Part shown: positions 1-26,472 of the stretch, one piece after another
Numbering within the stretch: the first letter of the stretch is position 1
Layout: the number at the start of each line of letters is the position of its first letter
Origin: a virus
Taxonomy: Duplodnaviria; Heunggongvirae; Uroviricota; Caudoviricetes
Reading direction: 5' to 3' (one strand)
Virus record (IMG/VR): IMGVR_UViG_2630968705_000016
DNA: 26,472 nt
The notes under the pieces: generated by a model
Told to the model about the DNA's origin: nothing
Seen by the model: the letters and a program-made list of their open reading frames with translations, nothing else
Databases searched by the model: none
Translations under genes and position numbers: made by a program

Positions 1-555
1 ATGCTTATTGGCTATGTACGTGTGTCAACAAATGACCAGAACACAGATCTACAACGTAATGCGCTGAACTGTGCAGGATGCGAGCTGATTTTTGAAGACA
101 AAATAAGCGGTACAAAGTCCGAAAGGCCGGGACTGAAAAAACTGCTCAGGACATTATCGGCAGGTGACACTCTGGTTGTCTGGAAGCTGGATCGGCTGGG
201 GCGCAGTATGCGGCATCTTGTCGTGCTGGTGGAGGAACTGCGCGAAAGTGGCGTTAATTTTCGCAGCCTGACGGATGCTATTGATACCAGCACGCCGATG
301 GGGCGTTTTTTCTTTCATGTGATGGGTGCCCTGGCTGAAATGGAACGAGAACTGATTGTTGAACGGACAAAAGCTGGACTGGAGGCCGCTCGGGTGCAGG
401 GGCGAATTGGTGGGCGCCGCCCCAAACTTACACCAGAGGAATGGGCGCAGGCCGGGCGATTAATTGTATCAGGAGTTCCTCGCCAGAAGGTGGCTATTAT
501 CTATGATGTTGGTGTGTCAACTTTGTATAAGCGGTTTCCAGTAGGTGATAAATAG
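1..555 (+). CDS. pin: Serine recombinase, DNA invertase (Pin/Hin/Gin/Cin family)
   Basis: 184-aa ORF from ATG at 1. N-terminus MLIGYVRVSTNDQ with catalytic Ser context, VVWKLDRLGRS and C-terminal HTH (VSTLYKRF) match my recollection of Pin/Hin invertases nearly residue for residue. Confidence 0.9.
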   Translation: MLIGYVRVSTNDQNTDLQRNALNCAGCELIFEDKISGTKSERPGLKKLLRTLSAGDTLVVWKLDRLGRSMRHLVVLVEELRESGVNFRSLTDAIDTSTPMGRFFFHVMGALAEMERELIVERTKAGLEAARVQGRIGGRRPKLTPEEWAQAGRLIVSGVPRQKVAIIYDVGVSTLYKRFPVGDK

Positions 556-820
556 AACTAAAGAAAGTTCATAGGTAGGAGTATGCAATGACATATTGTT
601 TGAAATTTATACTATAAAATTAAACGATTAACAGTTTTATACTATATCAAAGCAGATTCAGGACATTTGAGTAGTGAGATAATCGCTTTATTATAGCATC
701 CATATTATGTCGAACATTGTTGCGAAGCCTCTGTAAGGTTAATGCTTGTTTTTATTATAACTATTTGATATGTTGAGTTTTAGATTGCAATATTAATGTC
801 AGTTTAGCGATAAAGGGGAG

Positions 821-1999
821 TTGATGAACAGTTCAGCATTTGTACTTGAAGATAAGAGAGTTGATTGTCTCTCTGTTATTCACACGACAAAATTATCAGA
901 GTATTTATTATTTGCTGAAAAAGCATATGAAGAGAAAGGTGGCATATATGGTCAAAGGGCTCCTCTTAAAACTAAAACTGCTCAAACTATTCGTGAGAGA
1001 ATGGTATCTGATATAATTGATGGGGCTGTTTTACCTCCAATAGTTATCGGAGTAATTGTTGATAATGATACTTATGAGCTTATTAGAAATGTTCGCGATG
1101 ATAAATCATTTGAAGATTTAAATAAAACTATTGATAAATCGTCTTTATCCATTATAGATGGTATGCAAAGAACTACAGCTTTTTTAGAGGCTGTAAAACA
1201 AAGTGAAGAGGTAAAAAATAAGACAATAAGGATAGAATATTGGTTTTCGAAAAGCATGAATAGCCTGATATACAGAATGTTAGTTCTGAATACAGGCCAA
1301 GTTCCATGGGATATAAAAAGGCAATTAGATACTATTTATGACTCTATAATCAAAGAGTTAAAAGAGTCTATACCTAATTTAGACATCAGACTTATTGGGC
1401 AGTCAAGCAGGAGAACGCAAGCAGGCCAATATCAAAGTAGTAAGTTAATAGAGTATTTTTTGTGTTTTTCATCCAGAAAGACTGACATAGACCTTAAAGA
1501 GAAAGTTTCAGAAGATTTTGCTCGCATGGATGCTATTGAGTCAACCTCAGATAATGACTTTTTATCTAAATTTAAATCAGTGCTTAAATTAATGGTTGAC
1601 TTAGATCATGAGTTTTCAAGATTCAAAGATGAGCAGCAGGAGGGGCGCATCAAAGTCGGTAAGGATATATTTACAAGTATTCCTGCTGGTGTAGGGTTTG
1701 TTGCAGCAGCTGCAACATATATTTATGGCCCTCCAGGATTCAAATCCACTAAAGAAGAAAGTGACAGGTGCTGTCAGGATCTTATTAAAAAAGTCTCTGG
1801 TTTAATTGATAAACTCAAAGATTTAAAGGAAAATGAGTTAGGGCTGTTTTTACAGTTTCCTCTTTTAAATGAAAAGTTGAGTGCCAGATCTAGTAAAATA
1901 GGTCAATATGAAAGGGAGTTTTATTATAAAGCTTTTGAAGCTTGTTTTAAATATATTGAAAGATTAGAAGATTTTGGACCATGTTGGCAGGCTAAGTAA
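821..1999 (+). CDS. Hypothetical protein with DGQHR/DUF262-like (ParB/Srx superfamily) motifs; candidate defence component
   Basis: 392-aa ORF in a strongly AT-rich block. RBS AAGGGGAG upstream (start could be the second ATG at 824). Motifs IYGQRAP, then PPIVIGVIV, then SIIDGMQRTTAF (nt 1157-1171) resemble the QR...DGQ(H/Q)R signature of DndB/DUF262 proteins. Stop overlaps the next start (TAATG at 1997-2001). Confidence 0.7.
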   Translation: MMNSSAFVLEDKRVDCLSVIHTTKLSEYLLFAEKAYEEKGGIYGQRAPLKTKTAQTIRERMVSDIIDGAVLPPIVIGVIVDNDTYELIRNVRDDKSFEDLNKTIDKSSLSIIDGMQRTTAFLEAVKQSEEVKNKTIRIEYWFSKSMNSLIYRMLVLNTGQVPWDIKRQLDTIYDSIIKELKESIPNLDIRLIGQSSRRTQAGQYQSSKLIEYFLCFSSRKTDIDLKEKVSEDFARMDAIESTSDNDFLSKFKSVLKLMVDLDHEFSRFKDEQQEGRIKVGKDIFTSIPAGVGFVAAAATYIYGPPGFKSTKEESDRCCQDLIKKVSGLIDKLKDLKENELGLFLQFPLLNEKLSARSSKIGQYEREFYYKAFEACFKYIERLEDFGPCWQAK

Positions 2000-3105
2000 T
2001 GGCAAGAATTAAAGAAAATATAAACTATATTTTTGATGCTATTTGCCATGCTGGTGGTGAAACTGCAACTAGAAAAAAAATGAAGCCGGCACCAGTGGAA
2101 CAAGAGGAAATGAATTGTTTCAAACGGTTAAAATTTAATAAGGGGGAGTCTTTTAGTATATTTAATGGTATTACTATTGCTCACTTCCAAGAAAATATAA
2201 AAGATGATAATGGTTCTGAAATAATTATTGATTATTTTGCGGTTAAAAATATCGCATCATCTGAATTTCAAAGTGAGCTTTATAACAATTATTTTAGTAT
2301 ATATGACTTAACTGAATCTTTTTTTGTTTTTCTTTGCCCTATTTTAAATTTAAAAGTTAAAGATGATATTTCGTCGCAAACTATTTCTAATGATCTGCTT
2401 TTCCAGCAAGAGGATCCTTTATATATAGGGCATAATATTTCTGAATTGATTAATTATTTTGAATCAATAACTATTTTTCGGTTGGAGGATTTATCTACAA
2501 ATTTTAATAACTCTTTTCTTTCTTGCGCGTATTATATACTTACTAGTTGCGAGACTTTTGTTACATTACCACTATCAAAAGCTACTGTTGATAAATTGAA
2601 AAATCTTTTCGTTTGTAATGAAAAAATTCCACAGGATAATATCTTTTTATCATTGACTTCATCGCATTTAAAGCATTGTTATCTCGAATTGTATAGGTGT
2701 ATTGAATGGTTGTATGTGATTCCTAGAAGCAGGAGATTAAAAGGTGTAATTCAATTCCCAAGGCCAGCATATGAGCTGGCTCTTCATTGTATTGATGAAC
2801 TATCTTGGCGTAGAAAAGAAGAGGATTCTTTAGCAAAAATTGTATCTGACGTATTAAAAAAAAATGAAACGCTAAGTTTTAAGTTGTTGGGATGTAAAAT
2901 GTTTTCTGAAGAAAACCTTAATTTTAATAATGTAGCAAAGCATTTATACGCAATACGAAATCAATTCGTTCATCAACTTGAAGCCAAAAGAGAAAAAGTT
3001 GTTAGTGATGATGATATAATAGATGCAATTGAAATAATTGCAGATATCGTCATTTCTGCATACGAGTTATATGATGCCGATATAATTGAATGGCAATGTA
3101 ATTGA
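1999..3105 (+). CDS. Hypothetical protein with C-terminal HEPN-like Rx4H motif (putative RNase effector)
   Basis: 368-aa ORF translationally coupled to the upstream gene, same AT-rich composition. Motif AIRNQFVH (R-N-x-x-x-H, nt 2956-2973) near the C-terminus fits the HEPN Rx4-6H signature. No other recognisable domain. Confidence 0.65.
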   Translation: MARIKENINYIFDAICHAGGETATRKKMKPAPVEQEEMNCFKRLKFNKGESFSIFNGITIAHFQENIKDDNGSEIIIDYFAVKNIASSEFQSELYNNYFSIYDLTESFFVFLCPILNLKVKDDISSQTISNDLLFQQEDPLYIGHNISELINYFESITIFRLEDLSTNFNNSFLSCAYYILTSCETFVTLPLSKATVDKLKNLFVCNEKIPQDNIFLSLTSSHLKHCYLELYRCIEWLYVIPRSRRLKGVIQFPRPAYELALHCIDELSWRRKEEDSLAKIVSDVLKKNETLSFKLLGCKMFSEENLNFNNVAKHLYAIRNQFVHQLEAKREKVVSDDDIIDAIEIIADIVISAYELYDADIIEWQCN

Positions 3106-3917
3106 ATTTTATATGTTGTGATTAATTAATCATCTAGTCACCCAATGAGTATTACAAAGTATATTTTATGCTGGAATGCAAATTGGGTGAGTTATTATAT
3201 AATGGTGATTGGTCATTAAGTGCTGTAGGGCATATATATTAAAAATAAATATGTCTATTTCTGGAAACTACAAAGTATTGGCAAGGTTTTATTATGCTAA
3301 AGGTGTTATTTTATTATTTTAAAATACCTTAGTGTCCATCGTTTATTTTTATTATAAATCAATCTTAAATTTTACAATGCTGATGTATTGCAATTAAAAA
3401 AATGGCTTAAGCTTATTTTTCTTGTTTTTGATATAAATATTAATGTTGTGTTTTTTTTAAAATAAACATTTAACTCATAACTATTATAGTTAATAAAAAG
3501 AAAATAATATTTTATTATATACTATTGAGTTAGTATTCCGTATTGGCGATTTAATTGAAAGATAACGAAATTCTTCCGCCACCGCTTTGAGTTGCGAGAA
3601 AAGTCATCTATTCGAATGCGTATTATGGAATCATGGTTTCATTAATGGTTATTCAGTAGAGAACCATCTTCATCTGGCACAAAATAACGATAGTTATGAC
3701 TGTCTACATCTCGGAAATATAATAATTTTTAATGCGACTTATTGCGGTTTCCTTTTCATATTACCTTGCAACGATCAGTTTTGTAGCTTATTTCTGCAAT
3801 AAAGTTATTTACAGTTTCGCGGTTTTTCTCTTGCATTTGTTCAGTAAAGCAACTTGCCAGCATACTGGACTGCACCTTAATCAGTTGGACGTCCAACTGA
3901 TTAAGGTGCATTTTTTT

Positions 3918-4399
3918 ATGGCAAAGCCAAAATATTCTCTCGAAACCAGTAATCATTATCTTGCCGGACATAATGGCGCACGTCGTATCGCTGAACGTTT
4001 TGGTGTTGAAGAAACATCAGTGCGACGCTGGGTAAGAGCCAGGCAACTCCACGGTATTGATGGTATTACATTGAAAAATGACCGTCACTCTCCTGAGTTT
4101 CGACTGACGGTTGTCCAGAGGGGTCTGAGTGAAGAACTTACCATGCGCGAGGATGCCGCACGGTTTAATATCTCAAATGAATCCGTTGTTAGGCACTGGG
4201 TGAAGATTTACAAAAACACTGGTGAAGAAGGACTTCTGAACATAAAACCAGGCCGGAGCAAGGACATGACAAAACCTCAAAAACACCTCCACTTACCGAT
4301 GCAGAACTGGAAAAGTTATCTCCCGAAGAACTGCGGACTCAACTCCGTTACCTTCGCGCAGAAAATGCCTATCTAAAAAAGCTGAAGGCCTTAGTTTAA
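3918..4399 (+). pseudogene. IS3-family transposase OrfA, frameshifted
   Basis: Starts MAKPKYSLETSNHYLAGHNGARRIAERFGV (HTH). The expected C-terminus ...ELRTQLRYLRAENAYLKKLKALV is readable only in a different frame from the N-terminal part, implying a frameshift near 4270-4300. Confidence 0.7.
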
Positions 4400-5266
4400 A
4401 GCGAGAAAAACGGGAGAAAGCCCGGATAATCAGTGAATTAAGGCTGAAGCATGCGCTCGGTGATCTTCTGCGTGCCGCGGGGATGTCCCGCAGTACGTGG
4501 TATCACAATATGAATGCCCTGAAGCGAGTGGACAGGCATGCCGGACTGAAAGACAAAAACAGAGAGATTTATCACTATCACAAAGGGCGTTATGGCTACC
4601 GCAGAATCACGCTCTCACTGGGAAACAGGGCTTGTTGGTAAACCATAAAACAGTGTAGCGGCTGATGGCAGAGCTGTCGCTCCGCTCTGTGATAAGGGTG
4701 AAGAAATATCGTTCTTGGAAAGGGGAAGTAGGCAAGGCTGCGCCCAACATCCTGAGCCGGAACTGTGGTGCAACGAAGGCCAACGAAAAATGGGTGACGG
4801 AAGTTACAGAATTCTCGGTACAGGGTAAAAAGCTGTACCTGTCGCCAGTTCTCGATCTGTTTAACCGGGAGATTATCTCCTACAGCCTGTCAGAAAGGCC
4901 GGTGATGTAGATGGTTAATACGATGCTGCACGATGCATTCCCAGTGATCGGCCCGGAGGATGCACTGTTGCTGCACACGGATCAGGGCTGGCAATATCGA
5001 ATGGCAGGCTATCAGGCAAAGTTAAAGGCTAAGGGAATGACACAAAGCATGTCGTGCAAGGGAAACTGCCTGGATAACGCAGTGATGGAGAACTTCTTCG
5101 GCACACTGAAATCGGAGTGTTTTTACCTGAACAGGTTCAGCGATCCAGATTAACTGAGGAAGGCTATAGAGGACTATATCCATTATTATAACAACGAGCG
5201 GATCAGCCTGAAATTAAAAGGCCTGAGTCCGGTAGAATACCGAATCCAGGCCCTGAAAACCGCTTA
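4381..5266 (+). pseudogene. IS3-family transposase OrfB (DDE integrase core), disrupted
   Basis: OrfB-like sequence (…WVTEVTEF…[23 protein letters not shown]…, …LLLHTDQGWQY…CLDNAVMENFFGTLKSE…) is split across frames, with a frame break near 4640 and in-frame stops at 4908-4910 (TAG) and 5151-5153 (TAA). Confidence 0.7.
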
Positions 5267-5438
5267 ATATGAGCTGTCCAACTTTATGGGGCAGTCCATA
5301 AGTGGGCTTCTATGTCACTAAAGAGCTGCGGCTCCTTTGCGTATCCTTTTTTGTCTCCTCACCGTCTGGTCGGTGTCTTACTTAGACTGCTAACTTCTTG
5401 TTTTTATTGGTGTTGTCCTTACACCGTCCAATCATGAT

Positions 5439-5466
5439 TGGTGGAGCTGGCGGGAGTTGAACCCGC
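5439..5466 (-). other. tmRNA (ssrA) 3'-end fragment, likely att-site remnant
   Basis: Minus strand reads GCGGGTTCAACTCCCGCCAGCTCCACCA, matching the 3' terminal 28 nt of E. coli ssrA as I recall it. Flanking sequence does not continue as ssrA. Confidence 0.6.
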
Positions 5467-5767
5467 AGACACGTCGTATGCAAGAACTTGCTGCGGCTGG
5501 ATGGTGGACTTTCGATAGTGCGAGTATTGAATGATTTCCATCTATTATAGATTTTACCGTATTTCGGCATGAATGAAACTGAATATCCTCCCACCGACCC
5601 TCCATGACTTTACACCACTGTCTCTGGGGCTGCTATGTGCCAGTAGAGGACGTTGCTAGTGTCAGCCTATGTTAATCAACAGGGAGCAGGTCACACTGTC
5701 GTCTCAGAATACCTAGCGCATAGGTCACACGAACTTCCAACTGTATTGCTTGTTTTCGTGGCTAAGC

Positions 5768-6907
5768 CTATTTTTGTTGATGATACCAATGCAACATCAT
5801 CCGGAGCTTCAATAGAGTTGTACTGTCATCATCCTCAGAACAAAAATTGTATCGCCCGCCTGAATATTCATTTAACTTGTCCAAGTAAAAGCCACCCATT
5901 GGGTCATATCTATCAGAGTGGAGCCAAGTAAACATTTTCTGAAGAACGTAATGCAGGGCATTTTTCGGAAGTGTTGAAATCAACACGCCATGCTTAGTTG
6001 CTAAATCCTCAATATTCATTTCCTGAAGATTATATCTAATCTCTACTGCAATTGGATGTAGTTTACTTAAAAATACGTCAGCTTCATCCTTGAGATGTGC
6101 CTCTTTAACATTCCCCTCGAACAACTTTATTAACTCTTCCACTTCCATTCGGTAATAATCGTTATCACCTCGCACCGCAACTTCTGAAAGAAGCAACTTT
6201 AACTCAGCATGAATGTTATCAGTAGACGGTATAATCTGTTTGGATAGGGTGCTGTAATGTTTTATACGGATTGCTATTACGGAACCCTTTAGGCTTGTTA
6301 GATATTTATACCTATCTTCAATATATGTAATTAGCTCATCGAATTTAATGCCGAAAATAACATCATCTTTCCCTGGCGTGTTGTTGTAAAGGCTTATAGT
6401 GAAATCATTTTCATTGAAAGCATGAAAATGAGGCCAGCTTGCAAACAGTCGCTCACCATCACTATTTTTAAGATTTGTAGGGTGAGCACCAAAGATAGCT
6501 CGAATACTCTTAAAGTATGCGTCATCATCCTCATGTGAAAGATAGGGCGTTTTATTCTTAAAGACATTCGTTGATTTCTTGAAAGGCCACCTCGCTAACT
6601 TATCATCACTCTCAATGATGCGGTGAAGCTGCTGCAACGCCTCCACAGCAATATCAATAGATGATATAAGGCAGTAAACCTGCATGGCCTTGACATCAAT
6701 ATCTTCCGACAGCTCAGGGAAGTTCATCAGATTGCGAACAGAAACGCTTATCCAATCCATGCACGAACAGATAGGGCTGAACTGGTTTTTACCATTTCTG
6801 TTTATGAAGTAGCTGTAAGCAAACTCCCCTTCATTAACCACATCTCGAAAATCAGTTATTAAAGTATCATCAATAGTTACACCAAAATCTGCCTTGGTCA
6901 TCTTCAT
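5768..6907 (-). CDS. Hypothetical protein (about 379 aa), AT-rich orphan gene
   Basis: Long minus-strand ORF. The six-frame track starts at a TTG (6922); the first ATG is at 6907 and a second at 6901. No clear SD. No domain recognised by eye. Confidence 0.75.
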   Translation of the reverse strand: MKMTKADFGVTIDDTLITDFRDVVNEGEFAYSYFINRNGKNQFSPICSCMDWISVSVRNLMNFPELSEDIDVKAMQVYCLISSIDIAVEALQQLHRIIESDDKLARWPFKKSTNVFKNKTPYLSHEDDDAYFKSIRAIFGAHPTNLKNSDGERLFASWPHFHAFNENDFTISLYNNTPGKDDVIFGIKFDELITYIEDRYKYLTSLKGSVIAIRIKHYSTLSKQIIPSTDNIHAELKLLLSEVAVRGDNDYYRMEVEELIKLFEGNVKEAHLKDEADVFLSKLHPIAVEIRYNLQEMNIEDLATKHGVLISTLPKNALHYVLQKMFTWLHSDRYDPMGGFYLDKLNEYSGGRYNFCSEDDDSTTLLKLRMMLHWYHQQK

Positions 6908-7301
6908 GGAAATCACTTTCAAATCAGCACACTTAGAGGTTGATTGTGACCGTTATCATAGGCAAAAACAATTCAGTAGGTTGACCAGCCCCCCCCCATA
7001 ACGCAAAATTGCTCGATTTAAGTATGCATTCCAACTTCCGCTCCTCGCTCATAACAGACATTCACTACAGTTATGGTAGAAGGTATGCATGCTGGGTGGG
7101 GAAAGTATGAAGGAAAAGAAGGCTGCTGTGTCGTTTGACATCACTGCAATCTTCTTATTGGTTATGCGGGTCGTAGTGGGACAAAACTGAGACACATAAG
7201 GCCTAGCAATGGCTTGCAAGGCTTTACATGTTTTGATGTGGTGGGACTTGTGAGCGCAGTGTTGATGGGGTAATGCTTTGAATTAGAAGCGGATTCTTAT
7301 A

Positions 7302-7347
7302 ATTCGTAATGCGAAGGTCGTAGGTTCGACTCCTATTATCGGCACCA
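7302..7347 (+). other. Partial tRNA-Thr(CGU) (thrW-like) 3' portion; integrase att core
   Basis: ATTCGTAATGCGAAGGTCGTAGGTTCGACTCCTATTATCGGCACCA matches the anticodon loop through the CCA end of E. coli tRNA-Thr(CGU). The 5' half (GCCGATATAGCTCAG...) is absent upstream. Confidence 0.7.
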
Positions 7348-7364
7348 TTCAAACATCTCCCCAA

Positions 7365-7450
7365 GTCTACTAAAGTCTTTCAAAACCCCTTATAATCCGC
7401 GTATTAAAGCCCCGTTCGTCTTTTGACGTCTACTAAAGTCCCTCAAAATC
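7365..7450 (+). promoter_or_regulatory. Two direct repeats (GTCTACTAAAGTCyyTCAAAA), putative integrase arm-type binding sites
   Basis: Near-identical 21-23 bp copies at 7365-7386 and 7428-7450, between the tRNA fragment and the integrase start. Confidence 0.4.
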
Positions 7451-7512
7451 TACGGTCAGATGGGGGTACTTATGGGGGTATTTGCTGTTCGGTTTAGTGG
7501 AGGTACCCCCAA

Positions 7513-8727
7513 GTGAAACTCAATGCCCGTCAAATAGACACAGCCAAGCCAAAAGAGAAGGCTTACAAGCTGGCCGATGGTGGCGGTTTGTATCTCTTGG
7601 TAAAACCTAATGGAGGTAAATACTGGCGACTTAAATATCGTGTAGCTGGTAAAGAGAAGCTATTGGCACTAGGTGTGTATCCTGAGGTTACTCTAGCCGA
7701 TGCTCGGGCAAAACGAGAAGATGCGAAAAGAGGTATCGCTGGTGGTATCGATCCGATGGAAGCGAAACGAGAGGAAAAGATTGCCCGGGAAACGCAGTTA
7801 AACAACACCTTCAAAGATATTGCCCTTGAGTGGCACAGCAGCAAATTAAAAAAATGGTCTGCTGGTTATGCTTCAGACATCCTCGAAGCCTTCAACAAAG
7901 ATGTGTTCCCTTACATTGGCAAAAAACCAATCGCCGAAATCAAACCACTTGAACTTCTGAATGTGCTGCGGCGCATCGAGGGGCGCGGTGCGACAGAAAA
8001 AGCCAAAAAAGTGAGGCAGCGGTGCGGGGAAGTTTTCCGTTATGCAATAGTCACTGGTCGCGCAGAGTATAACCCTGCACCAGACCTTACTAGCGCGATG
8101 CAAGGCCATGAATCTAATCATTACCCTTTCCTTACGACCAAAGAATTACCTGATTTTTTCAAGGCATTGTCCAGTTACTCAGGAAGCGCATTGGTTGTTA
8201 TGGCGGCTCGTCTACTGATTATCACCGGCTTGCGAACTGGCGAACTACGTGGCGCATTATGGGATGAAATTGATTTCAACAAGGCTATATGGGAGATACC
8301 CGCTTCACGTATGAAAATGCGGCGGCCTCATATTGTGCCATTGTCTGAGCAGGCTCTTTCGCTTATTGGGAAGATTAGAGAAATAACAGGCAATTACCCT
8401 CTTATGTTTCCCGGGCGCAATGATCCAAGGAAAACAATGAGTGAGGCCAGCATAAACCAAGTGTTTAAGCGCATTGGCTACGCTGGACGTGTAACTGGTC
8501 ATGGGTTCCGACACACTATGAGCACGATTTTGCATGAGCAGGGCTATAACACCGCGTGGATAGAAACGCAGCTCGCTCACGTTGATAAGAACTCAATTCG
8601 TGGCACATACAACCATGCGCAATATCTGGATGGACGGCGGGAGATGCTTCAATGGTATGCCGACTATATGGATTCTCTCGAGCATGGCGGAAATGTGGTG
8701 CATATGGTGTTTGAAAAACACGCATGA
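7513..8727 (+). CDS. int: Tyrosine recombinase, P4-type phage integrase
   Basis: 404 aa, GTG start with GGAGG RBS. N-terminal signature (KLNARQIDTAKPKEK...DGGGLYLLVKPNGGKYWRLKYR) typical of P4-family integrases. Catalytic elements GLRTGELR, HGFRHT and RGTYNHA (R, HxxR, Y) present. Confidence 0.93.
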   Translation: MKLNARQIDTAKPKEKAYKLADGGGLYLLVKPNGGKYWRLKYRVAGKEKLLALGVYPEVTLADARAKREDAKRGIAGGIDPMEAKREEKIARETQLNNTFKDIALEWHSSKLKKWSAGYASDILEAFNKDVFPYIGKKPIAEIKPLELLNVLRRIEGRGATEKAKKVRQRCGEVFRYAIVTGRAEYNPAPDLTSAMQGHESNHYPFLTTKELPDFFKALSSYSGSALVVMAARLLIITGLRTGELRGALWDEIDFNKAIWEIPASRMKMRRPHIVPLSEQALSLIGKIREITGNYPLMFPGRNDPRKTMSEASINQVFKRIGYAGRVTGHGFRHTMSTILHEQGYNTAWIETQLAHVDKNSIRGTYNHAQYLDGRREMLQWYADYMDSLEHGGNVVHMVFEKHA

Positions 8728-9154
8728 AACAACTGGACAAGTATACAGAGGTTTACTAAAGTATAGGGGAGTAGATTGATAAAAACTCACAGAGGATTGC
8801 TATTTAACAGTTAGCCCTGGAGAAGGGCAATCGCTCTTTTATAAACGAAGGTGTATTGAGCCTTCTACGCTGCTGAAAAGCGGAATGTTCTTTAACAGGC
8901 TTTGGCGCTGACAAAGCGCAATTGTTCTTTAAAACTACTGGATGTCACGCCTAATAGCGTGATCCTGCCGAAATGCAGGGTAGCTCTACCCTTGTGGAGC
9001 AAACAAACCAAAACAATCTGACTATCTTTTATAAAAGACCGCAATATGTTTTTCATATTGTGGTCTTTGGCGTATTCGACATTTGACGCAAATAAAACTC
9101 TCGCCATTCGTTGCAGGAGGGGGTTATTGCGTCATTAGTACAGGATATTAATAA

Positions 9155-9358
9155 ATGGCTAATTACAATTCATTAATTCGTCTCTCTGAAGTTCAAAGGC
9201 GAACTGGTTATAGCAAAGCATGGATTTATCGTCTTATTAGTCAGGGGAGGTTCCCTAAACAGGTAAAAATTGGAAGTCGGGCAATTGCTTTTGTTGAGTC
9301 TGAAATAGATGAATGGATTGAGAAGTGTATATTAGAATCTAGAGACGAGGTGGCCTGA
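9155..9358 (+). CDS. alpA: AlpA-family transcriptional regulator / excisionase-like protein
   Basis: 67 aa; IRLSEVQRRTGYSKAWIYRLISQGRFPKQVKIG...ESEIDEWI matches the AlpA/Vis HTH pattern. Confidence 0.85.
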   Translation: MANYNSLIRLSEVQRRTGYSKAWIYRLISQGRFPKQVKIGSRAIAFVESEIDEWIEKCILESRDEVA

Positions 9359-9789
9359 TGGAAAAGAAAAACCGCCCATTACAGGCGGCTAATTCAGATA
9401 TTCGCGTATCTGATGTTACGCCCCTGACAAAATCCCTTCAAGCACCAAAGCGCACACCGAAAAAGCATCGTGCCAGAGTCTATATGCTGCGTACTGGTAT
9501 AGAGGGATGGACAGAAAATGACATTCTTCGCTACTGCCGTCTGTCTTCTGGTCGTAACTATGCAACAGAGTTAGAACGCCAGCTTGGAATCACTCTGGAG
9601 CGTATCGACGAAAAGAATCCTGATGGTATCGGAACACACCTTCGCTACCGTTTCTCCTGCCGTGGTGATGTTCTGAAAGTGATCACTCATGTTAACCATC
9701 TTGCGAACATAAATGATCACAACGGACTTTCTCAGCAGGAAATTGCCGACATTCTGAAACTCTACCCGAACGCGTTTAACGCCGCCTAA
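9358..9789 (+). CDS. Hypothetical phage-island protein
   Basis: 143-aa ORF whose ATG overlaps the alpA stop by 1 nt; no domain recognised. Confidence 0.65.
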   Translation: MEKKNRPLQAANSDIRVSDVTPLTKSLQAPKRTPKKHRARVYMLRTGIEGWTENDILRYCRLSSGRNYATELERQLGITLERIDEKNPDGIGTHLRYRFSCRGDVLKVITHVNHLANINDHNGLSQQEIADILKLYPNAFNAA

Positions 9790-9801
9790 CGGAGACTGAA
9801 A

Positions 9802-10635
9802 ATGAACATCGAAAAAAGCAGATTAATTTCTGAGGCCGCCCCTCATCTGAACGCCTCTCTGGGCACAATTAACGGTAATGAATTTGCCGCAATTGTCCCG
9901 GTTATTCCTGGTCATATCGGTGGGCGTGAAACCAATATTGTTAGCGCAAAAGCGTTACACAAAGCGTTGGGCGTGGGAAAAGACTTCTCTACATGGATCA
10001 CTGATCGCATCTCTGAATATGACTTCACCATTGGGCACGATTACTCAGTCCATAAAACAATTTCCCCAAATTTGGGGAAAAGCCCGAATGACGCGGCTTA
10101 CAGCAAGATTAAGCAGTCTGGCAGACCCGGCAAAGACTATCTGTTAAGTGTCGGAATGGCGAAAGAACTGGCAATGATCGAACGCAATGATCAGGGGCGC
10201 GCTATCCGCCGTTATTTCATCCAGTGCGAGGAAGAATTACAGCGTAGCGTGCCTGAAATCGCCGCCCGCTATCGTCGCCAGCTAAAAGCCCGTATCAGTG
10301 CCGCAAACAACTTTAAGCCAATGTGCGATGCGCTGAATATGGCCCGTGCCGAGATGGGTAAAACGACGCAGCAACACCACTACACAAACGAGAGCAATAT
10401 GATTTCTCGTATCGTTCTTGGTGGGCTAACTGCTAAACAGTGGGCGCGGATAAATGGCTATTCTGGCGAACCTCGCGACCATATGAACGCAGAACAGCTT
10501 GAGCACCTCTCATATCTCGAAAGCACCAATATCACGTTAATTGATATGGGCATGGAATATGAGCAGCGCAAAGGAGAACTCACCCGCCTGTCGCAACGCT
10601 GGCTCGCCAAGCGTCTGGAGGCGGTCCATGTTTAA
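9802..10635 (+). CDS. Phage antirepressor-like protein (KilAC-type C-terminal domain)
   Basis: 277 aa, GGAGA RBS. The segment DYLLSVGMAKELAMIERNDQGRAIRRYFIQCEE resembles the KilAC antirepressor domain. Confidence 0.8.
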   Translation: MNIEKSRLISEAAPHLNASLGTINGNEFAAIVPVIPGHIGGRETNIVSAKALHKALGVGKDFSTWITDRISEYDFTIGHDYSVHKTISPNLGKSPNDAAYSKIKQSGRPGKDYLLSVGMAKELAMIERNDQGRAIRRYFIQCEEELQRSVPEIAARYRRQLKARISAANNFKPMCDALNMARAEMGKTTQQHHYTNESNMISRIVLGGLTAKQWARINGYSGEPRDHMNAEQLEHLSYLESTNITLIDMGMEYEQRKGELTRLSQRWLAKRLEAVHV

Positions 10636-10807
10636 GCCGACAGGAACACCACAACCTCAAAAACGCTACAAAGATGCCCACGGAGCACTCGTTACTGTCG
10701 AAAGCGTGTCTCACAACCGAGTGACGTTTTATCGCGACGGGTATCAATCGCCATGCGTACAACCGCTGGCGCGTTTCATGAAGGAGTTCGCGGAGGTTAA
10801 CCAATGA
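10628..10807 (+). CDS. Small hypothetical protein (59 aa), possibly DUF4222-like
   Basis: ATG at 10628 overlaps the upstream stop (ATGTTTAA). Sequence MFKPTGTPQPQKRYKDAHGALVTVESVSHNRVTFYRDGYQSPCVQPLARFMKEFAEV. Confidence 0.45.
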   Translation: MFKPTGTPQPQKRYKDAHGALVTVESVSHNRVTFYRDGYQSPCVQPLARFMKEFAEVNQ

Positions 10808-11241
10808 TACCCATCCAGAAGAAGACATTTTCACTGGCTGGTATGTCGCCAAAATCCAGAAATATGACGGCAAAGTCAGGCATTAATACAGCAGATACAA
10901 GCAAAGTTTATCATTTGCTGGTGGCCGGAACGGATGCCTTAACCATACCAGAAATCTCGGGCGATGATATTAGCCTTGAGAAGGTCAGCGGCTGCGCCAG
11001 AAAATTTCTGGTCGTAGATGATGTCTTCCGCTCGTGTAGTGACTCCACAAAAACATTCGTCCACGCGCGTGACGTTAACGAAATGAGCGCGATGTACTGT
11101 GCTTCTGGTTCTTCCAATAGTGAGTTTTCGGAGTCCATAAAAAAGAGCTTGCCGTTATGCGGCAACACGGTTTATGGTTATAAGGCACCTCATAAAACGG
11201 GTGCCGGGTTTCGCAGCCCGGAAATGTACGAGGCGACACAT

Positions 11242-11263
11242 GACGCGCCGAGCGTCTTTTTTT
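11242..11263 (+). terminator. Rho-independent terminator-like hairpin plus T7 run
   Basis: GACGC-GCCGA-GCGTC hairpin (11242-11256) followed by TTTTTTT (11257-11263). Lies inside the annotated 355-aa ORF 10804-11871. Confidence 0.5.
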
Positions 11264-11465
11264 GTGCCGTTAGCCAGACTCACACTTTTTTCAGTGATGT
11301 GGTTATAATCCGCGTCGCTTGCAAAATTATGGTGGGCTGGACAGGGCAGCCGAAAGGCTGGCCGGTTTCCTTGTACGCCGGTACTGCGAACTCTGTTCAG
11401 TCCACCACCAGCGAGTTTCGCAGCTCCGGTGGTGGGAAGAATTCCCAGTACAAGGAGGCTGCCAC

Positions 11466-11660
11466 ATGCTGGCTACTACCCCTACCCAAAAACCGCAATT
11501 TATCTGGATTATCGCCGCAGTTCGCCGCGATTGCCCGACAATTACCGCCAAAATTCATCATATTGCTGCCGAGTCTGAACGCGATGCTCGCCGTTCTCTG
11601 GTGCGCGATCACGTCTGCTTTTTTGCTGGTCGTATCCGCATGGAGGTGGCACATGATTAA
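11466..11660 (+). CDS. Small hypothetical protein (64 aa)
   Basis: ATG preceded by AAGGAGG RBS; codon usage (ctg, gcc, cgc) is much more gene-like than the overlapping frame of the long ORF. MLATTPTQKPQFIWIIAAVRRDCPTITAKIHH... Confidence 0.55.
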   Translation: MLATTPTQKPQFIWIIAAVRRDCPTITAKIHHIAAESERDARRSLVRDHVCFFAGRIRMEVAHD

Positions 11661-11871
11661 AACCTACGATGTGCATATGGATCCCCTCGAACGCACAAGC
11701 CAGATCATCACACTGACAGAAGTGATTAACGACATTCTGGTGAGCAACTCTCCCTCACGAGACGAAAGACTGAAGGCGTTACTCGCGATATTGGATCTCG
11801 CCGTTCGTGACGTTCATTTCCTGCTGGAAGGTGGCGAAATGCCAGGAAAAACGGGGGCAACCAATGAATAA
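11655..11871 (+). CDS. Small hypothetical protein (72 aa)
   Basis: Internal ATG of the long ORF with GGAGGTGG RBS; overlaps the upstream stop (ATGATTAA). MIKTYDVHMDPLERTSQIITLTEVINDIL... Confidence 0.5.
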
Positions 11872-12058
11872 CTCAATTAATGCCCCTCGACTTACGTCCG
11901 CACTTCAATTAATCGAGCAAGCAGCGGCTGTCCTGGTTGCTGTCAGTCTTTCGGCTGAAGAAATGGACGCTGCTGATGTCGTGGATGCGATTAAAGCGTG
12001 CTCATCTTTGGTTAACGATGCTCGTGCAGAGCTGGTAATTCTTGGTGGTGAAAAATGA
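11864..12058 (+). CDS. Small hypothetical protein (64 aa)
   Basis: ATG at 11864 overlapping the upstream stop; MNNSINAPRLTSALQLIEQAAAVLVAV... The track ORF begins further upstream at 11807. Confidence 0.5.
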   Translation: MNNSINAPRLTSALQLIEQAAAVLVAVSLSAEEMDAADVVDAIKACSSLVNDARAELVILGGEK

Positions 12059-12318
12059 ATATCAACTTAATTTATCGTCATCCGTGTGAGCTGGAAATTG
12101 AATCATTGCTGAGCCGTGAAGAGCCATATCCAGACACATTCACTCTTGCAGATCGCACGACTGAACGGCTTACCAGGGCGCGCACAGGTCTGGTTCATGT
12201 GATGAATGAGATTCTTCCATCGGTGGGAGGGGAACAGGCGACAGTAATCACTAGCTGGCTACAAAAAGTTACCTCTCTGATAGATATCAGTTTAATCGAT
12301 GCGGAGAGTGCGAAATGA
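12055..12318 (+). CDS. Small hypothetical protein (87 aa)
   Basis: Start overlaps upstream stop (ATGA); part of a coupled run of small genes. Confidence 0.55.
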   Translation: MNINLIYRHPCELEIESLLSREEPYPDTFTLADRTTERLTRARTGLVHVMNEILPSVGGEQATVITSWLQKVTSLIDISLIDAESAK

Positions 12319-12536
12319 CCAACATCCAGCTCATTGAAGCACAATGTCGCATCGAACAGGTTCAGACTGTTTTAGGGTTCTGGCTTGAAGGGGCCAGCCC
12401 CAGCAACAGAGACAAGTTAATGATTGGCGCGGTTATGTCACTGCTCAATGGCGTACCAGAAGCTATTCAGGAAGCAGACGAATTGTTGGGCAAATATGAG
12501 TTACAGAATCATTCAGGCGAGGCGAAACATGAATAA
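12315..12536 (+). CDS. Small hypothetical protein (73 aa)
   Basis: ATGA overlap with the upstream gene; same operon. Confidence 0.55.
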   Translation: MTNIQLIEAQCRIEQVQTVLGFWLEGASPSNRDKLMIGAVMSLLNGVPEAIQEADELLGKYELQNHSGEAKHE

Positions 12537-13131
12537 TTTCTTAACTTTCCATGCAGAAGCAACGCCTGACGGCGTAAACATCATGTACCGCAGCAACGAT
12601 GGCATGACAGAACGCGTTGAGGCCGTCTCATATATTGATGCCGTAAATCGTCTGGATGCCGGGGATTATGACGATAAACCAGATGAAGGTATGTCAATAC
12701 ATCTCGCTATAGCCGATGGCGGCAACCAGGGATATTTCGATTACACATCACAGCATAACGTCATTATGTGGAGATGGCTGATCGCAACAGTATTCATGCT
12801 GGAAATGAGAGAGGAAAACGGCACTGTCAGCATCATTGATGATACTGGCAACCCTTCCGAAGTGGCTGTTTATTCCAACGGCATCGTCGCCATGCCGCTG
12901 TATCCAGTAGCAGAGCGCCTCGCTATGGCAAACAACATTGAGGGCGCGATGATAGAACGTTTTGGCATCGAGTCTGGCACAGAACGCGCCATCATTTTCT
13001 ACAGAGCCATGATGGATGTGGAACAAGGAGCACTGACTCCATTTGGTCGTGAAACGCTTGCTGAACTTCACAACAGCTTTATAGCTGAACTGAATGAAAA
13101 CGGCATGCCAGCGGAACCAGTGACGCACTGA
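12526..13131 (+). CDS. Hypothetical protein (201 aa)
   Basis: ATG at 12526 overlapping the upstream stop (ATGAATAA). The track ORF begins upstream at 12424, but that would overlap the previous gene out of frame. Confidence 0.6.
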   Translation, partial: NMNNFLTFHAEATPDGVNIMYRSNDGMTERVEAVSYIDAVNRLDAGDYDDKPDEGMSIHLAIADGGNQGYFDYTSQHNVIMWRWLIATVFMLEMREENGTVSIIDDTGNPSEVAVYSNGIVAMPLYPVAERLAMANNIEGAMIERFGIESGTERAIIFYRAMMDVEQGALTPFGRETLAELHNSFIAELNENGMPAEPVTH

Positions 13132-13141
13132 GGATGGAACC

Positions 13142-13483
13142 ATGATTACTAAAAATTTCCGACTGAATGCGCTGGCAAATAAGTATGCGTCGGCACTGTA
13201 TAACCACATTACCTCCACCAGCGGCGGGGACTATTTCATGGTTGATGCGGACGGCGAGGCCGTCCGTGTGGAAATCGTCAATGGAGTAAAAGGCGTTCGC
13301 AGCCTGATCGATAGCTACACACTGGCAGCCATGAAAGTGTTCTACCCGCAGTGGGAAACCGTGGGGATCGAGCTTCTTGATCGTTGCGTCACTAAGGACG
13401 GATTGACTGACGTCGGGCGTGAGATATGGCAAAGCATGGTTAATGACATGGGCGCAACTGTAGCGGGAGGTTCTCATGCGTGA
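13142..13483 (+). CDS. Hypothetical protein (113 aa)
   Basis: ORF with GAGGATGG context upstream; the stop overlaps the next start. Confidence 0.6.
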   Translation: MITKNFRLNALANKYASALYNHITSTSGGDYFMVDADGEAVRVEIVNGVKGVRSLIDSYTLAAMKVFYPQWETVGIELLDRCVTKDGLTDVGREIWQSMVNDMGATVAGGSHA

Positions 13484-13847
13484 AAATGCAGAAATGGCGC
13501 TTAGCTCCGCAATCGGAGAGCAGGTGGCAAAGATTGCTGGTGCTGTGTGGATTCATAACCTTCATTCTACTGGTGAAGAGAAAATGGCAATTCAGACGCC
13601 AGAGGGACGCATCATTACTACATCTCTGAAGCCGTCAGATGTTTGTGATCTGATTTGCGCATTCATGTACCCAGCAATGAGGACTGCCCACGGCGATAAG
13701 TGGAAACTTGCGACAACCGCTGAATTTGATATGTGGCTAAACAATGATGGCATGCTGACTGATTACGGAATAACCAAGTGGCAGATGCTGGTTAGCCATA
13801 TCGCAAACGCTATAGACCACGTGGGGTACGGTGATGCGAAACATTGA
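13476..13847 (+). CDS. Hypothetical protein (123 aa)
   Basis: ORF with GGGAGG RBS upstream; 3' end overlaps the primase start. Confidence 0.6.
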   Translation: MRENAEMALSSAIGEQVAKIAGAVWIHNLHSTGEEKMAIQTPEGRIITTSLKPSDVCDLICAFMYPAMRTAHGDKWKLATTAEFDMWLNNDGMLTDYGITKWQMLVSHIANAIDHVGYGDAKH

Positions 13848-16590
13848 TCTTATCCGTCAGGTTATCAGTGCGTCTGAAAACAACTGGCCTCATGTGCTGG
13901 GCTGCCTGAACATAAATGTCCCTGACTCTCCGCGCCGTCATGCTCCCTGCCCTGCATGTGGGGGCAAAGATCGATTCCGGTTCGATGACAACGGGCGCGG
14001 TAGCTTCATCTGTAATCAGTGCGGCGCTGGTGATGGGCTGGATTTAATTAAACGCGTAAATAACTGCGACACAACAGAGGCGGCGCTTCTTGCCGCTGAT
14101 GTTCTGGGTATTGATTACCGGACAACGGAAACACCAGAAGCCACCAGCCAGAAACGGGAACAACTGGAAACCGAGCGCCAGCGACGCGAACAGGAGCGCC
14201 TGAAAAGGGCAGAGAAGGACGAACAACAAAGACGGGATACGTTTTCCCGTCAGTTTGATGACATGCGCAGAAAGGCTGTAAACGGCAAATCTGATTATCT
14301 GGTTGCGAAAGTGGTAGGTGATTTTACATTCCCCGTGTTGCCCGATGGATCTCTGTTGCTGGCGCTGGTGGATAAATCCGGCGCAGTCACAGCAGCACAG
14401 ACTATTACCTCACATGGTGAAAAAAGACTCCTGACAGGTTCAGCAAAGCGGGGGGCATATCACGCCATAAACGCACCAGAAACAACACAGAGCATCTTAA
14501 TCGCAGAAGGGCTGGCAACGGCATTATCTGCCCATTTAATTCGTCCAGAGGCGCTGACAGTGGCGGCGATTGATGCCGGGAACCTGTTATATGTCGCCCA
14601 GGTACTGCGGGATAAATATCCTTCAGCACAAATCATCATTGCTGCGGATAACGACCACAGCGAAGGAAGACAAAACACGGGGAGAATAGCAGCAGAAAAA
14701 GCAGCTTTATCTGTTTCTGGATGGGTGGCATTACCCCCGACAGATCACAAAGCAGACTGGAATGATTACCACCAAAAACACGGCATTAAATGCGCCACAG
14801 AAGCGTTCAATAAGTCAATGTACCAACCACAGGGTAATGGCGTGAAACAGGAGCCACAGACCATTGAGGGAAGCGATTTTAAGGTTATGGATACCGACCC
14901 ACTGAAACCAAGAATAGAAAGCCGCGAGGATGGTATTTATTGGGTATCTCCGAGAGCTGACAGCCAGAGTGGAGAAATCATCAATAACGAAAGCTGGTTA
15001 TGTTCTCCGTTAAGCGTTATCGGTACTGGCAGAGACGATAAAGACCAGTATCTCATTCTTCGCTGGCTGTCGTTTGGTTCTGAAACGCCGACAACCGCTG
15101 CCATTCCACTGGCTGATATTGGTGAACGTGAAGGATGGCGCACACTTAAAGCTGGTGGGGTAAATGTCACGACCAAAAGCAGCCTCAGAGCAATACTGGC
15201 AGACTGGCTACAACGCAGTGGCTCTCGTGAATTGTGGCGTGTTGCTCATGCCACTGGCTGGCAATGCGGAGCGTACATCATGCCTGATGGGGAAATCATC
15301 GGAACACCTGAAAATCCTGTGCTGTTCAGCGGGAGAAGCTCAGCCGCAGCCGGATATACCGTCTCAGGGAGCGCGAAAAGCTGGCGTGATAACGTGGCGC
15401 GTCTGGCCTTTGGTAACTATTCAATGATGACCGGGATCGGCGCAGCACTGGCAGCGCCATTGATTGGGCTGGTGGGCGCTGACGGGTTCGGCATTCATTT
15501 CTATGAGCAGTCGAGCGCAGGTAAGACCACCACGGCAAACGTGGCGAGCAGCTTATACGGCAACCCTGATTTACTGCGGCTGACGTGGTACGGAACCGCG
15601 CTGGGGCTGGCAAATGAGGCCGCCGCCCACAATGACGGACTAATGCCGCTTGATGAAGTTGGTCAGGGCGCTGATCCTGTCAGCGTTTCACAGTCTGCCT
15701 ATGCGTTATTTAACGGTGTAGGGAAACTGCAAGGCGCTAAAGATGGTGGAAACCGGGATCTAAAACGTTGGCGTACAGTGGCAATCAGCACCGGAGAAAT
15801 GGATTTAGAAACATTTATCGCTACTTCCGGGCGAAAAACCAAAGCCGGGCAACTGGTGCGACTGCTGAATATTCCGTTGAGTAAAGCAGTACGCTTTCAC
15901 GATTACCAGAACGGAAAACAGCACGCAGACGCACTGAAAGACGCTTACCAGCATCACCACGGCGCGTCCGGGCGTGAGTGGATTAAATGGCTGGCAGACC
16001 ACCAGCAACAGGCTATTAAAACCGTTCGTGATTGCGAAAGCAGATGGAGAAGCCTGATCCCATCCGATTATGGTGAGCAGGTTCACCGTGTAGCCGCGCG
16101 ATTTGCCATTCTGGAGGCCGCATTGTTGTTAGGCGAGGTTGTAACAGGCTGGGATGCTCAGACATGCCGTGATGCGATACAGCACAGCTATAACGCATGG
16201 TTGCGTGAGTTCGGCACAGGTAACAAAGAGCATCAGCAGATTATTGAACAAACGGAGGCATTTCTTAATGCCTATGGGCTTAGCCGTTTTGCACCATTTT
16301 CATACAGCCCGGCAGATTTGCCCATCAAAGATTTAGCCGGATACCGTCAGCGTGGAGAACATGACGAAAGCCCAATGATTTTCTACACATTCCCGGCCAC
16401 ATTTGAAAAGGAGATCGCATGTGGTTTCAACGCAAAACAGTTTGCTGAAGTGTTGAAAAAAGCCGGGATGCTAACCCCACCAAACAGCGGTCGTGGATAC
16501 CAAAGAAAATCACCACGTATTCAGGGACGACAAATAAACGTTTATGTACTCAATTACCAGCCAGGAGATTATAACTCATCTGAAGAATGA
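13831..16590 (+). CDS. Primase-helicase (P4 alpha-like: zinc ribbon + Toprim primase + P-loop helicase)
   Basis: 919 aa. CPACGG...FICNQCG zinc-binding motif; Toprim-like AEGLATA and IIIAADNDHSEG (DxD); Walker A SSAGKTTT and Walker B-like LMPLDEV. Start could be the GTG at 13831 or the ATG at 13834. Confidence 0.9.
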   Translation: MMRNIDLIRQVISASENNWPHVLGCLNINVPDSPRRHAPCPACGGKDRFRFDDNGRGSFICNQCGAGDGLDLIKRVNNCDTTEAALLAADVLGIDYRTTETPEATSQKREQLETERQRREQERLKRAEKDEQQRRDTFSRQFDDMRRKAVNGKSDYLVAKVVGDFTFPVLPDGSLLLALVDKSGAVTAAQTITSHGEKRLLTGSAKRGAYHAINAPETTQSILIAEGLATALSAHLIRPEALTVAAIDAGNLLYVAQVLRDKYPSAQIIIAADNDHSEGRQNTGRIAAEKAALSVSGWVALPPTDHKADWNDYHQKHGIKCATEAFNKSMYQPQGNGVKQEPQTIEGSDFKVMDTDPLKPRIESREDGIYWVSPRADSQSGEIINNESWLCSPLSVIGTGRDDKDQYLILRWLSFGSETPTTAAIPLADIGEREGWRTLKAGGVNVTTKSSLRAILADWLQRSGSRELWRVAHATGWQCGAYIMPDGEIIGTPENPVLFSGRSSAAAGYTVSGSAKSWRDNVARLAFGNYSMMTGIGAALAAPLIGLVGADGFGIHFYEQSSAGKTTTANVASSLYGNPDLLRLTWYGTALGLANEAAAHNDGLMPLDEVGQGADPVSVSQSAYALFNGVGKLQGAKDGGNRDLKRWRTVAISTGEMDLETFIATSGRKTKAGQLVRLLNIPLSKAVRFHDYQNGKQHADALKDAYQHHHGASGREWIKWLADHQQQAIKTVRDCESRWRSLIPSDYGEQVHRVAARFAILEAALLLGEVVTGWDAQTCRDAIQHSYNAWLREFGTGNKEHQQIIEQTEAFLNAYGLSRFAPFSYSPADLPIKDLAGYRQRGEHDESPMIFYTFPATFEKEIACGFNAKQFAEVLKKAGMLTPPNSGRGYQRKSPRIQGRQINVYVLNYQPGDYNSSEE

Positions 16591-16615
16591 GCTTCTTCAT
16601 GTGCGTAGAAAAGGT

Positions 16616-16726
16616 GTTGGTTCAGTTGGTTCAGTTGGTTCAATTTGTAAAGAGTATTGTTTTATAATGATTTTATTCTTTTTATTGAACCAACACTGAA
16701 CCAACAACACGGTATTTTGAACCAAC
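16616..16726. repeat. Iteron cluster 1 (putative replication origin)
   Basis: Three perfect tandem GTTGGTTCA 9-mers (16616-16642), an AT-rich spacer, then three TGAACCAAC inverted copies (16686-16694, 16697-16705, 16718-16726). Begins 26 bp after the primase stop. Confidence 0.75.
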
Positions 16727-17046
16727 ACAATGTGACTGAATTGATGCGCACAACACCTGGCTGGCATCAGAGAGTGTTTTACGAGACTTTCGTAAAATCC
16801 TGTGTACAAGGGCGTGACGTTTTTGAAAGTGAGCACTACGAAATTTTCGTAGTTCAAAAAACAGCCTCTGAGAAGTTGTTATGCCTGTTCAGCAAACCAT
16901 CCGCATAGCTGATCGCGAATCAAATTACCAATGGAGCCAGAAGCAAGGGCAGAACTGAAAAGCGCCTGCCGTGAAGAGTAATGCGACACCATAAATATAG
17001 TTTTTAGAGTCCATAAAAAACCTGTCAAAACCTGACACACAGAACG

Positions 17047-17080
17047 ATGCCACCAGCTACTGAGCGGTGGCATTTTTTTG
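17047..17080 (+). terminator. Rho-independent terminator
   Basis: Perfect 8-bp stem ATGCCACC/GGTGGCAT with an 11-nt loop, followed by TTTTTTT (17074-17080). Confidence 0.7.
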
Positions 17081-17174
17081 TGCTATTTGTTTCATATTTT
17101 GCAATTACGATGATGAATATTGCGATTTGTGAAACTATAATAACTGTTGTTTTATACAGTTCTAAGGGGGCGTT

Positions 17175-17336
17175 ATGGCTATTTCAGTAAAGCCGGTATT
17201 GATAAGTGAGAAGCAAATGGAAGCGATAAAGAAAATTCAGGAAGAGCAGCGTAAAAAATCAGGAATTGGAGTAGCGCCAACTCTGCATGAAATTGCACGA
17301 GGGTTAATAGATAAGGCGCTGGCAGGCTGTATGTGA
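17175..17336 (+). CDS. Small hypothetical protein (53 aa), possible DNA-binding regulator
   Basis: Strong RBS AAGGGGG 5 nt upstream of ATG; MAISVKPVLISEKQMEAIKKIQEEQRKK... Not on the ORF track because it is under 60 aa. Confidence 0.5.
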   Translation: MAISVKPVLISEKQMEAIKKIQEEQRKKSGIGVAPTLHEIARGLIDKALAGCM

Positions 17337-17352
17337 AAATGGATGGCATCGC

Positions 17353-17814
17353 ATGGAACTAAAATTTATTGATAACCCTGTGCGATTACAGGCCTTTCTT
17401 AACGAGCCAGGCAATACCGAAAATATTGTTGAGCCGGGGCACACGTACTACATCAAGCCTGATGCGGTATATCTCGGCATCTACGAAGGATTAGTGCTGG
17501 CTGGCGTTCATGAAGTGCGTAACTTCTGGCATAGCGTTGTTGAATGCCATGCGGTGTACGACCCCGGATTCCGTGGTGAATATGCACTGCAAGGGCATCG
17601 ATTATTCTGCAAATGGCTTCTCGAAAACTCACCATTCCTTAACAGCATTACCATGGTTCCTGACACCACCAAATACGGACGGGCAATTATCCGTTTGCTT
17701 GGCGCTACCCGTGTTGGTCACCTTGATGATGCTTATATCAGATGTGGTAAACCCGTCGGCGTAACGCTTTATCAGTTAACTCGGCAACAATATAAGGAAT
17801 TCAGCGAATGTTAA
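17353..17814 (+). CDS. Hypothetical protein (153 aa), first gene of the ejection-like cassette
   Basis: ORF coupled to the downstream gene (ATGTTAA overlap); no domain recognised. Confidence 0.7.
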   Translation: MELKFIDNPVRLQAFLNEPGNTENIVEPGHTYYIKPDAVYLGIYEGLVLAGVHEVRNFWHSVVECHAVYDPGFRGEYALQGHRLFCKWLLENSPFLNSITMVPDTTKYGRAIIRLLGATRVGHLDDAYIRCGKPVGVTLYQLTRQQYKEFSEC

Positions 17815-18485
17815 TTACCCACATAGCTCATAAACATCTCAATCGTGCCGTATACGAAAAAGGCGGTGATGGTGGTGCCTCTAAAGCTCAGGCGAAGGCC
17901 CAGCAGCAGGCAATTGATTTGCAGCGCGAGCAGTGGAATACGGTGATGAATAATCTCAAGCCGTATGCAGAAGTCGGATTGCCTGCTTTACAACAACTAC
18001 AAGGACTGATGACTCTGGAAGGGCAGAATAAAGCCGCGAATGATTTCTTTGGTTCTGGTTTATATAAAACACAGGCAGATCAGGCCCGTTATCAGAACCT
18101 TGTCTCAGCAGAAGCTACCGGGGGGCTTGGCTCAACAGCTACCAGTAACCAGTTATCTTCCATTGCGCCCATGCTTTATAACAATTGGCTCAGTGGGCAA
18201 ATGCAAAATTATGGAAACCTGCTAAATGTCGGGATGAATGCGGCATCAGGGCAGGCAACGGCAGGGCAAAACTACGCCAATAATACCGGACAACTCTTGC
18301 AGGGGCTTGGCGCTATTCGTGCAGGTCAGGCGCAGCAGCCATCCAGTCTTGCGCGTGGTATTGGTGGGGCAGCATCAGGCGCTTTAGCGGGTGCGCAACT
18401 TGGTTCCGTTGTTCCTGGAATAGGAACTGCGGCCGGCGCTATTGGTGGTGGGCTTATTGGTCTTGTTGGGGGGCTTGGATTCTAA
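17808..18485 (+). CDS. Hypothetical protein with glycine-zipper-like C-terminus (225 aa), internal-virion/ejection-like
   Basis: Q/A/N/G-rich; C-terminal GIGGAASGALAGAQLGSVVPGIGTAAGAIGGGLIGLVGGLGF suggests a membrane-inserting glycine zipper. Coupled to flanking genes. Confidence 0.75.
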   Translation: MLITHIAHKHLNRAVYEKGGDGGASKAQAKAQQQAIDLQREQWNTVMNNLKPYAEVGLPALQQLQGLMTLEGQNKAANDFFGSGLYKTQADQARYQNLVSAEATGGLGSTATSNQLSSIAPMLYNNWLSGQMQNYGNLLNVGMNAASGQATAGQNYANNTGQLLQGLGAIRAGQAQQPSSLARGIGGAASGALAGAQLGSVVPGIGTAAGAIGGGLIGLVGGLGF

Positions 18486-19804
18486 TGGCGACATGGCAAC
18501 TTGGCGGGCTGCCTAGCATGGCACCGCAAAATGATAATGCTCCTCGTTCTTCCGTTCCTCAGCCTGTGCAGTATCAGCAGCAGCCAAACGTAGGTTTAAT
18601 GGCGCTACAGGGGCTAAGAGGCGTTGCTGAGATTAATCAGCAGGCGCAAATTTCCCAGCAGTTAAAAGAATATCAGGCACGGTTGGGTAGTGCGGTAGCT
18701 AATAATGATCGTGTTGGCGTGCAGAAGTTAATGGCCCAGTATCCCCAGTTTATGGCTGATTCTCAAAAACAGATGGGATTCATTGATGCTGAGCAAAATC
18801 GACAGACCGCTGACGCTGCCATGAATCTGCGTCTTGCGTCACAAACTGGAGATCCACTGACCATGCAGAAGGCCATTCAGCAGGCAAATCCAGTATTACA
18901 GCGATTTGGTCTTCCTGCTGAAGAGGTTTATCAGTCTTGGCAGAATGACCCACAGGAATTCAACAGAATCACTGACCTCATCCACCTCCATGCTGATCCA
19001 AATAGTTACTTTAGTGTTCAAGAGAAGCAGCAAGGGCAGAGCATTGCACAGCAGAACGCAGATACATCCGCATATAATGCTCAGGTTAATGCGGAACAGG
19101 GTAATCGACGTCTCGATATGGAGCAGTTCAAAGTCCTATCCGATAACCAACTACGCACGAGAGAAATGGTTCTGAAAGCACGACTTGGACGTGCTCAAAA
19201 TGACATCGAGAGAGACAAGCTCAATGCTGAACTGAGCAAGATACAGCAGGCGAAAGTGGAGAAGATGAACGATAAAATTAATACTGTTGCAGGTAACATC
19301 GACTCCTTGAACTCTGCGCTTGAAGTGGGTCATGAACTGGCGGGAATTGTAGGGAAACATCCTTCGGCCGTTACCCGCTCGCAGAACTATAACCCCCTGA
19401 CGCTGGGGTTTGGATTCCTTCCTGATGTAGCAGAAGACACACGAAGCCTACGCGCCAAAGCTGATGAATACAACCTAAAGGTTATTCTGCCTAGCCTCAA
19501 AGGGACTTTTGGCTCTAACCCAACCGAAGGGGAAAGGGCTGCCCTTATGCAATCTCAAAATGGCATTAAGTCAGCAACCAGCAATGAGGCATTTTTGCGA
19601 GAGTTGAATAAAGCGCAGGACGTAATTATTCGAATGCAGAAACGACAGATTGCCGGGCTCGGTATTCCTGTAACCAAATCTAAGGACGAAGAAACTGATA
19701 CCAAAATGCTGTTGCAGGATCCTTCACTGGTTAAGGATTATGTGACCGCACATGGCTATCTGCCGGAAAGTTACTATCAGGCAAAACTTAAGGGATGGCA
19801 ATGA
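18485..19804 (+). CDS. Hypothetical Q-rich protein (439 aa), internal-virion/ejection-like
   Basis: Start overlaps the upstream stop (TAATG); low-complexity Q/N/A-rich composition typical of phage internal core proteins. Confidence 0.8.
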   Translation: MATWQLGGLPSMAPQNDNAPRSSVPQPVQYQQQPNVGLMALQGLRGVAEINQQAQISQQLKEYQARLGSAVANNDRVGVQKLMAQYPQFMADSQKQMGFIDAEQNRQTADAAMNLRLASQTGDPLTMQKAIQQANPVLQRFGLPAEEVYQSWQNDPQEFNRITDLIHLHADPNSYFSVQEKQQGQSIAQQNADTSAYNAQVNAEQGNRRLDMEQFKVLSDNQLRTREMVLKARLGRAQNDIERDKLNAELSKIQQAKVEKMNDKINTVAGNIDSLNSALEVGHELAGIVGKHPSAVTRSQNYNPLTLGFGFLPDVAEDTRSLRAKADEYNLKVILPSLKGTFGSNPTEGERAALMQSQNGIKSATSNEAFLRELNKAQDVIIRMQKRQIAGLGIPVTKSKDEETDTKMLLQDPSLVKDYVTAHGYLPESYYQAKLKGWQ

Positions 19805-22521
19805 TGGCACAACTGACAGAAAAACAGAAAGCCTATTCCCGTCATCTCGATGAAAAATATGGTTTCCCATCAGGGACGATGGAAACATTAGTTGGCAATG
19901 AATCTAGTGGTAACGGAAGTGCCGAGTCACCGAAAGGAGCTAGAGGATTTGCTCAACTGATGCCCTCAGTAATGAGTGATGCTGGTTATCGTGGAACAGA
20001 TCCGCGCTCACTGCCATTTGAAAAGCAAATGGATATCGCAGCAAACCATCTCAATAAAGGAATGAAGCGATTTGGTGATATAGGTATGGCATTGGCTGGG
20101 TATAATTCTGGCTATGCTCGTATTAATGCCGTCAGAAACGGTAAATCTACACTGCCAGATGAAACGGCTAATTACGTAAGTAAATTTGCAGATGCCGGAA
20201 TAATCCCTGATGACAGTGAAATCTTGCAGTTTGCACAAACCAGTCAACATCGCAATCTTCAGCAGCCTGACTACTCAGAGCTTGATAAAGAAATCTCTCA
20301 GGTGGGAGATATTTCTGCATGGGAAGCAAAACGTCAGCAATTTAAGAACATAGAAGCAGGACTACCAACAGCCAGTTCATGGGAGCAGAAAAGAGCTCAG
20401 TTTCTCGCCGATGAAAATGCCGGGGAACCGCAGCAGCAAGTAGCCAAGTCTAACCTTAATCCTGAGATGGAATATCTTTCGCCAGGACTGAAAGCTGCGC
20501 CAGAGCAGATGGCCAGAGGGATTGCTAATATACCGTTTGATGTAATGGACGCAGGCGTGGGGGTAGTCAATGCGGCGCAATCAGCCGGAGCATGGGCAGC
20601 TCAGAAGCTTGGTGTGGGTGATGGCACATACACGCCCATATCACCTGTCTTTCGCCCAGTAGACCAACCTACAGATCCATACGCGCAGGCTGGTGAGCAG
20701 CTAGCACCTTACCTTATTACAGGATTAGGTGTAGGAAAGGCAGCTACCGCAGCTTCTTCAGTTGCCAACGCTCCACGTGCTGAACGTGCGGCCACAAAGG
20801 TGGCTAGTATGTTGGCAGAAAACCTGCCAGGTACATTGGTGAACGCCCAAAAGAACGGGCAGATCAGCCCAGAAGACCTAGCAAAAGAGACAGGTATTGG
20901 CCTAGCAGGATCGCTAGGAGCACGCGCTTTAATAAAGAGCGGACAGACAGCCAGTGACGTAATGCGAGATGTATTGCGGAGTAATACAAATCAATCAGGC
21001 CATGTGTTAGGGGCAGCAAATACTCTGGAAACCGCCAATGATGTATCGAAAGCAGCGCGTTCTGCCGTAGGCCGAGAGCATATCGCATCGCAGGCATCAA
21101 ACGTCAGAGATGATGTCGCTAAGGCGGCGAAAATCACTGGTATTAATATCAACACCCTGACGCCTGGAATGCGCTCAGGTAGTCGTGGAATTGCCCAAGC
21201 AGAAGGTGTTCTGGCATCAACTCCTGGGAATGTTCAGGATGCTCACCTTACGGCCTTCAATGAAATATCCTCAAAGTTGAATAAGCAGTTGTCTGATTTC
21301 GGTGCTGAGTCTGGAAGCGCATCAGAAAAAAGCGCAGCAATTAAAGAGCGCATCATCGCGAGCCTCAGTGATATGAAAACAGCAGAGAATATGGCATGGG
21401 CAGAACTGCGAAGCACGATGCCACGCGAAAGGATGAAAATGAGTAATGGGATGGCTGTCGTCCAAGCAGAAAAAGCAGCCAATGTTCCACTCAGCCCGGA
21501 GATGAAACAGTTTCAGGCTGCCAACAACCAAGGTGGCGGCATAACCTTCGACGGGATGAAGGCATGGCGTGCTAAGTTTGCTGATGCTGAACAAGCAAAC
21601 ACCCGGGCAGGTAAGGCCAATGCCGCCCGGATTGCCGGAGAAATGCGCAGAGCTATCACTGATGACATGCGCATCATGGCTGAAAAAGGAAACTTCCTCA
21701 CAGAATGGCAGAAAGCTAACGATCTCTCTAAAAGTTACATTATCGCCAAACAAAATGCCGAATCTGTTTTTGGTCGAGATCTCGCATCAGACGCTATGGT
21801 AAGAAAAGGTGCCGATACGCTTAAGGCATCCGCAAACACTGGAACGGGAGCTTTTCACCGTCTTATCTCCGCGCTGCCGGAAGCAGAACGCCAACCTGCA
21901 ATAGCATCTATTCTTCAGCATGCTGTGGCGCAGGGAGAGAAGGGAGGAATCGGTGAAGAGTCAGGTATCCAGTATTTTGCCAAGCTCATGACCCAGCAGA
22001 ATGTAAACGCCATCAGTCGTCATGCGCCAGATCTCGGTAGAATGATGAAAGAGTTCGGTGTACTCGCTAAAGCCAGTACCAGACCGCAGCGATACGTAGA
22101 GCGCACGGGAAGAACAACTGAGGCTCTCAAAACGCTCGATTCAGGCCTTCCAAAGATCGTCGGCGTGATTATGAACGGTGTTCAACAGTCAGGTGCGATC
22201 GCTGGAGGCTTTGGCGGTGGTGTAATTGGTTCGATTAGTGGTTTGGTTGCTGGTGGCGCGCTAAGAAATGCTGTGGCTAAGATTGGGGCGACAAGAAGTG
22301 GTCGATATGCGATAGAGAAAGCCGTTCAGGAAGCTACAAAAGCAGTGCGCGCAGGGGCATCACCAGCAGCGATCGCCGCAGCAGAGAAACGATTTTCGGC
22401 CAATAAAATTGCCATGAAAGCAATTCGTGATGCCGTTGGGGCTGAAGAATTCGTGAAACTGACAAGGGCCGGGATTGTAGCTACCCTCAGTGGCATGAAA
22501 GATGTTAGCGAATGGGAATAG
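19795..22521 (+). CDS. Large protein with N-terminal lytic transglycosylase (SLT) domain (908 aa), T7 gp16-like architecture
   Basis: N-terminal motifs ESSGN (catalytic Glu context), GFAQLMP and AGYNSGYA match SLT family signatures. The remainder is long and A/G/Q/S-rich with a glycine-rich segment (GAIAGGFGGGVIGSISGLVAGG) near the C-terminus. Confidence 0.88.
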   Translation: MAMMAQLTEKQKAYSRHLDEKYGFPSGTMETLVGNESSGNGSAESPKGARGFAQLMPSVMSDAGYRGTDPRSLPFEKQMDIAANHLNKGMKRFGDIGMALAGYNSGYARINAVRNGKSTLPDETANYVSKFADAGIIPDDSEILQFAQTSQHRNLQQPDYSELDKEISQVGDISAWEAKRQQFKNIEAGLPTASSWEQKRAQFLADENAGEPQQQVAKSNLNPEMEYLSPGLKAAPEQMARGIANIPFDVMDAGVGVVNAAQSAGAWAAQKLGVGDGTYTPISPVFRPVDQPTDPYAQAGEQLAPYLITGLGVGKAATAASSVANAPRAERAATKVASMLAENLPGTLVNAQKNGQISPEDLAKETGIGLAGSLGARALIKSGQTASDVMRDVLRSNTNQSGHVLGAANTLETANDVSKAARSAVGREHIASQASNVRDDVAKAAKITGININTLTPGMRSGSRGIAQAEGVLASTPGNVQDAHLTAFNEISSKLNKQLSDFGAESGSASEKSAAIKERIIASLSDMKTAENMAWAELRSTMPRERMKMSNGMAVVQAEKAANVPLSPEMKQFQAANNQGGGITFDGMKAWRAKFADAEQANTRAGKANAARIAGEMRRAITDDMRIMAEKGNFLTEWQKANDLSKSYIIAKQNAESVFGRDLASDAMVRKGADTLKASANTGTGAFHRLISALPEAERQPAIASILQHAVAQGEKGGIGEESGIQYFAKLMTQQNVNAISRHAPDLGRMMKEFGVLAKASTRPQRYVERTGRTTEALKTLDSGLPKIVGVIMNGVQQSGAIAGGFGGGVIGSISGLVAGGALRNAVAKIGATRSGRYAIEKAVQEATKAVRAGASPAAIAAAEKRFSANKIAMKAIRDAVGAEEFVKLTRAGIVATLSGMKDVSEWE

Positions 22522-22671
22522 ACGCTCTAACTAACAAAACCATAATAGCCAAGGACGGCATACTGATATTGAGCCAACTATCAAAATTCCATATCACATT
22601 ACGAGCCTGTGGCTTACATTCGCTTACAGTGATGATAATTTATAACCACGCAATTCTTAGGTGAGATTATC

Positions 22672-23370
22672 ATGATTAAAAATCTTCTTTTAATATTATC
22701 CCTGTCATTATTGGCTGGATGCGTACAAAAACCGTTAGTAACGGTCAATGCTTTATCTTCCGGGCAATCTGTCGGTAAGAAGTTCTTGATCATCCCCGCA
22801 AGCCAAGAACTTTGGAACACCAAACAGATTGAATACACTCAAATAGCTACGGTAGTAGCCGCCAGTTTATCAAGCCAAGGATATACACAAGTTAAAGATG
22901 AAAAATTGGCTGACCAGGTAATTCTCTTGAACTTTTTGAGAAGTGGGGCCATTTCAAATACTCGTAATGTAACCATCCCAATATACGGGCAAACTGGTGT
23001 GAGCTCAGCAACAACGTACGGAAACTCGAACACCACGTTCAATAGTTATGGTGGTGGCTACGGTACAGCTAATACCACTGGAACGGCAACAACAGTTTAT
23101 ACGCCTACTTATGGAATTACTGGCGCGTATAACACAACTGTGACGGACACGTTCTACGGCGCAGGGGTGATACTCCAGTCGTTTGATGCCAAGGCTTATC
23201 TCAATAATCGGCAGATTAATATGTTATGGAAAGTTGGTAGCTCAGTCGTCTCGCAACAGTCTGATGGAATTGCTGATTACAAAGGGTTGGCGAGAATAGC
23301 CGCTAGCTATGCCGGGAAAAATACAGAAGGTGATATAACTTTTAATGTTGACCCTAAAGCACCAAATTAA
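22672..23370 (+). CDS. Putative lipoprotein (232 aa)
   Basis: Signal peptide with lipobox LLAG|C; AGGTGAG RBS; T/G/N/Y-rich central region; lower GC than neighbours. Confidence 0.8.
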   Translation: MIKNLLLILSLSLLAGCVQKPLVTVNALSSGQSVGKKFLIIPASQELWNTKQIEYTQIATVVAASLSSQGYTQVKDEKLADQVILLNFLRSGAISNTRNVTIPIYGQTGVSSATTYGNSNTTFNSYGGGYGTANTTGTATTVYTPTYGITGAYNTTVTDTFYGAGVILQSFDAKAYLNNRQINMLWKVGSSVVSQQSDGIADYKGLARIAASYAGKNTEGDITFNVDPKAPN

Positions 23371-23377
23371 CTAATAA

Positions 23378-23427
23378 GCCCGGTACGCCGGGCATTCATG
23401 CCCCTATTATTCATGAATCGCTTTTTC
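23378..23427 (+). terminator. Terminator-like tandem hairpins downstream of the lipoprotein gene
   Basis: GCCCGG-TACG-CCGGGC hairpin (23378-23393), then ATTCATG...CATGAAT hairpin (23394-23418), followed by CGCTTTTTC. Confidence 0.4.
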
Positions 23428-23584
23428 TGGAAGGTATGCGACAAACGTTAAGTGACATTGCCTACACATTCGGGGCTCAAATCCGCTCCCAGTTGATGGG
23501 GCCGTTACAGTACGCGCATATCCGCTTTATGTGAAACAGGAAGATTTTTCTGATATCACTGCCACAGCAAAACACCAATTTCGA

Positions 23585-23600
23585 GACAAGTACGCGCGCG
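23585..23600. repeat. GACAAGTACGCGCGCG motif, copy 1
   Basis: Exact 16-mer with an alternating (CG) tract; a degenerate copy (GACCAGTACGCACACG) follows at about 23638-23653. Confidence 0.6.
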
Positions 23601-23870
23601 AGGGGTATCAGTTGCAAAATTTTTTGCAACTGCGTCCGACCAGTACGCACACGATGGCGGGGGATACCATAAAAGTGTTCTCTACATGAGACAGAGTGGT
23701 GGTGATGTGTTGATTATCGGCGTATATGCGCACAGGACGCGCTATGACAATGTTTTATGCGGGTACACCAATCACATGTATCTGACGTGATAAATCGCGT
23801 TACATGACATCTCATGTTGTGCTGGTGGTTATCACGACGTTCTGAATCTGGCCTTTGCCTGATATTTTGC

Positions 23871-23886
23871 GACAAGTACGCGCGCG
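23871..23886. repeat. GACAAGTACGCGCGCG motif, copy 2
   Basis: Exact 16-mer in the context ATTTTGCGACAAGTACGCGCGCGTAGCATC. Confidence 0.6.
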
Positions 23887-23914
23887 TAGCATCGACAGCA
23901 TACACATTGGATAT

Positions 23915-24136
23915 TCATTTTGTGACCAATGCGATAAGTAGCGGGATAAGAATTGATAAAATCAACAGGCCGATGATCCACTTTTGATTTTCACTGGCCT
24001 TATCTCTATTTTCATCAATCTTATCAATAATTCGACGCTCCAGGCCGTGCATATCACCGCGAATGGCAATCATCTCATTGCGAACATCCGAGAAGTGGTT
24101 GGCTTGATGTTCAATGTGTGGCGTTCTGCCTTTCAT
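23915..24136 (-). CDS. Small putative membrane protein (73 aa)
   Basis: AGGTGAGGA RBS on the minus strand; charged N-terminal region and C-terminal hydrophobic helix WIIGLLILSILIPLLIALV. Confidence 0.5.
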   Translation of the reverse strand: MKGRTPHIEHQANHFSDVRNEMIAIRGDMHGLERRIIDKIDENRDKASENQKWIIGLLILSILIPLLIALVTK

Positions 24137-24215
24137 TCCTGATCCTCACCTATCGTCACCACCTGCTGGTGTATAAAGGTATTGGCCCAAGCAGCTTTCC
24201 AATGGGCACTCATGT

Positions 24216-24671
24216 TTATACGCTGACCTTACAATCAATCACCGCTTTTAACTTTTCAGCATTGCTTCCCTGACGCTTCCACGCGCTGTAAATATCTTTA
24301 TCCCACGCTTTACCAGCTTTTGTTTGATAGCCTGCTTCATTGATCCGTTCAGCTATCACACGCCCATTATCAAATCCCTGTCGGATGGTATCGGCAATGA
24401 TCTTTATAACTGCCGTTTCGTTATATGGCTTTGGTGGGATGTTCGGCTTTCCGGCAATAAGCGACGCAGCAGCTTTTTCCATGCGCTCCACCAGCCCAAG
24501 CATTCGTGAATCAATAGACTTTTCCGGCTGTCCCAGCTTCATGCGAATCGCATCAACAAGCCAGGAGGTTTTATCCCCTCCAGAAGCGAGAACAGACCGA
24601 TTAAACTCATCCTGCAATTCAGATGGGATGCGGAACGCGACCAGATTAGATTTGCTCATTGCAAAGACCAT
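24216..24671 (-). CDS. Putative DNA-binding regulatory protein (RHH-like N-terminus), 147-151 aa
   Basis: N-terminus SNLVAFRIPSELQDEFNRSV...SWLVDAIRMKL has a beta-strand/helix/helix pattern; start is ATG at 24671 or 24659. Transcribed divergently from the PerC-like gene, with iteron cluster 2 between them. Confidence 0.65.
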   Translation of the reverse strand: MVFAMSKSNLVAFRIPSELQDEFNRSVLASGGDKTSWLVDAIRMKLGQPEKSIDSRMLGLVERMEKAAASLIAGKPNIPPKPYNETAVIKIIADTIRQGFDNGRVIAERINEAGYQTKAGKAWDKDIYSAWKRQGSNAEKLKAVIDCKVSV

Positions 24672-24773
24672 ATCAGTGAGTAATATCCATACAGTATATC
24701 ACTGTATAACACTGTTATACGCTCAAATATCAGCCAGAAAATAACGGGCCAATCACAAAGCTATCGCTGTGTT

Positions 24774-24894
24774 GTTGGTTCAGAGCTGGGCTGTGTTGGT
24801 TCAAAATGAGTTGATGTTGGTTCAATATTTTAGAAAAAACATAATAAAAACAACAATCTTTACAAATTGAACCAACTGAACCAACTGAACCAAC
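24774..24894. repeat. Iteron cluster 2 (inverted copy of cluster 1)
   Basis: GTTGGTTCA at 24774-24782, 24795-24803 and 24816-24824; AT-rich spacer; three tandem TGAACCAAC at 24868-24894. Its reverse complement aligns with cluster 1, with about 45 bp identical at the tandem end. Confidence 0.75.
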
Positions 24895-24930
24895 ACCTTT
24901 TTGCTTATCTATATAATCTGAGAGGCAGAA

Positions 24931-25212
24931 ATGATAAGGGACAGGAAAGCTGAAGAGCTGGAGTCAAAAGGGCTATACCGGAGAGCTGCCGCACGATGGA
25001 TGGAAGTCATGCTGTTATGCAGCGAGGACGATGATCGGGAATGGATAAAGCGCCGCCGTGAAACGTGTCTGGAGAACGTGAAGCGCCCGCCCGTGAAGGT
25101 TGAGGAATTTGGCGACCTGCATAAAGCTGTTACCGAAACGCAACACCGCATGGGGATAGCGCAACCGAACGGTAACGCCTTCCGGTTAAATGGCGGTAAG
25201 AGGCAAAGGTAG
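24931..25212 (+). CDS. PerC-family transcriptional activator-like protein (93 aa)
   Basis: GAGAGG RBS; MIRDRKAEELESKGLYRRAAARWMEVM... matches my recollection of the PerC/Pch N-terminal signature. Confidence 0.7.
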   Translation: MIRDRKAEELESKGLYRRAAARWMEVMLLCSEDDDREWIKRRRETCLENVKRPPVKVEEFGDLHKAVTETQHRMGIAQPNGNAFRLNGGKRQR

Positions 25213-25260
25213 ACCACCAGAGGGAAATCATCCTCTGGCTGGCGGTTTCTGGTATTTCGG

Positions 25261-25278
25261 GACAAGTACGCGCGCGCG
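25261..25278. repeat. GACAAGTACGCGCGCG motif, copy 3 (one extra CG unit)
   Basis: GACAAGTACGCGCGCGCG in the context TATTTCGGGACAAGTACGCGCGCGCGTAGCACC, sharing about 30 bp of context with copy 2. Confidence 0.6.
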
Positions 25279-25509
25279 TAGCACCCAATCGGTGAGGAAA
25301 TAGCGGCGACCTGAATGGTCAAAATCACAACGCAGCTATCCCCGTAAGCAGCGCTTAACGGAATAGCAGTAACCTGAATCCAGTGGGGAGGGGGTAGTCA
25401 AATCTCTACAGCCCTGACTATCCGGGACTGCCCGCCCCATCGTTTTTTTATACCCGCGAAAAATGAAATTTAATCCGGGCGTGTTTCATCCTTCCAGAGG
25501 GTATGACGT

Positions 25510-25695
25510 ATGACACCACGCGAAATAGCTTTATTGACCACCGCCAAACTGGAGCACGAAGGCCACCAGCTAACCCCGGCAGATCAACGGGAGATAGAAC
25601 GCTCAGTTAATGCCAATATAGCCCGGCGTGACAAATTTCGCGAAATGATGCGATCACCCGCCTACCAGTGGAAGAAGCCTGCGCCGCGCAGGTAG
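25510..25695 (+). CDS. Small hypothetical protein (61 aa)
   Basis: ORF with AGAGGG upstream; basic protein; no domain recognised. Confidence 0.45.
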   Translation: MTPREIALLTTAKLEHEGHQLTPADQREIERSVNANIARRDKFREMMRSPAYQWKKPAPRR

Positions 25696-26016
25696 ATTAC
25701 CTTTATTCACCTTTATATATTCGAACAACAAAACCTCTCGCAGGTCTCGCCAATAAAGGGATATAGCAGTAACTATGACCGCCGAATGGCAAAGCTACGA
25801 TGCAAGTCGCTGGTTTCCAAACTTGAGGTTTCCAGGACGGTTTCAACCAAATTGCGGATTATCAGCCAAACGCACCGGGTATCTTGCGCGGTGGATGGTG
25901 AGCCATCACGCAGAATCTTTAAATGGCATTTTACGATGGGCAATACCCGTGGTTATATGCGATTATTAACGGTAGTGGACAGTTATAGACGAAAACATAC
26001 GGCAGGAGATTGGATA

Positions 26017-26472
26017 ATGGCAGTTACAACCCTTAACAGCGTAGCGGATTACCTGCTTTGCTTTGCTCAAGAGCATGGGGATGTTATGACGCCGCTGAAA
26101 CTGCAAAAAATGGTGTTCTATGCTGATGCTTGGTTCATGGCGCTGAATGATGGCGAAGAACTGGTTGCTGACAAGTTTGAAGCATGGGTACATGGCCCTG
26201 TAGCCAGAGATTTGTATACCAGATTTGCAGATTACAAATGGCGCTCAATAGACGAAGAGATTGCCTGCCCTGAGTTACCTGCGAATGTGTCAAAGCATCT
26301 AAAGGAAATCTATGAGGTATTTGGCGGTTATACAGCTTATGAGCTGGAGCAGATGACGCACCAAGAAAAGCCGTGGCTGGAGGCCCGTGAAGGGGTTCCA
26401 TCAGATGCGCCGTGCAAGAATGTTATTGATAAAAGTGTAACGGCTGAGTTTTATCGTTCGATGGCTTCCTAA
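26017..26472 (+). CDS. Panacea/DUF4065-domain protein (SocA-like phage-associated antitoxin family), 151 aa
   Basis: AGGAGA RBS 8 nt upstream of ATG at 26017; LKLQKMVFYADAWFMALNDGEELVADKFEAWVHGPV resembles the DUF4065 core. The longer track ORF from 25786 has an implausible N-terminal extension. Confidence 0.7.
   Translation: MAVTTLNSVADYLLCFAQEHGDVMTPLKLQKMVFYADAWFMALNDGEELVADKFEAWVHGPVARDLYTRFADYKWRSIDEEIACPELPANVSKHLKEIYEVFGGYTAYELEQMTHQEKPWLEAREGVPSDAPCKNVIDKSVTAEFYRSMAS

Follow-up and report, generated by a model that had tools for sequence, protein, structure and literature searches.

Sequence-based assignment of an E. coli prophage gene pair to the Dazbog anti-phage defence system

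Dazbog and the AT-rich gene pair

Dazbog is an anti-phage defence system named by Millman et al. in 2022, which in its verified Bacillus representatives consists of two genes, dzbA and dzbB, encoding proteins of ~390 and ~360 amino acids. The Bacillus system protects via abortive infection and turns toxic upon expression of the cytosine methylase of phage SPR; phages that escape it have lost CCGG methylation, and the DUF262 domain of DzbA was proposed by the authors as a sensor of modified DNA (10.1101/2022.08.27.505566). Dazbog defence is lost when the DUF262 gene is mutated or deleted (PMC10952713). DzbB was labelled 'hypothetical' in the discovery preprint, and the mechanism was still termed unclear by a 2025 review (PMC12409349). 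The published evidence for phage defence, abortive infection and the cytosine-methylase trigger comes exclusively from Bacillus homologues. The known distribution of the system is wider: Table S15 of the preprint lists members in Serratia marcescens, Klebsiella pneumoniae, Enterobacter, Aeromonas and Pseudomonas syringae/savastanoi, and a published list of systems found in E. coli includes Dazbog (PMC10121019). The accessible part of the supplements of the E. coli defence-island paper leaves it unmentioned.

The DNA analysed here (the window) is the whole 26,472-nt stretch of IMG/VR virus record IMGVR_UViG_2630968705_000016. Near its left end it carries two co-oriented genes on the plus strand, dzbA (ORF1, 824-1999, 391 aa) and dzbB (ORF2, 1999-3105, 368 aa). 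The RefSeq start of dzbA is the ATG at 824, with the TTG at 821 as a possible alternative; its stop codon TAA and the ATG of dzbB have one base in common (gctaagTAATGgca, a TAATG overlap). The operon is preceded on the same strand by an AT-rich intergenic leader (556-823) with the ribosome-binding site AAGGGGAG at 809-816, which ends 7 nt ahead of the ATG. The native promoter presumably lies within this leader; a promoter scan of positions 500-3800 yielded fewer candidates than shuffled sequence, i.e. no better than chance, and all terminators found in the same region fall within coding regions, with none 3' of dzbB. The GC content is 0.28-0.35 across positions 501-3500, compared with 0.52 in pin and ~0.5 over most of the window. 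Upstream of dzbA lies an invertase gene with Resolvase and HTH_7 domains (1-555), called pinE by RefSeq in the identical E. coli genomes, and downstream of dzbB a frameshifted IS3 pseudogene (3918-5267). The preliminary description of this DNA, made from its letters, had recognized the translational coupling, the AT-rich block, the invertase and the dead insertion sequence, and was right in each of these points. No flanking direct repeats marking a discrete cassette insertion were found in a repeat search of 540-3950, and no RNA family was matched by Rfam over 1-6000.

Both proteins were compared with the Dazbog models of PADLOC-DB and with the verified sequences of B. mycoides GOE9 and B. cereus FORC_013 (Millman et al. 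2022; Stokar-Avihail et al. 2022/2023), taken from Table S2 of the preprint. ORF1 matches the DzbA model over its full length (E = 1.6e-54, 183.8 bits; residues 9-390 on profile positions 8-383 of 393), and ORF2 matches the DzbB model weakly, though near full length (E = 1.3e-7, 29.5 bits; residues 73-352 on 36-327 of 341). Other DzbB proteins of the clade, encoded beside a strong DzbA, reach only 1.6e-9 to 1.4e-3 with this model or do not match it. The PADLOC models are centred on the verified Bacillus proteins, which themselves score 9e-150 (GOE9 DzbA) and 1e-83, and this explains why the enterobacterial clade scores lower. In a direct BLASTP comparison the window DzbA aligns end to end with the verified GOE9 DzbA (residues 17-375, 23% identity, E = 7e-19). 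For DzbB, hhalign of a 22-sequence profile against the verified protein gave only 24 columns, covering the Rx4H segment, with a probability of 4.6%. A profile of 70 DzbB sequences from other species aligned with the two verified proteins in three collinear blocks of the C-terminal half, namely the Y...E helix, EE..L and RN..VH (E = 6e-7 and 7e-6, in a database of these two sequences).

The gene order is that of Dazbog, with dzbA upstream and dzbB adjacent and co-oriented, and the two-gene composition and protein sizes agree as well. In common with the verified Bacillus DzbA, the window protein has QR, DGxQRT and the YRML.LNTGQ.P block; in both DzbB proteins Rx4H follows the Y...E helix and lies ~40-45 residues from the C-terminus, and neither pair contains DUF1524. 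The taxa of Table S15 are those with the closest homologues of the window proteins. Differences also exist. The window copy is prophage-borne and belongs to a Gram-negative host, and its DzbB can be aligned with the verified Bacillus protein over the C-terminal HEPN half only.

Given the PADLOC matches, the alignments with verified proteins, the taxa of Table S15 and the report of Dazbog in E. coli (PMC10121019), the pair is therefore, judged by its sequence, profile matches and gene order, an E. coli copy of a named system and not an undescribed one; it is real, and probably defensive in role. The preliminary description had held that it matches no named system. This was wrong, as indicated by the PADLOC assignments, the alignment with the verified DzbA and the Enterobacterales members of Table S15; in substance the pair had already been described under an existing name, Dazbog, which is the outcome that the description itself had named in advance as speaking against it. 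Its domain calls stand and its claim of novelty falls.

Conserved motifs and family spread

DzbA of the window is a DUF262/ParB-Srx-like protein whose N-terminal domain is DUF262-like and whose C-terminal half is helical. Its first DUF262 motif, Q45-R46 (codons at 953-958, plus strand), is found without exception in a set of 83 DzbA sequences, to which the verified GOE9 protein belongs. In the same set, the DGxQR signature of DUF262, which is DGMQR in the window (D113-R117, codons at 1157-1171, plus strand), is invariant in D113, G114, Q116 and R117, as is the next residue, T118, and further invariant residues belong to the block YRML.LN.GQ.P. The Pfam model GmrSD_N/DUF262 is sub-threshold on the window protein (21.5 bits, cut-off 33.2) and matches all 22 aligned members of the family. 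Together with the invariant QR and DGxQR motifs, these matches bear out the suggested relationship of the first gene product to DUF262/ParB. Searches for closer relatives gave little: the DndB match to the window DzbA has only 14 bits and the DGQHR match 13 bits (cut-off 58.85), no nuclease match was found for the helical C-terminal half, and a Foldseek comparison of the DzbA model with PDB returned nothing significant, with SspE, BrxU and Spo0J on top (E at least 0.26). PDB sequence-profile searches with the family alignments of DzbA and DzbB found no relative, NCBIfam gave nothing useful for either protein, and DUF1524 was absent from both in a Pfam scan.

DzbB consists of an N-terminal alpha/beta domain (approximately residues 1-200), for which no match was found, followed by a C-terminal HEPN domain (~205-360) with the helical-bundle fold characteristic of HEPN. 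Among 70 DzbB sequences, conservation of at least 90% is observed at seven positions only, and three residues only, E236, R320 and H325, are invariant. E236 (70/70) is situated, together with Y232 (69/70), in the YRCIEW segment of the first HEPN helix (codons at 2692-2709, plus strand). R320 and H325 (70/70 each) delimit RNQFVH, the Rx4H motif of HEPN (codons at 2956-2973, plus strand), in which N321 is found in 65 of the 70 homologues; both verified Bacillus DzbB proteins have RNLYVH at the equivalent position. The HEPN_Apea model scores 20.5 bits on the window protein, missing its Pfam gathering threshold of 24.4, and matches 10 of 22 DzbB homologues. A Serratia homologue with 67% identity has a precomputed match to PF18739 and is named 'HEPN domain-containing protein' at NCBI.

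The second gene had thus been correctly recognized as encoding a HEPN protein with an Rx4H motif. QR, DGMQR and RNQFVH, all noticed in the initial reading of the letters, turn out to mark the positions that stay unchanged in the two families, as seen in ~70-83 homologues belonging to many phyla, and for this reason they are far beyond chance. The invariance of E236, R320 and H325 is the pattern expected of a catalytically active HEPN domain. No paper assigning a HEPN domain to DzbB was found in a literature search; what seems to be new here is that, throughout the family and including the verified Bacillus proteins, nothing in DzbB is more conserved than the putative HEPN catalytic signature.

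The association of the two genes was surveyed in one genome per species, giving 80 DzbA loci at 35-60% identity from Proteobacteria, Cyanobacteria, Bacteroidota, Firmicutes, Actinobacteria and other phyla. In approximately 70 of the 80 loci the next gene on the same strand is an ORF of 340-400 aa that matches the DzbB profile, usually overlaps dzbA or starts a few bases away, and has R[N/H]xxxH ~45 residues from its C-terminus. Shewanella oneidensis MR-1 also has dzbA upstream of an adjacent, co-oriented dzbB. The exceptions have a truncated dzbB or, rarely, an orphan dzbA; both in Table S15 and in the locus survey it is dzbB, not dzbA, that is repeatedly fragmented in natural genomes. When other effectors were sought downstream of DzbA, the loci lacking dzbB were found to hold an unrelated PFOR housekeeping gene or nothing, and hence there is no evidence of effector swapping. 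DzbA is by far the more conserved of the two proteins: the same kind of search finds 2306 homologues of DzbA versus 30 of DzbB, and between the same genomes identity is 45-60% for DzbA versus 25-35% for DzbB.

The prophage cargo slot downstream of pinE

A block of 2.8 kb containing the pair is present, with at least 99.8% identity, in 9 of 5426 complete E. coli genomes. These genomes come from different hosts and countries, the block is chromosomal in all of them, and both genes are called 'hypothetical protein' by RefSeq. In each case the block lies between pinE and ssrA, where a complete prophage has its right end. The carrier prophage encodes a P27-type terminase, an HK97 capsid and a Mu-like baseplate, and some of its genes bear e14 names (ymfR, ymfQ, tfaE and pinE). 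Up to position 5466 the window shares 99.8% identity with E. coli T43, and then it diverges; the point where identity stops coincides with the last 28 nt of ssrA (5439-5466, minus strand), the att core and end of the prophage. Beyond this 3' end of ssrA, the window contains a second element with an integrase.

In 2869 E. coli genomes, homology to the pinE prophage ends at positions 557-564, and only the nine genomes continue into the AT-rich block, which is therefore variable cargo starting right after pinE. In e14 of K-12 the same slot contains mcrA, as the preliminary description had stated, and in other prophages it contains a LEM-3-like GIY-YIG protein. A tblastn search of 50,697 phage records with DzbA found no match, so that none of the deposited phage genomes encodes a homologue. 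The Dazbog operon belongs to the accessory cargo of an e14-family prophage that has inserted at ssrA, and lies at the right end of that prophage; the expectation of a horizontally acquired operon without a DUF1524 DNase, carried by a prophage in a defence slot, is in agreement with this. The E. coli prophage instance of Dazbog and the cargo slot that it has in common with mcrA are new here.

Proposed mechanism and comparison with known systems

The model that best fits both the Bacillus literature and the domain evidence is one in which DzbA senses and DzbB, as an RNase, arrests growth. The ParB/Srx-like, nucleotide-binding DUF262 domain of DzbA would recognize modified, e.g. cytosine-methylated, phage DNA and pass a signal on to its partner DzbB, whose C-terminal HEPN domain, probably as a dimer with a composite Rx4H active site, would cleave RNA and so bring about growth arrest or abortive infection. 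We infer that the E. coli copy is active, with DzbA as its sensor and DzbB as its RNase and toxic effector. Taken as a whole, the explanation of the locus as a Dazbog operon, carried as cargo by an e14-family prophage, with a DzbA sensor and a DzbB HEPN RNase as its most likely mechanism, is in our judgement very likely correct.

One published observation complicates the sensor/RNase model. A dzbB deletion construct was not transformable, 'possibly due to toxicity', which fits a DzbA that is harmful without DzbB. The roles within Dazbog could then be reversed, with DzbA toxic through DNA binding, nicking or nucleotide hydrolysis, DzbB acting as an antitoxin-like restraint, and the HEPN domain of DzbB involved in regulation, in the sensing of RNA or in some second activity. 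The failed deletion is listed together with those of psyrA, shosA and rmrA. Judging from the names, we take these to be the antitoxin genes of PsyrTA, ShosTA and RosmerTA. The much stronger conservation of DzbA in both homologue number and identity would also suit a toxic DzbA, and nuclease activity is known for some ParB-fold domains (PMC3710099), but in GmrSD, BrxU and SspE DUF262 is the sensor/NTPase and not the effector (PMC10952713). Nor would fragmented dzbB genes and persisting orphan dzbA genes be expected if DzbA alone were lethal, and the restriction of invariant DzbB residues to E236, R320 and H325 points to a catalytic HEPN domain rather than a scaffold. On this balance we consider the reversed assignment unlikely.

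The remaining alternatives concern the identity and the state of the locus. It could be a decaying or silent derivative of Dazbog, stranded in a non-functional form at the prophage end by the dead IS3; yet both ORFs are intact, full length and retain all family-invariant residues, the copies in nine genomes from diverse sources remain nearly identical, and the good ribosome-binding site and coupled stop/start have been kept, which makes decay very unlikely despite the adjoining frameshifted IS3, the rarity of the block among complete E. coli genomes and the absence of a promoter distinguishable from chance. Still less credible is a defence system distinct from all named ones, a reading that is extremely improbable and, at the family level, refuted. 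It could appeal to the RefSeq label 'hypothetical protein' of both genes in 9/9 carrier genomes and to the weak similarity of DzbB to the verified proteins, with its 24-column hhalign result, but it is contradicted by the PADLOC matches, which are full length for DzbA and near full length for DzbB, by the order, sizes and invariant motifs common with the verified Bacillus systems, and by the presence of the same proteobacterial taxa in the Dazbog table and of Dazbog among systems listed for E. coli (PMC10121019).

As a Dazbog copy with a predicted DzbA sensor and DzbB RNase, the locus is of modest value: the system is already known, the picture of defence systems is unchanged, and the additions, a family-wide HEPN signature, an E. 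coli prophage instance and a slot in common with mcrA, are small. They have practical consequences nonetheless. Both genes can be relabelled dzbA and dzbB in the nine complete genomes; a Gram-negative, prophage-borne Dazbog becomes usable for tests in E. coli with natural phages; and the invariant E...Rx4H signature defines clear point mutants bearing on whether Dazbog kills via RNA cleavage.

Known proteins with a HEPN domain provide one comparison. Set against the HEPN abortive-infection and toxin proteins (AbiA C-terminal domain, AbiD/F, HEPN-MNT toxins, RnlA/LsoA and Csm6/Csx1), DzbB lacks any MNT, CARF or reverse-transcriptase partner or fusion, and it has its own N-terminal domain of ~200 aa and a near-obligate DUF262 partner. 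The adjacent gene encodes this DUF262-like partner and not the nucleotidyltransferase antitoxin of HEPN-MNT modules. Nor is there the setting of a DndB regulator beside dndACDE modification genes: no dnd genes are located nearby, the neighbours being pinE and the IS3 remnant. Associations of ParB/DUF262 with HEPN were catalogued in general by Anantharaman et al. in 2013 (PMC3710099). Their sets (e.g. the MAE_28990 family, Saro_3948 and VNG7073) likewise combine a ParB fold with HEPN in restriction-modification-like or defence contexts; by their description they are set apart by MAE_28990 and Swt1-like HEPN families and other architectures, as opposed to the Apea-like domain here.

The same slot, which directly follows pinE at the att-proximal end of e14-family prophages, is occupied by McrA in e14, and a response to cytosine-methylated DNA has been published both for McrA and for the Bacillus Dazbog. 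The sequences are unrelated. McrA works as one protein, an HNH restriction endonuclease of type IV that cuts modified DNA, whereas Dazbog is a two-protein abortive infection system. The slot after pinE in sister prophages holds McrA, a GIY-YIG nuclease or Dazbog, an example of temperate phages exchanging modification-dependent defences while the cargo site stays the same.

In GmrSD, BrxU and SspE, as probably in DzbA, an N-terminal DUF262 nucleotide-binding sensor carries a DGQQR-type motif; these systems sense modified DNA, as is proposed for Dazbog, and like it they reside in defence islands or on mobile elements. Each of them is one polypeptide that includes a DUF1524 DNase or nickase of the HNH type, whereas the window pair lacks DUF1524 and its presumed effector is a separate HEPN protein, for which reason RNA rather than DNA is the predicted target. 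The lack of DUF1524 and the separate partner are traits of Dazbog as already described and not of this locus. We would give even weight to the truth and the falsity of a broader proposal, according to which DzbB is the RNase effector in all Dazbog systems and the functional replacement of McrA in the e14-family slot. If it is true, the invariance of E236, R320 and H325 gives a new mechanistic lead that can be tested directly, on a system already known and not on a new one, and Dazbog would be a modification-sensing DUF262 module with RNA cleavage as its output, as opposed to the DNA cleavage of GmrSD, BrxU and SspE.

Variation of DzbB among relatives

In the Dazbog defence pair, the gene for the HEPN-domain protein, dzbB, has been fragmented or truncated repeatedly in nature, as in several strains of P. 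savastanoi, Dolichospermum, and Aphanizomenon (Table S15 of the Millman preprint) and at three of the homologous loci collected in this analysis (L032, L047, and L069). The DUF262-like partner gene dzbA, by contrast, is almost always intact. One possible reason for the recurrent breakage is that a costly effector is selected against. A different kind of variation is observed at five other homologous loci (L015, L016, L033, L045, and L083), where the RNxxxH motif of DzbB is replaced by RHxxxH. Proteins of this group score far lower on the DzbB profile (E-values from 1e-4 to 1e-9), are still paired with a well-conserved DzbA, and may constitute a separate DzbB subfamily.

The ssrA attachment site and the second element

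Only the final 28 nt of ssrA are present in the window (5439-5466), and no tmRNA gene was detected there by ARAGORN. Since this remnant is followed by a second element (5467 onward), which encodes an integrase (7513-8727), an AntA antirepressor, Ash, and a P4-alpha-like primase with a DUF927 domain, the arrangement suggests mobile elements in tandem at the ssrA attachment site; such a tandem was not seen in the nine complete genomes possessing the Dazbog pair. P22-type DNA-ejection genes, namely those for a DUF2824 protein, a gp7-like protein, an injectosome translocase, and a 908-aa protein with an SLT domain, are located on the plus strand at 17353-22521, downstream of the P4-like primase, a layout that indicates a mosaic in which podovirus-like modules are combined with satellite-like ones. 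Two Rfam matches above the gathering score, isrK (11185-11262, 69 bits) and C4 antisense RNA (11325-11412, 81 bits), lie on the plus strand of the second element, both within the ORF called as an Ash-family gene (10804-11871).

Between the ssrA-derived att core and the integrase, a moderately AT-rich patch (GC 0.36-0.41) contains a 384-aa ORF on the minus strand (5768-6922), which has no significant match in Pfam, PADLOC, or NCBIfam. Its counterparts in other E. coli, labelled hypothetical, show about 97% conservation, and its place next to an integrase gene makes it a candidate for an accessory or defensive function.

The surroundings of the Dazbog pair

On the downstream side, dzbB is separated from the IS3 remnant by a very AT-rich stretch of about 800 bp (3106-3917), with GC content falling to 0.25. 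Neither a convincing ORF nor an Rfam match was found in this stretch, nor a terminator-like site directly 3' of dzbB. A perfect 40-bp palindrome (3871-3910; TGCACCTTAATCAGTTGGAC / GTCCAACTGATTAAGGTGCA), lying directly upstream of the IS3 pseudogene start, may be part of an IS end or two abutted ends.

On the upstream side, the position after the invertase gene pinE was compared with the corresponding slots in other E. coli (L085-L089). It looks like a swappable site for nuclease or defence cargo, since the same position is occupied by mcrA, directly after pinE, in K-12-type e14, by a LEM-3-like GIY-YIG domain protein encoded on the opposite strand in other E. coli prophages, and by Dazbog in this window.

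Follow-up and report, generated by a model that had tools for sequence, protein, structure and literature searches.

Does a short piece of the tmRNA gene ssrA lying inside a prophage region mark the end of an island that integrated there, or has it arrived as part of something else? The question is raised by the DNA analysed here, a stretch of 26,472 nucleotides from a virus of the class Caudoviricetes (the window), in which a sequence-only reading had picked out a 28-nt copy of the tmRNA 3' end and taken it for the distal junction of a CP4-57-type island integrated at ssrA. We conclude, with a probability of roughly 0.8, that the 28-mer and the 142 nt next to it are instead a non-functional relic of a phage attachment site, the core and P' arm (O-P') from an LLS-like lambdoid attP, carried inside a different prophage that is integrated at thrW.

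The copy lies at 5439-5466 on the minus strand, its (+)-strand reading being TGGTGGAGCTGGCGGGAGTTGAACCCGC. In alignment it agrees at 28/28 positions, with zero mismatches, with the 3'-terminal 28 nt of ssrA as annotated in E. coli AVS0453 (L003 6140-6502, minus strand), confirming the exact minus-strand copy that had been recognised from the letters, and it forms the core (O) of an ssrA-type phage att site. Read on the minus strand it holds the entire T-arm (GCGGG-TTCAACT-CCCGC), the 3' acceptor strand and the ACCA end. It occurs once in the window, none of 100 shuffles gave a match with up to three mismatches allowed, and the feature annotated as 'tmRNA pseudogene' in phage LLS (L013 6143-6181) matches it as well. 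The remainder of ssrA is missing here, as had been supposed: ARAGORN found zero tRNA or tmRNA genes over the window, the Rfam scan of the window at the gathering score gave no tmRNA match, and an E-value scan for the Rfam tmRNA recovered the 17-nt T-arm only, at 16.3 bits against a gathering score of 47. These results rule out an intact or partial tmRNA or tRNA gene, and the full tRNA-like domain, the tag reading frame and the pseudoknots that go with ssrA are all lacking from the feature. The proposed check, alignment with E. coli ssrA, returned the 28-mer and also homology that the earlier reading had overlooked, extending 142 nt past the ssrA 3' end (5438 to 5297); window 5297-5466 aligns with AVS0453 L003 5998-6167 at 93.5% identity (E = 8e-70). 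The extra 142 nt of similarity make the feature about 170 nt long, instead of 28, and we call this whole length the block.

To see what the block could bound, we consider the locus in which it lies. Window 1-7353 has its nearest relative, at 99.7% identity, in strain 2017.20.01CC (L001), where its counterpart is the right end of a ~41-kb prophage. This prophage begins at the tRNA-Thr gene thrW with an adjoining tyrosine integrase, proceeds from lambdoid early genes to an HK97-type head, a Mu-like tail, pinE and a thrW repeat, and terminates just ahead of yagP'-paoD. All close relatives have the order proA-thrW...yagP'-paoD, and the locus is hence thrW rather than ssrA. The thrW repeat of the window, found by alignment at 7302-7347 (+), consists of the final 46 nt of thrW and serves as attR of the prophage and attL of the island that follows; its match to the tRNA-Thr at L002 8971-9046 begins at 9001. 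It is the partial tRNA-Thr that had been noted some 1.8 kb from the 28-mer, and it is real. Homology to L001 and to phage phi458 stops at 7353 and homology to L002 begins at 7302, with window 7302-26472 being 99.995% identical to a thrW island of avian pathogenic E. coli (APEC) E19025. Besides its P4-type integrase, that island has C4/isrK RNAs, a TOPRIM-DUF927 primase and ejection proteins like those of P22. From these alignments, two thrW-targeting elements, the prophage and then the P4-type-integrase island, stand in tandem with the 46-nt thrW repeat between them. The stack of integrations suggested by the sequence-only reading therefore exists insofar as two elements are stacked, but both target thrW, and the ssrA fragment forms no local junction between them.

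The sole integrase in the window, a P4-type tyrosine integrase at 7513-8727 (+) with Arm-DNA-bind_3, Phage_int_M and Phage_integrase matches, comes after a thrW fragment and belongs to the second island, separate from the relic; its region is 100% identical to the APEC E19025 thrW island. Within the same island, an isrK RNA (69 bits) adjoins a C4 antisense RNA (81 bits) at 11185-11412 (+), upstream of or within an 'ash family' gene and beside an antA/antB antirepressor, a set that looks like the c4-ant immunity module of P1/P7 type placed in a P4-type-integrase island. Further along, 13831-22521 encodes the TOPRIM-DUF927 primase, DNA-ejection proteins like those of P22 and a lytic transglycosylase; neither head nor tail genes are seen. 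An inverted repeat of ~120 nt (16609-16729 and 24792-24901, 80% identity, from L002 self-matches) brackets the ejection-protein module.

The ssrA fragment is thus internal to the first prophage, 1.85 kb from that prophage's thrW attR, in a right end ordered pinE, Dazbog, IS3 remnant, ssrA block (5297-5466), a lambdoid element, a 384-aa open reading frame and the thrW repeat. The pinE-type DNA invertase at 1-555 (+), which equals L001 pinE 14702-15256, forms the left edge of a variable cargo slot. Between pinE and the relic the cargo is a Dazbog defence system at 821-3105 (+), with DzbA at 821-1999 and DzbB at 1999-3105 (PADLOC 1.6e-54 and 1.3e-07) and additional weak matches to GmrSD_N and HEPN_Apea; in other copies the same slot holds restriction-modification genes with a GIY-YIG nuclease, an ATP-dependent nuclease, a DEAD-box helicase or a SMEK-domain protein. 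The 384-aa frame at 5768-6922 (-) is part of a thrW attP-side module common to phi458 and has no match in Pfam, PADLOC or PHROG. We considered whether it might be a degenerate ssrA-type integrase, and rejected this on the lack of those matches and of recombinase domains. Its product looks soluble, and the frame adjoins the thrW attR and shares 99.5% DNA identity with phi458. Phages of the SfV/P22 type that integrate at thrW often hold lysogenic-conversion genes at this position.

If the locus does not explain the fragment, a phage that uses ssrA may. In the free lambdoid phage LLS (PQ299149.1) this 170-nt block recurs at 88% identity between the invertase/cargo region and a hyp-integrase-excisionase region, and the depositors of the phage annotated it as 'tmRNA pseudogene' and attP. 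Integration of LLS into the ssrA 3' end was deduced from a 29-bp identity, and its Int is only 17% identical to the IntA of CP4-57 (PMC12315714). In AVS0453, an LLS-like prophage occupies ssrA itself: its left part reads smpB, ssrA, block, RE, MTase, GIY-YIG, tfa and stf, and its far end int, hyp, an ssrA' of 27 nt with a second copy of the block, and then glaH. We noticed that LLS-type attP regions (L013 6001-6181; AVS0453 L003 5998-6167 and L008 39533-39701) have ~170 nt in common with the host, compared with the published 29 bp. Since the ssrA 3' end, the 142 nt and the terminator are all common to phage and host, the prophage is bounded by direct repeats of 170 nt, and in LLS-type phages the block would provide the host with a replacement ssrA 3' end and terminator. 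Distinct ssrA-targeting elements bring distinct downstream flanks and terminators, of which we found three types (L042-L047), one of them that of CP4-57-type elements.

The matches to the LLS attP and to the AVS0453 prophage bear out the idea that the 28-mer derives from the att site of an ssrA-targeting element. Judged by sequence comparison, the block in the window appears to be the core plus the cargo-side arm (O-P') of such an attP, equivalent to an attL junction and not to an attR; the homologue of the ssrA-downstream region at 5297-5438 (-), delimited by alignment, corresponds to the P' arm. Like the attP of LLS and AVS0453, it has an ssrA 3'-end core, of ~28-29 nt, with a terminator arm of ~142 nt to the right of tail-fibre/invertase cargo, although its hairpin is cut by an insertion sequence (IS). 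The two differ on the other side of the core, where LLS and AVS0453 have the hyp-integrase-excisionase arm and a functional site, whereas in the window that arm (hyp, int, xis) is absent beside the core, an element of the lambda b region stands in its place, an LLS-type integrase is missing and the host prophage uses thrW. With the integrase-side arm replaced by this element and the 384-aa frame, the feature is a half-site relic and not a functional attP.

The 142-nt arm also bears on whether the block came from a phage or from the bacterial chromosome. Sequences of this kind are found 3' of ssrA, or of the attR of an ssrA island, in ~4900 of 5426 complete E. coli genomes. The arm is 92-94% identical to phage-borne copies (AVS0453 attL and 504239) and 85-87% identical to native ones (the flank of the K-12 CP4-57 attR and the distal copy of AVS0453), while arm and block are 86-88% identical to the LLS attP. 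The assignment to a phage arm draws on these modest differences and on the near-identity between KKa014 and AVS0453 described below, the block being 85-94% identical to both classes and bearing no character diagnostic of either.

At its far end the arm stops at the right half of a terminator hairpin, GTGGGCTTC. Intact copies have the hairpin AAAAAGCCCGC-ATAA-GCGGGCTTTT, and homology in the window stops in its loop, into which a remnant of an IS3-family element has inserted. This remnant spans ~1433 bp at 3866-5298 (+) and has the ends TGGACTGCACC...GGGGCAGTCCA; the PGAP annotation of L001 calls it 'IS3 family transposase, frameshifted; internal stop'. In length and in having a hairpin loop as its target it may resemble IS1397. 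The triplets flanking it, TAC and TAA, show no clear target duplication, and the DNA to its left is AT-rich and unrelated to the other half of the hairpin. Both observations point to a rearrangement at the IS3 remnant, and they rule out a plain insertion with the rest of the terminator lying beyond the IS. Terminator prediction in the window gave none at the halved hairpin.

On the other side of the core, the block is fused directly to a lambdoid 'right-end element' (5467-5654, +; alignment, 80%) that is homologous to lambda 24162-24352, in the b region, and that opens with the hairpin CCGCAG...CTGCGG. The element is present in 5385 of 5426 E. coli genomes, at a median of 3 places each, and usually sits between tail-fibre/invertase/cargo genes and the attR of lambdoid prophages, as in K-12 Qin, the O157 prophage at ssrA and the IAI39 prophage at icd. 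Native copies start (A)AAACCGCAGACACG, right after tfa or pin genes, and the start (A)AAACCGCAGACACGTCG is a hairpin immediately 3' of the tfa stop codon. The element may be a late-operon terminator plus linker. Further copies occur at L001 29016-29102, L009 2501-2592, L010 5001-5090 and L011 5001-5171; some 90-190 nt are conserved, one location is between ykgJ and ecpE, and PGAP sometimes labels the element as a 'capsid protein' fragment. Upstream of the Qin copy there is a possible decayed ssrA core (AGTTGAAAAACCGCAG), a very weak resemblance. The element is not the integrase arm of the AVS0453 phage, an identity that was ruled out when that arm (L008 38674-39532) proved unrelated. Phage phi458 has a truncated invertase, the element, a 379-aa frame and the thrW attP, without any piece of ssrA, and window 5460-7353 is 99.5% identical to phi458 L012 6001-7889. 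The window thus contains a hybrid, in which an ssrA-type O-P' has been joined to a thrW phage's own right-end module.

How the two halves meet can be read from 30 copies of the junction. A native element starts AAAACCGCAGACACG, against a hybrid reading of GAGTTGAA(A/C)CCGCAGACACG. In 22 of the 30 copies the junction reads GAGTTGAAACCGCAG, that is, ssrA through the end of the T-loop and then the native start of the element; the other 8, which form the clade of the window, read GAGTTGAACCCGCAG, giving the perfect 28-mer. The fusion falls within a microhomology of 7-8 nt (GAACCCGC versus AAAACCGC), GAA(C/A)CCGC, at the boundary of the T-loop and the 5' half of the T-stem. In the real attR of AVS0453, ssrA identity stops at 27 nt, the same point as the hybrid junction. 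Integrases that target the T-loop form a recognised class (PMC1762012, citing Williams 2002).

The same fusion is found in KKa014 at thrW, in 504239 at thrW beside a CP4-6-like island and in K-15KW01 at prfC. KKa014 has the RE/MTase/GIY-YIG cargo of AVS0453 and a block 99.3% identical to it, but is located at thrW and has the block fused to the element. Retrieval with the junction pattern gave 26 IMG/VR contigs that carry it, and among complete E. coli genomes 275 of 5426 (~5%) contain a site that covers 80% or more of window 5300-5600. An identical junction in thrW and prfC prophages and in IMG/VR contigs means that it was inherited with phage and not made locally. The neighbours of the 30 copies fall into 14 unrelated clusters to the left of the block and 16 beyond the element. 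In 17 of the 26 IMG/VR contigs a pin homologue is found a few kb leftward from the relic, and many contigs have the thrW attR region on its right. This layout would make block and element together a conserved anchor between variable cargo slots.

Another way to view the relic is through its decay. The perfect 28-mer is kept in the 8 copies of the window clade, and the remaining 22 have substitutions or deletions, among them a 1-nt deletion, a 3-nt deletion, a loss of 9 nt, an insertion and, in K-15KW01, heavy decay. Because the retrieval pattern fixed part of the T-arm, diversity there is biased, and the informative comparison is that between the acceptor part, which the pattern did not fix, and the flank; these have diversities of 0.26 and 0.256. 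With a flank divergence of ~6.5%, zero changes in 28 nt would be expected with P ~0.15, and the perfect 28-mer of the window is unremarkable. The same chance of ~15% leaves some room for a residual function in the window's lineage.

Four other explanations have to be weighed against an attP relic. The fragment might, as the sequence-only reading held, be a displaced piece of ssrA forming the attR at the far end of a local CP4-57-type island within an integration stack. The exact ssrA 3' end in the 28-mer and the presence of two stacked elements agree with this, as does K-12, where the attR of CP4-57 (between ypjF and ypjA) consists of an orphan ssrA 3' fragment followed by a flank of the same type as the 142 nt, at 90% identity over window 5302-5453. 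The context nevertheless refutes it. The locus is thrW, with proA, thrW and paoD in the relatives, and not ssrA, so the fragment cannot be the distal junction of an ssrA island integrated here; there is no ssrA, smpB or IntA-like integrase nearby; and the fragment is internal to a thrW prophage, with the same junction recurring at prfC. On the island side of the core there is the b-region element and no integrase arm, the arm that is present being of LLS/lambdoid type, and the downstream flank differs at CP4-57-type junctions. The CP4-57 attR was formed in situ at ssrA by the P4-type IntA, retains only ~17 nt of ssrA, with a 1-nt deletion, and has CP4-57 DNA on its island side. Of the marks of such an in-situ attR, the window feature thus has the ssrA identity and neither the ssrA locus with its smpB partner nor the integrase arm with IntA, and we give this explanation almost no credence. 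Alternatively, an ssrA prophage could have excised aberrantly, in the manner of specialised transduction, taking the host's ssrA 3' end and flank with it, and the module could later have been swapped into thrW phages. A flank found in ~4900 genomes is host-like DNA, and an IS and a rearrangement adjoin the block. However, a captured attR should have the integrase-side arm next to the core, where the b-region element is found instead; the flank is nearer to the phage-borne copies than to the native ones; and LLS already holds the whole 170-nt block in a normal attP, which makes aberrant excision unneeded. We consider this route very unlikely.

The other two explanations grant the block a present function. 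The 28-nt core and P' arm could be an active site, either a secondary, attB-like landing pad or an attP in trans, enabling LLS-type insertion or cargo exchange. A core matching at 28/28 here and in 7 other copies, with the T-loop and both halves of the T-stem, speaks for it, and so do a junction at precisely the point where the att identity of a real attR stops and the near-identical cargo and block in ssrA- and thrW-integrated prophages. Set against these are the mutations in the 28-mer of 22/30 copies, with an acceptor part that evolves like the flank, and the truncation of the core annotated for the LLS attP, TGAACCCGCGCCCGTAATTC, of which 9 of the 20 nt precede the cut. P-arm scans showed no LLS-type prophage nested at a relic: an IMG/VR scan for reciprocal or nested junctions with the LLS P-arm pattern gave 0 matches, and the AVS-type P-arm pattern gave 6, all of them ordinary attR with a full core and none a reciprocal junction. 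Homologous recombination through the 170 nt would in any case account for the sharing of cargo without Int, and an active site strikes us as distinctly improbable. It is also unlikely, if slightly less so, that the block is kept at the level of the family by a predicted bidirectional terminator, which would insulate leftward cargo from the late operon and the slot and would be broken in the window. The block of every copy ends exactly at the hairpin AAAAAGCCCGCATAAGCGGGCTTTT, with everything beyond it differing, and it is a constant anchor amid highly variable neighbours; but the IS has cut the window's hairpin in half, with no terminator predicted there, and the conservation is no greater than would be expected of a recombination anchor.

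Thus, we return to the relic of an LLS-type attP and to how it might have formed. An LLS-like lambdoid phage that integrates at the ssrA 3' end would be the origin of the 170-nt block, and the host prophage, integrated at thrW by its own integrase, carries that block as a passenger in its cargo region. A single old recombination event would have made the hybrid junction, swapping the integrase-side arm for the common lambdoid b-region element by fusion inside the short microhomology. On one route, an LLS-type Int would have inserted its phage into a pseudo-att site at the opening hairpin of the element within a prophage already present, after which homologous recombination between the tail-fibre/invertase modules of both phages would have deleted the DNA between them. 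The other route would be microhomology-mediated illegitimate recombination between two phages. The junction, as far as its sequence goes, fits the Int-mediated and the illegitimate route alike; the Int route would also account for a duplication seen in KKa014 and AVS0453, where the first ~37 nt of the element recur after tfa. The junction would later have spread by homologous recombination, for which the 170-nt block and the element offered conserved anchors around a slot of varying cargo. The copy in the window probably does nothing, its terminator having been destroyed by the IS3 remnant. More speculatively, the Int route can be taken as the whole account: an ssrA-specific LLS-type phage would have been inserted by Int at the hairpin that ends the late operon of a thrW prophage, the deletion would have grafted its cargo, and the 170-nt half-site would since have served as portable homology, even as a residual landing pad. 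We regard this version as tentative, and rather doubtful.

Much of this is already known in kind. Displaced and phage-borne tRNA/tmRNA fragments are familiar, and LLS itself bears the 'tmRNA pseudogene' annotation; displaced tRNA/tmRNA fragments at island ends are reportedly a theme of the work of Williams from 2002/2003 ('Traffic at the tmRNA gene', 2003). Fragments of these genes that mark the ends of islands, tandem arrays included, have been described with Islander (PMC4383910). The thrW fragment at 7302-7347 is a textbook case of this type in a tandem array. The ssrA fragment resembles the Islander type in being a 3' fragment of the target gene that starts from a stem-loop boundary and was left by tyrosine-integrase recombination, but differs in that it is off its target locus, bounds no element here and travels in another phage. 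The layout around it also resembles the lambda b region and the lambdoid moron and defence hotspots, with the same position after stf/tfa/pin and before attR and with conserved linkers around variable cargo, except that here one linker is the fossil att half-site of a phage with a different integration specificity. In K-12, a pinH remnant 3' of the CP4-57 attR and ypjA (L004 821-988) is 84% identical to window 124-263, within pinE. From the position of the pinH remnant, the DNA 3' of the CP4-57 attR may be what is left of an older prophage arranged in this way too (ssrA, block, cargo, pin). In the literature searched we found no description of this particular hybrid junction or of its spread as a cargo-slot anchor.

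Taken as a whole, the feature is ordinary debris of mosaic phages and not the product of local ssrA-type integration. It carries a caution for annotation, in that orphan 3' fragments of tRNA and tmRNA genes are routinely taken as island boundaries, and here the ssrA relic is a passenger from elsewhere; with the relic recurring in ~5% of complete E. coli genomes, tools that find boundaries by pairing such fragments could be misled. For the phages themselves, it documents an exchange of modules between temperate phages that target ssrA and temperate phages that target thrW, and it marks the right-hand edge of a variable, defence-bearing slot (pin, cargo, relic). Should the half-site indeed act as portable homology, Dazbog, restriction-modification and similar defence cargo would be exchanged through it between phages of differing integration specificity, and should the junction have been made by an integrase at a pseudo-site in a prophage, it would be a concrete case of integration of a phage into a prophage moving cargo.

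Follow-up and report, generated by a model that had tools for sequence, protein, structure and literature searches.

Anticodon nucleases of the PrrC/RloC type are encoded between hsdS and hsdR of type I restriction–modification (R-M) operons, and genes that interrupt such operons are often themselves defence genes, as TgvAB and the Rlo genes illustrate (PMC11411939). Genes beside small serine recombinases are likewise often defence genes (PMC13552941), and prophages and satellites carry defence genes in variable hotspots, such as P2 old/tin and P4 (PMC9122126). The HEPN abortive-infection (Abi) proteins AbiD/AbiF (Abi_2), AbiV, AbiU2, DS-11, and DS-38 are each the product of a single mobile gene of ~350-380 aa, and have a helical N-terminal domain with an Arg...His pair. 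In HEPN proteins, the motif spans the last part of core helix 3 and the beginning of the loop after it, and helices 2 and 3 are separated by an insert (PMC3710099).

The gene described here, which encodes a 379-aa protein, shares features with all of these systems. Homologues occupy the same hsdS–hsdR slot as PrrC/RloC, and the family protein has a possible Rx4-6H-type RNase site and is presumably latent. Unlike PrrC/RloC, the family lacks an N-terminal ABC/P-loop NTPase domain (by Pfam and NCBIfam, and in a model that is helical with a small sheet), similarity to PrrC/RloC in sequence or fold is not detectable, and the gene stands alone in a prophage, with no hsd gene in the DNA analysed. The single mobile gene, the helical N-terminal domain, and the Arg...His pair recall the HEPN Abi proteins; the family differs from them in having no Pfam or PADLOC match, no hhalign match to DS-38, Ala or Ser after the Arg, and a β insert after the Rx5H motif. 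TgvAB is a two-gene DNA-targeting system of unrelated proteins. The slot beside the Pin invertase, which holds Dazbog, RnlAB, or our gene depending on the strain, resembles the known prophage and satellite hotspots and serine-recombinase cargo sites, but is located beside attR in a thrW prophage that is lambdoid/Mu-tailed.

The gene lies in a 26,472-nt stretch of DNA (hereafter, the window) from a virus of the Caudoviricetes. The features around it are:

1..555, plus strand: Pin-type small serine invertase, start of the variable cargo at the prophage right end
821..3105, plus strand: Dazbog defence system (DzbA 821-1999, DzbB 1999-3105)
3732..5267, plus strand: degraded IS3-family element between Dazbog and the gene module
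5302..5438, minus strand: DNA normally found 3' of ssrA in most E. coli (88-94% identity)
5439..5466, minus strand: 28-nt 3' end of ssrA (tmRNA), an exact match and putative att-core relic
5467..5767, no strand: downstream non-coding segment, from the stop codon to the ssrA core
5768..6907, minus strand: the gene (379 aa, ORF call), cargo of the prophage
6908..7301, no strand: upstream non-coding region of the gene
6989..6997, no strand: C9 tract (G9 when read along the gene), 82-90 nt 5' of the start codon
7302..7347, plus strand: exact 46-nt 3' end of tRNA-Thr (thrW), tRNA positions 31-76, annotated as thrW elsewhere
7513..8727, plus strand: P4-type tyrosine integrase of the adjacent satellite (ORF call, annotated relatives)

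Window positions 1-7357 match the genome of E. coli 2017.20.01CC (NZ_AP027865) at 99.6%, where they form the right end of a complete prophage of ~42 kb. At the left end of this prophage, the integrase abuts an intact thrW (tRNA-Thr) beside proA. Regulatory, lysis, head, and tail genes, tail fibres, and Pin follow, and then two 'hypothetical' genes (Dazbog), the dead IS3, the gene, and the 46-nt thrW fragment. Beyond the fragment lie a LysR-type pseudogene and paoD. The gene is the last before attR of an otherwise complete prophage, the position of attR-proximal cargo (a moron). In phage phi458, described as a spontaneously induced prophage of avian pathogenic E. coli (APEC), the 1.9-kb module alone (window 5463-7357, 99.5-99.7% identity) lies beside a truncated pin gene. 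The prophage gene order in 2017.20.01CC and the phi458 module therefore identify the gene as attR-proximal prophage cargo.

The gene belongs to the thrW prophage on the left, not to the integrase-bearing P4-like satellite on the right. The thrW fragment at 7302..7347 is both the attR of the gene-carrying prophage and the attachment site that the satellite used, and the integrase at 7513..8727 is part of this different element and has no functional tie to the gene. The first-pass annotation placed the gene, as an isolated orphan, between two att remnants directly upstream of the integrase. Both remnants are exact (28 nt of the ssrA 3' end and 46 nt of the tRNA-Thr 3' end) and the integrase does adjoin, but the gene is neither isolated nor part of the island of the integrase: in the neighbouring prophage it lies closest to attR, with Dazbog 2.7 kb away.

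The remainder of the variable end and the adjacent elements were also annotated. PADLOC matches both Dazbog genes (DzbA, E 1.6e-54; DzbB, E 1.3e-7). DzbA has 392 aa. DzbB has 368 aa, contains an RNxxxH motif, and matches HEPN_Apea weakly. The system is complete and directly follows the Pin invertase, and RefSeq labels both genes only as hypothetical. In another E. coli strain, the slot from Pin to the gene holds an IS2 and an RnlA/RnlB toxin–antitoxin pair instead. On the right, elements lie in tandem at thrW. The P4-like satellite spans 7348-16590, with the integrase, AlpA, an antirepressor, and a DUF927 primase; the stretch 17353-22521 carries genes for P22-type DNA-ejection proteins, as judged by identity to an annotated locus (L001). 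Inside the satellite, at 11185-11412, a full-length Rfam isrK (69 bits) and a C4 antisense RNA (81 bits) overlap an ORF annotated as 'ash family protein', and a weak c4-a1b1 target site lies at 11172-11224.

On the other side of the gene, window 5302-5466 comprises the last 28 nt of ssrA and ~137 nt of ssrA-downstream DNA, at 88-94% identity to nearly all E. coli. The 28-nt match is expected zero times in shuffled sequences, and Rfam detects 17 nt of the fragment. With the ssrA core and the downstream DNA in this order, the module would therefore carry a fossil attR-type junction of an ssrA-integrating element, now apparently enclosed in the thrW prophage. The segment between this core and the stop codon (5467..5767) belongs to the ~1.9-kb module that is shared with phi458. 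ARAGORN and Rfam find no complete tRNA or tmRNA in the window.

The ORF spans 5768..6922 on the minus strand and encodes 384 aa from a TTG; if the ATG at 6907 is used, the product has 379 aa. An identical CDS of 1140 nt is annotated as 'hypothetical protein' in other E. coli genomes (RefSeq). The gene is AT-rich, as the first-pass annotation stated, with a GC content of 38.6% against 45.4% for the whole window and ~0.47-0.54 (as a fraction) for the satellite DNA on the right. Its product is a soluble, acidic protein of 44 kDa (pI 5.5) with no transmembrane or signal peptide-like segment. The maximum hydropathy of 1.32 rules out a transmembrane or membrane-disrupting Abi protein.

The early statement that the protein has no recognisable domain holds. 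Searches of the 379-aa protein against Pfam, NCBIfam, PADLOC, and PHROGs return only noise, and none of the system HMMs of PADLOC-DB v2 matches at E<=10. A profile search of PDB sequences gives a single match, haemagglutinin HA2 (E 0.017), which we dismiss as spurious.

The non-coding region upstream of the gene (6908..7301) accompanies it in every E. coli and phage copy. A simple promoter scan gives no convincing sigma-70 match on the coding strand of this region. Within it, the length of the C tract varies among otherwise near-identical copies (7, 8, or 9), and the tract is interrupted in phi458, which reads CCCTCCCC at this position. The window has C9, eight other E. coli copies have C8, and two have C7; both C7 copies carry an IS1 just downstream of the stop codon of the gene. 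The tract could be a slipped-strand expression switch, or its variation could be a homopolymer sequencing error. Next to the gene, no Rfam RNA and no tandem repeats are found, and an RNA antitoxin or repeat array beside it is ruled out on this basis.

The gene is a member of a rare but widely transferred family. Close homologues number 128 (E down to 1e-250), nearly all of 360-385 aa and all unnamed, and an exhaustive profile search with clustering at 50% recovers 681 representatives at E<=1e-3, including 223 with an E-value below 1e-30. With one genome per species, 75 loci are found among 185,579 species. The carriers include Gammaproteobacteria, Campylobacterota, Bacillota, Spirochaetota, Lentisphaerota, Kiritimatiellia, Fusobacteriota, and Mycoplasmatota. 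The gene itself is present in 48 of the 5426 complete E. coli genomes and occurs in prophages of both APEC and enterotoxigenic E. coli (ETEC). The family is found on 33 plasmids, 25 of them conjugative, and on >1000 contigs as mcr-1 IncX4 and other conjugative plasmids of Enterobacteria. Comparison with a 72%-identical copy gives a dN/dS of 0.127. The family is a conserved and selected single gene that moves horizontally and is rare and patchy in distribution. In at least five records of a single pig-associated strain set (E. coli Res13-Lact/Res13-Sevr, H61-H65), the last 303 nt of the gene are all that is left, indicating that it was lost by deletion in that lineage.

Neighbourhoods of homologues combine defence and mobile contexts in many lineages. 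In Paraclostridium (L013-15), the gene is embedded in a type I R-M operon in the order hsdM-hsdS-gene-hsdR, with gaps of 12 and 20 nt. Type I R-M genes also adjoin or enclose the homologue at L009, L057, L076, L094, and L096, and in the last two the homologue is inside the operon. At two of the type I R-M-associated loci, GmrSD lies directly upstream, a further likeness to TgvAB and the Rlo genes. Clostridia homologues follow a YhcG/DUF1016 nuclease. Two type II R-M systems accompany the Aliarcobacter homologue in an integrase island, and the Leptospiraceae homologue adjoins ParE, an AAA_15/DUF3226 pair, and an MjaI R-M system. An SXT-like ICE has its homologue in a variable region, flanked by traN and by ssb/bet/exo and preceded by a gene for Endonuclease I. 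One homologue is located in a P4-like satellite, and on the IncX4 mcr-1 plasmid pEC111 another has AbiH and PIN genes as neighbours and the replication gene at a distance of ~4 kb. Of the species-level loci, about one in three encodes a tyrosine or serine recombinase within 10 kb.

In P2-like prophages, a 72%-identical paralogue is flanked by ogr and gpD, with some 0.9 kb left to the end of the prophage, at a site other than the P2 hotspot described earlier, gpA-gpQ (Rousset 2022, PMC9122126). The paralogue is represented by E. fergusonii (L101, 9001-10155) and an E. coli cluster (that of P0007), on >400 contigs. A record titled Vagococcus sp. WN89Y (L024) has an enterobacterial P2-like paralogue by gpD and sheath genes; this enterobacterial content suggests contamination or mislabelling of the assembly.

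The neighbours of the family are diverse. When 149 neighbours are compared with Pfam and PADLOC and counted by family, mad3, AriA, GmrSD, PDC-S02, and HEC-06 appear, together with housekeeping genes, and some loci, such as those in Photobacterium and Proteus, are surrounded by ordinary genes. Clustering of the four neighbours on each side at about 80 loci reveals no shared partner gene. The family therefore acts as a single gene, and the clustering also rules out a conserved operon partner, DUF6037 being found upstream in Proteus only. A defence setting of homologues, for which the first-pass annotation proposed to look, is seen in many lineages and absent at some loci. Neither a housekeeping or metabolic family nor a core-genome context, which would speak against the defence reading, turns up.

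The AlphaFold model, built on a 43-sequence alignment, is confident (pLDDT 90.8, pTM 0.83). The predicted fold is helical with a small three-stranded sheet at residues 153-187. A Foldseek search of the model against the PDB gives a best E of 0.22, all matches being GPCR-like bundles, and thus no convincing solved relative. The N-terminal core (residues 41-145) has a mean pairwise identity of 56%, compared with 34-37% for the C-terminal helical half. Across 51 divergent sequences (the 43-sequence alignment and eight divergent members), only W52, D128, F132, R136, and H142 are invariant.

R136 and H142 form an R-x5-H pair that falls within the Rx4-6H pattern of HEPN RNases and is invariant in all 51 sequences. 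In the model, the pair is also placed as in HEPN domains: helix 128-141 ends at G140-A141-H142-P143, and a loop (99-127) precedes it. D85 and E89 in helix 70-98 are nearly invariant, in an ExxxQ context as against the Ex3[KR] of HEPN helix 2. The residue right after the Arg is Ala or Ser at position 137, not the polar N/D/H of HEPN proteins. Pfam matches no HEPN, Abi, or other family in any of the 43 aligned members, PADLOC matches none in the window protein, and hhalign gives a probability of <1% against both the HEPN region of DS-38 and DzbB. DS-38 ('HEP2', 366 aa) was tried as a relative on account of its length and is unrelated in sequence. With Ala or Ser after the Arg and no HEPN profile or protein aligning, a HEPN-like RNase is therefore a guess and not a classification. 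It is the best mechanistic guess available from the model, and we put it forward tentatively, as possible rather than probable.

The gene has been singled out before by prediction. DefensePredictor (Science 2026) lists in its Table S5 WP_000784327.1, the allele most frequent in E. coli (identity to the window protein >=99.5%), with a mean log-odds of 8.17 at a cut-off of 4, and in its Table S10 the plasmid homologue WP_001459672.1, with a log-odds of 12.36. Both are labelled there 'Predicted novel defense gene', WP_000784327.1 is given without an HHblits or Foldseek match to known defence proteins, and 45% of the units tested in that work are stated to have been validated. Neither accession is in Table S6 of cloned units, parts 1-2 of the three parts of Table S6 hold no entry of matching length, and the family motifs are absent from the supplementary sequences of DefensePredictor and of a second machine-learning discovery paper. 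Literature searches for the family accessions, DUF6037, and phi458 return no functional data.

We infer that the gene probably protects the lysogen against other phages, which makes it a single-gene defence candidate. The fuller description, of a moron carried as accessory cargo beside attR in a temperate thrW prophage and encoding a lone anti-phage protein of the abortive-infection or effector type, has in our estimation about an even chance of being right. The suggestion of anti-phage cargo made by the first-pass annotation thus survives, in light of the defence and mobile contexts, including type I R-M operons, and the log-odds of 8.17; its placement with the integrase does not. The defence reading is plausible but unproven.

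As to the mechanism, the N-terminal helical domain may possibly be a latent metal-independent nuclease with a HEPN-like R136/H142 site, a proposal that draws on the predicted structure and that we hold with some doubt. R136 and H142 at the helix end, with D128, D85/E89, and W52 nearby, would form a site like that of HEPN RNases. The faster-evolving C-terminal helical half would sense infection or keep the enzyme inactive. Homologues embedded between hsdS and hsdR would back up the restriction system in the manner of PrrC.

Other accounts fit part of the evidence. The family protein could be a non-enzymatic sensor or adaptor, with the killing nuclease provided by a neighbour or a fusion partner. 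In several lineages, the gene immediately upstream, in the same orientation, encodes a nuclease (Endonuclease I in the ICE loci, YhcG/DUF1016 with its PD-(D/E)xK fold in Clostridia, and GmrSD), and 623-aa proteins fuse the family to an abundant, unannotated N-terminal domain of ~245 aa, whose 'DPDNGLEVK' may, by our own reading, be a PD..ExK-like motif. A second fusion, a 609-aa member from Lentisphaeraceae (L084/P0233), carries a C-terminal DUF6577 (E 6.5e-37); HMMs iterated on the fusion domains were dropped because they drifted via the fusion proteins. Neither fold nor profile searches confirm a catalytic domain. The fusions and upstream nuclease genes keep the sensor or adaptor account alive. 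It is unlikely all the same: such a partner is missing at most loci, among them the window, the P2-like paralogue, and the plasmid copy, and the invariant R/H/D set looks catalytic. An accessory gene that is small, AT-rich, and fast-moving and is carried by phages, conjugative plasmids, ICEs, and satellites might also serve these elements in counter-defence or competition with one another, for example as an anti-restriction factor. Against this very unlikely alternative, the chromosomal slot between hsdS and hsdR would be odd for an anti-restriction gene, and the pEC111 copy is near AbiH/PIN and the replication gene, not near transfer genes. DNA-mimic inhibitors are typically small, unlike a protein of 379 aa with enzyme-like invariant residues.

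The mobile-element location and the possible nuclease site would also suit the toxin of an addiction module that mainly stabilises its carrier, with a small unannotated ORF or RNA as antitoxin, and RnlAB and ParE modules do neighbour the family at some loci. Yet no adjacent ORF is conserved at about 80 loci, neither tandem repeats nor an Rfam RNA accompany the gene, and the upstream regions differ among paralogue contexts, so that we consider a toxin–antitoxin system highly improbable. An accessory role outside phage conflict, for example in lysogenic conversion, regulation, or structure, would be consistent with the ordinary genes around some homologues and with the reported effect of the phi458 prophage on biofilm formation and virulence. 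We give such a role equally little credence, as unrelated elements repeatedly carry the family in their defence hotspots, R-M operons enclose it, the defence log-odds are high, and the protein has no signal peptide-like or membrane segment.

Returning to a lone anti-phage protein, a bolder form of this reading would make the family the founder of an unrecognised catalytic defence fold: a self-contained latent nuclease with no known sensor or NTPase module, which is passed among prophages, satellites, ICEs, and plasmids and has repeatedly been inserted into type I R-M operons, where it would stand guard as PrrC does, its expression in E. coli perhaps being switched by the G tract. We rate this proposal as rather unlikely.

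The family is one among about a thousand predicted E. coli defence clusters, and is set apart by its R-M-embedded relatives, its carriage on mcr-1 plasmids, and the absence of a structural relative. Being small and having clear candidate catalytic residues, the protein lends itself to testing. If the gene defends, it would add a single-gene system with no recognisable domain or structural relative, and systems of this kind tend to yield new sensing or killing chemistry. Carriage on mcr-1 IncX4 and conjugative plasmids and in APEC and ETEC prophages means that the family could affect the host range of phage therapy. The recurrence of homologues in the slot of PrrC would provide a second, unrelated family in which to study the guarding of restriction systems.

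Follow-up and report, generated by a model that had tools for sequence, protein, structure and literature searches.

A partial thrW tRNA copy in front of a P4-type integrase as the very probable internal attachment site of a prophage–island tandem

Why is the integrase gene of a P4-type island preceded at this locus by a fragment of a tRNA gene? The int-proximal junction of such islands normally carries an intact tRNA, as the original prediction for this locus had stated and as held for 22 of the 24 closest integrase relatives in other species, where about 165 nt separate an intact tRNA-Thr(CGT) from the downstream int. In contrast, the core copy in the window (the whole stretch of 26,472 nt analyzed here, whose first letter is position 1) is partial.

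The segment at 7302–7347 on the plus strand (ATTCGTAATGCGAAGGTCGTAGGTTCGACTCCTATTATCGGCACCA) matched exactly positions 31–76 of the 76-nt thrW gene for tRNA-Thr(CGU), for which the intact copy of E. coli APEC E19025 was used as the reference. The anticodon is included in this 46-nt partial copy. The claim that only the 3′ 46 nt of tRNA-Thr(CGU) is present was thus confirmed by an exact match, and no intact tRNA-Thr was found immediately upstream: ARAGORN detected no tRNA in the whole window, Rfam at the gathering threshold detected none in the same range, and the bases directly left of 7302 (GCGGATTCTTATA) differed from the corresponding thrW bases (GTAGAGCAGCGC). A 28-nt piece of the tRNA 3′ end occurred once in the window, compared with 0.00 occurrences expected from shuffled sequences. 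Within the partial copy, the plus-strand segment at 7309–7331 coincides base for base with the attP core of the P22 record (feature 21300–21322; ATGCGAAGGTCGTAGGTTCGACT), a 23-mer quoted elsewhere as the P22 attP site (bioRxiv 10.1101/2020.10.05.325894), and is presumed to be the crossover region of the P22-type integrase. The last 18 nt, at 7330–7347 on the same strand (CTCCTATTATCGGCACCA), form the identity block of P4-type integrases at thrW, as judged from the internal remnants in MS1170 and in Enterobacter intestinihominis (L024) and from the island attR in APEC E19025.

The DNA to the left of the core was assigned to the right end of an upstream phi458-like prophage of the P22-type integrase family (1–7301) by identity to two known prophage ends. 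Positions 1–7348 were 99.9% identical to the prophage end in E. coli GPEC620-622 (L091), and positions 5460–7357 matched the phage phi458 record at its attR (right) end with 99.4% identity. According to protein family matches, this end contains a pin invertase gene (1–555), DzbA/DzbB genes (821–3105), and a decayed IS3 (about 3732–5150); a 384-aa ORF without a family match is located on the minus strand (5768–6922). The conserved prophage arm adjoining the core (7013–7301, plus strand), whose final bases are TTCTTATA, aligned with phi458 attR and P22 attP and is regarded as the attR arm of a P22-type element. In many E. coli genomes, similarity to the window began at about 7013–7038 and continued through the junction, and the cargo further to the left differed.

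The phi458 record contains the 46-mer at its start and again at its right end, where the native thrW flank follows. Because this record represents an excerpted prophage that runs from attL past attR into host flank, and not a true attP, P22 attP was used for the attP comparison; the integrases of phi458 and P22 are 90% identical. P22 attP holds the same 46 nt as 7302–7347, preceded by the same left flank as in the window. The breakpoint at 7302 is therefore the exact edge of the 46-nt identity of P22-type attP and phi458, and the flank carries on as phage arm. A P22/SfV-type site is recognized by a 46-nt identity to the thrW 3′ part at the distal prophage end: for SfIV, SfI, and SfV in thrW, a 46-bp att site has been reported at either end of the prophage (PMC3851460), and P22-like phages have been described as rebuilding thrW upon integration (bioRxiv 10.1101/2020.10.05.325894). 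Since a P22-type attP shares 46 nt with thrW, every integration event leaves a partial tRNA of 46 nt at the distal prophage end.

The right end of the prophage also carries genes unrelated to attachment. The reading frame at 821–1999 matched DzbA (E = 2e-54) and that at 1999–3105 matched DzbB (E = 1e-7) of the Dazbog anti-phage system, and the pair is located between the pin invertase gene and the decayed IS3. Its slot is occupied by RnlA/RnlB in NZ_CM151362, and by a type II restriction-modification pair and a GIY-YIG gene in HeN100; the position looks like a variable defence-cargo slot adjoining attR. A run of nine C at about 6990–6998 is located about 70 nt upstream of the start of the minus-strand 384-aa ORF and close to about 7013, where similarity to other prophage variants starts.

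The sequence from 7302 to the end of the window differed at 1 of 19,171 positions from an island in APEC E19025, in which an intact thrW, beside proA, directly precedes the same island and integrase. When the window was searched against 5,426 complete E. coli genomes, the best island matches all started exactly at 7302, and none of these genomes covered at least 80% of the window. The integrase gene (7513–8727, plus strand, GTG start at 7513) encodes a P4-type tyrosine integrase of 404 aa with the same three Pfam domains as P4 Int, Arm-DNA-bind_3, Phage_int_M, and Phage_integrase (E = 1e-28, 1e-34, and 2e-26, respectively), and with 42% identity to P4 Int over 405 aa (E = 3e-116). No meaningful similarity was found between this integrase and P22 Int, and the two are unrelated beyond the catalytic fold. 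A small DNA-binding protein of the AlpA/Vis family, consisting of 67 aa, is encoded at 9155–9358 on the plus strand (Pfam Phage_AlpA, E = 7e-20; 39% identity to P4 Vis, E = 3e-14) and is a candidate recombination directionality factor. Together with a core formed by a tRNA 3′ end ending at CCA and with 12-nt arm repeats, the three-domain integrase and the encoded AlpA/Vis protein identify a P4-type module. The island carries int, alpA, a primase gene (Toprim and DUF927), and C4/isrK RNAs. The genes sid, psu, and delta were neither annotated in the complete APEC E19025 copy of the island nor present among the Pfam-scanned ORFs, and the element is therefore called a P4-type island here and not a P4-like satellite in the strict sense.

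The arrangement of the two halves was examined in relatives. NZ_CM151362, which was 99.6% identical to the junction region (6800–7800), has the order proA, intact thrW, P22-type int (99% identical to phi458 Int), about 20 kb of prophage, 46-nt core, and P4-type int. The same order was found in HeN100 with a complete prophage of about 42 kb. The intact thrW is thus about 20 kb and about 42 kb upstream of the junction, respectively, with the prophage integrase at that end. A 206-nt probe centered on the core, for which 80% coverage requires both sides, revealed the hybrid junction in 148 of the 5,426 complete E. coli genomes; a P22-type integrase adjoins thrW in about 1,550 genomes. The two-part make-up was visible when the window junction was aligned with the thrW–island junction, P22 attP, phi458 attR, and an empty thrW site. 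Based on the identities of both halves and the layout in the relatives, the region at 7302–7450 is very probably the internal attachment site of a tandem array at thrW, in which the prophage attR and the attL of the P4-type island share the core at 7302–7347. The first of two explanations offered in the original prediction, tandem insertion into the same tRNA with this copy as an internal junction, was thereby supported. The core copy would be partial because of the upstream prophage. The window starts inside the prophage and holds only the internal site; by analogy with the relatives, an intact thrW would be located at the other end of the prophage, beyond the window, as it is visible in NZ_CM151362 and HeN100, and the distal att site of the island is visible in APEC E19025.

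The length of the partial tRNA indicated which integrase system had produced it. E. coli MS1170 (L088 32805–33395) has two P4-type islands in tandem at thrW, and the internal remnant there is only 18 nt, identical to the block at 7330–7347. Phytobacter sp. V91 (L018) and E. intestinihominis were the only 2 of the 24 closest integrase relatives without an intact tRNA, and their partial thrW copies were about 46 nt and 18 nt, respectively, which suggests that both kinds of tandem junction occur in other genera. Where the upstream element was of the P4 type (MS1170 and L024), the internal remnant was 18 nt, not 46. At the far end of the APEC E19025 island (L003 32748–32763), which was located through the arm-repeat pair, the attR core TCCTATTATCG-CACCA lacks one G compared with thrW and is followed by the native flank, taken from the K-12 strain ATCC 98082, whose thrW site is empty. 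This 1-nt deletion may block precise excision of the island. Because the identity block of the island is 17–18 nt and the remnants behind P4-type elements are 18 nt, the 46-nt remnant in the window was made by the P22-type system and not by the island integrase. Two unrelated integrases thus appear to read adjacent parts of the same remnant, 7309–7331 (P22-type) and 7330–7347 (P4-type). A second copy of the tRNA 3′ end was not found in the complete island when 28 nt with up to 3 mismatches or 14–24 nt with 1–5 mismatches were used as queries; the island block is only 17–18 nt long and contains the 1-nt deletion. In an MG1655 derivative, examined as a K-12 source of a CP4-6 comparator, no integrase was found beside thrW and the locus looked rearranged, so that MS1170 was used instead.

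These results suggest that a partial tRNA preceding an integrase gene reveals by its length which integrase family produced it; at thrW, 46 nt would indicate an upstream P22/SfV-type prophage and 18 nt another P4-type island upstream. A partial tRNA remnant can be taken as a prompt to seek a tandem partner, rather than as a reason to call an island degraded or integrated at a secondary site.

The genomes used in these comparisons showed further peculiarities. The first element of MS1170, behind an intact thrW, is an intact P4-like satellite with sid, psu, and delta, an AAA ATPase, and an S8 peptidase. The second is a decayed copy of the attL in the window, with one arm repeat lost and int truncated, and lies beside the vat autotransporter toxin gene. 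GPEC620-622 has the prophage right end and 46-nt core of the window joined to another P4-type satellite, which carries a reverse transcriptase. At its opposite end this prophage is truncated; thrW, proAB, phoE, and crl are apparently deleted there, and pepD abuts an int fragment.

In the tandem, the island attR (TCCTATTATCG(G)CACCA, then TTAAAATCAAAGAG) would be located about 20.7 kb to the right of 7302. As each element retains both of its own arms, we infer that each should still be able to excise alone. Excision of the prophage would restore thrW directly before the island, and excision of the island would place the prophage attR beside the native flank. Both single-occupancy states were observed: in APEC E19025 the island directly follows thrW, and in the phi458 record the native flank adjoins the prophage attR.

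As for the order of arrival, the phage probably came second, using the intact thrW of a host in which the island was already present. The opposite order, with a resident prophage whose attR offered its 46-nt remnant as the integration site for a P4-type island arriving later, is possible but doubtful. It would give a product identical in sequence, the 46-nt remnant holds the whole 18-nt block and the 28 nt to its left (T-arm bases included), and the P4-type satellite behind this prophage end varies from strain to strain, which fits satellites reaching an occupied site. However, a late island could also have picked the intact thrW and given the order thrW, island, 18 nt, prophage. This order was sought with a query consisting of thrW plus the prophage attL: in a small spread sample of 45 matches, matches started at query positions 1, 31–32, and 74, and none started at about 59. 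A late phage, in contrast, would be limited to the intact thrW, since the island attR keeps only 17–18 nt, and the only order that it could produce is the one observed. In addition, the island looks old and partly decayed, with the 1-nt deletion in the attR core and a primase gene truncated in some copies, and phi458-type phages are inducible and active.

Two explanations that dispense with a tandem were judged extremely improbable. Integration of the island at a secondary (pseudo-attB) site away from thrW, the second alternative in the original prediction, with the 46-mer brought in by the island, would agree with the lack of a visible intact tRNA in the window, but it is contradicted by the identity block of the island itself (17–18 nt, not 46), by the left flank being a prophage attR, by the exact coincidence of the breakpoint with the P22-type attP identity, and by the other end of the prophage abutting the intact thrW beside proA in the relatives. 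Loss of the 5′ part of thrW by deletion, IS-mediated rearrangement, or misassembly instead of site-specific recombination could be suspected from the decayed IS3 about 2 kb upstream and from the apparent deletion of thrW and proAB in GPEC620-622, but the breakpoint falls at the exact edge of the 46-nt P22/phi458 identity with the flank continuing as phage arm, and 148 complete genomes that were assembled independently share this junction.

To the right of the core, attL was compared with attP of P4, with feature positions counted from the tRNA CCA end. In the GenBank record of P4, a 12-nt repeat annotated as "attP arm sequence repeat" forms tandem pairs that flank the core and recurs in inverted orientation at the int start. 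In the window, a tandem pair of 12-nt repeats (ATGGGGGTACTT and ATGGGGGTATTT) is present in the P′ arm at 7460–7483 on the plus strand, just beyond the range of the original prediction, and a third, inverted copy (AGGTACCCCCAA; 7501–7512, minus strand) abuts the int start codon, where that of P4 overlaps the int start. The pair is located at +115 and +127 in both elements (GGGGGCA in P4 and GGGGGTA in the window), the inverted copy at +155 in P4 and +157 in the window, and the start of the MKLNARQ reading frame at +164 and +166, respectively. Two further direct repeats, between the core and the arm pair, are located at +19 and +82 in P4 and at +18 and +81 in the window, so that the distances of all attL features from the CCA end are equal within 2 nt. 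A repeat pair on the far arm was seen near the far end of the near-identical APEC E19025 island; the pair on this arm is located at −95/−83 in P4, −94/−82 in MS1170, and −97/−85 in APEC E19025.

This architecture is common among relatives. In 68 of 80 loci (the window and 79 relatives), two direct copies spaced by exactly 12 nt were accompanied by an inverted one at the int start, compared with only 38 of 1,600 shuffled sequences and 14 of 480 shifted windows (2.4–2.9%). The arm motif varied by clade among GGGGGTA, GGGGGCA, GGGGGCC, GTGTATAG, and TTGTATAG, with all copies changing together, and the copy in the P arm covaried as well (APEC E19025 and MS1170). From the P4-like geometry and this in-step variation, 7460–7483 and 7501–7512 were assigned as putative Int arm-type sites. 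The comparison yields a clean map of a P4-type attL, and the in-step variation of the 12-nt motif can be used for studying the specificity of the Arm-DNA-bind_3 domain.

The two direct repeats that the original prediction had placed after the core are real. Box 1 (GTCTACTAAAGTCTTTCAAAA; 7365–7385, plus strand) has its GTCTAC 18 nt after the CCA end, and Box 2 (GTCTACTAAAGTCCCTCAAAA; 7428–7448, plus strand) has its GTCTAC at +81 and is followed by a third half-site, ATCTAC at 7448–7453, so that the whole element covers 7428–7453. The two 21-nt repeats are identical at 19 of 21 positions with a start-to-start spacing of 63 nt. Their counterparts in P4 are the direct repeats TCCGAG..GTCC, likewise spaced by 63 nt. 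Their positions were kept in relatives from other genera, and in another clade the box core changed from GTCTAC to GTCAAC in all copies together. In the far-arm comparison, which included APEC E19025 and MS1170, the boxes were found only on the int side and were absent from the far arm. Boxes of the TCTAC type occurred with GGGGGTA, GGGGGCA, GTGTATAG, and TTGTATAG arms, and those of the TCAAC type occurred with GGGGGCA arms; box type and arm type assort independently. Loci whose AlpA was about 63–88% identical to that of the window mostly had TCTA(C/T) boxes whatever the arm motif, and in the TCAAC clade AlpA was only 42–50% identical to that of the window. Box type thus followed AlpA type, with two exceptions.

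P4 Vis binds attP DNA (PMC2603039), and both Int and Vis of P4 repress Pint (PMC7286903). In KplE1 (CPS-53) of E. coli K-12, attL carries sites for the recombination directionality factor (RDF) and P′ arm sites over the int promoter, the RDF sites being located between the core and the P′ arm sites, and Int and RDF repress int in a negative autoregulation (PMC2951348). Given this KplE1 layout, the attP binding of P4 Vis, and the agreement of box type with AlpA type, the 21-nt boxes are most likely sites of the excision factor AlpA/Vis, an assignment that we hold as probable. The original prediction had regarded the 21–23 bp repeats as arm-type sites; this is probably wrong, as the counterparts of the repeats annotated as arm repeats in P4 are the 12-mers at 7460–7483 and 7501–7512. 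In P4, Vis reportedly has two boxes that lie after the core and before the Int arm sites (Cali et al. 2004).

That the 21-nt repeats are nevertheless Int arm-type sites, possibly of a second class beside the 12-mers, appears unlikely. They are direct, lie inside attL at a conserved position, and change in step from TCTAC to TCAAC between clades. However, the P4 record marks the 12-mers and not the box region as arm repeats, the 12-mers are present on both arms, as arm-type sites are, whereas the boxes are confined to the int side, and the box type follows the AlpA/Vis type independently of the arm type. Sub-repeats at a spacing of about 10 nt are, moreover, typical of excision factors (PMC7498355). 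A reading of the boxes as IHF sites was dropped; the motif changes with the element clade and by eye is unlike the consensus WATCAANNNNTTR.

From the core outward, attL would accordingly consist of the 18-nt tRNA end as the island core, two AlpA/Vis boxes, the pair of 12-nt Int arm sites, and the inverted third arm site. The latter, at the int start, probably allows Int to repress its own gene. A consensus promoter scan of 7200–7600 found no sigma-70 promoter between the core and int, a point against the autoregulation model. As in KplE1, the tRNA and int have the same orientation, and the whole attL, with core, RDF sites, and P′ arm sites, is located between them. KplE1 differs in that it has an integrase of another clade, the target argW, and the RDF TorI; a regulation of this kind in the window is putative.

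The likeness to P4 covers a core that coincides with a tRNA gene 3′ end and stops at CCA, the G5-type arm repeats of 12 nt with a pair per arm and an inverted copy at the int start, and the two direct repeats 63 nt apart between the core and the arm pair. The two elements differ in target (leuX in P4 and thrW for the island in the window), in arm motif (GGGGGCA and GGGGGTA), and in boxes (TCCGAG/GTCC and GTCTAC). Unlike P4, the island in the window has no annotated sid, psu, or delta, its gene content includes P22-like ejection-protein genes, and its site is seen not as attP, but as attL fused to the attR of another element. The thrW site of P22 and of SfV, SfI, and SfIV is like that in the window in having the same 46 nt, and the left flank TTCTTATA is common with P22 attP. 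The body of the prophage differs from P22, phi458 being lambdoid with a long tail and the HeN100 variant having a contractile tail, and the right neighbor of attR in the window is the island and not the native thrW flank.

Tandem arrays of this sort have been described before. In tandems of phage-inducible chromosomal islands (PICI), three related att sites define the tandem pair (PMC10111431), and in Salmonella Typhimurium the island StmGI_0323 was reported in tandem with a P22-like prophage at thrW (PMC5575072), an island/prophage tandem as in the window. The partners differ from those in StmGI_0323 and the PICI tandems, and the elements in the window use unrelated integrases on adjacent parts of the same 46 nt. 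Every component of the junction, namely the P4 module, the P22/SfV site, the attL–int arrangement of KplE1, and the att-site tandem, has a close known counterpart. The junction is an ordinary structure of an already known kind; the main value of the analysis is in annotation, and the current understanding is unchanged.

The island shows an odd combination of a P4-type backbone and podovirus ejection-protein genes. The region at 17353–22521 contains P22-like genes for DUF2824 (gp14-like), gp7, and the gp20 injectosome translocase; the gp16 position is taken by a gene for a 908-aa protein that contains an SLT lytic transglycosylase domain. Because the island carries these gp14, gp7, gp20, and gp16-like genes and is located directly downstream of P22-integrase prophages, the side-by-side placement might be more than the accident of a shared hotspot, with the 46-nt remnant serving as a landing pad for the island and the linkage coupling induction or packaging. 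We regard this as very unlikely; if true, it would represent a new, helper-linked kind of satellite.

In the ash/icd-like region of the island, Rfam detected isrK (69 bits) and C4 antisense RNA (81 bits) at 11185–11262 and 11325–11412, respectively. Judging from these matches, the pair is assigned as an RNA immunity module in the style of P1/P7/P4.

Follow-up and report, generated by a model that had tools for sequence, protein, structure and literature searches.

The window analysed here, the whole 26,472-nucleotide stretch of the IMG/VR record IMGVR_UViG_2630968705_000016 (Caudoviricetes), matches the island of Escherichia coli MP1 from position 7302 to 23895 with 98.9% identity over 16.6 kb and with equal gene order, and in related genomes this island adjoins tRNA-Thr/proA. 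On its plus strand, alpA, orf143, antA/B and DUF4222 (9155-10807) form a chain of overlapping or nearly abutting genes, which probably feeds ribosomes into a long open reading frame (ORF) of 355 aa, a coupling suggested by the start/stop overlaps. Within the long ORF lie a predicted promoter, an IsrK/seqA-like RNA, a spacer hairpin, a C4/CI-type RNA and a leader ending at a small icd/kil-like gene (Table 1). The initial annotation had marked 11242-11465 as a possible P4-style immunity RNA region lying inside this ORF, in an operon layout that includes a primase. The ORF and all of the listed sequence features are present, and the primase, 34% identical to the N-terminal part of P4 alpha, is found downstream. 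The 72-aa gene after icd has homologues in that position in four of the compared loci only (L004, L013, L014 and L018), and its product matches no family. A tRNA or tmRNA was also considered as the source of the structure, and none was found in the window.

Table 1. Features of the immunity module and its neighbourhood (positions in the window)
Feature	Position	Strand	Remarks
alpA	9155-9358	+	Pfam
orf143	9358-9789	+	
antA/B	9802-10635	+	
DUF4222	10628-10807	+	
eta-like long ORF, 355 aa	10804-11871	+	PGAP 'ash family protein'
Long ORF, part 1	10804-11148	+	variable N-terminal part
Long ORF, part 2	11149-11465	+	frame over promoter, IsrK, C4 and leader
Long ORF, part 3	11466-11652	+	+1 frame of icd
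Long ORF, part 4	11653-11871	+	frame of the next gene
Sigma-70-type promoter (predicted)	11149-11178	+	probable counterpart of P4 PLE; internal to long ORF
Promoter -35, TTGCCG	11149-11154	+	18-nt spacer to -10
Promoter -10, TATGGT	11173-11178	+	putative start ~G11185
IsrK/seqA-like small RNA	11185-11263	+	Rfam RF01394, 69 bits
IsrK hairpin 1	11185-11204	+	
IsrK hairpin 2		+	presents a1 (GTTTCGCAG, 11208-11216)
b1 (GTACGAGG)	11226-11233	+	single-stranded, inside IsrK
Intrinsic terminator	11242-11256, T run to 11263	+	terminator scan; hairpin GACGCGCCGAGCGTC, then T7
Spacer hairpin	11293-11319	+	10-bp stem, loop TTATAAT; folding and RNAalifold
C4/CI-type antisense (immunity) RNA	11325-11412	+	Rfam RF01695, 81.1 bits
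C4 basal stem, 17 bp	11330-11346 with 11391-11407	+	
C4 hairpin A (CAGCCGAAAGGCTG)	11347-11360	+	the CAGCC-GAAA-GGCTG hairpin
C4 hairpin B	11361-11382	+	12-nt loop b', 11366-11377
a', C4 3' junction	11384-11390	+	
CCA directly after C4 basal stem	11408-11410	+	likewise in most homologues
Alternative hairpin	11402-11435	+	CCACCACC (11402-11409) with GGTGGTGG (11428-11435)
a2 (GTTTCGCAG)	11415-11423	+	on tip of alternative hairpin; 3-bp stem 11413-11415 with 11424-11426
Small hairpin GGGAA GAA TTCCC	11434-11446	+	directly upstream of b2
b2 target (GTACAAGGAGG)	11448-11458	+	overlaps icd Shine-Dalgarno
icd Shine-Dalgarno AAGGAGG	11452-11458	+	7 nt before ATG 11466
icd/kil-like gene, 64 aa	11466-11660	+	first gene controlled by the module (predicted)
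Next small gene, 72 aa	11653-11871	+	ATG overlaps icd stop; same frame as long ORF
Primase (zinc ribbon, Toprim, DUF927)	13831-16590	+	downstream replication gene of the operon

Two Rfam families match the locus over their full length, isrK at 11185-11262 with 69.0 bits (cut-off 50, E 5e-13) and C4 at 11325-11412 with 81.1 bits (cut-off 45, E 1e-14, model positions 1-87). Satellite phage P4 (NC_001609) gives both matches in the same order, isrK at 8615-8692 and C4 at 8420-8507 on its minus strand, and the idea of a P4-style immunity RNA was therefore right. The pair is also matched in Gifsy-1, SfV, Stx phage F004 and the P1-like RCS47. Among genome loci found via their Icd protein, C4 lies 50-54 nt before icd in 19 of 19 and isrK is present in 18, and the corresponding figures for IMG/VR loci are 80 of 80 and 78 of 80, although raw counts overstate independence as the compared loci are mutually related. 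IsrK and C4 have been equated with the seqA and CI RNAs of P4-like prophages (PMC3632133), and both CI and C4 are RNase P substrates (PMC5499578).

The 5' end of the isrK match falls 7 nt after the -10 of the predicted promoter. At these promoter positions, TTGnnn is found in 37 and TAnnnT in 36 of 38 distinct upstream sequences; the sigma-70 scan omits the element, which has 8 of 12 consensus positions where 9 are needed. A promoter internal to eta is likewise described for P4 (PMC10111431). The IsrK element has two 5' hairpins and a terminator and immediately precedes C4 on the same strand, and its helices are supported by covariation. The hairpin-plus-T7 terminator reported initially at 11242-11263 is real, as the terminator scan agrees, but it is the 3' end of this separate RNA.

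The folding and covariation analysis proposed in the initial annotation gave clear results for C4, which folds at -45.8 kcal/mol (z = -4.9; none of 200 shuffles as good) and covaries strongly in homologues. Across a set of 20 related leaders, 95.4% of cells are paired in all intramolecular helices tested and 28 of 44 pairs have changed on both sides, a level reached by none of 500 shuffles. The basal stem is 99.4% paired, with 10 of its 17 pairs changed on both sides, and all five pairs of hairpin A have changed in this way, while hairpin B is nearly invariant. The small RNA that had been expected somewhere in 11300-11460 corresponds to the C4 match, with the predicted extent 11325-11412.

In addition, the single-stranded elements of C4 have complementary sites on either side. 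Across the same 20 leaders, the downstream pairings a'-a2 and b'-b2 hold in 91.1% of cells compared with about 40% in slid controls, and the upstream pairings a'-a1 and b'-b1 in 96.3%, with 13 of 15 pairs changed on both sides. With b2, b' forms a duplex of 13 bp (-19.7 kcal/mol), which none of 1000 shuffles equalled, and the four C4 loop/target pairings have energies of -19.7, -13.5, -13.5 and -12.6 kcal/mol. As many as 29 different a'/b' combinations occur among 63 leaders. At the level of sequence, the element has what defines the C4 family: the score, a stem with two hairpins, downstream sites of which one lies on a ribosome-binding site (RBS), and upstream sites. A third b-type site at 16804 (GTACAAGG), with neither a Shine-Dalgarno sequence nor an a-site nearby, was taken as chance. 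The helper phage Kapi1 was considered as a C4 target as well, since EcCIMP1 adds superinfection immunity; this was rejected, as nhmmer found no IsrK/C4 module in Kapi1, and its genome has no paired a/b sites, only scattered 8-9-mers.

Between C4 and icd, CCACCACC can pair with GGTGGTGG in an 8-bp helix that is 100% paired in the 20 sequences, with four of eight pairs changed on both sides, and SfV, Stx phage F004, the P1-like RCS47 and Gifsy-1 also have complementary arms here. This stem, already listed by the initial annotation, is real and conserved, but because CCACCACC is also the 3' strand of the C4 basal stem, it is a mutually exclusive alternative to that stem rather than an addition to it. 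In the small GGGAA-GAA-TTCCC hairpin, five of five pairs have changed on both sides, though a poor alignment there leaves only 71% of cells paired. The strong RBS noted for the small gene at 11466 is the AAGGAGG overlapped by b2. The product of this gene matches NCBIfam NF033153 with 71.7 bits and P4 Kil with 44% identity over 57 aa (tblastn), the motifs AAVRR and RRSLVRD being common to both. Its own frame has clear third-position variability (column entropy by codon position 0.505/0.393/1.026), and its first 100 nt are strongly C-rich and G-poor (GC skew -0.3 to -0.4). It is labelled Icd-like in one compared genome (L002) and in E. coli MP1, and is unannotated where the long ORF is called.

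The flagged stretch, 11242-11465, is an RNA-based immunity switch as in satellite phage P4, carried by an EcCIMP1-type E. coli island. Its order is an IsrK/seqA small RNA and then a C4/CI antisense RNA, which by analogy would act on the RBS of the small kil/icd gene. Comparison shows that the region is homologous to that of P4, and covariation shows every helix together with the two sets of long-range pairings. We consider it highly probable that the whole explanation holds, namely a module homologous to the P4 PLE-seqA-cI-seqC-kil/eta region and the P1 c4 region, together with the circuit of repression and override set out below.

The initial annotation had placed a promoter-like TATAAT hexamer in the leader, and the hexamer is indeed present at 11304-11309, the sole copy in 11001-11600. 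It could be a working promoter, with the C4 precursor then made without any need for read-through at the IsrK terminator: the hexamer is a perfect -10, lies about 20 nt before the 5' end of C4 and follows a T-rich stretch, and of 47 long-spacer leaders 33 have it exactly and most others have TAnnnT. However, it has no -35 and no extended -10, is absent from the promoter-scan output, and forms the loop of the spacer hairpin, which folds at -14.1 kcal/mol (z = -4.8) and in an RNAalifold analysis of 11 loci has 14 pairs, 5 of them changed on both sides. Loci with spacers of 21-50 nt that retain IsrK, C4 and icd lack the entire element, and in Gifsy-1 the C4-equivalent RNA, STnc1160, is lost on deletion of the isrK promoter (PMC4825925). 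An independent promoter for C4 at this site is therefore unlikely; TATAAT is not the main promoter and at most an auxiliary one, and the conserved predicted promoter is that upstream of IsrK.

The status of the long ORF requires separate consideration. It begins with a strong Shine-Dalgarno sequence, GGAGG at 10792-10796, 7 nt before its ATG, which overlaps the DUF4222 stop codon (ATGA). The Pfam match, Phage_ASH (PF10554, 99.7 bits), covers only aa 124-232, which is nt 11173-11499. Taken at face value, this would mean a genuine 'Ash family' regulatory protein with incidental RNA-like features, and the segment is also matched by several PHROG 'transcriptional regulator/repressor' families. Such a protein is very improbable, because the segment is the very stretch occupied by IsrK, C4 and the leader, its substitutions are compensatory for RNA helices and long-range pairing, the flanking protein parts vary among families, and in P4 it is the old 'cI' ORF, lying over the CI RNA gene, that matches PF10554. 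Examined as a protein family, the segment matches the HMM but lacks excess variability at third positions; over IsrK, C4 and the leader, the long frame has no codon periodicity (0.667/0.656/0.667).

The same lack of periodicity, so different from icd, could instead mean that the ORF is an annotation artefact, with only the RNAs and icd functional and the frame open by chance or through G+C-rich RNA structure. This would also suit the N-terminal 115 aa, which have no homologue in other genera, the alternation in PGAP between a 355-aa protein and a pseudogene plus Icd-like protein for this DNA, the poor codons over icd, and the absence of a long ORF from the P1-like RCS47 and Gifsy-1. The poor codons had been remarked on before, and the run TGC TGG CTA CTA CCC CTA CCC is real, but it comes from the out-of-frame overlap with icd. 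Against an artefact, 62 of 63 distinct leaders keep the frame open through promoter, IsrK and C4, and seven different lengths, each of them 0 mod 3, occur between the isrK 5' end and the C4 AUG (62 of 63 leaders). All 21 loci of the first set have one stop-free plus frame, compared with any open frame in 9.6% of dinucleotide shuffles on average (3-27%), and the minus strand is closed in 20 of the 21. Moreover, the long frame is +1 to icd in 33 of 64 distinct leaders, including the window, and nested in the other 31, and the +1 frame of icd is stop-free in all 33 leaders of the former class but in only 7 of 31 of the latter. Together with the start signals at 10804 and the reported translation of homologous frames, namely Gifsy-1 orf45 and P4 eta (PMC10111431), this makes an artefact quite unlikely.

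The frame is conserved without conservation of the peptide, and we read the long ORF as corresponding to the translated eta frame of P4, not as a plain annotation error. An open frame lacking codon periodicity agrees with P4 eta, which overrides immunity when it is translated from a promoter further upstream. The translated eta ORF of P4 contains the CI and seqA genes (PMC10111431). Since a region can thus both carry RNA elements and be translated, proteomic detection of a 355-aa product, which the initial annotation had taken as refuting the RNA reading, is not a valid refutation. The +1 frame, free of stops through icd and fused to the next gene, suggests a constraint for uninterrupted passage of ribosomes past the site at which P4 transcripts terminate. 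The two covarying partners of the C4 3' strand suggest, in turn, a choice of fold for each transcript between making C4 and being a target. Taken jointly, a frame selected for translatability only, stop-free in +1 through icd, and such a choice of fold go beyond the published picture of P4; they are put forward tentatively, as a reading somewhat less likely than not.

For the working of the switch in the EcCIMP1-type island, we infer transcription start, promoter activity, processing, termination and translational override from work on P4, P1 and Gifsy-1. In the repressed state, the constitutive promoter inside the long ORF (-10 at 11173-11178) would start transcription at about 11185. Some transcripts would end at the IsrK terminator and yield an IsrK/seqA RNA of about 78 nt, while read-through transcripts would be processed, by RNase P in P4 and P1, to a stable C4/CI RNA of about 80 nt. 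The b' loop and a' junction of C4 would then pair with b2 and a2 just downstream; as b2 covers the icd/kil Shine-Dalgarno sequence, icd would not be translated, and the untranslated transcript would be terminated as in P4, so that the small genes and the primase stay off. After helper induction, transcription would come from upstream, possibly from a putative alpA promoter, and ribosomes would arrive via the coupled alpA, orf143, antA and DUF4222 genes. Translation of the long eta-like frame across terminator, C4 and targets would override the RNA control; for P4, Eta translation is reported to prevent termination (PMC10111431).

The C4 loops also pair with b1 and a1 inside IsrK, which would make IsrK a second target or a decoy. 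The short IsrK could instead be mainly a trans activator as in Gifsy-1, where IsrK in trans raises translation more than 100-fold, and either open the structure or titrate C4 and thereby switch on translation of the downstream frame. The complementarity of a1/b1 to a'/b' agrees with this, as do the predicted fold of the full leader, with IsrK paired to the C4 loops, and the frequent G.U pairs of b1 where b2 has Watson-Crick pairs, as expected of a weaker competitor. P4 seqA, however, has been described as a target that both efficient termination and the establishment of immunity require (PMC4825925, PMC3632133), and a mainly activating IsrK appears somewhat unlikely. The roles of target and activator are not mutually exclusive.

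The main relevance of these observations is to the correct reading of genomes. Matches to the 'Ash family protein' (PF10554), common in the annotation of E. coli, phages and satellites, mark an RNA immunity module and not a protein domain, and the long-ORF call conceals a real icd/kil gene in many RefSeq records. A survey of P4-like satellites uses PF10554 as its epsilon profile; in P4, however, PF10554 matches the ORF over the CI RNA, and epsilon matches PF25738. For EcCIMP1, the analysis predicts a circuit of repression and override unmentioned in the island's description. The many a'/b' variants, 29 combinations in all, resemble immunity types and could set which islands exclude each other.

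Compared with known systems, the window is like P4 in having both Rfam elements in the same order and orientation, a nearly identical Shine-Dalgarno context (AGGAGGCUGCC), a homologous first gene of 64-65 aa beginning 53-54 nt after the end of C4, a primase downstream, and an integrase 42% identical. Both have a long ORF that begins before the internal promoter and extends across the two RNA genes; in the P4 control, its ATGs at 8767, 8764 and 8761 give 199, 198 and 197 aa. The two differ in pairing specificity (CTGCGAA/TTCGCAG in the window, TTCTCAC/GTGAGAA in P4) and in the IsrK-C4 spacer (62 nt versus 107 nt). In P4, kil is the in-frame C-terminal part of eta, whereas the window's long ORF is +1 to icd and continues into the next gene, and three extra genes stand between alpA and the long ORF. 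A tblastn search of the window with all P4 proteins found only int, the alpha N-terminus and eta/kil. The gene set of P4-like satellites comprises psu, delta, sid, alpA, epsilon, alpha and int (PMC8628076); the window has no homologues of the capsid-size and late-control genes sid, psu and delta, which mark a P4-like satellite, nor of epsilon and cII. No P2-type late-promoter dyad (TGT-N12-ACA) was found upstream of or near alpA; the window contains two copies, both distant from alpA, where chance would give more, and a P2/P4-type late promoter was rejected.

The immI region of P1/P7 (a1 b1, c4, a2 b2, icd, ant) has in common with the window the C4 fold, the a' and b' elements with upstream and downstream targets, and a b2 site covering the RBS of an Icd-type gene. 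The antirepressor lies upstream of the module in the window (AntA/B) but downstream of icd in P1/P7, and the P1-like RCS47 has just a 39-codon ORF over C4. The P1/P7 c4-a1b1 model (RF03163) fits in position at 11172-11224 but reaches only 22.5 bits there against a cut-off of 46.7, and P4 itself is just under it with 44.1 bits. The isrK-orf45-anrP-isrJ region of Gifsy-1 (PMC4825925) likewise has isrK and then a C4 match of 69 bits, from whose region a processed RNA of about 80 nt, STnc1160, has been reported (PMC4825925); in the published model, IsrK is a trans-activator and C4 is unnamed (PMC4825925). Its 'orf45' (45 aa, shown to be translated) is in the frame of the window's ORF and starts from the conserved AUG of the C4 5' strand, whereas an antirepressor, not icd, follows downstream and no long ORF lies upstream. 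EcCIMP1 itself was described as a phage-inducible chromosomal island of E. coli MP1 (PMC11773190), in a paper that lists an 'Ash family protein' and in which the words sRNA, antisense and non-coding are absent (PMC11773190). Between the window and MP1, the long ORF differs by about 11% in its 5' part (10802-11110), whereas the RNA module is almost identical. This type of switch is already known, and the window adds one further, slightly variant case of it.

The long ORF at 10804-11871 (355 codons), within which the initial annotation had placed a possible P4-style immunity RNA region, encloses two known small RNAs. When the whole window was searched with Rfam at curated thresholds, isrK and the C4 antisense RNA were the only matches, and the features previously listed were all found in the sequence at their claimed coordinates. 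IsrK ends 3' in the terminator, and the first of the hairpins inside C4 is the one with GAAA. IsrK and C4 are the seqA and CI RNA of the P4 literature (PMC3632133), and P4 gives an equivalent Rfam picture, with C4 at 8420-8507, isrK at 8615-8692 and c4-a1b1 just under the cut-off, all on the left-operon strand. The first gene downstream, 11466-11660 (icd), matches the Icd-like model NF033153, and its product is 44% identical to the 65-aa P4 Kil, with AAVRR and RRSLVRD in common; a primase with zinc-ribbon, Toprim and DUF927 domains follows at 13831-16590. Because of the equivalent Rfam elements, the Kil homologue and the downstream primase, the proposed P4 layout is upheld, and the analogy is in fact homology.

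Features of the immunity RNA region (window positions)
Feature	Position	Strand	Remarks
-35	11149-11154	+	TTGCCG; conserved predicted promoter 5' of IsrK
-10	11173-11178	+	TATGGT; same promoter
isrK (RF01394)	11185-11262	+	Rfam, 69 bits, full length
a1	11208-11216		inside IsrK; partner of a'
b1	11226-11233		inside IsrK; partner of b'
Terminator	11242-11263	+	GACGCGCCGAGCGTC plus T7; also reported by terminator scan
TATAAT	11304-11309	+	single occurrence
C4 antisense RNA (RF01695)	11325-11412	+	Rfam, 81.1 bits, full length
GAAA hairpin	11347-11360	+	CAGCCGAAAGGCTG
b'	11366-11377		12-nt C4 loop; pairs with b2 (11448-11458), over Shine-Dalgarno
a'	11384-11390		C4 3' junction; pairs with a2 (11415-11423)
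Stem arms	11402-11409, 11428-11435	+	CCACCACC, GGTGGTGG
Shine-Dalgarno	11452-11458	+	AAGGAGG; 7 bases 5' of ATG 11466

Among 19 loci from other enterobacterial genera, gathered via the Icd protein, C4 sits 50-54 nt 5' of icd in all and isrK is present in 18. Twenty leaders, each consisting of IsrK, C4 and the stretch to the start codon with the spacer taken out, were aligned for covariation. Pairing in the intramolecular helices reaches 95.4%, as against ~40% for slid partner columns, and 28 of 44 pairs show changes on both sides. The exposed C4 segments a' and b' are 91.1% paired with a2/b2, 3' of C4 (both-side changes in 13 of 18 pairs), and 96.3% paired with a1/b1 in IsrK (13 of 15), so that the structure whose conservation in homologues had been put forward for checking does covary, in its helices and long-range pairings alike. 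In the window, the predicted duplexes amount to -19.7 (b' with b2), -13.5 (b' with b1), -13.5 (a' with a2) and -12.6 kcal/mol (a' with a1). The addition of 80 IMG/VR loci gave 63 distinct leaders with IsrK, carrying 29 a'/b' combinations that look like specificity types.

This pairing layout is the design of P1 c4 (a1 b1 / a2 b2) and P4 (seqA / seqC), in which an antisense RNA from the leader of its own target operon blocks the first gene's ribosome site; in P4, such blocking ends in premature termination (PMC4825925, PMC10111431). Nowhere in the region is the sequence as C-rich and G-poor as over the first 100 nt of icd (GC skew -0.3 to -0.4); this would fit a Rho entry site at P4's position but proves nothing. 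The 8-bp stem CCACCACC...GGTGGTGG, singled out in the initial annotation, holds up and is conserved (pairing 100%, both-side changes in 4 of 8 pairs), and was also seen by inspection in SfV, Stx phage F004, RCS47 and Gifsy-1. It and the C4 basal stem are mutually exclusive, because both need the C4 basal 3' strand, and once it is formed a2 becomes the tip of a long hairpin, comparable to a1 in IsrK. The stem may represent a fold choice, between making C4 and serving as its target, or something else.

At the predicted promoter 5' of IsrK, TTGnnn is conserved in 37 and TAnnnT in 36 of 38 distinct upstream sequences, and the -10 is followed after 7 nt by the IsrK 5' end as placed by Rfam. The TATAAT hexamer, earlier considered promoter-like, is present but is not credible as the main promoter: it has no -35, and it makes up the loop closed by a 10-bp stem (hairpin 11293-11319; -14.1 kcal/mol, z = -4.8) that shows some compensatory change. 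The exact hexamer occurs in 33 of 47 long-spacer leaders, and it is absent, with its hairpin, from loci with 21-50 nt spacers. Moreover, the C4-equivalent RNA of Gifsy-1 needs the isrK promoter (PMC4825925), and TATAAT is an auxiliary promoter at most. Shortly after the IsrK terminator, in 11264-11292, a second T6 run (11286-11291) is preceded by weak GTG...CAC pairing that recurs in long-spacer loci, and may be a second, weaker terminator.

ORF and RNA had by implication been opposed as alternatives, wrongly, since the frame is open over both RNAs in 62 of 63 leaders. In the first set, exactly one plus-strand frame is stop-free from promoter to icd in 21 of 21 loci; on the minus strand at most one frame is open, in a single locus, and dinucleotide shuffles left any frame open in 3-27% of cases. 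In 62 of 63 leaders the IsrK 5' end and the conserved AUG on the 5' strand of C4 are 102, 105, 114, 129, 132, 144 or 189 nt apart, always a multiple of three, and in the same 62 the long frame is open to at least 36 nt 5' of IsrK. The sole leader out of register (L088) has a distance of 143 nt, a 1-nt difference, and a closed long frame; it may have undergone a frameshift recently or contain a sequencing error.

The peptide is another matter. Column variability by codon position in the long frame over IsrK, C4 and leader is 0.667/0.656/0.667, without periodicity, versus 0.505/0.393/1.026 for icd in its own frame, which is clearly periodic; therefore, there is no sign of selection on the peptide over the RNA part. 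Pfam Phage_ASH (PF10554) covers residues 124-232 only, or nt 11173-11499, which is exactly IsrK, C4 and leader, and several PHROG 'regulator' families match this segment inside otherwise unlike proteins. The 115 aa at the N-terminus are without relatives in the other genera. GGAGG stands 7 nt 5' of the start at 10804, which overlaps the stop of the preceding gene, a member of a chain of overlapping genes starting with alpA. The CTA and CCC codons behind the earlier remark on poor codon usage are real, and the run (11471-11491) falls where the long frame overlaps icd out of frame.

Relative to icd, the window's long frame is shifted by +1 because the spacing from Shine-Dalgarno to ATG is one base shorter; it crosses icd and merges with that of the next gene (11653-11871). 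Leaders fall into 31 nested ones, with the long frame in frame with icd, and 33 of the +1 class. The +1 frame of icd is stop-free in 33/33 of the latter versus 7/31 of the former, where stops are internal, in leaders that are related and so not independent trials; such a pattern is what uninterrupted translation would require. One IMG/VR variant (L060, L063, L067, L070, L071, L074, L075, L086) starts icd with GTG (GCCATTGTGGCTACT), not ATG.

Window 7302-23895 is 98.9% identical to EcCIMP1, the phage-inducible island that the P22-like phage Kapi1 mobilises in E. coli MP1 (PMC11773190). The island adjoins tRNA-Thr and proA in related genomes, and the module was found in 1,077 of 5,426 complete E. 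coli genomes (1,801-bp query). Between 10780 and 11900, 35 of 38 differences from MP1 lie inside 10802-11110 (codon positions 16/5/13), which is ~11% diverged, while the RNA module, with a single difference (spacer-hairpin G.U to G-C), and icd hardly differ, a pattern suggestive of a mosaic or recombinant boundary close to the internal promoter. Positions 1-7301 are not collinear with the tRNA-Thr/proA context, and homology begins at 7302, inside the tRNA-Thr gene of those genomes; ARAGORN found no tRNA genes in the window. With a transposase-type HTH protein and weak matches to GmrSD_N and HEPN_Apea, this left 7.3 kb may be a further element lying in tandem. Directly 3' of the primase, 16619-16726 holds three tandem GGTTCA(G/A)TT repeats, an A+T-rich stretch and three opposite-sense GAACCAAC repeats, and looks like an iteron-type replication origin. 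Further 3', 17353-22521 carries P22-type virion/ejection genes of the families of Kapi1_055-058 in the helper phage (phrog_651 head morphogenesis/DUF2824, phrog_598, phrog_917, and phrog_770 with its lytic transglycosylase domain).

Annotation lessons are part of what this instance adds. One and the same DNA has received two RefSeq annotations, either a 355-aa ash family protein without icd or an ash pseudogene plus an Icd-like protein. In the equivalent of 10500-12300 in two RefSeq records (NZ_CM148325.1 and NZ_CP051219.1), a small ORF bears the name 'nicotinic acetylcholine receptor subunit beta', clearly a misnomer. PF10554 is the epsilon ('Ash') profile listed in a survey of P4-like satellites (PMC8628076); in P4 it matches the ORF formerly called 'cI' (8168-8584), which lies over the CI RNA gene, and P4 epsilon (7888-8175) matches PF25738.

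In P4, CI and seqA lie inside eta, with a constitutive promoter internal to it; eta is translated from an upstream late promoter only, coupled to the alpA homologue, and its translation prevents termination (PMC10111431). The layout of the long ORF in the window corresponds to this arrangement. In the P4 sequence the eta frame has no stop between 8821 and 8168, its three ATGs give products of 199, 198 or 197 aa, and Kil is nested as the last 65 aa, whereas the long frame of the window is +1 relative to icd and continues into the next gene. The P4 relatives in the window are integrase, the N-terminal part of alpha and eta/kil only; when all P4 proteins were searched, no homologues of sid, psu, delta or epsilon were found. 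ORFs of SfV (orf37, 'immunity region') and of a Salmonella phage ('antirepressor') likewise span both RNAs, while P1-like RCS47 and Gifsy-1 are without the long ORF. In Gifsy-1, 'orf45' of the isrK-orf45-anrP locus, shown by experiment to be translated, is a 45-codon frame from the AUG conserved in the 5' strand of C4 and coincides with a 69-bit C4 match (34131-34214, minus strand). This kind of system is already well known and detectable by Rfam, and what is new here is a further member in a characterised island, together with a frame-shifted variant of the eta/kil overlap.

Follow-up and report, generated by a model that had tools for sequence, protein, structure and literature searches.

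A probable split double replication origin with intervening cargo in an Escherichia coli phage-satellite island

The window analyzed here, a stretch of 26,472 nucleotides (IMGVR_UViG_2630968705_000016), carries two iteron clusters that lie 8.1 kb apart. We interpret them, with a probability of roughly 0.7, as a split double replication origin of an E. coli phage-satellite island in which cargo genes occupy the gap. Cluster 1 is a classical PICI/SaPI origin, and cluster 2 forms another complete module of this type. Both clusters are located within one att-bounded, circularizable element. The split layout is previously undescribed, but it varies an origin type that is already known.

Architecture of the island and its two clusters

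The window holds an E. coli thrW island of approximately 20.7 kb, which is of the Gram-negative PICI type. Its attL consists of only the 3' 46 nt of tRNA-Thr (thrW; 7302–7347, + strand), the 5' half being outside the window, and no tRNA was detected in the window by ARAGORN. The corresponding thrW segment of NZ_CP126931.1 has the same sequence, and the identity to that genome begins exactly at 7302. A candidate attR (TCCTATTATCG-CACCATT) was read in NZ_CP126931.1 at approximately 1.6 kb past the window end, beyond cluster 2. The gene of a P4-type tyrosine integrase (7513–8727, +; Pfam Arm-DNA-bind_3, Phage_int_M, and Phage_integrase) directly follows the 3' part of thrW, which places the integrase beside its specific attachment site. 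Rightward of it are an AlpA-family regulator (9155–9358, +; Pfam Phage_AlpA, E = 7e-20), Pri-Rep, which is a fused primase (Zn ribbon and Toprim) and DUF927 helicase by Pfam (13831–16590, +), and the origin, in the same order as in EcCICFT073. All annotated genes from int through the SLT-gp16 gene described below are on the same strand. Tandem and decayed elements are present at the thrW locus, and the island contains a C4-type antisense RNA.

Cluster 1 begins 25 nt past the stop codon of the primase-helicase Pri-Rep (16590), in agreement with the preliminary description, in which it abutted that stop. It is composed of an outer set of three tandem GTTGGTTCA iterons (16616–16642, +), a 43-nt spacer of 86% A+T (16643–16685) that opens with the conserved motif ATTTGTAAAGAnnnTTGTTTT and is the presumed unwinding element, and an inner set of three spaced iterons at 16686, 16697, and 16718 (16686–16726, −), whose start-to-start distances are 11 and 21 nt. 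Cluster 2 contains an inner set of three spaced iterons at 24774, 24795, and 24816 (24774–24824, +; start-to-start distances of 21 and 21 nt), a 43-nt spacer of 86% A+T with the ATTTGTAAAGAnnnTTGTTTT motif on the − strand (24825–24867), and an outer set of three tandem iterons (24868–24894, −). The A+T content of both spacers compares with an island average of 52%. The window contains 12 exact copies of GTTGGTTCA, every one of which falls inside the two clusters. When up to one mismatch was allowed, the 9-mer gave 17 matches versus 5.75 ± 2.36 expected, and this number was reached in none of 100 shuffles.

The clusters had been proposed as two inverted arrays of the same 9-mer, each with three tandem and three spaced copies around an AT-rich spacer, and these coordinates and this architecture were exact. 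The further claim that cluster 2 is the reverse complement of cluster 1 holds for the outer 55 nt, where a repeat search returned inverted arms (16609–16663 and 24847–24901) that are 96% complementary. It does not extend to the whole cluster: near-identity is limited to the outer half (tandem repeats and spacer start), whereas the inner halves are approximately 82% alike and differ in iteron spacing.

Cluster 2 had also been placed between divergent regulator genes, which is correct for its right side. There, a PerC-family regulator (24931–25212, +; Pfam PerC, E = 1e-30) starts 37 nt past the tandem iterons, and the distance is similar in two related loci (L004 and L144). The left neighbor, a 151-aa gene adjoining the inner side of the cluster (24216–24671, −), has no Pfam match and carries no family assignment. 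By tblastn and an iteron map, it occupies an equal position beside the inner iterons of the distal cluster in six split relatives. Its candidacy as a ribbon-helix-helix protein gained no support from comparison.

The left edge of the cargo is formed by a conserved leader and an annotated 53-aa ORF (16727–17336, +; blastn against L144 and L082), which are retained even in variants where the cassette is missing or where the cassette or replicon has been exchanged. The DNA-ejection cargo follows, comprising P22-like gp14 (17353–17814, +), gp7 (17808–18485, +), gp20 (18485–19804, +), and an SLT-gp16 fusion (19795–22521, +). The cargo at 17353–22521 was assigned by Pfam (DUF2824, P22_gp7, Inj_translocase, and SLT) and by PHROGs 651, 598, 917, and 770. 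The remaining cargo includes a 232-aa ORF (22672–23370, +) with two sub-threshold Pfam hits, none of them significant, and a 73-aa ORF (23915–24136, −) without a significant Pfam match. The P22-like ejection genes suggest a P22-like helper phage.

Inverted arms of 55 nt with 96% complementarity could in principle form a switch, in which recombination between the clusters inverts or rearranges the 8.1-kb cassette. This is highly improbable. Of 554 E. coli genomes that matched either half of the predicted inversion junction, none contained the junction itself, and the 151-aa gene keeps one orientation relative to cluster 2 in every relative. Neither an invertase nor another recombinase was found in or beside the segment using Pfam and PHROG. 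By comparison with the Hin, Gin, and Cin segments, an invertase gene and both orientations would be expected, and neither was found here. Deletion of the cassette via the clusters had been suggested as well, but repeats in inverted orientation cannot, by recombining, remove the DNA that separates them. Where the cassette is absent or different between strains, the breakpoints lie approximately 600 and 500 nt inside the clusters, outside the iterons (blastn against L144 and L082). Therefore, neither inversion nor deletion is upheld.

Iteron modules and Pri-Rep in related islands

Approximately 60 related islands or loci from many enterobacterial genera were compared, and two inverted modules were found in most of them. 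In approximately 27 loci the modules are adjacent, with 9–12 iterons in about 260 nt and a layout like that of the validated EcCICFT073 origin; in these compact relatives, the modules are about 43 nt apart. In 13 further loci and in E. coli variants the modules are split, the second one being 0.4–9 kb away with variable cargo in between, and the tandem sets are outermost in all 13. Because the modules are 8.1 kb apart here versus about 43 nt in most relatives, the bracketing of the segment is read as a double origin that has been split, with cargo filling the space between its halves.

Every distal module seen has a spacer of 72–88% A+T together with the conserved ATTTGTAAAGAnnnTTGTTTT motif. 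In many compact origins, including that of EcCICFT073, the spacer of the second half is G+C-rich, and thus the halves of a compact origin are not always equivalent. An intact second module occurs in split members from Escherichia, Leclercia, Cedecea, Serratia, Pantoea, Rosenbergiella, Chimaeribacter, Lonsdalea, and Citrobacter, whose cargo is unrelated. Two circular 'plasmid' records are islands of the Gram-negative PICI Pri-Rep/ori type. Pri-Rep, PerC, an integrase, and both clusters, the latter 1.8 kb apart, are present together in a circular E. coli record of 12,152 bp. Among E. coli genomes, 71 of which contain this cassette, the cluster-bearing flanks are conserved and the cargo alleles between them diverge; in the sampled rows H57–H68, the conserved ends span 6.7–9.3 kb around divergent cargo. 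On the other hand, only one module was within reach in eleven relatives with approximately 10 kb of downstream sequence, so the second module may be non-essential.

Pri-Rep contains the Pfam domains Zn_Ribbon_Prim, Toprim_3, and DUF927. In a sequence search, its residues 403–814 matched the 'Pathogenicity island protein' of PDB 8tch (E = 1e-11) and also the 'Active helicase' of PDB 5dgk. In the approximately 60 homologous loci, the repeat type and the C-terminal 40 or so residues of Pri-Rep change in step: the motif RKSPRI occurs with the iteron GTTGGTTCA, GRVRED with GAGACAACA, GVTRKTLRIDGKQ with GTCGGTTCA, KKALRKMGGKQH with ACGGGTTAY, and WQIRTPRLKH with ACTTATCCC. In most loci, a change of iteron affects both modules. 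This co-variation of 9-mer and C-terminus bears out the assignment of the clusters as iteron arrays belonging to the adjacent primase-helicase. The sharing of one 9-mer by both clusters likewise holds in the compact loci and in 13 of the fetched split loci, including those with other specificities such as L063 (ACTTATCCC, second module at +7.8 kb) and L042 (GGTCGGTTT, 0.4 kb). An AlphaFold model of the C-terminal domain had a pLDDT of 41, which is too low to call a winged-helix fold.

Alternatively, cluster 2 might be a relic without function, or it might belong, together with PerC and the 151-aa gene, to a right-arm module that is exchanged independently, and it would not be used in this island; its source would be an earlier compact origin or another element. 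Several loci are consistent with this reading, which we nevertheless consider doubtful. In E. coli Survcare253, cluster 2 is intact and stands with the right arm beside a lambdoid remnant without any Pri-Rep. Non-cognate replicons accompany cluster 2 in L057 and L082; in the former, from Serratia oryzae, the cluster is nearly intact and Pri-Rep has a different specificity. The tandem and decayed elements at the thrW locus would also fit. However, the Survcare253 arrangement derives from a deletion, at whose junction rusA is truncated, and the cluster has decayed in the mismatched E. coli case. The distal cluster matches the local specificity in 13 split loci and three E. coli variants (L080, L081, and L144), compared with two mismatched loci. 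Furthermore, cluster 2 retains all six iterons, the spacer motif, and the spacer length of 43 nt both here and in split relatives of multiple genera, and the circular 12-kb element has kept both clusters. In favor of the split double origin is also a natural replicon swap in E. coli D72, where the helicase, the C-terminus, and cluster 1 were exchanged as one block for a DUF5906 helicase. The incoming replicon has its own iterons, again in two clusters, and the former cluster 2 is down to two iterons.

A role as a control site is the other reading that concerns cluster 2 alone. When bound by Pri-Rep, the cluster would govern the opposed promoters from which perC and the 151-aa gene are read, or it would limit copy number through titration or handcuffing of Pri-Rep, in the way of the incA and incC iteron arrays of P1 and F. 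It fills the intergenic region of these divergently oriented genes, with PerC 37 nt past the tandem iterons, and the 151-aa gene is directly beside the inner iterons in six split relatives. However, a simple consensus scan of the region found no sigma-70-like promoter. Compact relatives have no iterons upstream of the 151-aa gene, and their perC frequently lies hundreds of nt away from the origin. In the iteron plasmids P1 (incC/incA) and F (incB/incC), the two arrays stand on either side of the rep gene, and the one used for control is not known to contain an unwinding element. The island resembles them in having initiator repeats in two separate arrays of one replicon, and differs in that both arrays follow the gene and both contain an A+T-rich spacer. 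The spacer of cluster 2, with 86% A+T and the length of that in cluster 1, argues against a pure control array, and we regard this role as improbable.

Comparison with PICI, SaPI, and P4 origins

The origin of Gram-negative PICIs lies immediately 3' of pri-rep and consists of two iteron sets flanking an A+T-rich region (PMC6092414). The pri-rep-ori of EcCICFT073 was validated experimentally (Fillol-Salom et al. 2018; PMC6092414). In SaPIs, six to twelve iterons in opposite orientations are found just past rep around an A+T-rich center, and a fused primase-Rep also occurs in SaPI5 (PMC9371898). Given its position 25 nt after the Pri-Rep stop, its opposed iterons, and its spacer of 86% A+T, cluster 1 is an origin of the PICI type.

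EcCICFT073 shares with the present island a backbone of integrase, AlpA, DUF4222, Pri-Rep, origin, and PerC, as well as an origin directly 3' of pri-rep with opposed iteron sets around an A+T-rich region. Its origin, as read from the sequence, has two halves whose outer tandem pairs are inverted (18 nt, 89% complementary). Unlike the present island, EcCICFT073 has a Pri-Rep of 584 aa and the iteron CTGTCTACC, and its halves are contiguous (about 230 nt) with a G+C-rich second spacer, whereas the halves here are 8.1 kb apart and their spacers are both A+T-rich. It carries capsid genes as cargo instead of P22-like ejection genes. With SaPIs, the helicase core is homologous by sequence (8tch, E = 1e-11). 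SaPI repeats are 5–6-mers compared with 9-mers here, and the host here is Gram-negative. The kilobase-displaced second module is a further difference, none being described for SaPIs in PMC9371898 or PMC6092414.

The resemblance to the P4 ori/crr pair that had been pointed out stands as a functional analogy, namely one repeat in two cis sites kilobases apart, and does not stand as family membership. Homology to P4 alpha is confined to the N-terminal primase domain, with an identity of 33% across 359 aligned positions (E = 6e-42), and the alignment spans residues 8–362 of Pri-Rep against 5–339 of alpha. Past residue 362 of Pri-Rep, no similarity to alpha was found. P4 has one 8-bp repeat in two sites 4.7 kb apart (NC_001609), compared with a 9-mer and 8.1 kb here. 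Its crr adjoins the alpha stop as cluster 1 adjoins the Pri-Rep stop, and this site is built of approximately 120-bp modules with repeats in both orientations. The P4-type integrase and the C4-type antisense RNA are shared as well. In contrast, the helicase and DNA-binding parts are non-homologous, being DUF927 and SaPI-Rep-like here. In P4, crr consists of two direct 120-bp repeats, compared with single inverted modules here, and the alpha operon lies between ori and crr, whereas both modules here are downstream of Pri-Rep and bracket cargo. The Pfam and PHROG assignments for 20 predicted proteins, of which the island contributes 19, included no sid, delta, psu, or epsilon, with small ORFs partly scanned. 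The PICI Pri-Rep/ori system is thus a nearer family than P4, and indeed the nearest.

An obligate pair in the manner of P4 would make one cluster the true origin and the other a cis-required enhancer like crr, joined by Pri-Rep looping. The shared features of one repeat in two distant sites, stop-codon position, and primase homology are in line with it, as is the retention of two modules, adjacent or distant, in most relatives. On the other side are the unrelated helicase and C-terminal parts, the direct repeats of crr, and the placement of ori and crr around the alpha operon. In addition, both clusters are complete with A+T-rich 43-nt spacers, so that neither looks merely accessory, and eleven relatives have a single module within 10 kb. 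We consider an obligate pair rather unlikely.

Proposed function of the split origin and its cargo

For the split double origin, a mechanism can be proposed from the homologies. After induction and excision of the island, Pri-Rep, a relative of the self-loading SaPI Rep helicases, would bind the iterons of both modules, which its C-terminal domain is predicted to recognize. It would then melt the A+T-rich spacer, load itself as a helicase, and prime synthesis. The origin of this family normally comprises two inverted modules, between which this lineage has 8.1 kb of accessory genes, including those for P22-like ejection. Module 2 may fire as an origin, enhance module 1 by looping, or control copy number.

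PICI and SaPI origins have been described as one compact iteron block after rep. Here, the block is resolved into two modules that are separable by 0.4–9 kb and yet are conserved across many enterobacterial genera. For annotation, this means that the end of a satellite origin cannot be equated with the first iteron block. If both modules are active, they would provide natural material for studying how a self-loading Rep helicase is placed for bidirectional replication, and whether an origin can be influenced by a distant iteron site, as in P4.

A more speculative extension, which we hold to be improbable, is that the two modules form a functional pair across kilobases and that the gap is a dedicated cargo bay. 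If so, opposed origins could over-amplify the cargo with replication or time its expression. This arrangement would be a new organizing principle for phage satellites and a natural bacterial-type iteron origin whose halves tolerate arbitrary separation.

The segment between the blocks is the site of the most variable cargo of the family, and this cargo may be the larger lead, as it points to satellites equipped with injection proteins, tape measures, or baseplate parts of their own. Downstream of the origin, different family members carry delivery genes of different phage morphotypes, which are located within the gap where the modules are split and just past the second module where they are adjacent. 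These are P22-type ejection proteins in the present island, and tape-measure, SLT, and baseplate-hub/spike genes elsewhere.

Architecture of the iteron clusters and limits of the island

The two clusters at 16616-16726 and 24774-24894 were built from the same 9-mer, as the preliminary description had stated. All 12 exact copies of GTTGGTTCA in the 26.5-kb window fell inside them. When one mismatch at most was allowed, 17 matches were observed against 5.75 expected, a number reached in none of 100 shuffles. The paired clusters are a real, non-random feature.

Cluster 1 contained an outer set of three tandem plus-strand copies (16616-16642), a 43-nt spacer, and an inner set of three spaced minus-strand copies starting at 16686, 16697 and 16718. 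In cluster 2, three spaced plus-strand copies starting at 24774, 24795 and 24816 formed the inner set, followed by another 43-nt spacer and the outer tandem triplet on the minus strand (24868-24894). Both spacers were 86% A+T compared to 52% island-wide. Cluster 2 had been described as the reverse complement of cluster 1, and this held for the outer arms (16609-16663 and 24847-24901), which were 96% complementary over 55 nt, but not for the inner halves, which were ~82% alike and differed in repeat spacing. Cluster 1 does abut the stop codon of Pri-Rep, the fused primase-helicase (13831-16590, plus strand), at a distance of 25 nt. Consensus promoter scans around both clusters gave no sigma-70-like sites, and GC-skew and composition profiles gave no usable signal except A+T-rich dips.

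From 7302 onward, the window matched E. coli APEC E19025 (NZ_CP126931.1) at 99.995% identity. The left 7.3 kb (1-7347) was unlike the proA-thrW region of this otherwise identical genome, and only the 3' 46 nt of the tRNA-Thr gene thrW were present, at 7302-7347; no tRNA was detected in the window by ARAGORN. Therefore, another element seems to lie in tandem to the left of the island, between intact thrW and the island in the source genome. A candidate attR was located about 1.6 kb past the window end (~929 in L001, the APEC E19025 locus), where TCCTATTATCG-CACCATT, compared with TCCTATTATCGGCACCATT, matched the thrW 3' end save for a 1-nt deletion. As it is bounded by 7302 and this candidate attR, the island would measure ~20.7 kb.

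The island encodes, in order, a P4-type integrase, AlpA, AntA/B, an Ash-family ORF with isrK and C4 antisense RNA, small ORFs, the 919-aa primase-helicase, cluster 1, P22-like gp14, gp7, gp20 and an SLT-gp16 fusion, three genes lacking a significant Pfam match, cluster 2, and lastly PerC and a Panacea-domain protein. The two RNAs matched Rfam above the gathering score inside the Ash-family ORF (isrK, 11185-11262, 69 bits; C4 antisense RNA, 11325-11412, 81 bits), which points to RNA-based immunity control of the P1/P4 kind.

Several other repeats were observed. The palindrome ACAGTATATCACTGT (24696-24716), followed by a related half-site, lay in the gap that separates cluster 2 from the 151-aa gene start (gene at 24216-24671, minus strand), and may be an operator. 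A 28-nt repeat ending in ACAAGTACGCGCGCG occurred on both sides of cluster 2 (23573-23600, 23859-23886 and 25249-25276), with shorter GTACGC-containing copies at ~23510 and ~23644. The 22-nt direct repeat AGTTTTCGGAGTCCATAAAAAA was found just upstream of isrK (11123-11144) and twice in the conserved leader from cluster 1 to the cargo (16842-16863 and 16999-17020), and may be a common control site. The 151-aa gene was considered as a ribbon-helix-helix regulator and dropped: its product had no Pfam match at E <= 5, and hhalign against CopG gave the right register at a probability of 0.3%.

Correspondence between iterons and the Pri-Rep C-terminus

Pri-Rep comprised Zn ribbon, Toprim and DUF927 domains. 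Residues 403-814 matched the solved chain 8tch, 'Pathogenicity island protein', at E = 1e-11, with a weaker match to 5dgk, 'Active helicase'. In SaPI origins, rep is directly followed by six to twelve iterons, in opposite orientation on each side of an A+T-rich centre, and Rep recognizes the origin via a winged-helix domain within its C-terminal domain (PMC9371898). Because this published layout fits cluster 1 exactly, 25 nt past the stop codon, cluster 1 would by layout be a canonical PICI/SaPI origin.

To extend the comparison, 77 loci with relatives of the primase-helicase were fetched from species-representative genomes, and nearly all full-length cases had an iteron cluster after the stop codon. 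The iteron sequences formed discrete classes, each paired with its own Pri-Rep C-terminal motif: GTTGGTTCA with GRGYQRKSPRIxGRQ, GAGACAACA with GRGYQGRVREDGRQ, GTCGGTTCA with KGVTRKTLRIDGKQ (RKTPRI in L022), ACGGGTTAY with RxKKKALRKMGGKQH, ACTTATCCC with WQIRTPRLKH, and GGTCGG(T/G)T with KGITKKTLV. Since the iteron class tracks the C-terminal motif, this comparative evidence suggests that the last ~40 residues of Pri-Rep read the repeat. The predicted structure of the C-terminal 160 aa was unusable (pLDDT 41, from 24 aligned sequences, none below 77% identity), and a profile of 23 diverse C-termini gave only a chance-level match to PDB sequences. As the fold prediction failed, a winged-helix fold is proposed for this region by analogy only. 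By the same analogy with the SaPI and PICI literature, Pri-Rep would bind the iterons through its C-terminal domain, melt the A+T-rich spacer, load itself as a helicase, and prime synthesis.

Two origin modules in relatives and in circular forms

Two modules are the norm in this family. Compact double origins, in which ~260 nt contain 9-12 iterons in the pattern +++--- --+---, were found at ~27 loci; they consist of two inverted modules separated by ~43 nt, the tandem sets being on the outside. This pattern was present in five of the six specificity classes; ACTTATCCC origins were arranged otherwise. The experimentally validated origin of EcCICFT073, as read from CFT073, was likewise compact and double; it uses a repeat of its own, CTGTCTACC, and its outer tandem pairs are inverted. 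An IMG/VR scan confirmed the '+ then -' arrangement, its entries being mostly prophage predictions from isolate genomes and so uninformative on packaging.

At 13 loci the origin was split, with the second module 0.4-9 kb away: the window, L013, L019, L021, L026, L035, L037, L055, L060, L061, L062, L063 (ACTTATCCC class, second module at +7.8 kb) and L042 (GGTCGGTTT class, 0.4 kb). Within the ~10 kb of flank available, eleven further loci had one module alone. The second spacer of many compact origins was G+C-rich with the common motif GCCGCGCCAnnACTGG, which spans different Pri-Rep alleles and iterons; it was found in the second halves of L004, L005, L006, L033, L040, L046 and L145, and also in the EcCICFT073 origin (L148, 13185-13215). 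The spacer of every distal module was A+T-rich (72-88%) and contained the motif ATTTGTAAAGAnnnTTGTTTT, which was seen in first modules too. Distal modules of different genera furthermore had common features that were absent from first modules, and are therefore old paralogues rather than recent copies.

Both modules were also found in one circular unit. NZ_CP148430.1, a 12,152-bp circular E. coli record from strain Z1323CEC0013 deposited as a plasmid, carries the island early genes and the primase-helicase, then cluster 1 (6540-6650), a gene homologous to the 151-aa gene, cluster 2 (8436-8556), PerC, and a different integrase. The segment equivalent to window 17324-24260, with the ejection cassette, is absent from it, and the clusters lie 1.8 kb apart. 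CP031370.2 (L145), a 19,229-bp circular Klebsiella record also deposited as a plasmid, has a compact double origin. These two records are circular forms of satellite islands in this family. Clusters 1 and 2 belong to one mobile unit.

We put at roughly 0.7 the probability that each cluster is a cognate Pri-Rep origin module of the same element; on this reading, the feature represents the double iteron origin of PICI-type satellites in split form. The mechanism class is already known, and the kilobase separation of two origin halves with cargo between them was not described in the literature searched. As for what module 2 does, firing as an origin, enhancing module 1, limiting copy number, and regulating perC (24931-25212, plus strand) with its divergent neighbour are each unlikely when taken singly.

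Distal specificity matched the local Pri-Rep at 13 split loci and in three E. coli variants, and was mismatched in two cases. E. coli Survcare253 retained the right arm with cluster 2 (from window 23779 on) beside a lambdoid remnant with truncated rusA, with no primase-helicase alongside cluster 2, and is most plausibly a deletion derivative. E. coli D72 (L082, NZ_CP035312.1) had the same backbone and kept the primase domain (window 13834-14668, 93.7% DNA identity). From the equivalent of 14668 to just past cluster 1, the block was swapped for a DUF5906 helicase with its own CTGTACCAC repeats, which form two clusters ~1 kb from each other with a pair of small genes between them (chimeric replication gene region, L082 5312-9000); the old cluster 2 was down to two iterons (L082 15989-16018). 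Serratia oryzae L057 had an ACTTATCCC-class Pri-Rep and origin, yet a nearly intact GTTGGTTCA distal module (17871-17985). On these cases, the helicase and C-terminus travel together with the first module as a single block, and a distal module can persist after its partner is gone.

As a separate observation, one contig of Yersinia pekkanenii (L034) held three copies of a ~700-850-nt segment with the primase 3' end and the double origin (8024-8716, 12606-13298 and 13787-14509), which could reflect tandem elements or an assembly effect.

Comparison with P4, rearrangement and cargo

The clusters had been likened to the P4 ori/crr pair. In the annotated P4 genome record, the alpha stop codon is directly followed by crr, which consists of two direct 120-bp repeats that each contain five type-1 repeats, and ori has six type-1 repeats and lies 4.7 kb from crr, past the alpha operon. 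P4 alpha and the window protein had the primase domain alone in common, at 33% identity, so the resemblance is functional and partial, with looping between two iteron sites as a possible common mechanism, and the island does not belong to the P4 replication family.

The inverted clusters had also been thought able to support inversion or deletion of the intervening cassette. An inversion-junction query, made by joining the primase end to reverse-complemented cluster 2 plus the 151-aa gene in the same reversed orientation, was matched half at a time by 554 E. coli genomes, none of which covered 80% of it. The orientation of the 151-aa gene beside cluster 2 was constant in all relatives, and no recombinase gene was present between the clusters; these results spoke against inversion. 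Deletion fared no better, since the cargo breakpoints between E. coli strains lay at ~17323 and ~24260, which is ~600 and ~500 nt inward of clusters 1 and 2, respectively. As these positions are outside the clusters, the iterons were likewise rejected as recombination junctions for cassette exchange.

The same cassette as in the window was found in 71 E. coli genomes. Among sampled lower-ranked E. coli matches (H57-H68), both flanks were kept over a span of 6.7-9.3 kb while the cargo alleles had diverged, and the split state has therefore persisted during cargo diversification.

No satellites with their own injection machinery (ejection or tape-measure genes) were found in the literature searched. 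The window cargo (17353-22521) encodes P22-like gp14, gp7, gp20 and SLT-gp16. Downstream of the origin, L013, L019, L026 and L055 had tape-measure proteins, L021 and L060 had 600-aa SLT proteins, and L035 and L037 had Dit-like, baseplate-hub and gpV-spike genes; other relatives carried a conserved five-gene block as cargo. Judged by these annotations, the variable genes that follow the origin code for DNA-delivery parts from different phage morphotypes.

Follow-up and report, generated by a model that had tools for sequence, protein, structure and literature searches.

Genes and features of the ejection cassette

The window, that is the whole stretch of DNA analysed here (26,472 nt), contains at positions 17353-22521 an intact P22-type ejection-protein module. 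This cassette consists of gp14, gp7, gp20 and gp16 homologues, the last with a fused muralytic SLT domain (Table 1). That its products are packaged into virions and ejected is inferred. All four ORFs lie on the plus strand with overlapping stop and start codons, and the criteria for a P22-type module (gp7, gp20 and gp16 families with gp14 upstream, in the order 14-7-20-16) are fulfilled. The gp14 protein, by its annotation, we take to be a head-morphogenesis or assembly factor, and gp7, gp20 and gp16 to be the ejected proteins.

Table 1. Features of the island found in the window
Feature	Position	Strand	Evidence or remark
Island left end, duplicated 3' part of tRNA-Thr (thrW)	7302-7347	+	att core TCCTATTATC at 7331-7340
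P4-family tyrosine integrase	7513-8727	+	Arm-DNA-bind_3, Phage_int_M and Phage_integrase domains
AlpA-family regulator	9155-9358	+	PF05930, E 7e-20
Primase/replicase (Zn-ribbon, Toprim, DUF927)	13831-16590	+	phrog_1139, E 4e-178
Iteron cluster and AT-rich spacer, putative ori	16609-16735	.	read from sequence
Type C pac-like motif AGTTTTTAGAGTCCATAAAAAA	16999-17020	+	degenerate copy 16842-16863; another copy 11123-11144
Terminator-like hairpin (17050-17080), then conserved promoter region	17050-17145	+	
53-aa island-specific gene heading the cassette, possible ribbon-helix-helix (RHH) regulator	17175-17336	+	
gp14 homologue (DUF2824), 153 aa	17353-17814	+	DUF2824, E 1.5e-61; phrog_651; BLASTP with P22 gp14, E 2e-7
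gp7 ejection protein homologue, 225 aa	17808-18485	+	PF25688 P22_gp7, E 6.6e-73; BLASTP with P22 gp7, E 4e-53
gp20 ejection protein homologue, 439 aa	18485-19804	+	PF16928 Inj_translocase, E 3.7e-22; phrog_917/2534
gp16 ejection protein homologue, 908 aa, N-terminal SLT lytic transglycosylase domain	19795-22521	+	profile and BLASTP
232-aa lipoprotein (lipobox LLAGC)	22672-23370	+	no family match; position as sieA in P22, where the strand is opposite
Type A (P22-type) pac-like motif	23540-23561	+	11/12 of P22 pac core AAGATTTATCTG at 23541-23552
Type B pac-like motif, core TTTCGnGACAAGTACGCG, copy 1 of 3	23573-23600	+	other copies 23859-23886 and 25249-25276
Second iteron cluster, inverted ori copy, immediately upstream of perC	24769-24901	.	
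PerC-family regulator	24931-25212	+	annotation

The gp14 homologue is 84% identical to gp14 of the phage Kapi1, the known helper, and the gp7 homologue is 58% and 56% identical to the gp7 proteins of Kapi1 and P22, respectively. The gp20 and gp16 homologues share only about 25% identity with their Kapi1 counterparts. The former aligns with phage gp20 proteins solely over its N-terminal ~300 aa (about 26% identity), and in BLASTP with P22 gp20 (E 2e-14) over the N-terminal 187 aa. The gp16 homologue matches P22 gp16 in BLASTP (E 9e-17). Its SLT domain comprises residues 17-119 (E 1.1e-12, about 19843-20151), residues 189-864 are spanned by phrog_770 'DNA transfer protein' (E 4e-121), and PF26808 is given for close relatives. 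SLT-gp16 fusions are also known from genuine P22-like phages, namely Dewey, Huey, and Klebsiella and Serratia prophages (loci L011 and L013). A sequence search of the PDB with the four proteins yielded zero matches.

A first-pass annotation, made from the sequence alone, had proposed four coupled genes of 153, 225, 439 and 908 aa behind an origin, an N-terminal lytic transglycosylase domain in the largest product, glycine zippers in the 225- and 908-aa proteins, and a likeness to P22 gp14-gp7-gp20-gp16 in sizes and order. These claims held: the ORFs are present where proposed with iterons just upstream, all four families match, and C-terminal glycine-rich segments are seen in the translations of the gp7 and gp16 homologues. 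The likeness to T7 gp16 that was also proposed held for the SLT domain only. The annotation would have been refuted by a lack of similarity to ejection proteins beyond the SLT domain, which is not what was found, as all four proteins match P22 families.

The promoter region in front of the cassette contains a pair of TTGCnn boxes at a distance of 21 bp as well as a TATAAT, and is conserved in five island lineages. The 53-aa gene behind it occurs in all island lineages and is absent from phages. A single-sequence AlphaFold model of its product (pLDDT 78) shows two helices behind an unstructured N-terminus. Foldseek found no significant match for this model in the PDB, and therefore the RHH assignment remains a reading of the sequence only. 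A P22-like late promoter or a qut site within 16590-17353 was considered and rejected; this gap is occupied by the origin, the terminator and the island-specific promoter.

In the islands the gene directly after gp16 always encodes an envelope protein, and P22 carries sieA at this place. The 232-aa lipoprotein of the window gave no BLASTP match with P22 SieA at E<=1. An identification as SieA was rejected, as it is a predicted lipoprotein and not a polytopic membrane protein, with position alone in common. A likeness to TraT/DUF4136 remained below threshold (E about 0.06-0.09), and PADLOC v2 gave no match for either the cassette or the lipoprotein.

The island is a variant of EcCIMP1

The island that hosts the cassette is a variant of EcCIMP1, a PICI satellite of P22-like podophages (Lederbergvirus), of which only the copy in E. 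coli MP1 has been shown to depend on a helper. EcCIMP1 was described as a PICI of MP1 (Pick, Stadel & Raivio, ISME J 2025; PMC11773190). It excises there only upon induction of the P22-like Kapi1, which transduces it at a low level of about 4.8e3 per ml (PMC11773190). Both islands share the locus (thrW, between proA and yagU), the gene order and many identical accessions, and their four cassette proteins are 98-100% identical. They differ in the right-arm cargo, and the island of the window is preceded, in tandem, by a lambdoid prophage.

Identity of 100% with APEC E19025 starts at 7302. In locus L001 the att core, which is likewise given for EcCIMP1 (PMC11773190), flanks both island ends inside the thrW 3' end (9979 and 30697), and the att criterion for PICIs is satisfied. 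The resulting island measures 20,718 bp and extends beyond the end of the window. An AlpA protein identical to ours (WP_000035054.1) is annotated in MP1 at the position described for EcCIMP1_003, the EcCIMP1 master activator; alpA is needed for excision and transfer, and the function of PerC was examined in the same study (PMC11773190). The iterons of the putative ori pair as inverted repeats I1, I2 and I7 with the second cluster, which is kept in four further island lineages. The layout of Gram-negative PICIs, with a terminal integrase, alpA and pri/rep with adjacent ori, all in one direction, is complete.

Searches with Pfam, PHROGs and tblastn with the Kapi1 structural proteins revealed no capsid, terminase or tail genes in the window, as the first-pass annotation had stated. 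By the same searches the PICI criterion of lacking capsid, tail or lysis genes is fulfilled. The further claim of that annotation, a P4-type island, held in part: the element is a PICI and not a P4-like satellite, and only integrase and primase are P4-like. None of the scanned island ORFs belongs to the sid, psu or delta (or eps/cnr) families.

The authors of the EcCIMP1 study labelled the cassette genes only as "DNA transfer/DUF2824-like" and structural genes were said to be absent (PMC11773190). No annotation of the cassette was found in the supplements of that paper, and the MP1 transcriptome paper, its supplements excluded, does not specify which EcCIMP1 genes respond to Kapi1.

Recurrence, selection and allele exchange

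All loci with a gp20 at least 60% identical to that of the window, and in addition locus L014 (49%), contain the island backbone, and portal, coat, gp4, gp10, gp26 and tailspike genes are absent from every one of them. Such capsid-free loci were found in E. coli, Salmonella, Serratia and Buttiauxella as well as in metagenomes. All other loci with gp20 homologues, at 51% identity or less, are full P22-like prophages. Among the surveyed loci the order int-alpA-primase-ori-RHH-ejection cassette is a conserved architecture in four genera, which never includes capsid genes. An occurrence always within complete prophages, which would also have refuted the first-pass annotation, can be dismissed, given the capsid-free islands in several genera.

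The cassette ORFs of the islands are intact (up to 943 aa) and follow the same junction across genera. With island-versus-island dN/dS values of 0.066 for gp20, 0.071 for gp16 and 0.079 for gp7 (dS above 1), purifying selection on the cassette genes is strong. Of 5426 complete E. coli genomes, 328 (about 6%) contain the primase-ori-RHH-gp14 junction, and 72 contain the gp20-gp16 allele of the window. A scan of GTDB representatives by gp20 alignment revealed only 2 loci, too few for a taxonomic census.

A second allele, with a gp20 of 473 aa and a gp16 of 701 aa without SLT domain, substitutes positions 18645-23477 of the window in islands which are 98.7% identical elsewhere; the lipoprotein gene is swapped jointly with it. 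Its gp20-gp16 genes have about 91% DNA identity with those of the CUS-3-like prophage of S88. Upstream, gp14 and the 5' end of gp7 form a tract of 81-91% DNA identity with Kapi1. The cassette of L014 consists of gp20 and gp16 alone, which supports these two as the minimal set, in agreement with published experiments (PMC10461980).

Putative packaging-site motifs

The islands carry arrays of three short motifs that also lie within terS of P22, Sf6/Kapi1 and CUS-3. Motif A fulfils the sequence criterion of a P22-type pac site, and island L003 contains at 15171 an exact copy (22/22) of the 22-bp P22 pac site; the sequence match is shown, recognition by a terminase is inferred. Motif B occurs exactly in terS of Kapi1 and Sf6; in IMG/VR it is present in 62 terS genes and 15 islands, with 3 occurrences elsewhere. 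The 22-mer of type C is exact within terS of CUS-3 and of the S88 prophage, and all IMG/VR occurrences of its 19-mer core fall within 101 terS genes and 19 islands. The reading of the Sf6 and CUS-3 types as pac is based on position and distribution and not on a mapped pac site. The copy of motif C at 11123 was also considered as part of a TerS-like domain in an Ash ORF, which was rejected since the similarity is confined to an 8-aa/22-nt motif. It is likely, as inferred from sequence, that the islands are packaged via pac mimicry, i.e. by copied helper packaging sites. Carrying such copies, the island seems to borrow the particle of its helper.

Comparison with known systems

The cassette shares with the module of Lederbergvirus (P22, Sf6, CUS-3, HK620, Kapi1) the four families, their order, the overlapping genes and the envelope protein gene after gp16. 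However, its place is behind primase and origin and not, as in P22, behind the tail-needle gene; a promoter of its own and the small island-specific gene head it, and its gp16 bears an SLT domain, as does gp16 of some phages. With the T7 gp14/gp15/gp16 core it has in common the N-terminal lytic transglycosylase domain on an ejected protein and an analogous role, here inferred, in building a trans-envelope conduit. Past the SLT domain there is no similarity to T7 gp16, and phrog_342 covers residues 9-217 only.

Other Gram-negative PICIs, among them EcCICFT073 and, as a capsid-forming cf-PICI, EcCIEDL933, resemble the EcCIMP1 family in the int-alpA-pri/rep-ori layout, a PerC-like gene and AlpA-mediated, helper-dependent induction. 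They use Rpp to redirect packaging, or bring capsid and packaging proteins of their own. The EcCIMP1 family does neither, and instead has ejection proteins and what appear to be copies of pac sites. P4 (with the P2 cos site) and SaPIbov5 (with a helper cos site) are packaged via a carried helper site without a terminase of their own. The EcCIMP1 family likewise carries apparent helper packaging sites instead of a terminase; in contrast to P4 and SaPIbov5 these are pac and not cos sites, arranged in arrays with three specificity types.

A satellite with a proposed ejectosome of its own, and the alternatives

On balance we favour, with reservation, the reading of the island as a satellite of P22-like phages which relies on pac mimicry for its packaging and equips helper capsids with an ejectosome of its own; the incorporation into virions is inferred. 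In this view, induction of the helper leads to activation of the island by AlpA and to excision, as shown in MP1, and replication presumably starts from the iteron origin. Helper TerS would then recognise island concatemers via the pac-site arrays with their three specificity types (P22, Sf6/Kapi1, CUS-3), and packaging would proceed by headful, with two island copies (41.4 kb) roughly making up one P22-size headful. The conserved promoter would transcribe the cassette, beginning with the small putative RHH gene, and the products may join helper-made procapsids by a scaffold-dependent route that tolerates very divergent E proteins. E proteins with merely 21-50% identity assemble into functional P22 virions (PMC10461980). 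Released particles would pass their DNA through a conduit made of the satellite's matched gp20-gp16 pair; these two proteins must share their source, while gp7 is interchangeable (PMC10461980).

A likely benefit of such control over the entry step would be independence from the E-protein type of the helper, or escape from exclusion targeting gp20/gp16, e.g. by SieA, for which escape mutations are located in gp16 and gp20 (PMC10461980). However, exclusion by SieA acts on several E-protein types that differ greatly from one another (PMC10461980), and therefore escape via divergence is not assured. As the helper's E proteins already work, it is not evident why a second set would be needed, and one island allele nearly matches that of a contemporary phage, so divergence from the helper is no general rule. 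The low transduction of EcCIMP1 by Kapi1 also speaks against the satellite-ejectosome reading, as does the location of the cassette downstream of pri, a known hotspot for defence cargo in PICIs (PMC11364771).

This location is one of the arguments for regarding the cassette as defence or interference cargo, a dominant-negative decoy whose foreign gp20 and gp16 are built into the particles newly made by an infecting P22-like phage, mismatch with the pair of that phage and render the particles non-infectious. P22 with a foreign gp16 alone or a foreign gp20 alone indeed assembles particles that form no plaques (PMC10461980), and EcCIMP1 raises immunity against Kapi1 (PMC11773190). Such a decoy would also cover the tape measure gene of sibling islands and would protect the population in a manner resembling Tai systems. 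We nevertheless consider it unlikely: EcCIMP1 leaves the titres of induced Kapi1 unaltered (PMC11773190), PADLOC has no match, and a decoy needs neither a complete co-adapted gp14-7-20-16 set with an intact SLT domain nor alleles that almost match the ones found in resident phages. Still less probable is an entry exclusion in which E-protein homologues and lipoprotein are made in uninduced cells, reside in the envelope and disrupt assembly of the incoming conduit. It would fit the promoter and small regulator of the cassette, the envelope protein gene at the sieA position and the contribution of EcCIMP1 to the superinfection immunity of Kapi1 lysogens (PMC11773190). But that effect is confined to lysogens (PMC11773190) and could be accounted for by a lipoprotein or membrane protein by itself. 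Moreover, gp14 and an SLT domain make no sense for exclusion, and we infer that unregulated SLT-gp16 and glycine-zipper proteins might damage the envelope.

The first-pass annotation had left undecided whether the locus is a satellite or a chimeric prophage remnant. In the latter case, late genes of a decayed P22-like prophage would have been joined to a P4-type island. The P22 gene order and the Kapi1-like tract in gp14 and gp7 are in favour of a remnant. It can nearly be excluded by the identical junction across genera, the intact ORFs, the dN/dS of about 0.07, the conserved promoter and island-specific gene at the head of the cassette, and the experimentally demonstrated mobility of EcCIMP1 in MP1 (PMC11773190). 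The evidence favours a satellite which supplies its own ejection proteins.

Significance and sibling islands

That the EcCIMP1 family are PICIs, induced and transduced by Kapi1, was already known (PMC11773190). New are the conserved cassette architecture, the minimal set with its allele swaps, the tape measure siblings and the packaging-site arrays; in the literature searched, no satellite was described as carrying ejection proteins or a tape measure protein. The satellites known so far interfere with capsid size or packaging specificity, or take over entire capsids. To our knowledge, none supplies the proteins that carry DNA across the recipient envelope. Should the proposed function of the cassette hold, DNA entry would be a new point of conflict and cooperation between satellite and helper, and the terminase-free spread of EcCIMP1-type islands in E. 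coli, Salmonella and Serratia would be accounted for. The pac motifs and the E-protein alleles are two experimental handles on the transduction of islands with virulence regulators and defence genes, and the arrays would indicate candidate pac sites for terminases of the Sf6 and CUS-3 types.

A bolder reading, which we regard as possible without leaning towards it, is a widespread enterobacterial PICI superfamily with multi-specificity pac arrays and one dedicated, RHH-headed slot for a DNA-delivery conduit fitted to the morphotype of the helper, gp14-7-20-16 for podophages and a tape measure protein for siphophages. While obtaining capsids, tails and terminase from any of several helpers, satellites of this kind would choose their own route across the envelope, which would allow escape from exclusion systems that target E proteins or the tape measure protein. 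In sibling islands with the same backbone the cassette slot is occupied by RHH-109aa-tape measure protein. Loci with a tape measure protein of at least 69% identity were islands in all cases (29/29), and those of at most 54% identity were all phages (49/49).

Identification of the cassette genes

The four genes of the cassette belong to the families of the P22 ejection proteins (E proteins) gp14, gp7, gp20 and gp16. They lie on the same strand, neighbouring reading frames overlap, and the families follow each other in the order known from the ejection module of P22. The assignment is established by profile searches (see table) as well as by significant pairwise BLASTP matches of all four proteins to their P22 counterparts. 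The first-pass annotation, made without database searches, had described four coupled genes of these lengths at 17353-22521 and had suggested a resemblance to the P22 module; both claims hold. The likeness to T7 gp16, which it had also proposed, holds only in part and is limited to the lytic transglycosylase (SLT) domain, with nothing beyond it. Glycine-zipper-like tails can be read from the translations of the gp7 and gp16 homologues. Searches of the PDB sequences with the cassette proteins gave no match. Compared with Kapi1, a P22-like helper phage, the identities are 84% for gp14, 58% for gp7, 26% for gp20 (N-terminal part only) and 25% for gp16.

Coordinates of the features in the window and, where an L-number is given, in other loci fetched for comparison
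Feature	Location	Strand	Remarks
Duplicated tRNA 3' end	7302-7347		marks the prophage/island junction
Type C motif AGTTTTCGGAGTCCATAAAAAA	11123-11144; 16999-17020; degenerate 16842-16863		exact in CUS-3 and S88 prophage terS
Iteron/ori cluster	16609-16735		after the primase; inverted duplicate at 24769-24901
Promoter region (predicted)	17100-17145		two TTGCnn boxes 21 bp apart and TATAAT
53-aa island-specific ORF	17175-17336		after the promoter region, heads the cassette
gp14 homologue, 153 aa	17353-17814	+	DUF2824/phrog_651 (P22 gp14 family), E 1.5e-61
gp7 homologue, 225 aa	17808-18485	+	PF25688 P22_gp7, E 6.6e-73
gp20 homologue, 439 aa	18485-19804	+	PF16928 'Inj_translocase', E 3.7e-22; phrog_917/2534
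gp16 homologue, 908 aa	19795-22521	+	SLT, residues 17-119; phrog_770 'DNA transfer protein', residues 189-864, E 4e-121
Predicted lipoprotein gene, 232 aa	22672-23370		after gp16; promoter-like site upstream, terminator-like hairpin downstream
Type A motif GAAGATTTATCTGAAGTCGTTA (P22 pac site)	23540-23561		source P22 gene 3, annotated pac; agrees at 11/12 bases with the core AAGATTTATCTG defined by mutation
Type A motif, further copy	starting 11058	-	PWM-detected
Type B motif TTTCGCGACAAGTACGCG	23573-23600; 23859-23886; 25249-25276		exact in Kapi1 and Sf6 terS
Second-allele segment	L079 6272-10236; L115 10773-14932		position equivalent to window 18645-23477
Motif arrays outside the window	L003 14961-15192; L018 3183-3270
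Sibling island slots	L045 1-3040; L240 9400-13439	- (L045)	tape measure gene in place of the cassette

The island is EcCIMP1

From position 7302 onward the sequence matches that of E. coli APEC E19025 at 100% identity; in that strain the island is flanked by tRNA-Thr (thrW, beside proA) and by a lysR remnant beside paoD. The att core TCCTATTATC is found at 7331 and at both ends of the island copy in L001. From att to att the island measures 20,718 bp, and its right end lies 1.6 kb past the stop of the window. It encodes a P4-family integrase, AlpA, a 143-aa protein, AntA, DUF4222, Ash, several small ORFs and a Zn-ribbon/Toprim/DUF927 primase, followed by the iteron origin, the 53-aa ORF, the four ejection genes, the lipoprotein, PerC and a Panacea-domain protein.

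The element itself is already known. Its site, its att core and many identical protein accessions are shared with EcCIMP1, the published PICI of E. coli MP1. Pick et al. (PMC11773190) reported that EcCIMP1 is excised and circularised only upon induction of the P22-like phage Kapi1, that excision requires int and alpA, and that Kapi1 transduces the element at about 4.8e3 per ml; its satellite nature is thus demonstrated by experiment in MP1. According to the same study EcCIMP1 does not lower the titres of Kapi1, increases superinfection immunity in lysogens, and lacks structural genes. In the literature searched the cassette genes are called 'packaging-module' genes; that they make up the full P22 ejection module seems not to have been described there, and no later paper going further on them was found.

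Conservation of the architecture

The genomic context of relatives was inspected using gp20, the most divergent of the proteins, as a probe. Every locus with a gp20 of at least 60% identity carries the island backbone, and in none of them is a portal, coat, gp4, gp10, gp26 or tailspike gene present. Their hosts include E. coli, Salmonella enterica, Serratia marcescens and Buttiauxella izardii, and several of the loci lie on contigs from metagenomes or IMG/VR. One further locus (L014, gp20 49% identity) is also an island; all others, at 51% identity or less, are complete P22-like prophages from Klebsiella, Serratia and Providencia as well as from IMG/VR contigs. The cassette is under purifying selection, with dN/dS values between island copies of 0.066 for gp20, 0.071 for gp16 and 0.079 for gp7 (dS 1.1-2.7). 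The junction from primase over origin and 53-aa gene to gp14 occurs in 328 of 5426 complete E. coli genomes, and 72 of the 5426 contain the full cassette as in the window. Because the island context without capsid genes recurs, the dN/dS values are low and the junction recurs among E. coli genomes, the reading as a prophage remnant was rejected. Of the two possibilities raised from the sequence alone, a satellite with its own ejection proteins or a chimeric remnant, the data speak for the satellite, and the layout of integrase, primase and ejection genes is conserved across genera.

Variation of the cassette and allele exchange

The islands of E. coli, Salmonella, Serratia and Buttiauxella contain all four cassette genes. 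L003 comprises gp7-gp20-gp16 without gp14, and L014 gp20-gp16 alone, so that gp20 and gp16 are the constant part among the lineages compared.

A second allele was found in islands which are 98.7% identical to the window through codon 54 of gp20 and then continue with a different gp20 (473 aa) and a gp16 of 701 aa without an SLT domain. In L079 this pair is followed by an opposite-strand gene for a 139-aa polytopic membrane protein, and together they replace the corresponding part of the window (see table); in L115 the neighbour is an opposite-strand gene for a 204-aa protein. Strain A34 carries the second allele at thrW. At the DNA level this allele is about 91% identical to its counterpart in the CUS-3-like prophage of E. 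coli strain S88. We take this to mean that the islands swap matched gp20-gp16 pairs, along with the adjoining envelope-protein gene, with contemporary P22-like phages. Leavitt et al. (PMC10461980) showed that E proteins of 21-50% identity can substitute for those of P22 in virions, that gp16 and gp20 need a common source while gp7 is interchangeable, and that SieA-escape mutations are located in gp16 and gp20. By analogy, the exchange of matched pairs is consistent with this same-source requirement. E proteins enter the procapsid by scaffold-dependent binding via their N-terminal parts (PMC8402733), the part to which the conservation of the island gp20 relative to phage is limited.

Sibling islands with a tape measure gene

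Some islands share the backbone (143-aa protein, Ash, primase, PerC and a homologue of the 53-aa protein) and are devoid of E genes. Here the slot after the 53-aa gene contains first a 109-aa ORF and then the gene of a tape measure protein of about 930 aa (PF20155, E 2.5e-51; phrog_1107, E 1.6e-156); other tail genes are absent from the sibling islands. In an IMG/VR scan with the tape measure protein all 29 loci of at least 69% identity carry island markers and lie on contigs of up to 30 kb (one of 57 kb). The 49 loci of 54% or less, mostly on contigs of 35-50 kb, are without island markers except for one integrase match. They are probably siphophages, a presumption, as structural genes were not part of this check. 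The nearest true phages to the tape-measure module are temperate siphophages of Klebsiella, and no complete E. coli genome contains it.

Tape measure proteins exit the virion first, help to build the DNA conduit and are targeted by exclusion proteins; in siphophages they play the same part as the E proteins in P22. Because one slot holds either E proteins or a tape measure protein, we infer that selection acts on DNA delivery.

pac-like motifs

A check for DNA common to the island and Kapi1 led to the discovery of three types of short motifs, which in the reference phages are located inside terS. Almost all copies in the island are on the + strand, and they lie outside supported coding regions. 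Each of the reference phages has its own type alone. Type A is the experimentally defined pac site of P22, and L003 contains an exact 22/22 copy of it with a matching flank. Arrays of three to eight type-A-related copies were detected in other islands by a PWM scan (eight in Salmonella, six in Buttiauxella); the matrix was built from the same copies it scores, and the scan is therefore circular. Type B is present in three copies in the window and in most island lineages, with a variant form in the Serratia islands. Its 18-mer was found in 80 classified IMG/VR loci, 62 of them in Sf6-type terS, 15 in PICI-type islands and three elsewhere. Type C lies at the TerS alignment column which matches type B of Kapi1; of the 120 IMG/VR loci with its 19-mer core, 101 are terS genes, 19 are islands and none lies elsewhere. 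The Buttiauxella island contains types A, B and C in tandem within 90 bp.

That types B and C are pac sites is inferred. Leavitt et al. 2013 reportedly place the Sf6 pac site within the stretch of gene 1 that codes for the DNA-binding domain of TerS, which agrees with this reading. We read the motifs as putative copies of pac sites which match three TerS specificities and would recruit the TerS of the helper. If so read, they would account for the absence of a terminase gene from the island and for the several helpers inferred by the authors of the EcCIMP1 study. Two island copies amount to 41.4 kb, near the size of one P22-type headful (104% of a genome of roughly 40-42 kb; PMC8402733).

Regulatory region and adjoining lipoprotein

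The interval between origin and cassette contains a terminator-like hairpin and then a promoter region in which the TATAAT box is perfect. Hairpin, promoter and 53-aa gene are kept in five island lineages despite diverged flanks, and the 53-aa gene was not found in the phages compared. The cassette is thus likely to be a separate transcription unit, an inference made without expression data. The 53-aa protein, with a short N-terminal segment and two helices, might be a ribbon-helix-helix repressor; this is suggested by its sequence alone, and a fold search with a model of the protein gave no significant match in support.

The 232-aa predicted lipoprotein is kept in L003 as well as in the islands of E. 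coli and Salmonella. Its position is held in P22 by sieA, which however lies on the opposite strand. It matches no family, TraT and DUF4136 remaining below threshold. It is a candidate for the superinfection immunity to which EcCIMP1 contributes.

Proposed function and alternative explanations

We propose that the E proteins of the island are loaded into helper procapsids, where they would form the conduit of the particles from that cell. The benefit would arise at entry, as independence from the E type of the helper or as escape from exclusion directed at gp20 and gp16.

The main alternative is that the cassette represents interference cargo in a hotspot adjacent to pri. Such a hotspot has been described for Tai systems (PMC11364771), and mismatched gp16 and gp20 yield non-infectious P22 particles (PMC10461980). 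However, Kapi1 titres are unreduced by EcCIMP1 (PMC11773190) and for a decoy a full set of co-adapted proteins would be unnecessary, which makes this explanation unlikely. A role of the cassette in exclusion by the resident cell is possible but has even less support, as the adjacent lipoprotein offers a simpler account of such a role. We class the element as a PICI that carries a module for virion DNA delivery. Apparently new to the literature searched are also the cross-genus conservation of this module, the exchange of alleles with phages, the sibling islands with a tape measure gene and the pac arrays of three types.

Further observations on the window

An inverted copy of the iterons is located 8.1 kb from the first and directly upstream of perC, so that the two copies bracket the cassette. 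The inverted pair is shared by the island lineages of Salmonella and Serratia and by two from metagenomes.

The 355-aa 'Ash family' ORF (10804-11871) is seemingly over-extended. Only residues 124-232 form the Ash domain, while the remainder resembles non-coding sequence; its upstream part contains the pac-like motifs A (minus strand) and C. The protein with a Panacea (SocA-like antitoxin) domain (25786-26472) is truncated by the end of the window. A 144-aa ORF comes after it in L001, and the two are probably a toxin-antitoxin or defence pair in the right arm of the island.

Positions 1-7301 hold the terminal part of a lambdoid prophage that lies in tandem to the left of the island. Judged from the flanking DNA of strain 32-4, this prophage separates thrW from the island in the present strain. 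A low-GC stretch at the prophage end encodes the Dazbog pair DzbA and DzbB (821-3105; PADLOC E 1.6e-54 and 1.3e-7), which is adjoined by an invertase gene (1-555).

Follow-up and report, generated by a model that had tools for sequence, protein, structure and literature searches.

A lipoprotein with a predicted fold of outer-membrane ring formers, encoded behind P22-type ejection genes, as a candidate superinfection-exclusion factor

What does a lipoprotein gene do behind the DNA-ejection genes of a short-tailed phage? This question is raised by a stretch of viral DNA of 26,472 nt (IMGVR_UViG_2630968705_000016), analysed at its full length and hereafter called the window, in which a lipoprotein gene follows a P22-type ejection module. 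A sequence-only reading of this DNA had placed the gene in a prophage and suggested that its product may block receptors or DNA entry, a suggestion against which homology to a housekeeping lipoprotein family would count. To our knowledge, exclusion lipoproteins of phages and plasmids in Gram-negatives are few (Llp, Cor, and TraT), and in short-tailed phages only the inner-membrane protein SieA has been studied for exclusion. Our literature search found no paper on this lipoprotein family in phages and none on satellites with P22-type ejection genes.

The lipoprotein gene and its flanking signals

Single-sequence and profile searches both recovered homologs, and AlphaFold2 gave a confident model, showing that the gene is real. 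Sequence, homologs, and model together bear out the 232-aa lipoprotein ORF with a lipobox that the sequence-only reading had described (Table 1). By direct reading, the product begins with MIKNLLLILSLSLLAG followed by the cysteine, and this N-terminus has the basic n-region (M-I-K-N), hydrophobic h-region (LLLILSLSL), and lipobox (L-A-G-C17) of a signal peptidase II substrate, the lipobox being judged with the pattern [LVI][ASTVI][GAS]C. The codon of Cys17 lies at 22720–22722, and this residue is kept in at least 90% of alignment A1 (31 sequences). An Asp at position +2 bars a lipoprotein from outer-membrane sorting under the Lol-avoidance rule; because residue +2 is Val18 and Asp is absent there, this sequence rule predicts that the lipoprotein is destined for the outer membrane. 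Neither the sequence nor the AlphaFold2 model contains a transmembrane helix past the signal peptide.

Table 1. Positions of the ejection module, the lipoprotein gene, and associated features in the window
Feature	Position	Strand	Basis
P22-type ejection module upstream of the lipoprotein gene	17353–22521	+	Pfam and PHROG matches
DUF2824/gp14-like gene	17353–17814	+	Pfam/PHROG
gp7 gene	17808–18485	+	Pfam/PHROG
gp20 gene	18485–19804	+	Pfam/PHROG
SLT-fused gp16 gene (908 aa)	19795–22521	+	Pfam SLT, E 1.1e-12; PHROG "DNA transfer protein", E 4e-121
Weak sigma-70-like site, TAGACG-16 nt-CATAAT (9/12 matches)	22519–22546	+	Sequence scan
Shine-Dalgarno AGGTGA, 7 nt 5' of the ATG	22659–22664	+	Sequence
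Lipoprotein CDS (232 aa), stop codon included	22672–23370	+	ORF list, sequence, homologs, AlphaFold2 model
Signal peptide (aa 1–16) and lipobox LLAG-C, predicted acylated Cys17	22672–22722	+	Sequence
Charge-free Thr/Gly/Tyr/Asn-rich long beta-hairpin (residues 99–158)	22966–23145	+	Model, composition, conservation
Motif copy 1, P-I-Y-G-Q-T-G (aa 103–109), ascending strand	22978–22998	+	256 sequences: P103, G106, T108, G109
Motif copy 2, P-T-Y-G-I-T-G (aa 145–151), descending strand	23104–23124	+	256 sequences: P145, Y147, G148, G151
GC-rich hairpin GCCCGG-UACG-CCGGGC, 8 nt 3' of the stop	23378–23403	.	Fold, sequence

The Shine-Dalgarno sequence found here also stands, in identical form, 5' of homologs in T7-type prophages. 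In five Enterobacteriaceae contigs (L002–L006, gene at 10001–10819), the homolog is annotated as a protein of 271–272 aa with a 40-residue N-terminal extension, so that the lipobox lies approximately 56 residues in. The 232-aa form, with AGGTGA before the internal ATG, very probably has the true start, and the longer annotation looks mis-called.

A gap of 150 bp separates the gene from that of SLT-fused gp16. Promoter-like sites occurred at chance level, with two found versus 4.3 expected in shuffles. On the 3' side, the GC-rich hairpin folds with a free energy of -16.4 kcal/mol (z-score -2.1) and is overlapped by a second hairpin, the whole being terminator-like on both strands with a poor U-tract.

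The composition of the gene agreed with the sequence-only reading on two counts, and what this composition means proved to be different. As that reading had observed, GC content is lower than in the neighbouring genes (42.3% versus 49.5% in gp16, 47.7% in gp20, and 50.9% in gp7). Third-position GC, at 39.5% versus 40.9–45.2% in the ejection genes, is barely lowered, so the drop largely reflects amino-acid composition (Thr/Asn/Tyr codons) and little foreign codon bias; the view of the gene as foreign DNA is weakened, since its third-position GC is near that of gp16. The T/G/N/Y-rich centre was likewise found, residues 99–158 consisting of T, G, N, Y, or S to 75% versus 33% elsewhere in the protein, and none of these 60 residues is charged versus 27 of 155 in the remaining mature lipoprotein. 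We considered a low-complexity spacer or linker for this segment and rejected it; it is instead a confidently modelled beta-hairpin and the best conserved part of the family.

An island with ejection genes

The element that carries the gene spans positions 7513–26472 and runs past the end of the window. E. coli APEC E18005 carries this DNA as an island that adjoins tRNA-Thr and proBA and contains a P4-type integrase, an HTH regulator, AntA/B, ash, and a TOPRIM/DUF927 primase; the island is also described with an AlpA-like gene beside the integrase, AntA-B, ash, and primase. The only genes 3' of the primase are gp14, gp7, gp20, gp16, and the lipoprotein gene, followed by small cargo (PerC and Panacea), and no coat, portal, terminase, tail, or lysis genes are annotated in the island of APEC E18005. 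The complete prophage assumed by the sequence-only reading thus gives way to an island in which ejection genes are the sole virion genes, and which looks like a phage satellite supplying its own ejection proteins. The placement of the lipoprotein gene after an SLT gene and ejection genes stood up to Pfam and PHROG searches, which identified SLT-gp16, gp20, and gp7. The SLT lytic transglycosylase domain occupies aa 17–119, N-terminal in the gp16-type protein, and the same fusion of SLT and Phage_P22_gp16 is present in the P22-like prophages of two Serratia species (L007 and L076).

Among 5,426 complete E. coli genomes, 76 (approximately 1.4%) carry the lipoprotein gene and 76 carry the 3' half of gp16, nearly all at 99% identity or above. 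Copies in E. coli NC101 and the APEC O78 strains are identical or 99.3% identical. The equal counts of gene and gp16 led us to reject the idea that the gene sits in a variable cargo slot in E. coli. Approximately 470 other partial matches in E. coli must fall outside both the lipoprotein gene and gp16. The ejection block with the lipoprotein gene recurs in L002–L006, L015, and L077–L079; of these, L002–L006 are Enterobacteriaceae contigs, and the block is also found in one IMG/VR contig. Pluralibacter carries it with either a DUF927 or a D5-type primase, showing that the primase type swaps.

Several other features of the window were observed. Just 5' of the island integrase, two genes of low GC content (approximately 30%) at 821–3105 (+) match the Dazbog anti-phage system in PADLOC (DzbA, E 1.6e-54; DzbB, E 1.3e-7); beside them are a resolvase at 1–555 and an HTH transposase-like ORF at 3732–4376. 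Within the island, matches to the isrK Hfq-binding RNA (69 bits) and the C4 antisense RNA (81 bits) reach the Rfam gathering level at 11185–11262 and 11325–11412 (+), respectively, inside an ORF annotated "ash family" and downstream of the AntA/B antirepressor gene. This position suggests that the isrK/C4 region is a P1/P7-type antisense control element for the antirepressor. Two small minus-strand genes lie 3' of the lipoprotein gene: that at 23915–24136 (-) encodes a 73-aa product with a C-terminal hydrophobic segment, a match to phrog_6324 (E 6e-11), and a weak match to a holin PHROG (E 0.004), and that at 24216–24671 (-) encodes a 151-aa product with a weak PHROG match only. The distal end of the island carries variable cargo, consisting of a PerC-family transcriptional activator gene at 24931–25212 (+; E 1.2e-30) and a gene for a SocA/Panacea-domain protein at 25786–26472 (+; E 2.7e-17), which may serve as antitoxin in a toxin-antitoxin pair.

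Family, predicted fold, and genomic contexts

A single-sequence search with the lipoprotein returned 37 homologs, which were exclusively enterobacterial down to approximately 39% identity and below that graded into carriers of Pfam DUF4136. With a 31-sequence profile, the search reached 3,823 representative clusters (653 with E ≤ 1e-30), and a species-level genome scan found family members in Proteobacteria, Verrucomicrobiota, Planctomycetota, Nitrospirota, Chlamydiota, Bacteroidota, and other phyla. The lipoprotein itself scored 14.2 bits (E 0.062) against the Pfam model of DUF4136 (PF13590), which is under the gathering cut-off of 32.8 bits, and 14 of the 31 sequences in alignment A1 matched DUF4136, while none matched TraT. 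A chain of homology connects it with bona fide DUF4136 members, and the core fold is the same; by transitive homology and fold, the lipoprotein belongs to a large DUF4136-related superfamily.

Comparison with TraT (PF05818) gave a Pfam score of 12.9 bits, under the 31-bit cut-off. In hhalign, the probability was 92.7% with signal peptides included and 26% (E 7e-4) on the mature regions. TraT family membership by sequence was rejected because the higher value came from the common signal peptide and lipobox, and with the fall to 26% on the mature regions only a kinship at the level of fold is retained. Searches of PHROGs, NCBIfam, and PADLOC with the lipoprotein yielded no match, Pfam and NCBIfam-level searches found no virulence-family match, and a PDB sequence-profile search gave chance matches only. 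blastn and tblastn searches of 50,697 deposited phage genomes, including the T5, T1, phi80, and N15 types, found no match, and the BFVD viral structures contained none to the lipoprotein model at E ≤ 0.001; the phage association therefore comes from prophages, islands, and IMG/VR contigs.

The AlphaFold2 model (mean pLDDT 86, pTM 0.68) consists of an alpha/beta core and a very long projecting beta-hairpin with strands at residues 94–124 and 132–172. Structure comparison matched the core to ring-forming outer-membrane lipoproteins, namely PelC, TraT, DUF4136, CsgG, and LptE, with PelC and LptE the closest. As modelled, the fold class is that of lipoproteins forming outer-membrane rings.

Per-column conservation showed the hairpin to be the best conserved segment family-wide. 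Eleven of its positions (P103, G106, T108, G109, T115, T141, P145, Y147, G148, T150, and G151) are invariant in the 31 sequences of A1, and the same positions are invariant or nearly so in a set of 256 sequences (at least 221 of 256 each). Both strands bear a single motif, P-x-[YWF]-G-x-T-G, and the strand numbering in the secondary structure of the model indicates that its two copies should lie roughly opposite each other. Charged residues make up 2% of the hairpin versus 21% outside it across the family. The hairpin tip (approximately aa 118–139) is longer by approximately 9 aa in the enterobacterial phage and island clade, in which the hairpin has 60 residues versus a median of 51. In Foldseek, the hairpin matched the stem regions of the pore formers aerolysin, lysenin, epsilon toxin, CDTb, and anthrax protective antigen, with E values near 1e-3 only. 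The descending strand has a Tyr/Ile face versus a Thr face, and overall hydropathy is polar and not classically amphipathic, which makes membrane insertion uncertain.

The sampled enterobacterial homologs (at least 39% identity) all lay on a phage, a satellite-like island, or an element remnant. Two Serratia species (L007 and L076) carry a 62–63% identical homolog within a full P22-like prophage with the gene order coat, gp4, gp10, gp26, gp14, gp7, gp20, gp16, lipoprotein, (arc and) tailspike. Between the island and the Serratia prophage, identity was 62% for the lipoprotein, 26% for gp14, 56% for gp7, 25% for gp20, and 44% for gp16, making the lipoprotein the best conserved protein of the ejection module. 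In Serratia nevei and two IMG/VR prophages (L012, L018, and L020), the gene directly follows those of T7-type internal virion proteins (phrog_1044 and phrog_342), and a tail fibre gene lies downstream. The lipoprotein ATG in these T7-type prophages is a few bases past the stop of the last internal virion protein gene, placing the two in a common operon. A podovirus-like contig (L022) shows the same order, with the lipoprotein gene after large virion proteins.

Other carriers include a lambda-like prophage, with the homolog between gpK and gpI/J, and a myovirus, with the homolog in the tail region. P4-type integrase/primase elements carry it as distal cargo without ejection genes, and a homolog is also present on a Vibrio island that encodes an integrase together with a reverse transcriptase. 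In Kosakonia pseudosacchari (L032) and K. quasisacchari (L033), a 63–64% identical copy at 10001–10693 immediately follows proBA and precedes TetR and ZinT genes. One of these copies stands alone just 3' of proA without an adjacent element and looks like a remnant, and the other closes a P4-type element with a D5 primase as its last gene. The lone copy is on the side of proBA on which the thrW island lies in E. coli. The Kosakonia copies lack ejection genes, and the lipoprotein gene can therefore persist without them.

More distant members occur in ordinary chromosomal settings, one of them right behind secA in a verrucomicrobial MAG, and mobile-element markers were found near 3 of 44 species-level loci, a lower bound because the marker test was crude and used a handful of query proteins. 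These chromosomal settings and the low marker count indicate that the ancestral function is not phage-related. A 200–234-aa ORF 5' of the Shewanella and Vibrio homologs (8221–8925 in Shewanella baltica, L027; 2493–3101 in Vibrio quintilis, L029) was considered as a possible partner or paralog; it is no paralog, as it showed no similarity to the family (hhalign probability below 2%); it has no Pfam match, and the family members beside it are chromosomal. No pel, lpt, or csg genes were found near the lipoprotein gene in the neighbourhoods of the island and the Enterobacteriaceae contigs.

Possible roles and comparison with known systems

The gene's slot, the TraT-like fold of its product, and carriage by mobile elements make superinfection exclusion by the lipoprotein plausible, which keeps alive the function suggested by the sequence-only reading; no known exclusion family was matched, and the coupling to a late operon speaks on the other side. 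The housekeeping homology that would count against exclusion was found in part, since the protein is DUF4136-related and distant members are chromosomal, whereas the enterobacterial homologs are borne by mobile elements.

We tentatively propose an outer-membrane ring lipoprotein, carried as cargo by phages and islands, that excludes incoming phages; its oligomerisation, topology, and exclusion activity are all parts that we infer. At the outer membrane, the subunits would form a ring in which neighbouring hairpins make up a barrel or collar, like the inner barrel of TraT and the channel of CsgG. Temperate phages and phage-dependent islands have captured the enterobacterial branch as cargo and most often carry it right behind the genes of DNA-ejection proteins. 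By altering the envelope of the carrier cell, the lipoprotein may halt incoming phages at an outer-membrane or periplasmic step, either because a surface component is masked or because the conduit of the ejection proteins is obstructed. Progeny could also be spared a wasteful ejection into infected cells or debris. A more specific form of this proposal, which we consider quite unlikely, is a ring-shaped guard with a TraT/CsgG-like charge-free barrel that obstructs the podovirus ejection conduit and would be the outer-membrane counterpart of SieA. Such a barrel would sit in or under the outer membrane and act against the conduits of P22 gp7/gp20/gp16 and T7 gp14/15/16; if true, this would explain why unrelated podoviruses and satellites with ejection proteins keep the gene right after their ejectosome genes.

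Sequence features point both ways on a simple moron expressed in lysogeny. Of the features of a moron, the gene has a terminator-like hairpin and lowered GC content; its third-position GC is barely lowered, its promoter-like site is at chance level, and the T7-type prophages have no intergenic space before it. Because the gene abuts the late operon in those prophages, it is not obviously a lysogeny-expressed moron, and the chance-level promoter, late-operon coupling, and poor U-tract, as judged from sequence, would all count against that simple form.

Several rival explanations were weighed against exclusion. It is rather unlikely that the gene is cargo for host fitness or virulence, changing the envelope (serum or complement resistance, robustness) with no action on phages. 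Serum or complement resistance has been reported for TraT and for lambda Bor/Iss, and this explanation draws on the TraT-like fold (TraT being annotated as a complement-resistance protein), on the presence of the gene in avian-pathogenic, clinical, and NC101 E. coli isolates, and on the Kosakonia copies, which lack ejection genes and thereby indicate that the protein can act alone. It does not, however, predict the repeated placement after ejectosome genes in unrelated podovirus lineages, and both the rarity of the gene in complete E. coli genomes and the lack of a virulence-family match in the searches above speak against it. A hitch-hiking ordinary envelope lipoprotein, which would handle polysaccharide or LPS (as PelC and LptE do) or support outer-membrane protein assembly and have no phage-specific role, is unlikely. 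This very large family spans diverse phyla and includes chromosomal members, its nearest folds, PelC and LptE, are housekeeping export components, and its hairpin motifs are invariant from Enterobacterales to Verrucomicrobiota, which implies a universal partner or a structural role. On the other hand, the sampled contexts of the enterobacterial clade are all mobile elements, the lipoprotein is the best conserved protein of its module and has a clade-specific extension of the hairpin tip, and pel and lpt genes are absent from the neighbourhoods searched.

Two further explanations tie the protein to the element's own cycle. A late-expressed helper, made with the ejection proteins and serving lysis or release (for instance at the outer membrane) or envelope preparation, would account for the common operon in the T7-type prophages and for the gene always accompanying the ejection module in E. 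coli. We regard it as improbable, since the same prophages keep lysis functions in separate cassettes, with holin and lysozyme genes and one ORF behind them, Kosakonia and P4-type elements carry the gene without virion or lysis genes, and o-spanins are small Pro-rich proteins unlike this one. A component of the virion or ejectosome, packaged along with gp7, gp20, and gp16, would fit the gene order, the one observation in its favour, and is highly improbable. P22-type heads assemble in the cytoplasm, and the Sec/SPII signal and lipobox direct the protein out of that compartment; moreover, the gene is also found in siphovirus and myovirus tail modules and in elements without virion genes.

Exclusion of incoming phages is the reading that we tentatively prefer, and the lipoproteins concerned may represent a new structural family of exclusion lipoproteins borne by mobile elements. 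The family is structurally distinct and strongly conserved and stands at the junction of ejectosome and tailspike in at least two unrelated podovirus types; siphoviruses, myoviruses, and satellites carry it as well. The lipoprotein, whose gene is easy to clone, is a candidate for a new mechanism of exclusion at the envelope, and a phenotype for the phage-borne copy would be a first handle on a diderm family of approximately 3,800 clusters with a near-invariant charge-free hairpin.

Comparison with known systems set the lipoprotein apart from each of them while revealing shared traits. By sequence, it falls outside the TraT, SieA, Cor, and Llp families. PelC and CsgG are ring-forming outer-membrane lipoproteins of exopolysaccharide and curli export, respectively; the present lipoprotein differs from them in having no sequence match, no pel or csg neighbours, and a polar hairpin. 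The lipoprotein domain DUF4136 (PF13590) is represented by the crystal structure 4f54 (BT2437). Llp (T5) and Cor (phi80, N15, and T1) are phage lipoproteins that inactivate FhuA. They resemble the present protein in being phage-encoded outer-membrane lipoproteins and act on entry, whereas they are much smaller than its 232 aa, and similarity to them was undetected in PHROGs and in tblastn searches of the 50,697 phage records.

P22 encodes SieA directly downstream of gene 16, and SieA targets gp16 and gp20 (PMC10883804). The lipoprotein gene occupies the same slot after gp16 in the window and in the Serratia P22-like prophages (L007 and L076). [quoted passage not shown]

TraT, the surface-exclusion and complement-resistance lipoprotein of IncF plasmids with decamer structures 9fs5, 9fsm, and 9e2v, shares the most with the present protein. 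Its core is LptE-like and carries two amphipathic Gly/Ala-rich transmembrane helices as an insertion, and in the decamer its long beta-hairpin makes up an inner barrel (PMC11733297, PMC12658005). Like TraT, the present protein, as modelled, would be an outer-membrane lipoprotein borne by mobile elements, with the same core and a long hairpin. In contrast to TraT, the present lipoprotein lacks the two Gly/Ala-rich transmembrane helices, with nothing but beta-strand modelled from residue 94 to 172, it has a longer hairpin without charges, and it is carried by phages and islands, whereas TraT is carried by tra operons. Although its sequence and its lack of the transmembrane helices place it outside TraT, the predicted fold suggests that, among known systems, the lipoprotein would work most like TraT.

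Follow-up and report, generated by a model that had tools for sequence, protein, structure and literature searches.

A short direct repeat in this viral DNA (we refer to the whole stretch of 26,472 nucleotides as the window) is real, and it is confined to EcCIMP1-type islands, which parasitise phages. Its 18-nt core, TTTyGnGACmAGTACGCG, is identical to the FRD(K/Q)YA codons of Sf6-type small-terminase (terS) genes, where most of these codons are nearly fixed. The motif has the appearance of a cis-acting recognition site, and not of a product of chance. We tentatively suggest, at a little under an even chance, that the island's copies may be multi-copy mimics of a helper phage's pac box (packaging signal).

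The repeat and its island

The sequence-only reading had placed a 16-mer, GACAAGTACGCGCGCG, at 23585 and 23871 and a version with one extra CG at 25261. All three are exactly there, and chance does not account for them: there were 4 matches to the motif, as compared to 0.10 expected, and at least 4 matches in 0 of 100 dinucleotide shuffles. A degenerate copy had been claimed to follow copy 1, and we found it at 23638. A scan for AGTACGC gave a fifth copy, which is partial (CAGTACGCGCATA at 23508). The features, with coordinates in the window, are:

23477..23895, + strand: conserved 419-bp module, free of ORFs, with copies 0, 1, 1' and 2; between two variable regions of the satellite
23508..23523, + strand: copy 0, partial, CAGTACGCGCATATCC
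23579..23600, + strand: copy 1, TTTCGA followed by GACAAGTACGCGCGCG (the 16-mer is exact at 23585-23600)
23610..23631, no strand: perfect palindrome, AGTTGCAAAA-TT-TTTTGCAACT, which separates copy 1 from copy 1'
23638..23653, + strand: copy 1', degenerate, GACCAGTACGCACACG, with 3 mismatches to the 16-mer
23865..23891, + strand: copy 2, TTTTGC followed by GACAAGTACGCGCGCG and TAGCA (the 16-mer is exact at 23871-23886)
25255..25283, + strand: copy 3, TTTCGG followed by GACAAGTACGCGCGCGCG and TAGCA (25261-25278, with one extra CG)

Every copy is on the + strand. Shared context around the 16-mer had been recognized from the sequence, but the unit is longer than was claimed, at about 28-33 nt (TCTGrTATTTyGnGACAAGTACGCGCGCG(CG)TAGCA). 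Copies 1, 2, and 3 share a perfect 16-mer and keep the TTTyGn prefix, but elsewhere their flanks agree at only about 60%. A perfect palindrome of 12-14 bp, TACG(CG)nCGTA, is present in copies 2 and 3, while copy 1 and the terS versions of the motif have no palindrome. Copy 1' starts 53 bp after copy 1, which is about five helical turns. In relatives, the palindrome between these two copies keeps its stem, with TT, AG, AT, or a single A at its centre.

As the sequence-only reading had stated, all of the copies are intergenic, according to the annotation of an identical RefSeq genome. (Short ORFs do overlap the copies.) We considered whether a 52-aa ORF across copy 1 might be a small protein gene, but rejected this because of a frameshifting 1-nt indel in the palindrome of one relative (L254), and also because of a change at position 4 of copy 1, which is A or C in relatives, a K/Q-codon difference that terS genes also show. 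Copy 3 is 48 nt past the stop codon of PerC (PerC reading frame, with a hairpin upstream), and the gene for a 61-aa protein is 230 nt further along. In other elements, the motif directly adjoins the homologue of the 61-aa gene.

To describe the island, we relied on the annotation of the identical genome, Pfam and PHROGs scans, identity to the MP1 locus, and the published description of EcCIMP1. Positions 7302-23895 are 98.9% identical, over 16.6 kb, to the EcCIMP1 locus of MP1, and copies 1, 2, and 3 are the same in both. Both elements are at thrW (tRNA-Thr), flanked by proA and yagU, and both have the gene order int, AlpA, AntA/B, Ash/Icd, TOPRIM-DUF927 primase, gp14/gp7/gp20/gp16-like genes, lipoprotein, PerC, and the 61-aa gene. 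They differ in the cargo past copy 2, which is a small membrane protein and a 151-aa RHH-like protein in the window and alpA_1 in EcCIMP1. Also, unlike EcCIMP1, the window has a further gene, with a Panacea domain, past the 61-aa gene. Its site, its gene set, and its missing capsid and terminase genes identify the window's element as an EcCIMP1-type PICI.

EcCIMP1 is described as being without identifiable capsid or terminase genes, and its integrase has the att core TCCTATTATC, in tRNA-Thr (PMC11773190). It was reported to excise only upon induction of the P22-like phage vB_EcoP_Kapi1, which transduces EcCIMP1 at an extremely low frequency but does not transduce a chromosomal marker; the authors leave the packaging mechanism unexplained (PMC11773190). 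Term searches of the text of that paper found no mention of the repeats (PMC11773190). For the window, tblastn with six TerS queries gave just motif matches of 8-12 residues and no Sf6-type TerS, and the RefSeq annotation of the identical genome lists no terminase. The window and Kapi1 share a gp14 segment (91% identical), and other members of the EcCIMP1-type family share a 200-bp patch with Sf6 (96% identical). A metagenomic contig that combines Sf6-like virion genes with a satellite-type gp16 and the module was left unused; it may be a chimeric assembly via a shared 200-bp patch.

To see how widespread the repeat is, we used a 47-nt query around copy 3, which detects the motif together with its context; bare 16-mers without this context escape detection. 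The query matched 567 of 5,426 complete E. coli genomes (~10%), at a median of 2 places per genome. In the loci that we inspected, the motif with its context was always inside an island of the EcCIMP1-type family, and among the matches listed, there was no annotated feature under the query. A scan of all species for the bare 16-mer was swamped by chance matches in GC-rich genomes and is uninformative about enterobacteria. Within 23300-25800, there were no matches to Rfam families beyond chance level. Ubiquity across the chromosome, or membership in a known repeat family, had been named as a finding that would count against the sequence-only reading. With its context, the motif is not chromosome-wide, and at this sensitivity it does not belong to a dispersed chromosomal family (REP/BIME, ERIC, etc.) or to an Rfam RNA.

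The 419-bp module is present in 545 of 5,426 E. coli genomes, at ~96% identity, and nearly all of the matches listed had no annotation beneath them. In relatives, homology begins at 23477 and extends to 23892-23895. Neither the module nor the 47-mer gave a relevant DNA match in 50,697 phage records; at that database size, a short terS match is below the reach of BLAST. Copy 2 is at the left edge of a cargo hotspot, which holds the small membrane protein in the window and an Abi, ImmA/IrrE, or AlpA-like HTH gene in relatives. For window-type cargo, divergence begins 9 nt past the CG run of copy 2, while other cargo types diverge 45-190 nt past it. In relatives that lack the module (L375, L228, and L259), the Icd/Ash region carries a motif-like copy instead; in the window and L250, both with the module, that region has none.

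A codon-constrained patch in terS

In both Kapi1 (position 18881) and Sf6 (position 172), GACAAGTACGCG occurs just once, and it lies within terS. The product of Kapi1's terS is Sf6 gp1 lengthened by two residues at its N-terminus, and the DNA reads GAT TTT CGC GAC AAG TAC GCG. Only 12-14 contiguous nt are identical between Kapi1's terS and the island motif, and Kapi1 is missing the CG tail and TAGCA. In the FRDKYAR frame, copy 1 reads AKHQ-FRDKYAR, as compared to AKHEDFRDKYAK in the TerS of Sf6 and Kapi1. The contexts in the FRDKYA frame are AKHQ-FRDKYAR, WL...F-DKYAR, and W....FRDKYARA, as compared to RWLAKHEDFRDKYAKA in TerS. We rejected the idea that the module is a decayed terS gene, as the similarity to TerS spans just 8-12 residues per copy. 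The (CG)n tail matches the Tyr-Ala-Arg-Ala codons (TAC GCG CGC GCG) of terS variants, so descent from, or mimicry of, the YARA codons accounts for the tail, and no Z-DNA explanation is needed.

We analyzed codon usage in 26 distinct and diverse terS genes with GC3 of at most 0.65. These were gathered by protein patterns, so the sample is codon-unbiased. Within FRD(Q/K)YA, Phe was encoded by TTT in 21 of 26 genes (29% elsewhere in the same genes), Asp by GAC in 22 of 23 (48% elsewhere), Tyr by TAC in all 26 (38% elsewhere), and Ala by GCG in 22 of 26 (19% elsewhere). Binomial P values for these four preferences lie between 1e-6 and 1e-12. The codon for Arg is free to vary. Elsewhere in TerS, invariant Tyr, Asp, and Ala residues have mixed codons (TAC in 12/25, and GAC in 5/26 and 9/25). 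That the FRD(K/Q)YA codons are nearly fixed while other invariant residues use mixed codons suggests a cis-acting DNA element. Also, among 53 alleles of Sf6-type terS, two divergent 5' haplotypes lead into one and the same 3' block, and the switch falls exactly on the 5' edge of GACAAGTACGCG. In 104 genomes, the module is accompanied by Sf6-terS-like DNA, versus 64.8 expected (19% vs. 11%), but these genomes are not phylogenetically independent.

Headful phages such as P22 and Sf6 initiate packaging at a pac site within their own terS. The pac site of P22 is 22 bp and lies inside gene 3 (PMC8022706, PMC9611059), and the TerS of Sf6 recognizes a specific pac site (PMC7672466). The pac sites within terS (P22 gene 3 and Sf6 gene 1) are short asymmetric elements in coding sequence, and the motif corresponds to a codon-locked patch in Sf6-type terS. 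The motif and P22's pac are unrelated in sequence, and the island's element, which is a candidate for a pac role, is intergenic, present in multiple copies, and extended by (CG)n. Leavitt et al., in 2013, reportedly mapped Sf6's pac to the portion of gene 1 encoding the DNA-binding domain, and are said to have argued that the site and the domain travel together. The motif is at the 3' edge of that portion. It is common to two divergent haplotypes of the domain, which makes it a poor fit for a determinant of specificity.

A proposed packaging role and its alternatives

On a single strand, the island has three to five copies of the 18-nt patch, and it has no terminase genes. The absence of both a small and a large terminase of its own is what we would expect of a satellite that borrows its helper's pac. 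If so, then the helper's TerS rings would bind the boxes on replicated concatemers of the island, TerL would cut near the boxes, and the helper's heads would be filled with island DNA. (The island is ~20 kb, or roughly half a headful.) As a side-effect, terminase-induced breaks and direct repeats would make the flanks prone to recombination, which would fit the hotspot beside copy 2. A more specific proposal is possible but more doubtful: that TTT-CGN-GAC-MAR-TAC-GCG is the TerS recognition box (pac) of a large Sf6-gp1-like family; that EcCIMP1-type islands, having no packaging protein or adaptor, might hijack P22-like helpers solely by displaying several boxes; and that cutting at the boxes might also drive cargo turnover in the adjacent hotspot of defence genes.

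There are satellites that have the packaging site of a helper in place of a terminase: P4 has the cos site of P2, SaPIbov5-type islands carry cos, and E. coli PICIs have cos and Rpp. Like the EcCIMP1-type island, these elements have neither terS nor terL of their own, and the island may similarly rely on a cis site for the helper's terminase. They differ in that their sites are cos sites (with the Rpp adaptor as well in the PICIs), while the island has a pac helper, no evident adaptor, and a repeated 18-nt candidate box. Multi-box pac sites are known from P1 (hexamer boxes) and SPP1 (pacL and pacR boxes). As in the island, there are several short direct repeats over a few hundred bp, and the 53-bp spacing of the island's copies 1 and 1', which flank a palindrome, keeps the two in helical phase; but the architecture and the sequence of the P1 and SPP1 sites are unrelated to the island's. 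The motif's position is flexible, while its presence is kept across relatives, which counts for the packaging reading, as do the preservation of the core over the flanks, the co-occurrence of the module with Sf6-terS-like DNA, and the segments shared with Sf6-like phages. Several points count against it, in addition to the poor fit to a determinant of specificity: just 12-14 contiguous nt match Kapi1's terS; the constraint on terS codons could have another purpose, such as a feature of the mRNA or a patch for recombination; the reported transduction is extremely low; and the motif shows no better conservation than the module. Specifically, two copies have 1 variable column of 16 each and copy 1', the most variable, has 3 of 16, as compared to 41 of 421 for the whole module, so within the EcCIMP1-type family, we found no extra conservation of the motif over the rest of the module.

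This lack of extra conservation would also fit neutral relics, that is, terS fragments that decayed after old recombination with a helper and were later duplicated, with no present function. Relics would also explain why the upstream contexts in the FRDKYA frame are still TerS-like. We consider relics improbable. The 16-mer is identical in three paralogous copies despite the divergence of their flanks, a module without ORFs is kept in 545 genomes between variable neighbours, motif-like copies recur elsewhere in distant relatives, and all of the copies have a single orientation. An alternative that is unlikely, but not as doubtful as relics, is that the motif is a short boundary sequence for the exchange of modules between satellites and P22-like phages by short homology, so that the copies mark past junctions and have no packaging role. 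The copies do recombine: we found precise fusions of copies 1 and 1' (L256), 1 and 2 (L258), and 2 and 3 (L460). The window-type cargo diverges just past copy 2, the terS haplotypes meet at the motif's edge, and both Kapi1 and Sf6 have genes for annealing proteins of the RecT or Erf type. The Sf6 record annotates "boundary sequences" elsewhere in its genome, and these lambdoid sequences (bsq) are short conserved stretches at the junctions of mosaic modules, much as the motif is at the junction of terS alleles. However, a bsq is a conserved gene end, with one per junction and no repeated consensus, and most satellite junctions fall away from the motif: copies 1 and 3 are not at mosaic junctions, and the other cargo types do not diverge at copy 2. 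Each fusion was found in only one of the genomes examined (1/552 for copies 2 and 3), as any direct repeats would give, and slippage or short-homology deletion between direct repeats would be equally expected to yield these products. Selection for recombinability is weak and would hardly lock four codons across distant terS lineages. Junctions near the terminase's cut site are expected under the pac model as well. The sequence-only reading had proposed a site-specific recombination signal, and only the recombination itself holds up: the att core is unrelated to the motif, the thrW integrase is the only recombinase that is annotated, and nothing pairs the motif with a cognate recombinase as in an att-, attC-, or dif-like site.

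The palindromes in copies 2 and 3 raise the question of whether the motif is an operator, bound at TACGCGCGCGTA by an island- or helper-encoded protein such as AlpA, PerC, or a repressor of the Arc/Mnt type, or by a host factor, to control the flanking genes. The copies are at the ends of transcription units and, in relatives, are upstream of cargo genes on the + strand; and a related palindrome, ACGCGCGT, is found in the Ash region of the window. Yet copy 1 and the terS versions lack the palindrome, and a consensus scan of both strands of 23300-25800 found 0 sigma-70-type promoters (4.3 expected), and the terminator-like sites that it did find lie away from the motif copies. Where the motif stands in relation to genes is not conserved across the superfamily, and an operator leaves the identity with the codon-locked terS patch unaccounted for. 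Many members that keep all of the copies, including EcCIMP1, lack the RHH-like gene, so the RHH protein is unlikely to be the binding partner. We judge an operator to be about as improbable as relics. It is far less probable still that the alternating CG tract forms Z-DNA or is a contingency locus whose conformation or length varies expression. Purines and pyrimidines do alternate over 12-14 bp, but tracts of this length are probably short for Z-DNA formation in vivo, and the tail is already explained by the YARA codons. Length variation between isolates had been anticipated, and it does occur at copy 3, which has (CG)5 or (CG)4 (confirmed in L456). Copies 1 and 2 had (CG)4 in all of the ~20 loci that we read, so we saw just two lengths, at one copy, rather than wide variation between strains. 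A change in tract length would alter neither the spacing of a promoter nor the frame of an ORF, and we do not classify the repeat as a phase-variable contingency locus. Finally, we rejected the idea that the motif is a target of the island's C4/isrK antisense RNA (similar to P1 immI or P4 seqA/seqC): duplexes of C4 with all of the copies, on both strands, have energies of -25 to -31 kcal/mol (the window-wide mean is -23, with a standard deviation of 6.6).

Implications for satellites and headful phages

EcCIMP1 is a validated satellite, and for its unexplained packaging, the repeats supply a concrete hypothesis about a cis-acting site. Even if the pac hypothesis fails, the repeat is specific to one family and serves as a marker of EcCIMP1-type islands. 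Very few headful phages have a known pac site, and such sites are difficult to locate. If the hypothesis is true, then the codon-locked 18-mer, common to a broad terS family and copied between genes by a satellite, would help to predict from sequence where pac sites lie, which helpers and satellites pair up, and where enterobacteria have transduction hot spots. Since the same region is a hotspot for Abi, ImmA/IrrE, and Panacea-domain genes, a link between packaging and cargo would bear on how defence genes move.

An island of the EcCIMP1 family

The window is identical in sequence to E. coli APEC E19025 and contains crl-phoE-proBA, a tRNA-Thr gene, and then an island of about 20 kb, with these genes in order:

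Integrase, AlpA-type HTH gene, AntA/B antirepressor
"Ash" ORF, in fact spanning an isrK RNA and a C4 antisense RNA
TOPRIM/DUF927 primase
Homologues of P22 gp14, gp7, gp20, and the SLT-bearing gp16
Lipoprotein, then an ORF-free stretch with motif copies 1, 1' and 2
Small membrane protein and 151-aa RHH-like protein, both on the minus strand
PerC, motif copy 3, 61-aa gene, Panacea-domain gene

According to the paper that describes it (PMC11773190), EcCIMP1 is a PICI at the same site in E. coli MP1; neither capsid nor terminase genes could be identified in it, and the P22-like phage vB_EcoP_Kapi1 induces and transduces it. Transduction is reported as very inefficient, and the authors were unable to characterise the packaging mechanism; term searches of the paper found no mention of the motif repeats. 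Over window 7302-23895, identity to the MP1 locus is 98.9%, and MP1 shares the three exact motif copies. By its sequence, the window's island belongs to the published EcCIMP1 family.

The isrK and C4 antisense RNA genes (11185-11262 and 11325-11412, + strand; 69 and 81 bits in Rfam) lie inside the ORF annotated as "Ash family protein" (10804-11871). Because the Pfam Ash match (residues 124-232) overlies these RNA genes, the "Ash" protein may be their translation, or the stretch may be dual-coding. The strongest + strand duplex partner for C4 outside its own gene begins at about 11921 (-47.5 kcal/mol), which makes it a candidate target. Iterons surround an AT-rich core 5' of PerC (24770-24900), with three or four copies of TGTTGGTTCA facing three of TGAACCAAC. 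This region is an inverted copy (87% identity) of 16609-16695, just 3' of the primase gene. The arrangement of the two regions is reminiscent of the ori/crr pair of P4, and they are probably the island's replication origin and a second cis site. In unrelated contigs (L275), too, the motif and 61-aa gene are followed by these iterons.

Copies of the motif and their distribution

The motif copies, and a palindrome among them, are:

23508, copy 0, partial, CAGTACGCGCATA
23585, + strand, copy 1, exact GACAAGTACGCGCGCG
23610-23631, perfect palindrome AGTTGCAAAA-TT-TTTTGCAACT, between copies 1 and 1'
23638, + strand, copy 1', GACCAGTACGCACACG, 3 mismatches
23871, + strand, copy 2, exact GACAAGTACGCGCGCG
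25261, + strand, copy 3, GACAAGTACGCGCGCG plus one additional CG

The recurrent motif that the sequence-only reading described, with a degenerate copy, is borne out: 0.10 matches are expected in the window by chance, and none of 100 dinucleotide shuffles gave four. The repeat unit is longer than the 16-mer, as copies 2 and 3 have about 30 nt in common, TCTGrTATTTyGnGACAAGTACGCGCGCG(CG)TAGCA. Among satellite copies, the core varies only at position 4 (A or C). The proposed variation in (CG)n length holds for copy 3 (5, or 4 in a minority of genomes) and not for copies 1 and 2 (4 in all loci read). In relatives, the palindrome's stem is conserved and its centre varies; a 1-nt deletion in the palindrome of one relative argues that the 52-aa ORF overlapping it is not a gene.

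In the PerC reading frame (25210-25281), a TAG stop is followed by 22 sense codons that run into copy 3, ending ...FLVFRDKYARA, and then by TAG; this extension is probably coincidental. A Chi sequence (GCTGGTGG, 23821-23828) lies 42 nt 5' of copy 2, and is probably incidental because it is not conserved in relatives (ACTGGTGG).

The ORF-free 419-bp module (23477-23895), which carries all copies except copy 3, was matched in 545 of the 5426 complete E. coli genomes, with an identity of about 96%. Among the matches listed, nearly all have no annotated feature beneath them. The module was not found in 50,697 phage records. A 47-nt query around copy 3, which detects the motif with matching context and not bare 16-mers, matched 567 of the 5426 genomes, at a median of 2 places per genome, and no Rfam family matched the motif. 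The motif with its context thus occurs in few genomes and at few places in each, and is not a chromosome-wide repeat; at this sensitivity, the searches support neither of the cases that the sequence-only reading named as refuting it, a motif ubiquitous across the chromosome or a known repeat family.

The module behaves as a unit, and its neighbours on either side vary among elements. Within the family, conservation of the motif does not exceed that of the module around it. The sequence on the right-hand side of copy 2 (23896-24794) is a cargo hotspot. It holds the small membrane protein and the RHH-like protein here; relatives (L002-L005, L256, L459) have Abi, ImmA/IrrE with a partner, two hypothetical genes, or an AlpA-like HTH gene there. 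Cargo diverges 9 nt after copy 2 in the window type and 45-190 nt after it in other types. A second hotspot, 3' of the 61-aa gene (after 25697), has a Panacea-domain gene pair here and is empty in relatives. The contents of both look like defence or toxin-antitoxin cargo of the satellite. The module's left edge (window 23460-23490; 12840-12870 in contig L248; 4990-5020 in family member L258) coincides with GGTCGGGATTTCAAATCCG, which is slightly tRNA T-arm-like and could be the scar of an old insertion or attachment. Left of this edge the genes differ among elements (lipoprotein or a 131-139-aa minus-strand ORF).

Smaller relatives with neither the ejection-protein block nor the module (L375, L228, L259) have 1-2 motif-like copies in the Icd/Ash region, and the Icd/Ash regions of the window and of locus L250 have none. 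As far as these sequences go, the motif's presence is kept across relatives and its position is not. One of the smaller relatives (L375; 12 kb, in NZ_CP026939.2 near yicC/dinD) has int, AlpA, Ant, Icd, primase, SSB, PerC, and the 61-aa gene, and no ejection-protein genes, so the gp14-gp16 block and the module are an optional insert between primase and PerC.

The same patch in small-terminase genes

Scanning IMG/VR with ATTTYGNGACMAGTACGC matched satellites and the coding sequence of small-terminase genes (terS), where the motif encodes F-R-D-(K/Q)-Y-A. The patch is at nt 163-183 of Sf6 gene 1 (GAT TTT CGC GAC AAG TAC GCG) and at 18872-18892 in Kapi1. The A/C change at core position 4 is the K/Q codon difference among terS genes, and the motif's CG tail corresponds to terS variants encoding YARA (TAC GCG CGC GCG). 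The upstream context of copy 1 is also similar to Sf6 (AKHQ-FRDKYAR in the window, AKHEDFRDKYAK in Sf6). TerS of Kapi1, the proven EcCIMP1 helper, matches Sf6 gp1 except for an N-terminal extension of two residues, and GACAAGTACGCG is single-copy in each phage, both times inside terS.

Since the ATTTYGNGACMAGTACGC scan forced a DNA match, we gathered a second sample of the TerS family by protein patterns alone. Codons were counted in 26 distinct terS genes with GC3 <= 0.65 (loci L376-L455).

Codon use in the motif, and elsewhere in those genes
TTT (Phe): 21/26; elsewhere 29%
GAC (Asp): 22/23; elsewhere 48%
TAC (Tyr): 26/26; elsewhere 38%
GCG (Ala): 22/26; elsewhere 19%

The FRD(Q/K)YA codons are near-fixed (TTT CGN GAC MAR TAC GCG) across lineages with 42-58% protein identity to the query, while Tyr, Asp, and Ala positions that are invariant elsewhere in TerS have mixed codons (TAC 12/25; GAC 5/26 and 9/25), which points to constraint on terS at the nucleotide level across this patch. 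The Arg position inside it uses at least four different codons. The constrained span is the span common to the satellite's paralogous copies.

Among 53 Sf6-type terS alleles (L294-L373), the DNA-binding-domain part (codons 1-57) comes in two divergent 5' haplotypes, and both continue into one and the same 3' block. They change over after the Arg codon (CGC or AGA) and before GACAAGTACGCG, which places the mosaic junction precisely on the motif, at the 12-mer's 5' edge.

Packaging, recombination, and other explanations

Our best explanation, to which we give somewhat less than an even chance, is that the copies mimic the pac box, or TerS recognition box, that helpers keep within terS. The island, which lacks terminase genes, would be packaged by a Kapi1/Sf6-type terminase via these mimics. 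The study that mapped Sf6 pac reportedly placed it within the DNA-binding-domain segment of gene 1. There is solid precedent: the pac site of P22 is a 22-bp sequence within gene 3 (PMC8022706, PMC9611059), and a specific pac site is recognised by TerS of Sf6 (PMC7672466). Contact with phages of this type also shows in sequence: the window has a 91%-identical stretch with Kapi1 in the gp14-like gene, and other family members (L005, L246, L253, L254, L258) have a 200-bp patch at the gp20/gp16 junction that is 96% identical to Sf6 11526-11725; gp20 of the satellite itself has only about 26% identity to the gp20 of phages. In raw counts that ignore clonal kinship, Sf6-terS-like DNA and the module co-occur in 104 genomes (64.8 expected), and this DNA is in 19% of module-bearing genomes (vs. 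11% of the others). We remain tentative because the motif sits at the 3' edge of the DNA-binding-domain part and different domain haplotypes share it, which argues against it being the specificity determinant, because only 12-14 nt are identical in Kapi1, and because transduction is so inefficient.

The sequence-only reading had suggested a regulator binding site or a recombination signal. The motif does look like a cis-acting site and the copies do recombine, in precise fusions of 1 with 1' (L256), 1 with 2 (L258), and 2 with 3 (L460). These are rare (the 2x3 product is in 1 of 552 genomes), and we consider it unlikely that the copies are recombination handles or footprints. Terminase cuts are recombinogenic and could account for junctions and deletions near the copies, so the packaging and recombination readings are compatible. 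A metagenomic contig (L248/L340, IMGVR_UViG_3300045988_004969) joins Sf6-like terL-to-gp20 genes to a satellite-type gp16 and module; helper and satellite may truly have recombined here, or the contig may be a chimera assembled via the 200-bp patch.

An operator for a regulator, centred on the TACGCGCGCGTA palindrome, is quite improbable in our view, and the RHH-like and PerC proteins are not supported as binding partners. We rate equally low the idea that the copies are neutral relics of terS. Z-DNA formation and slippage, proposed from the CG tracts, are not supported, as the tail follows terS codons; a Z-DNA or phase-variation tract is very improbable.

Carrying the helper's packaging site is a known strategy of satellites (P4, cos-type islands). 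If the packaging reading is true, a multi-copy intergenic mimic of an intragenic terS patch of pac phages, without an adaptor protein, would be a new version of this strategy. The codon-locked terS patch is in its own right a testable pac-box candidate for a large terminase family.
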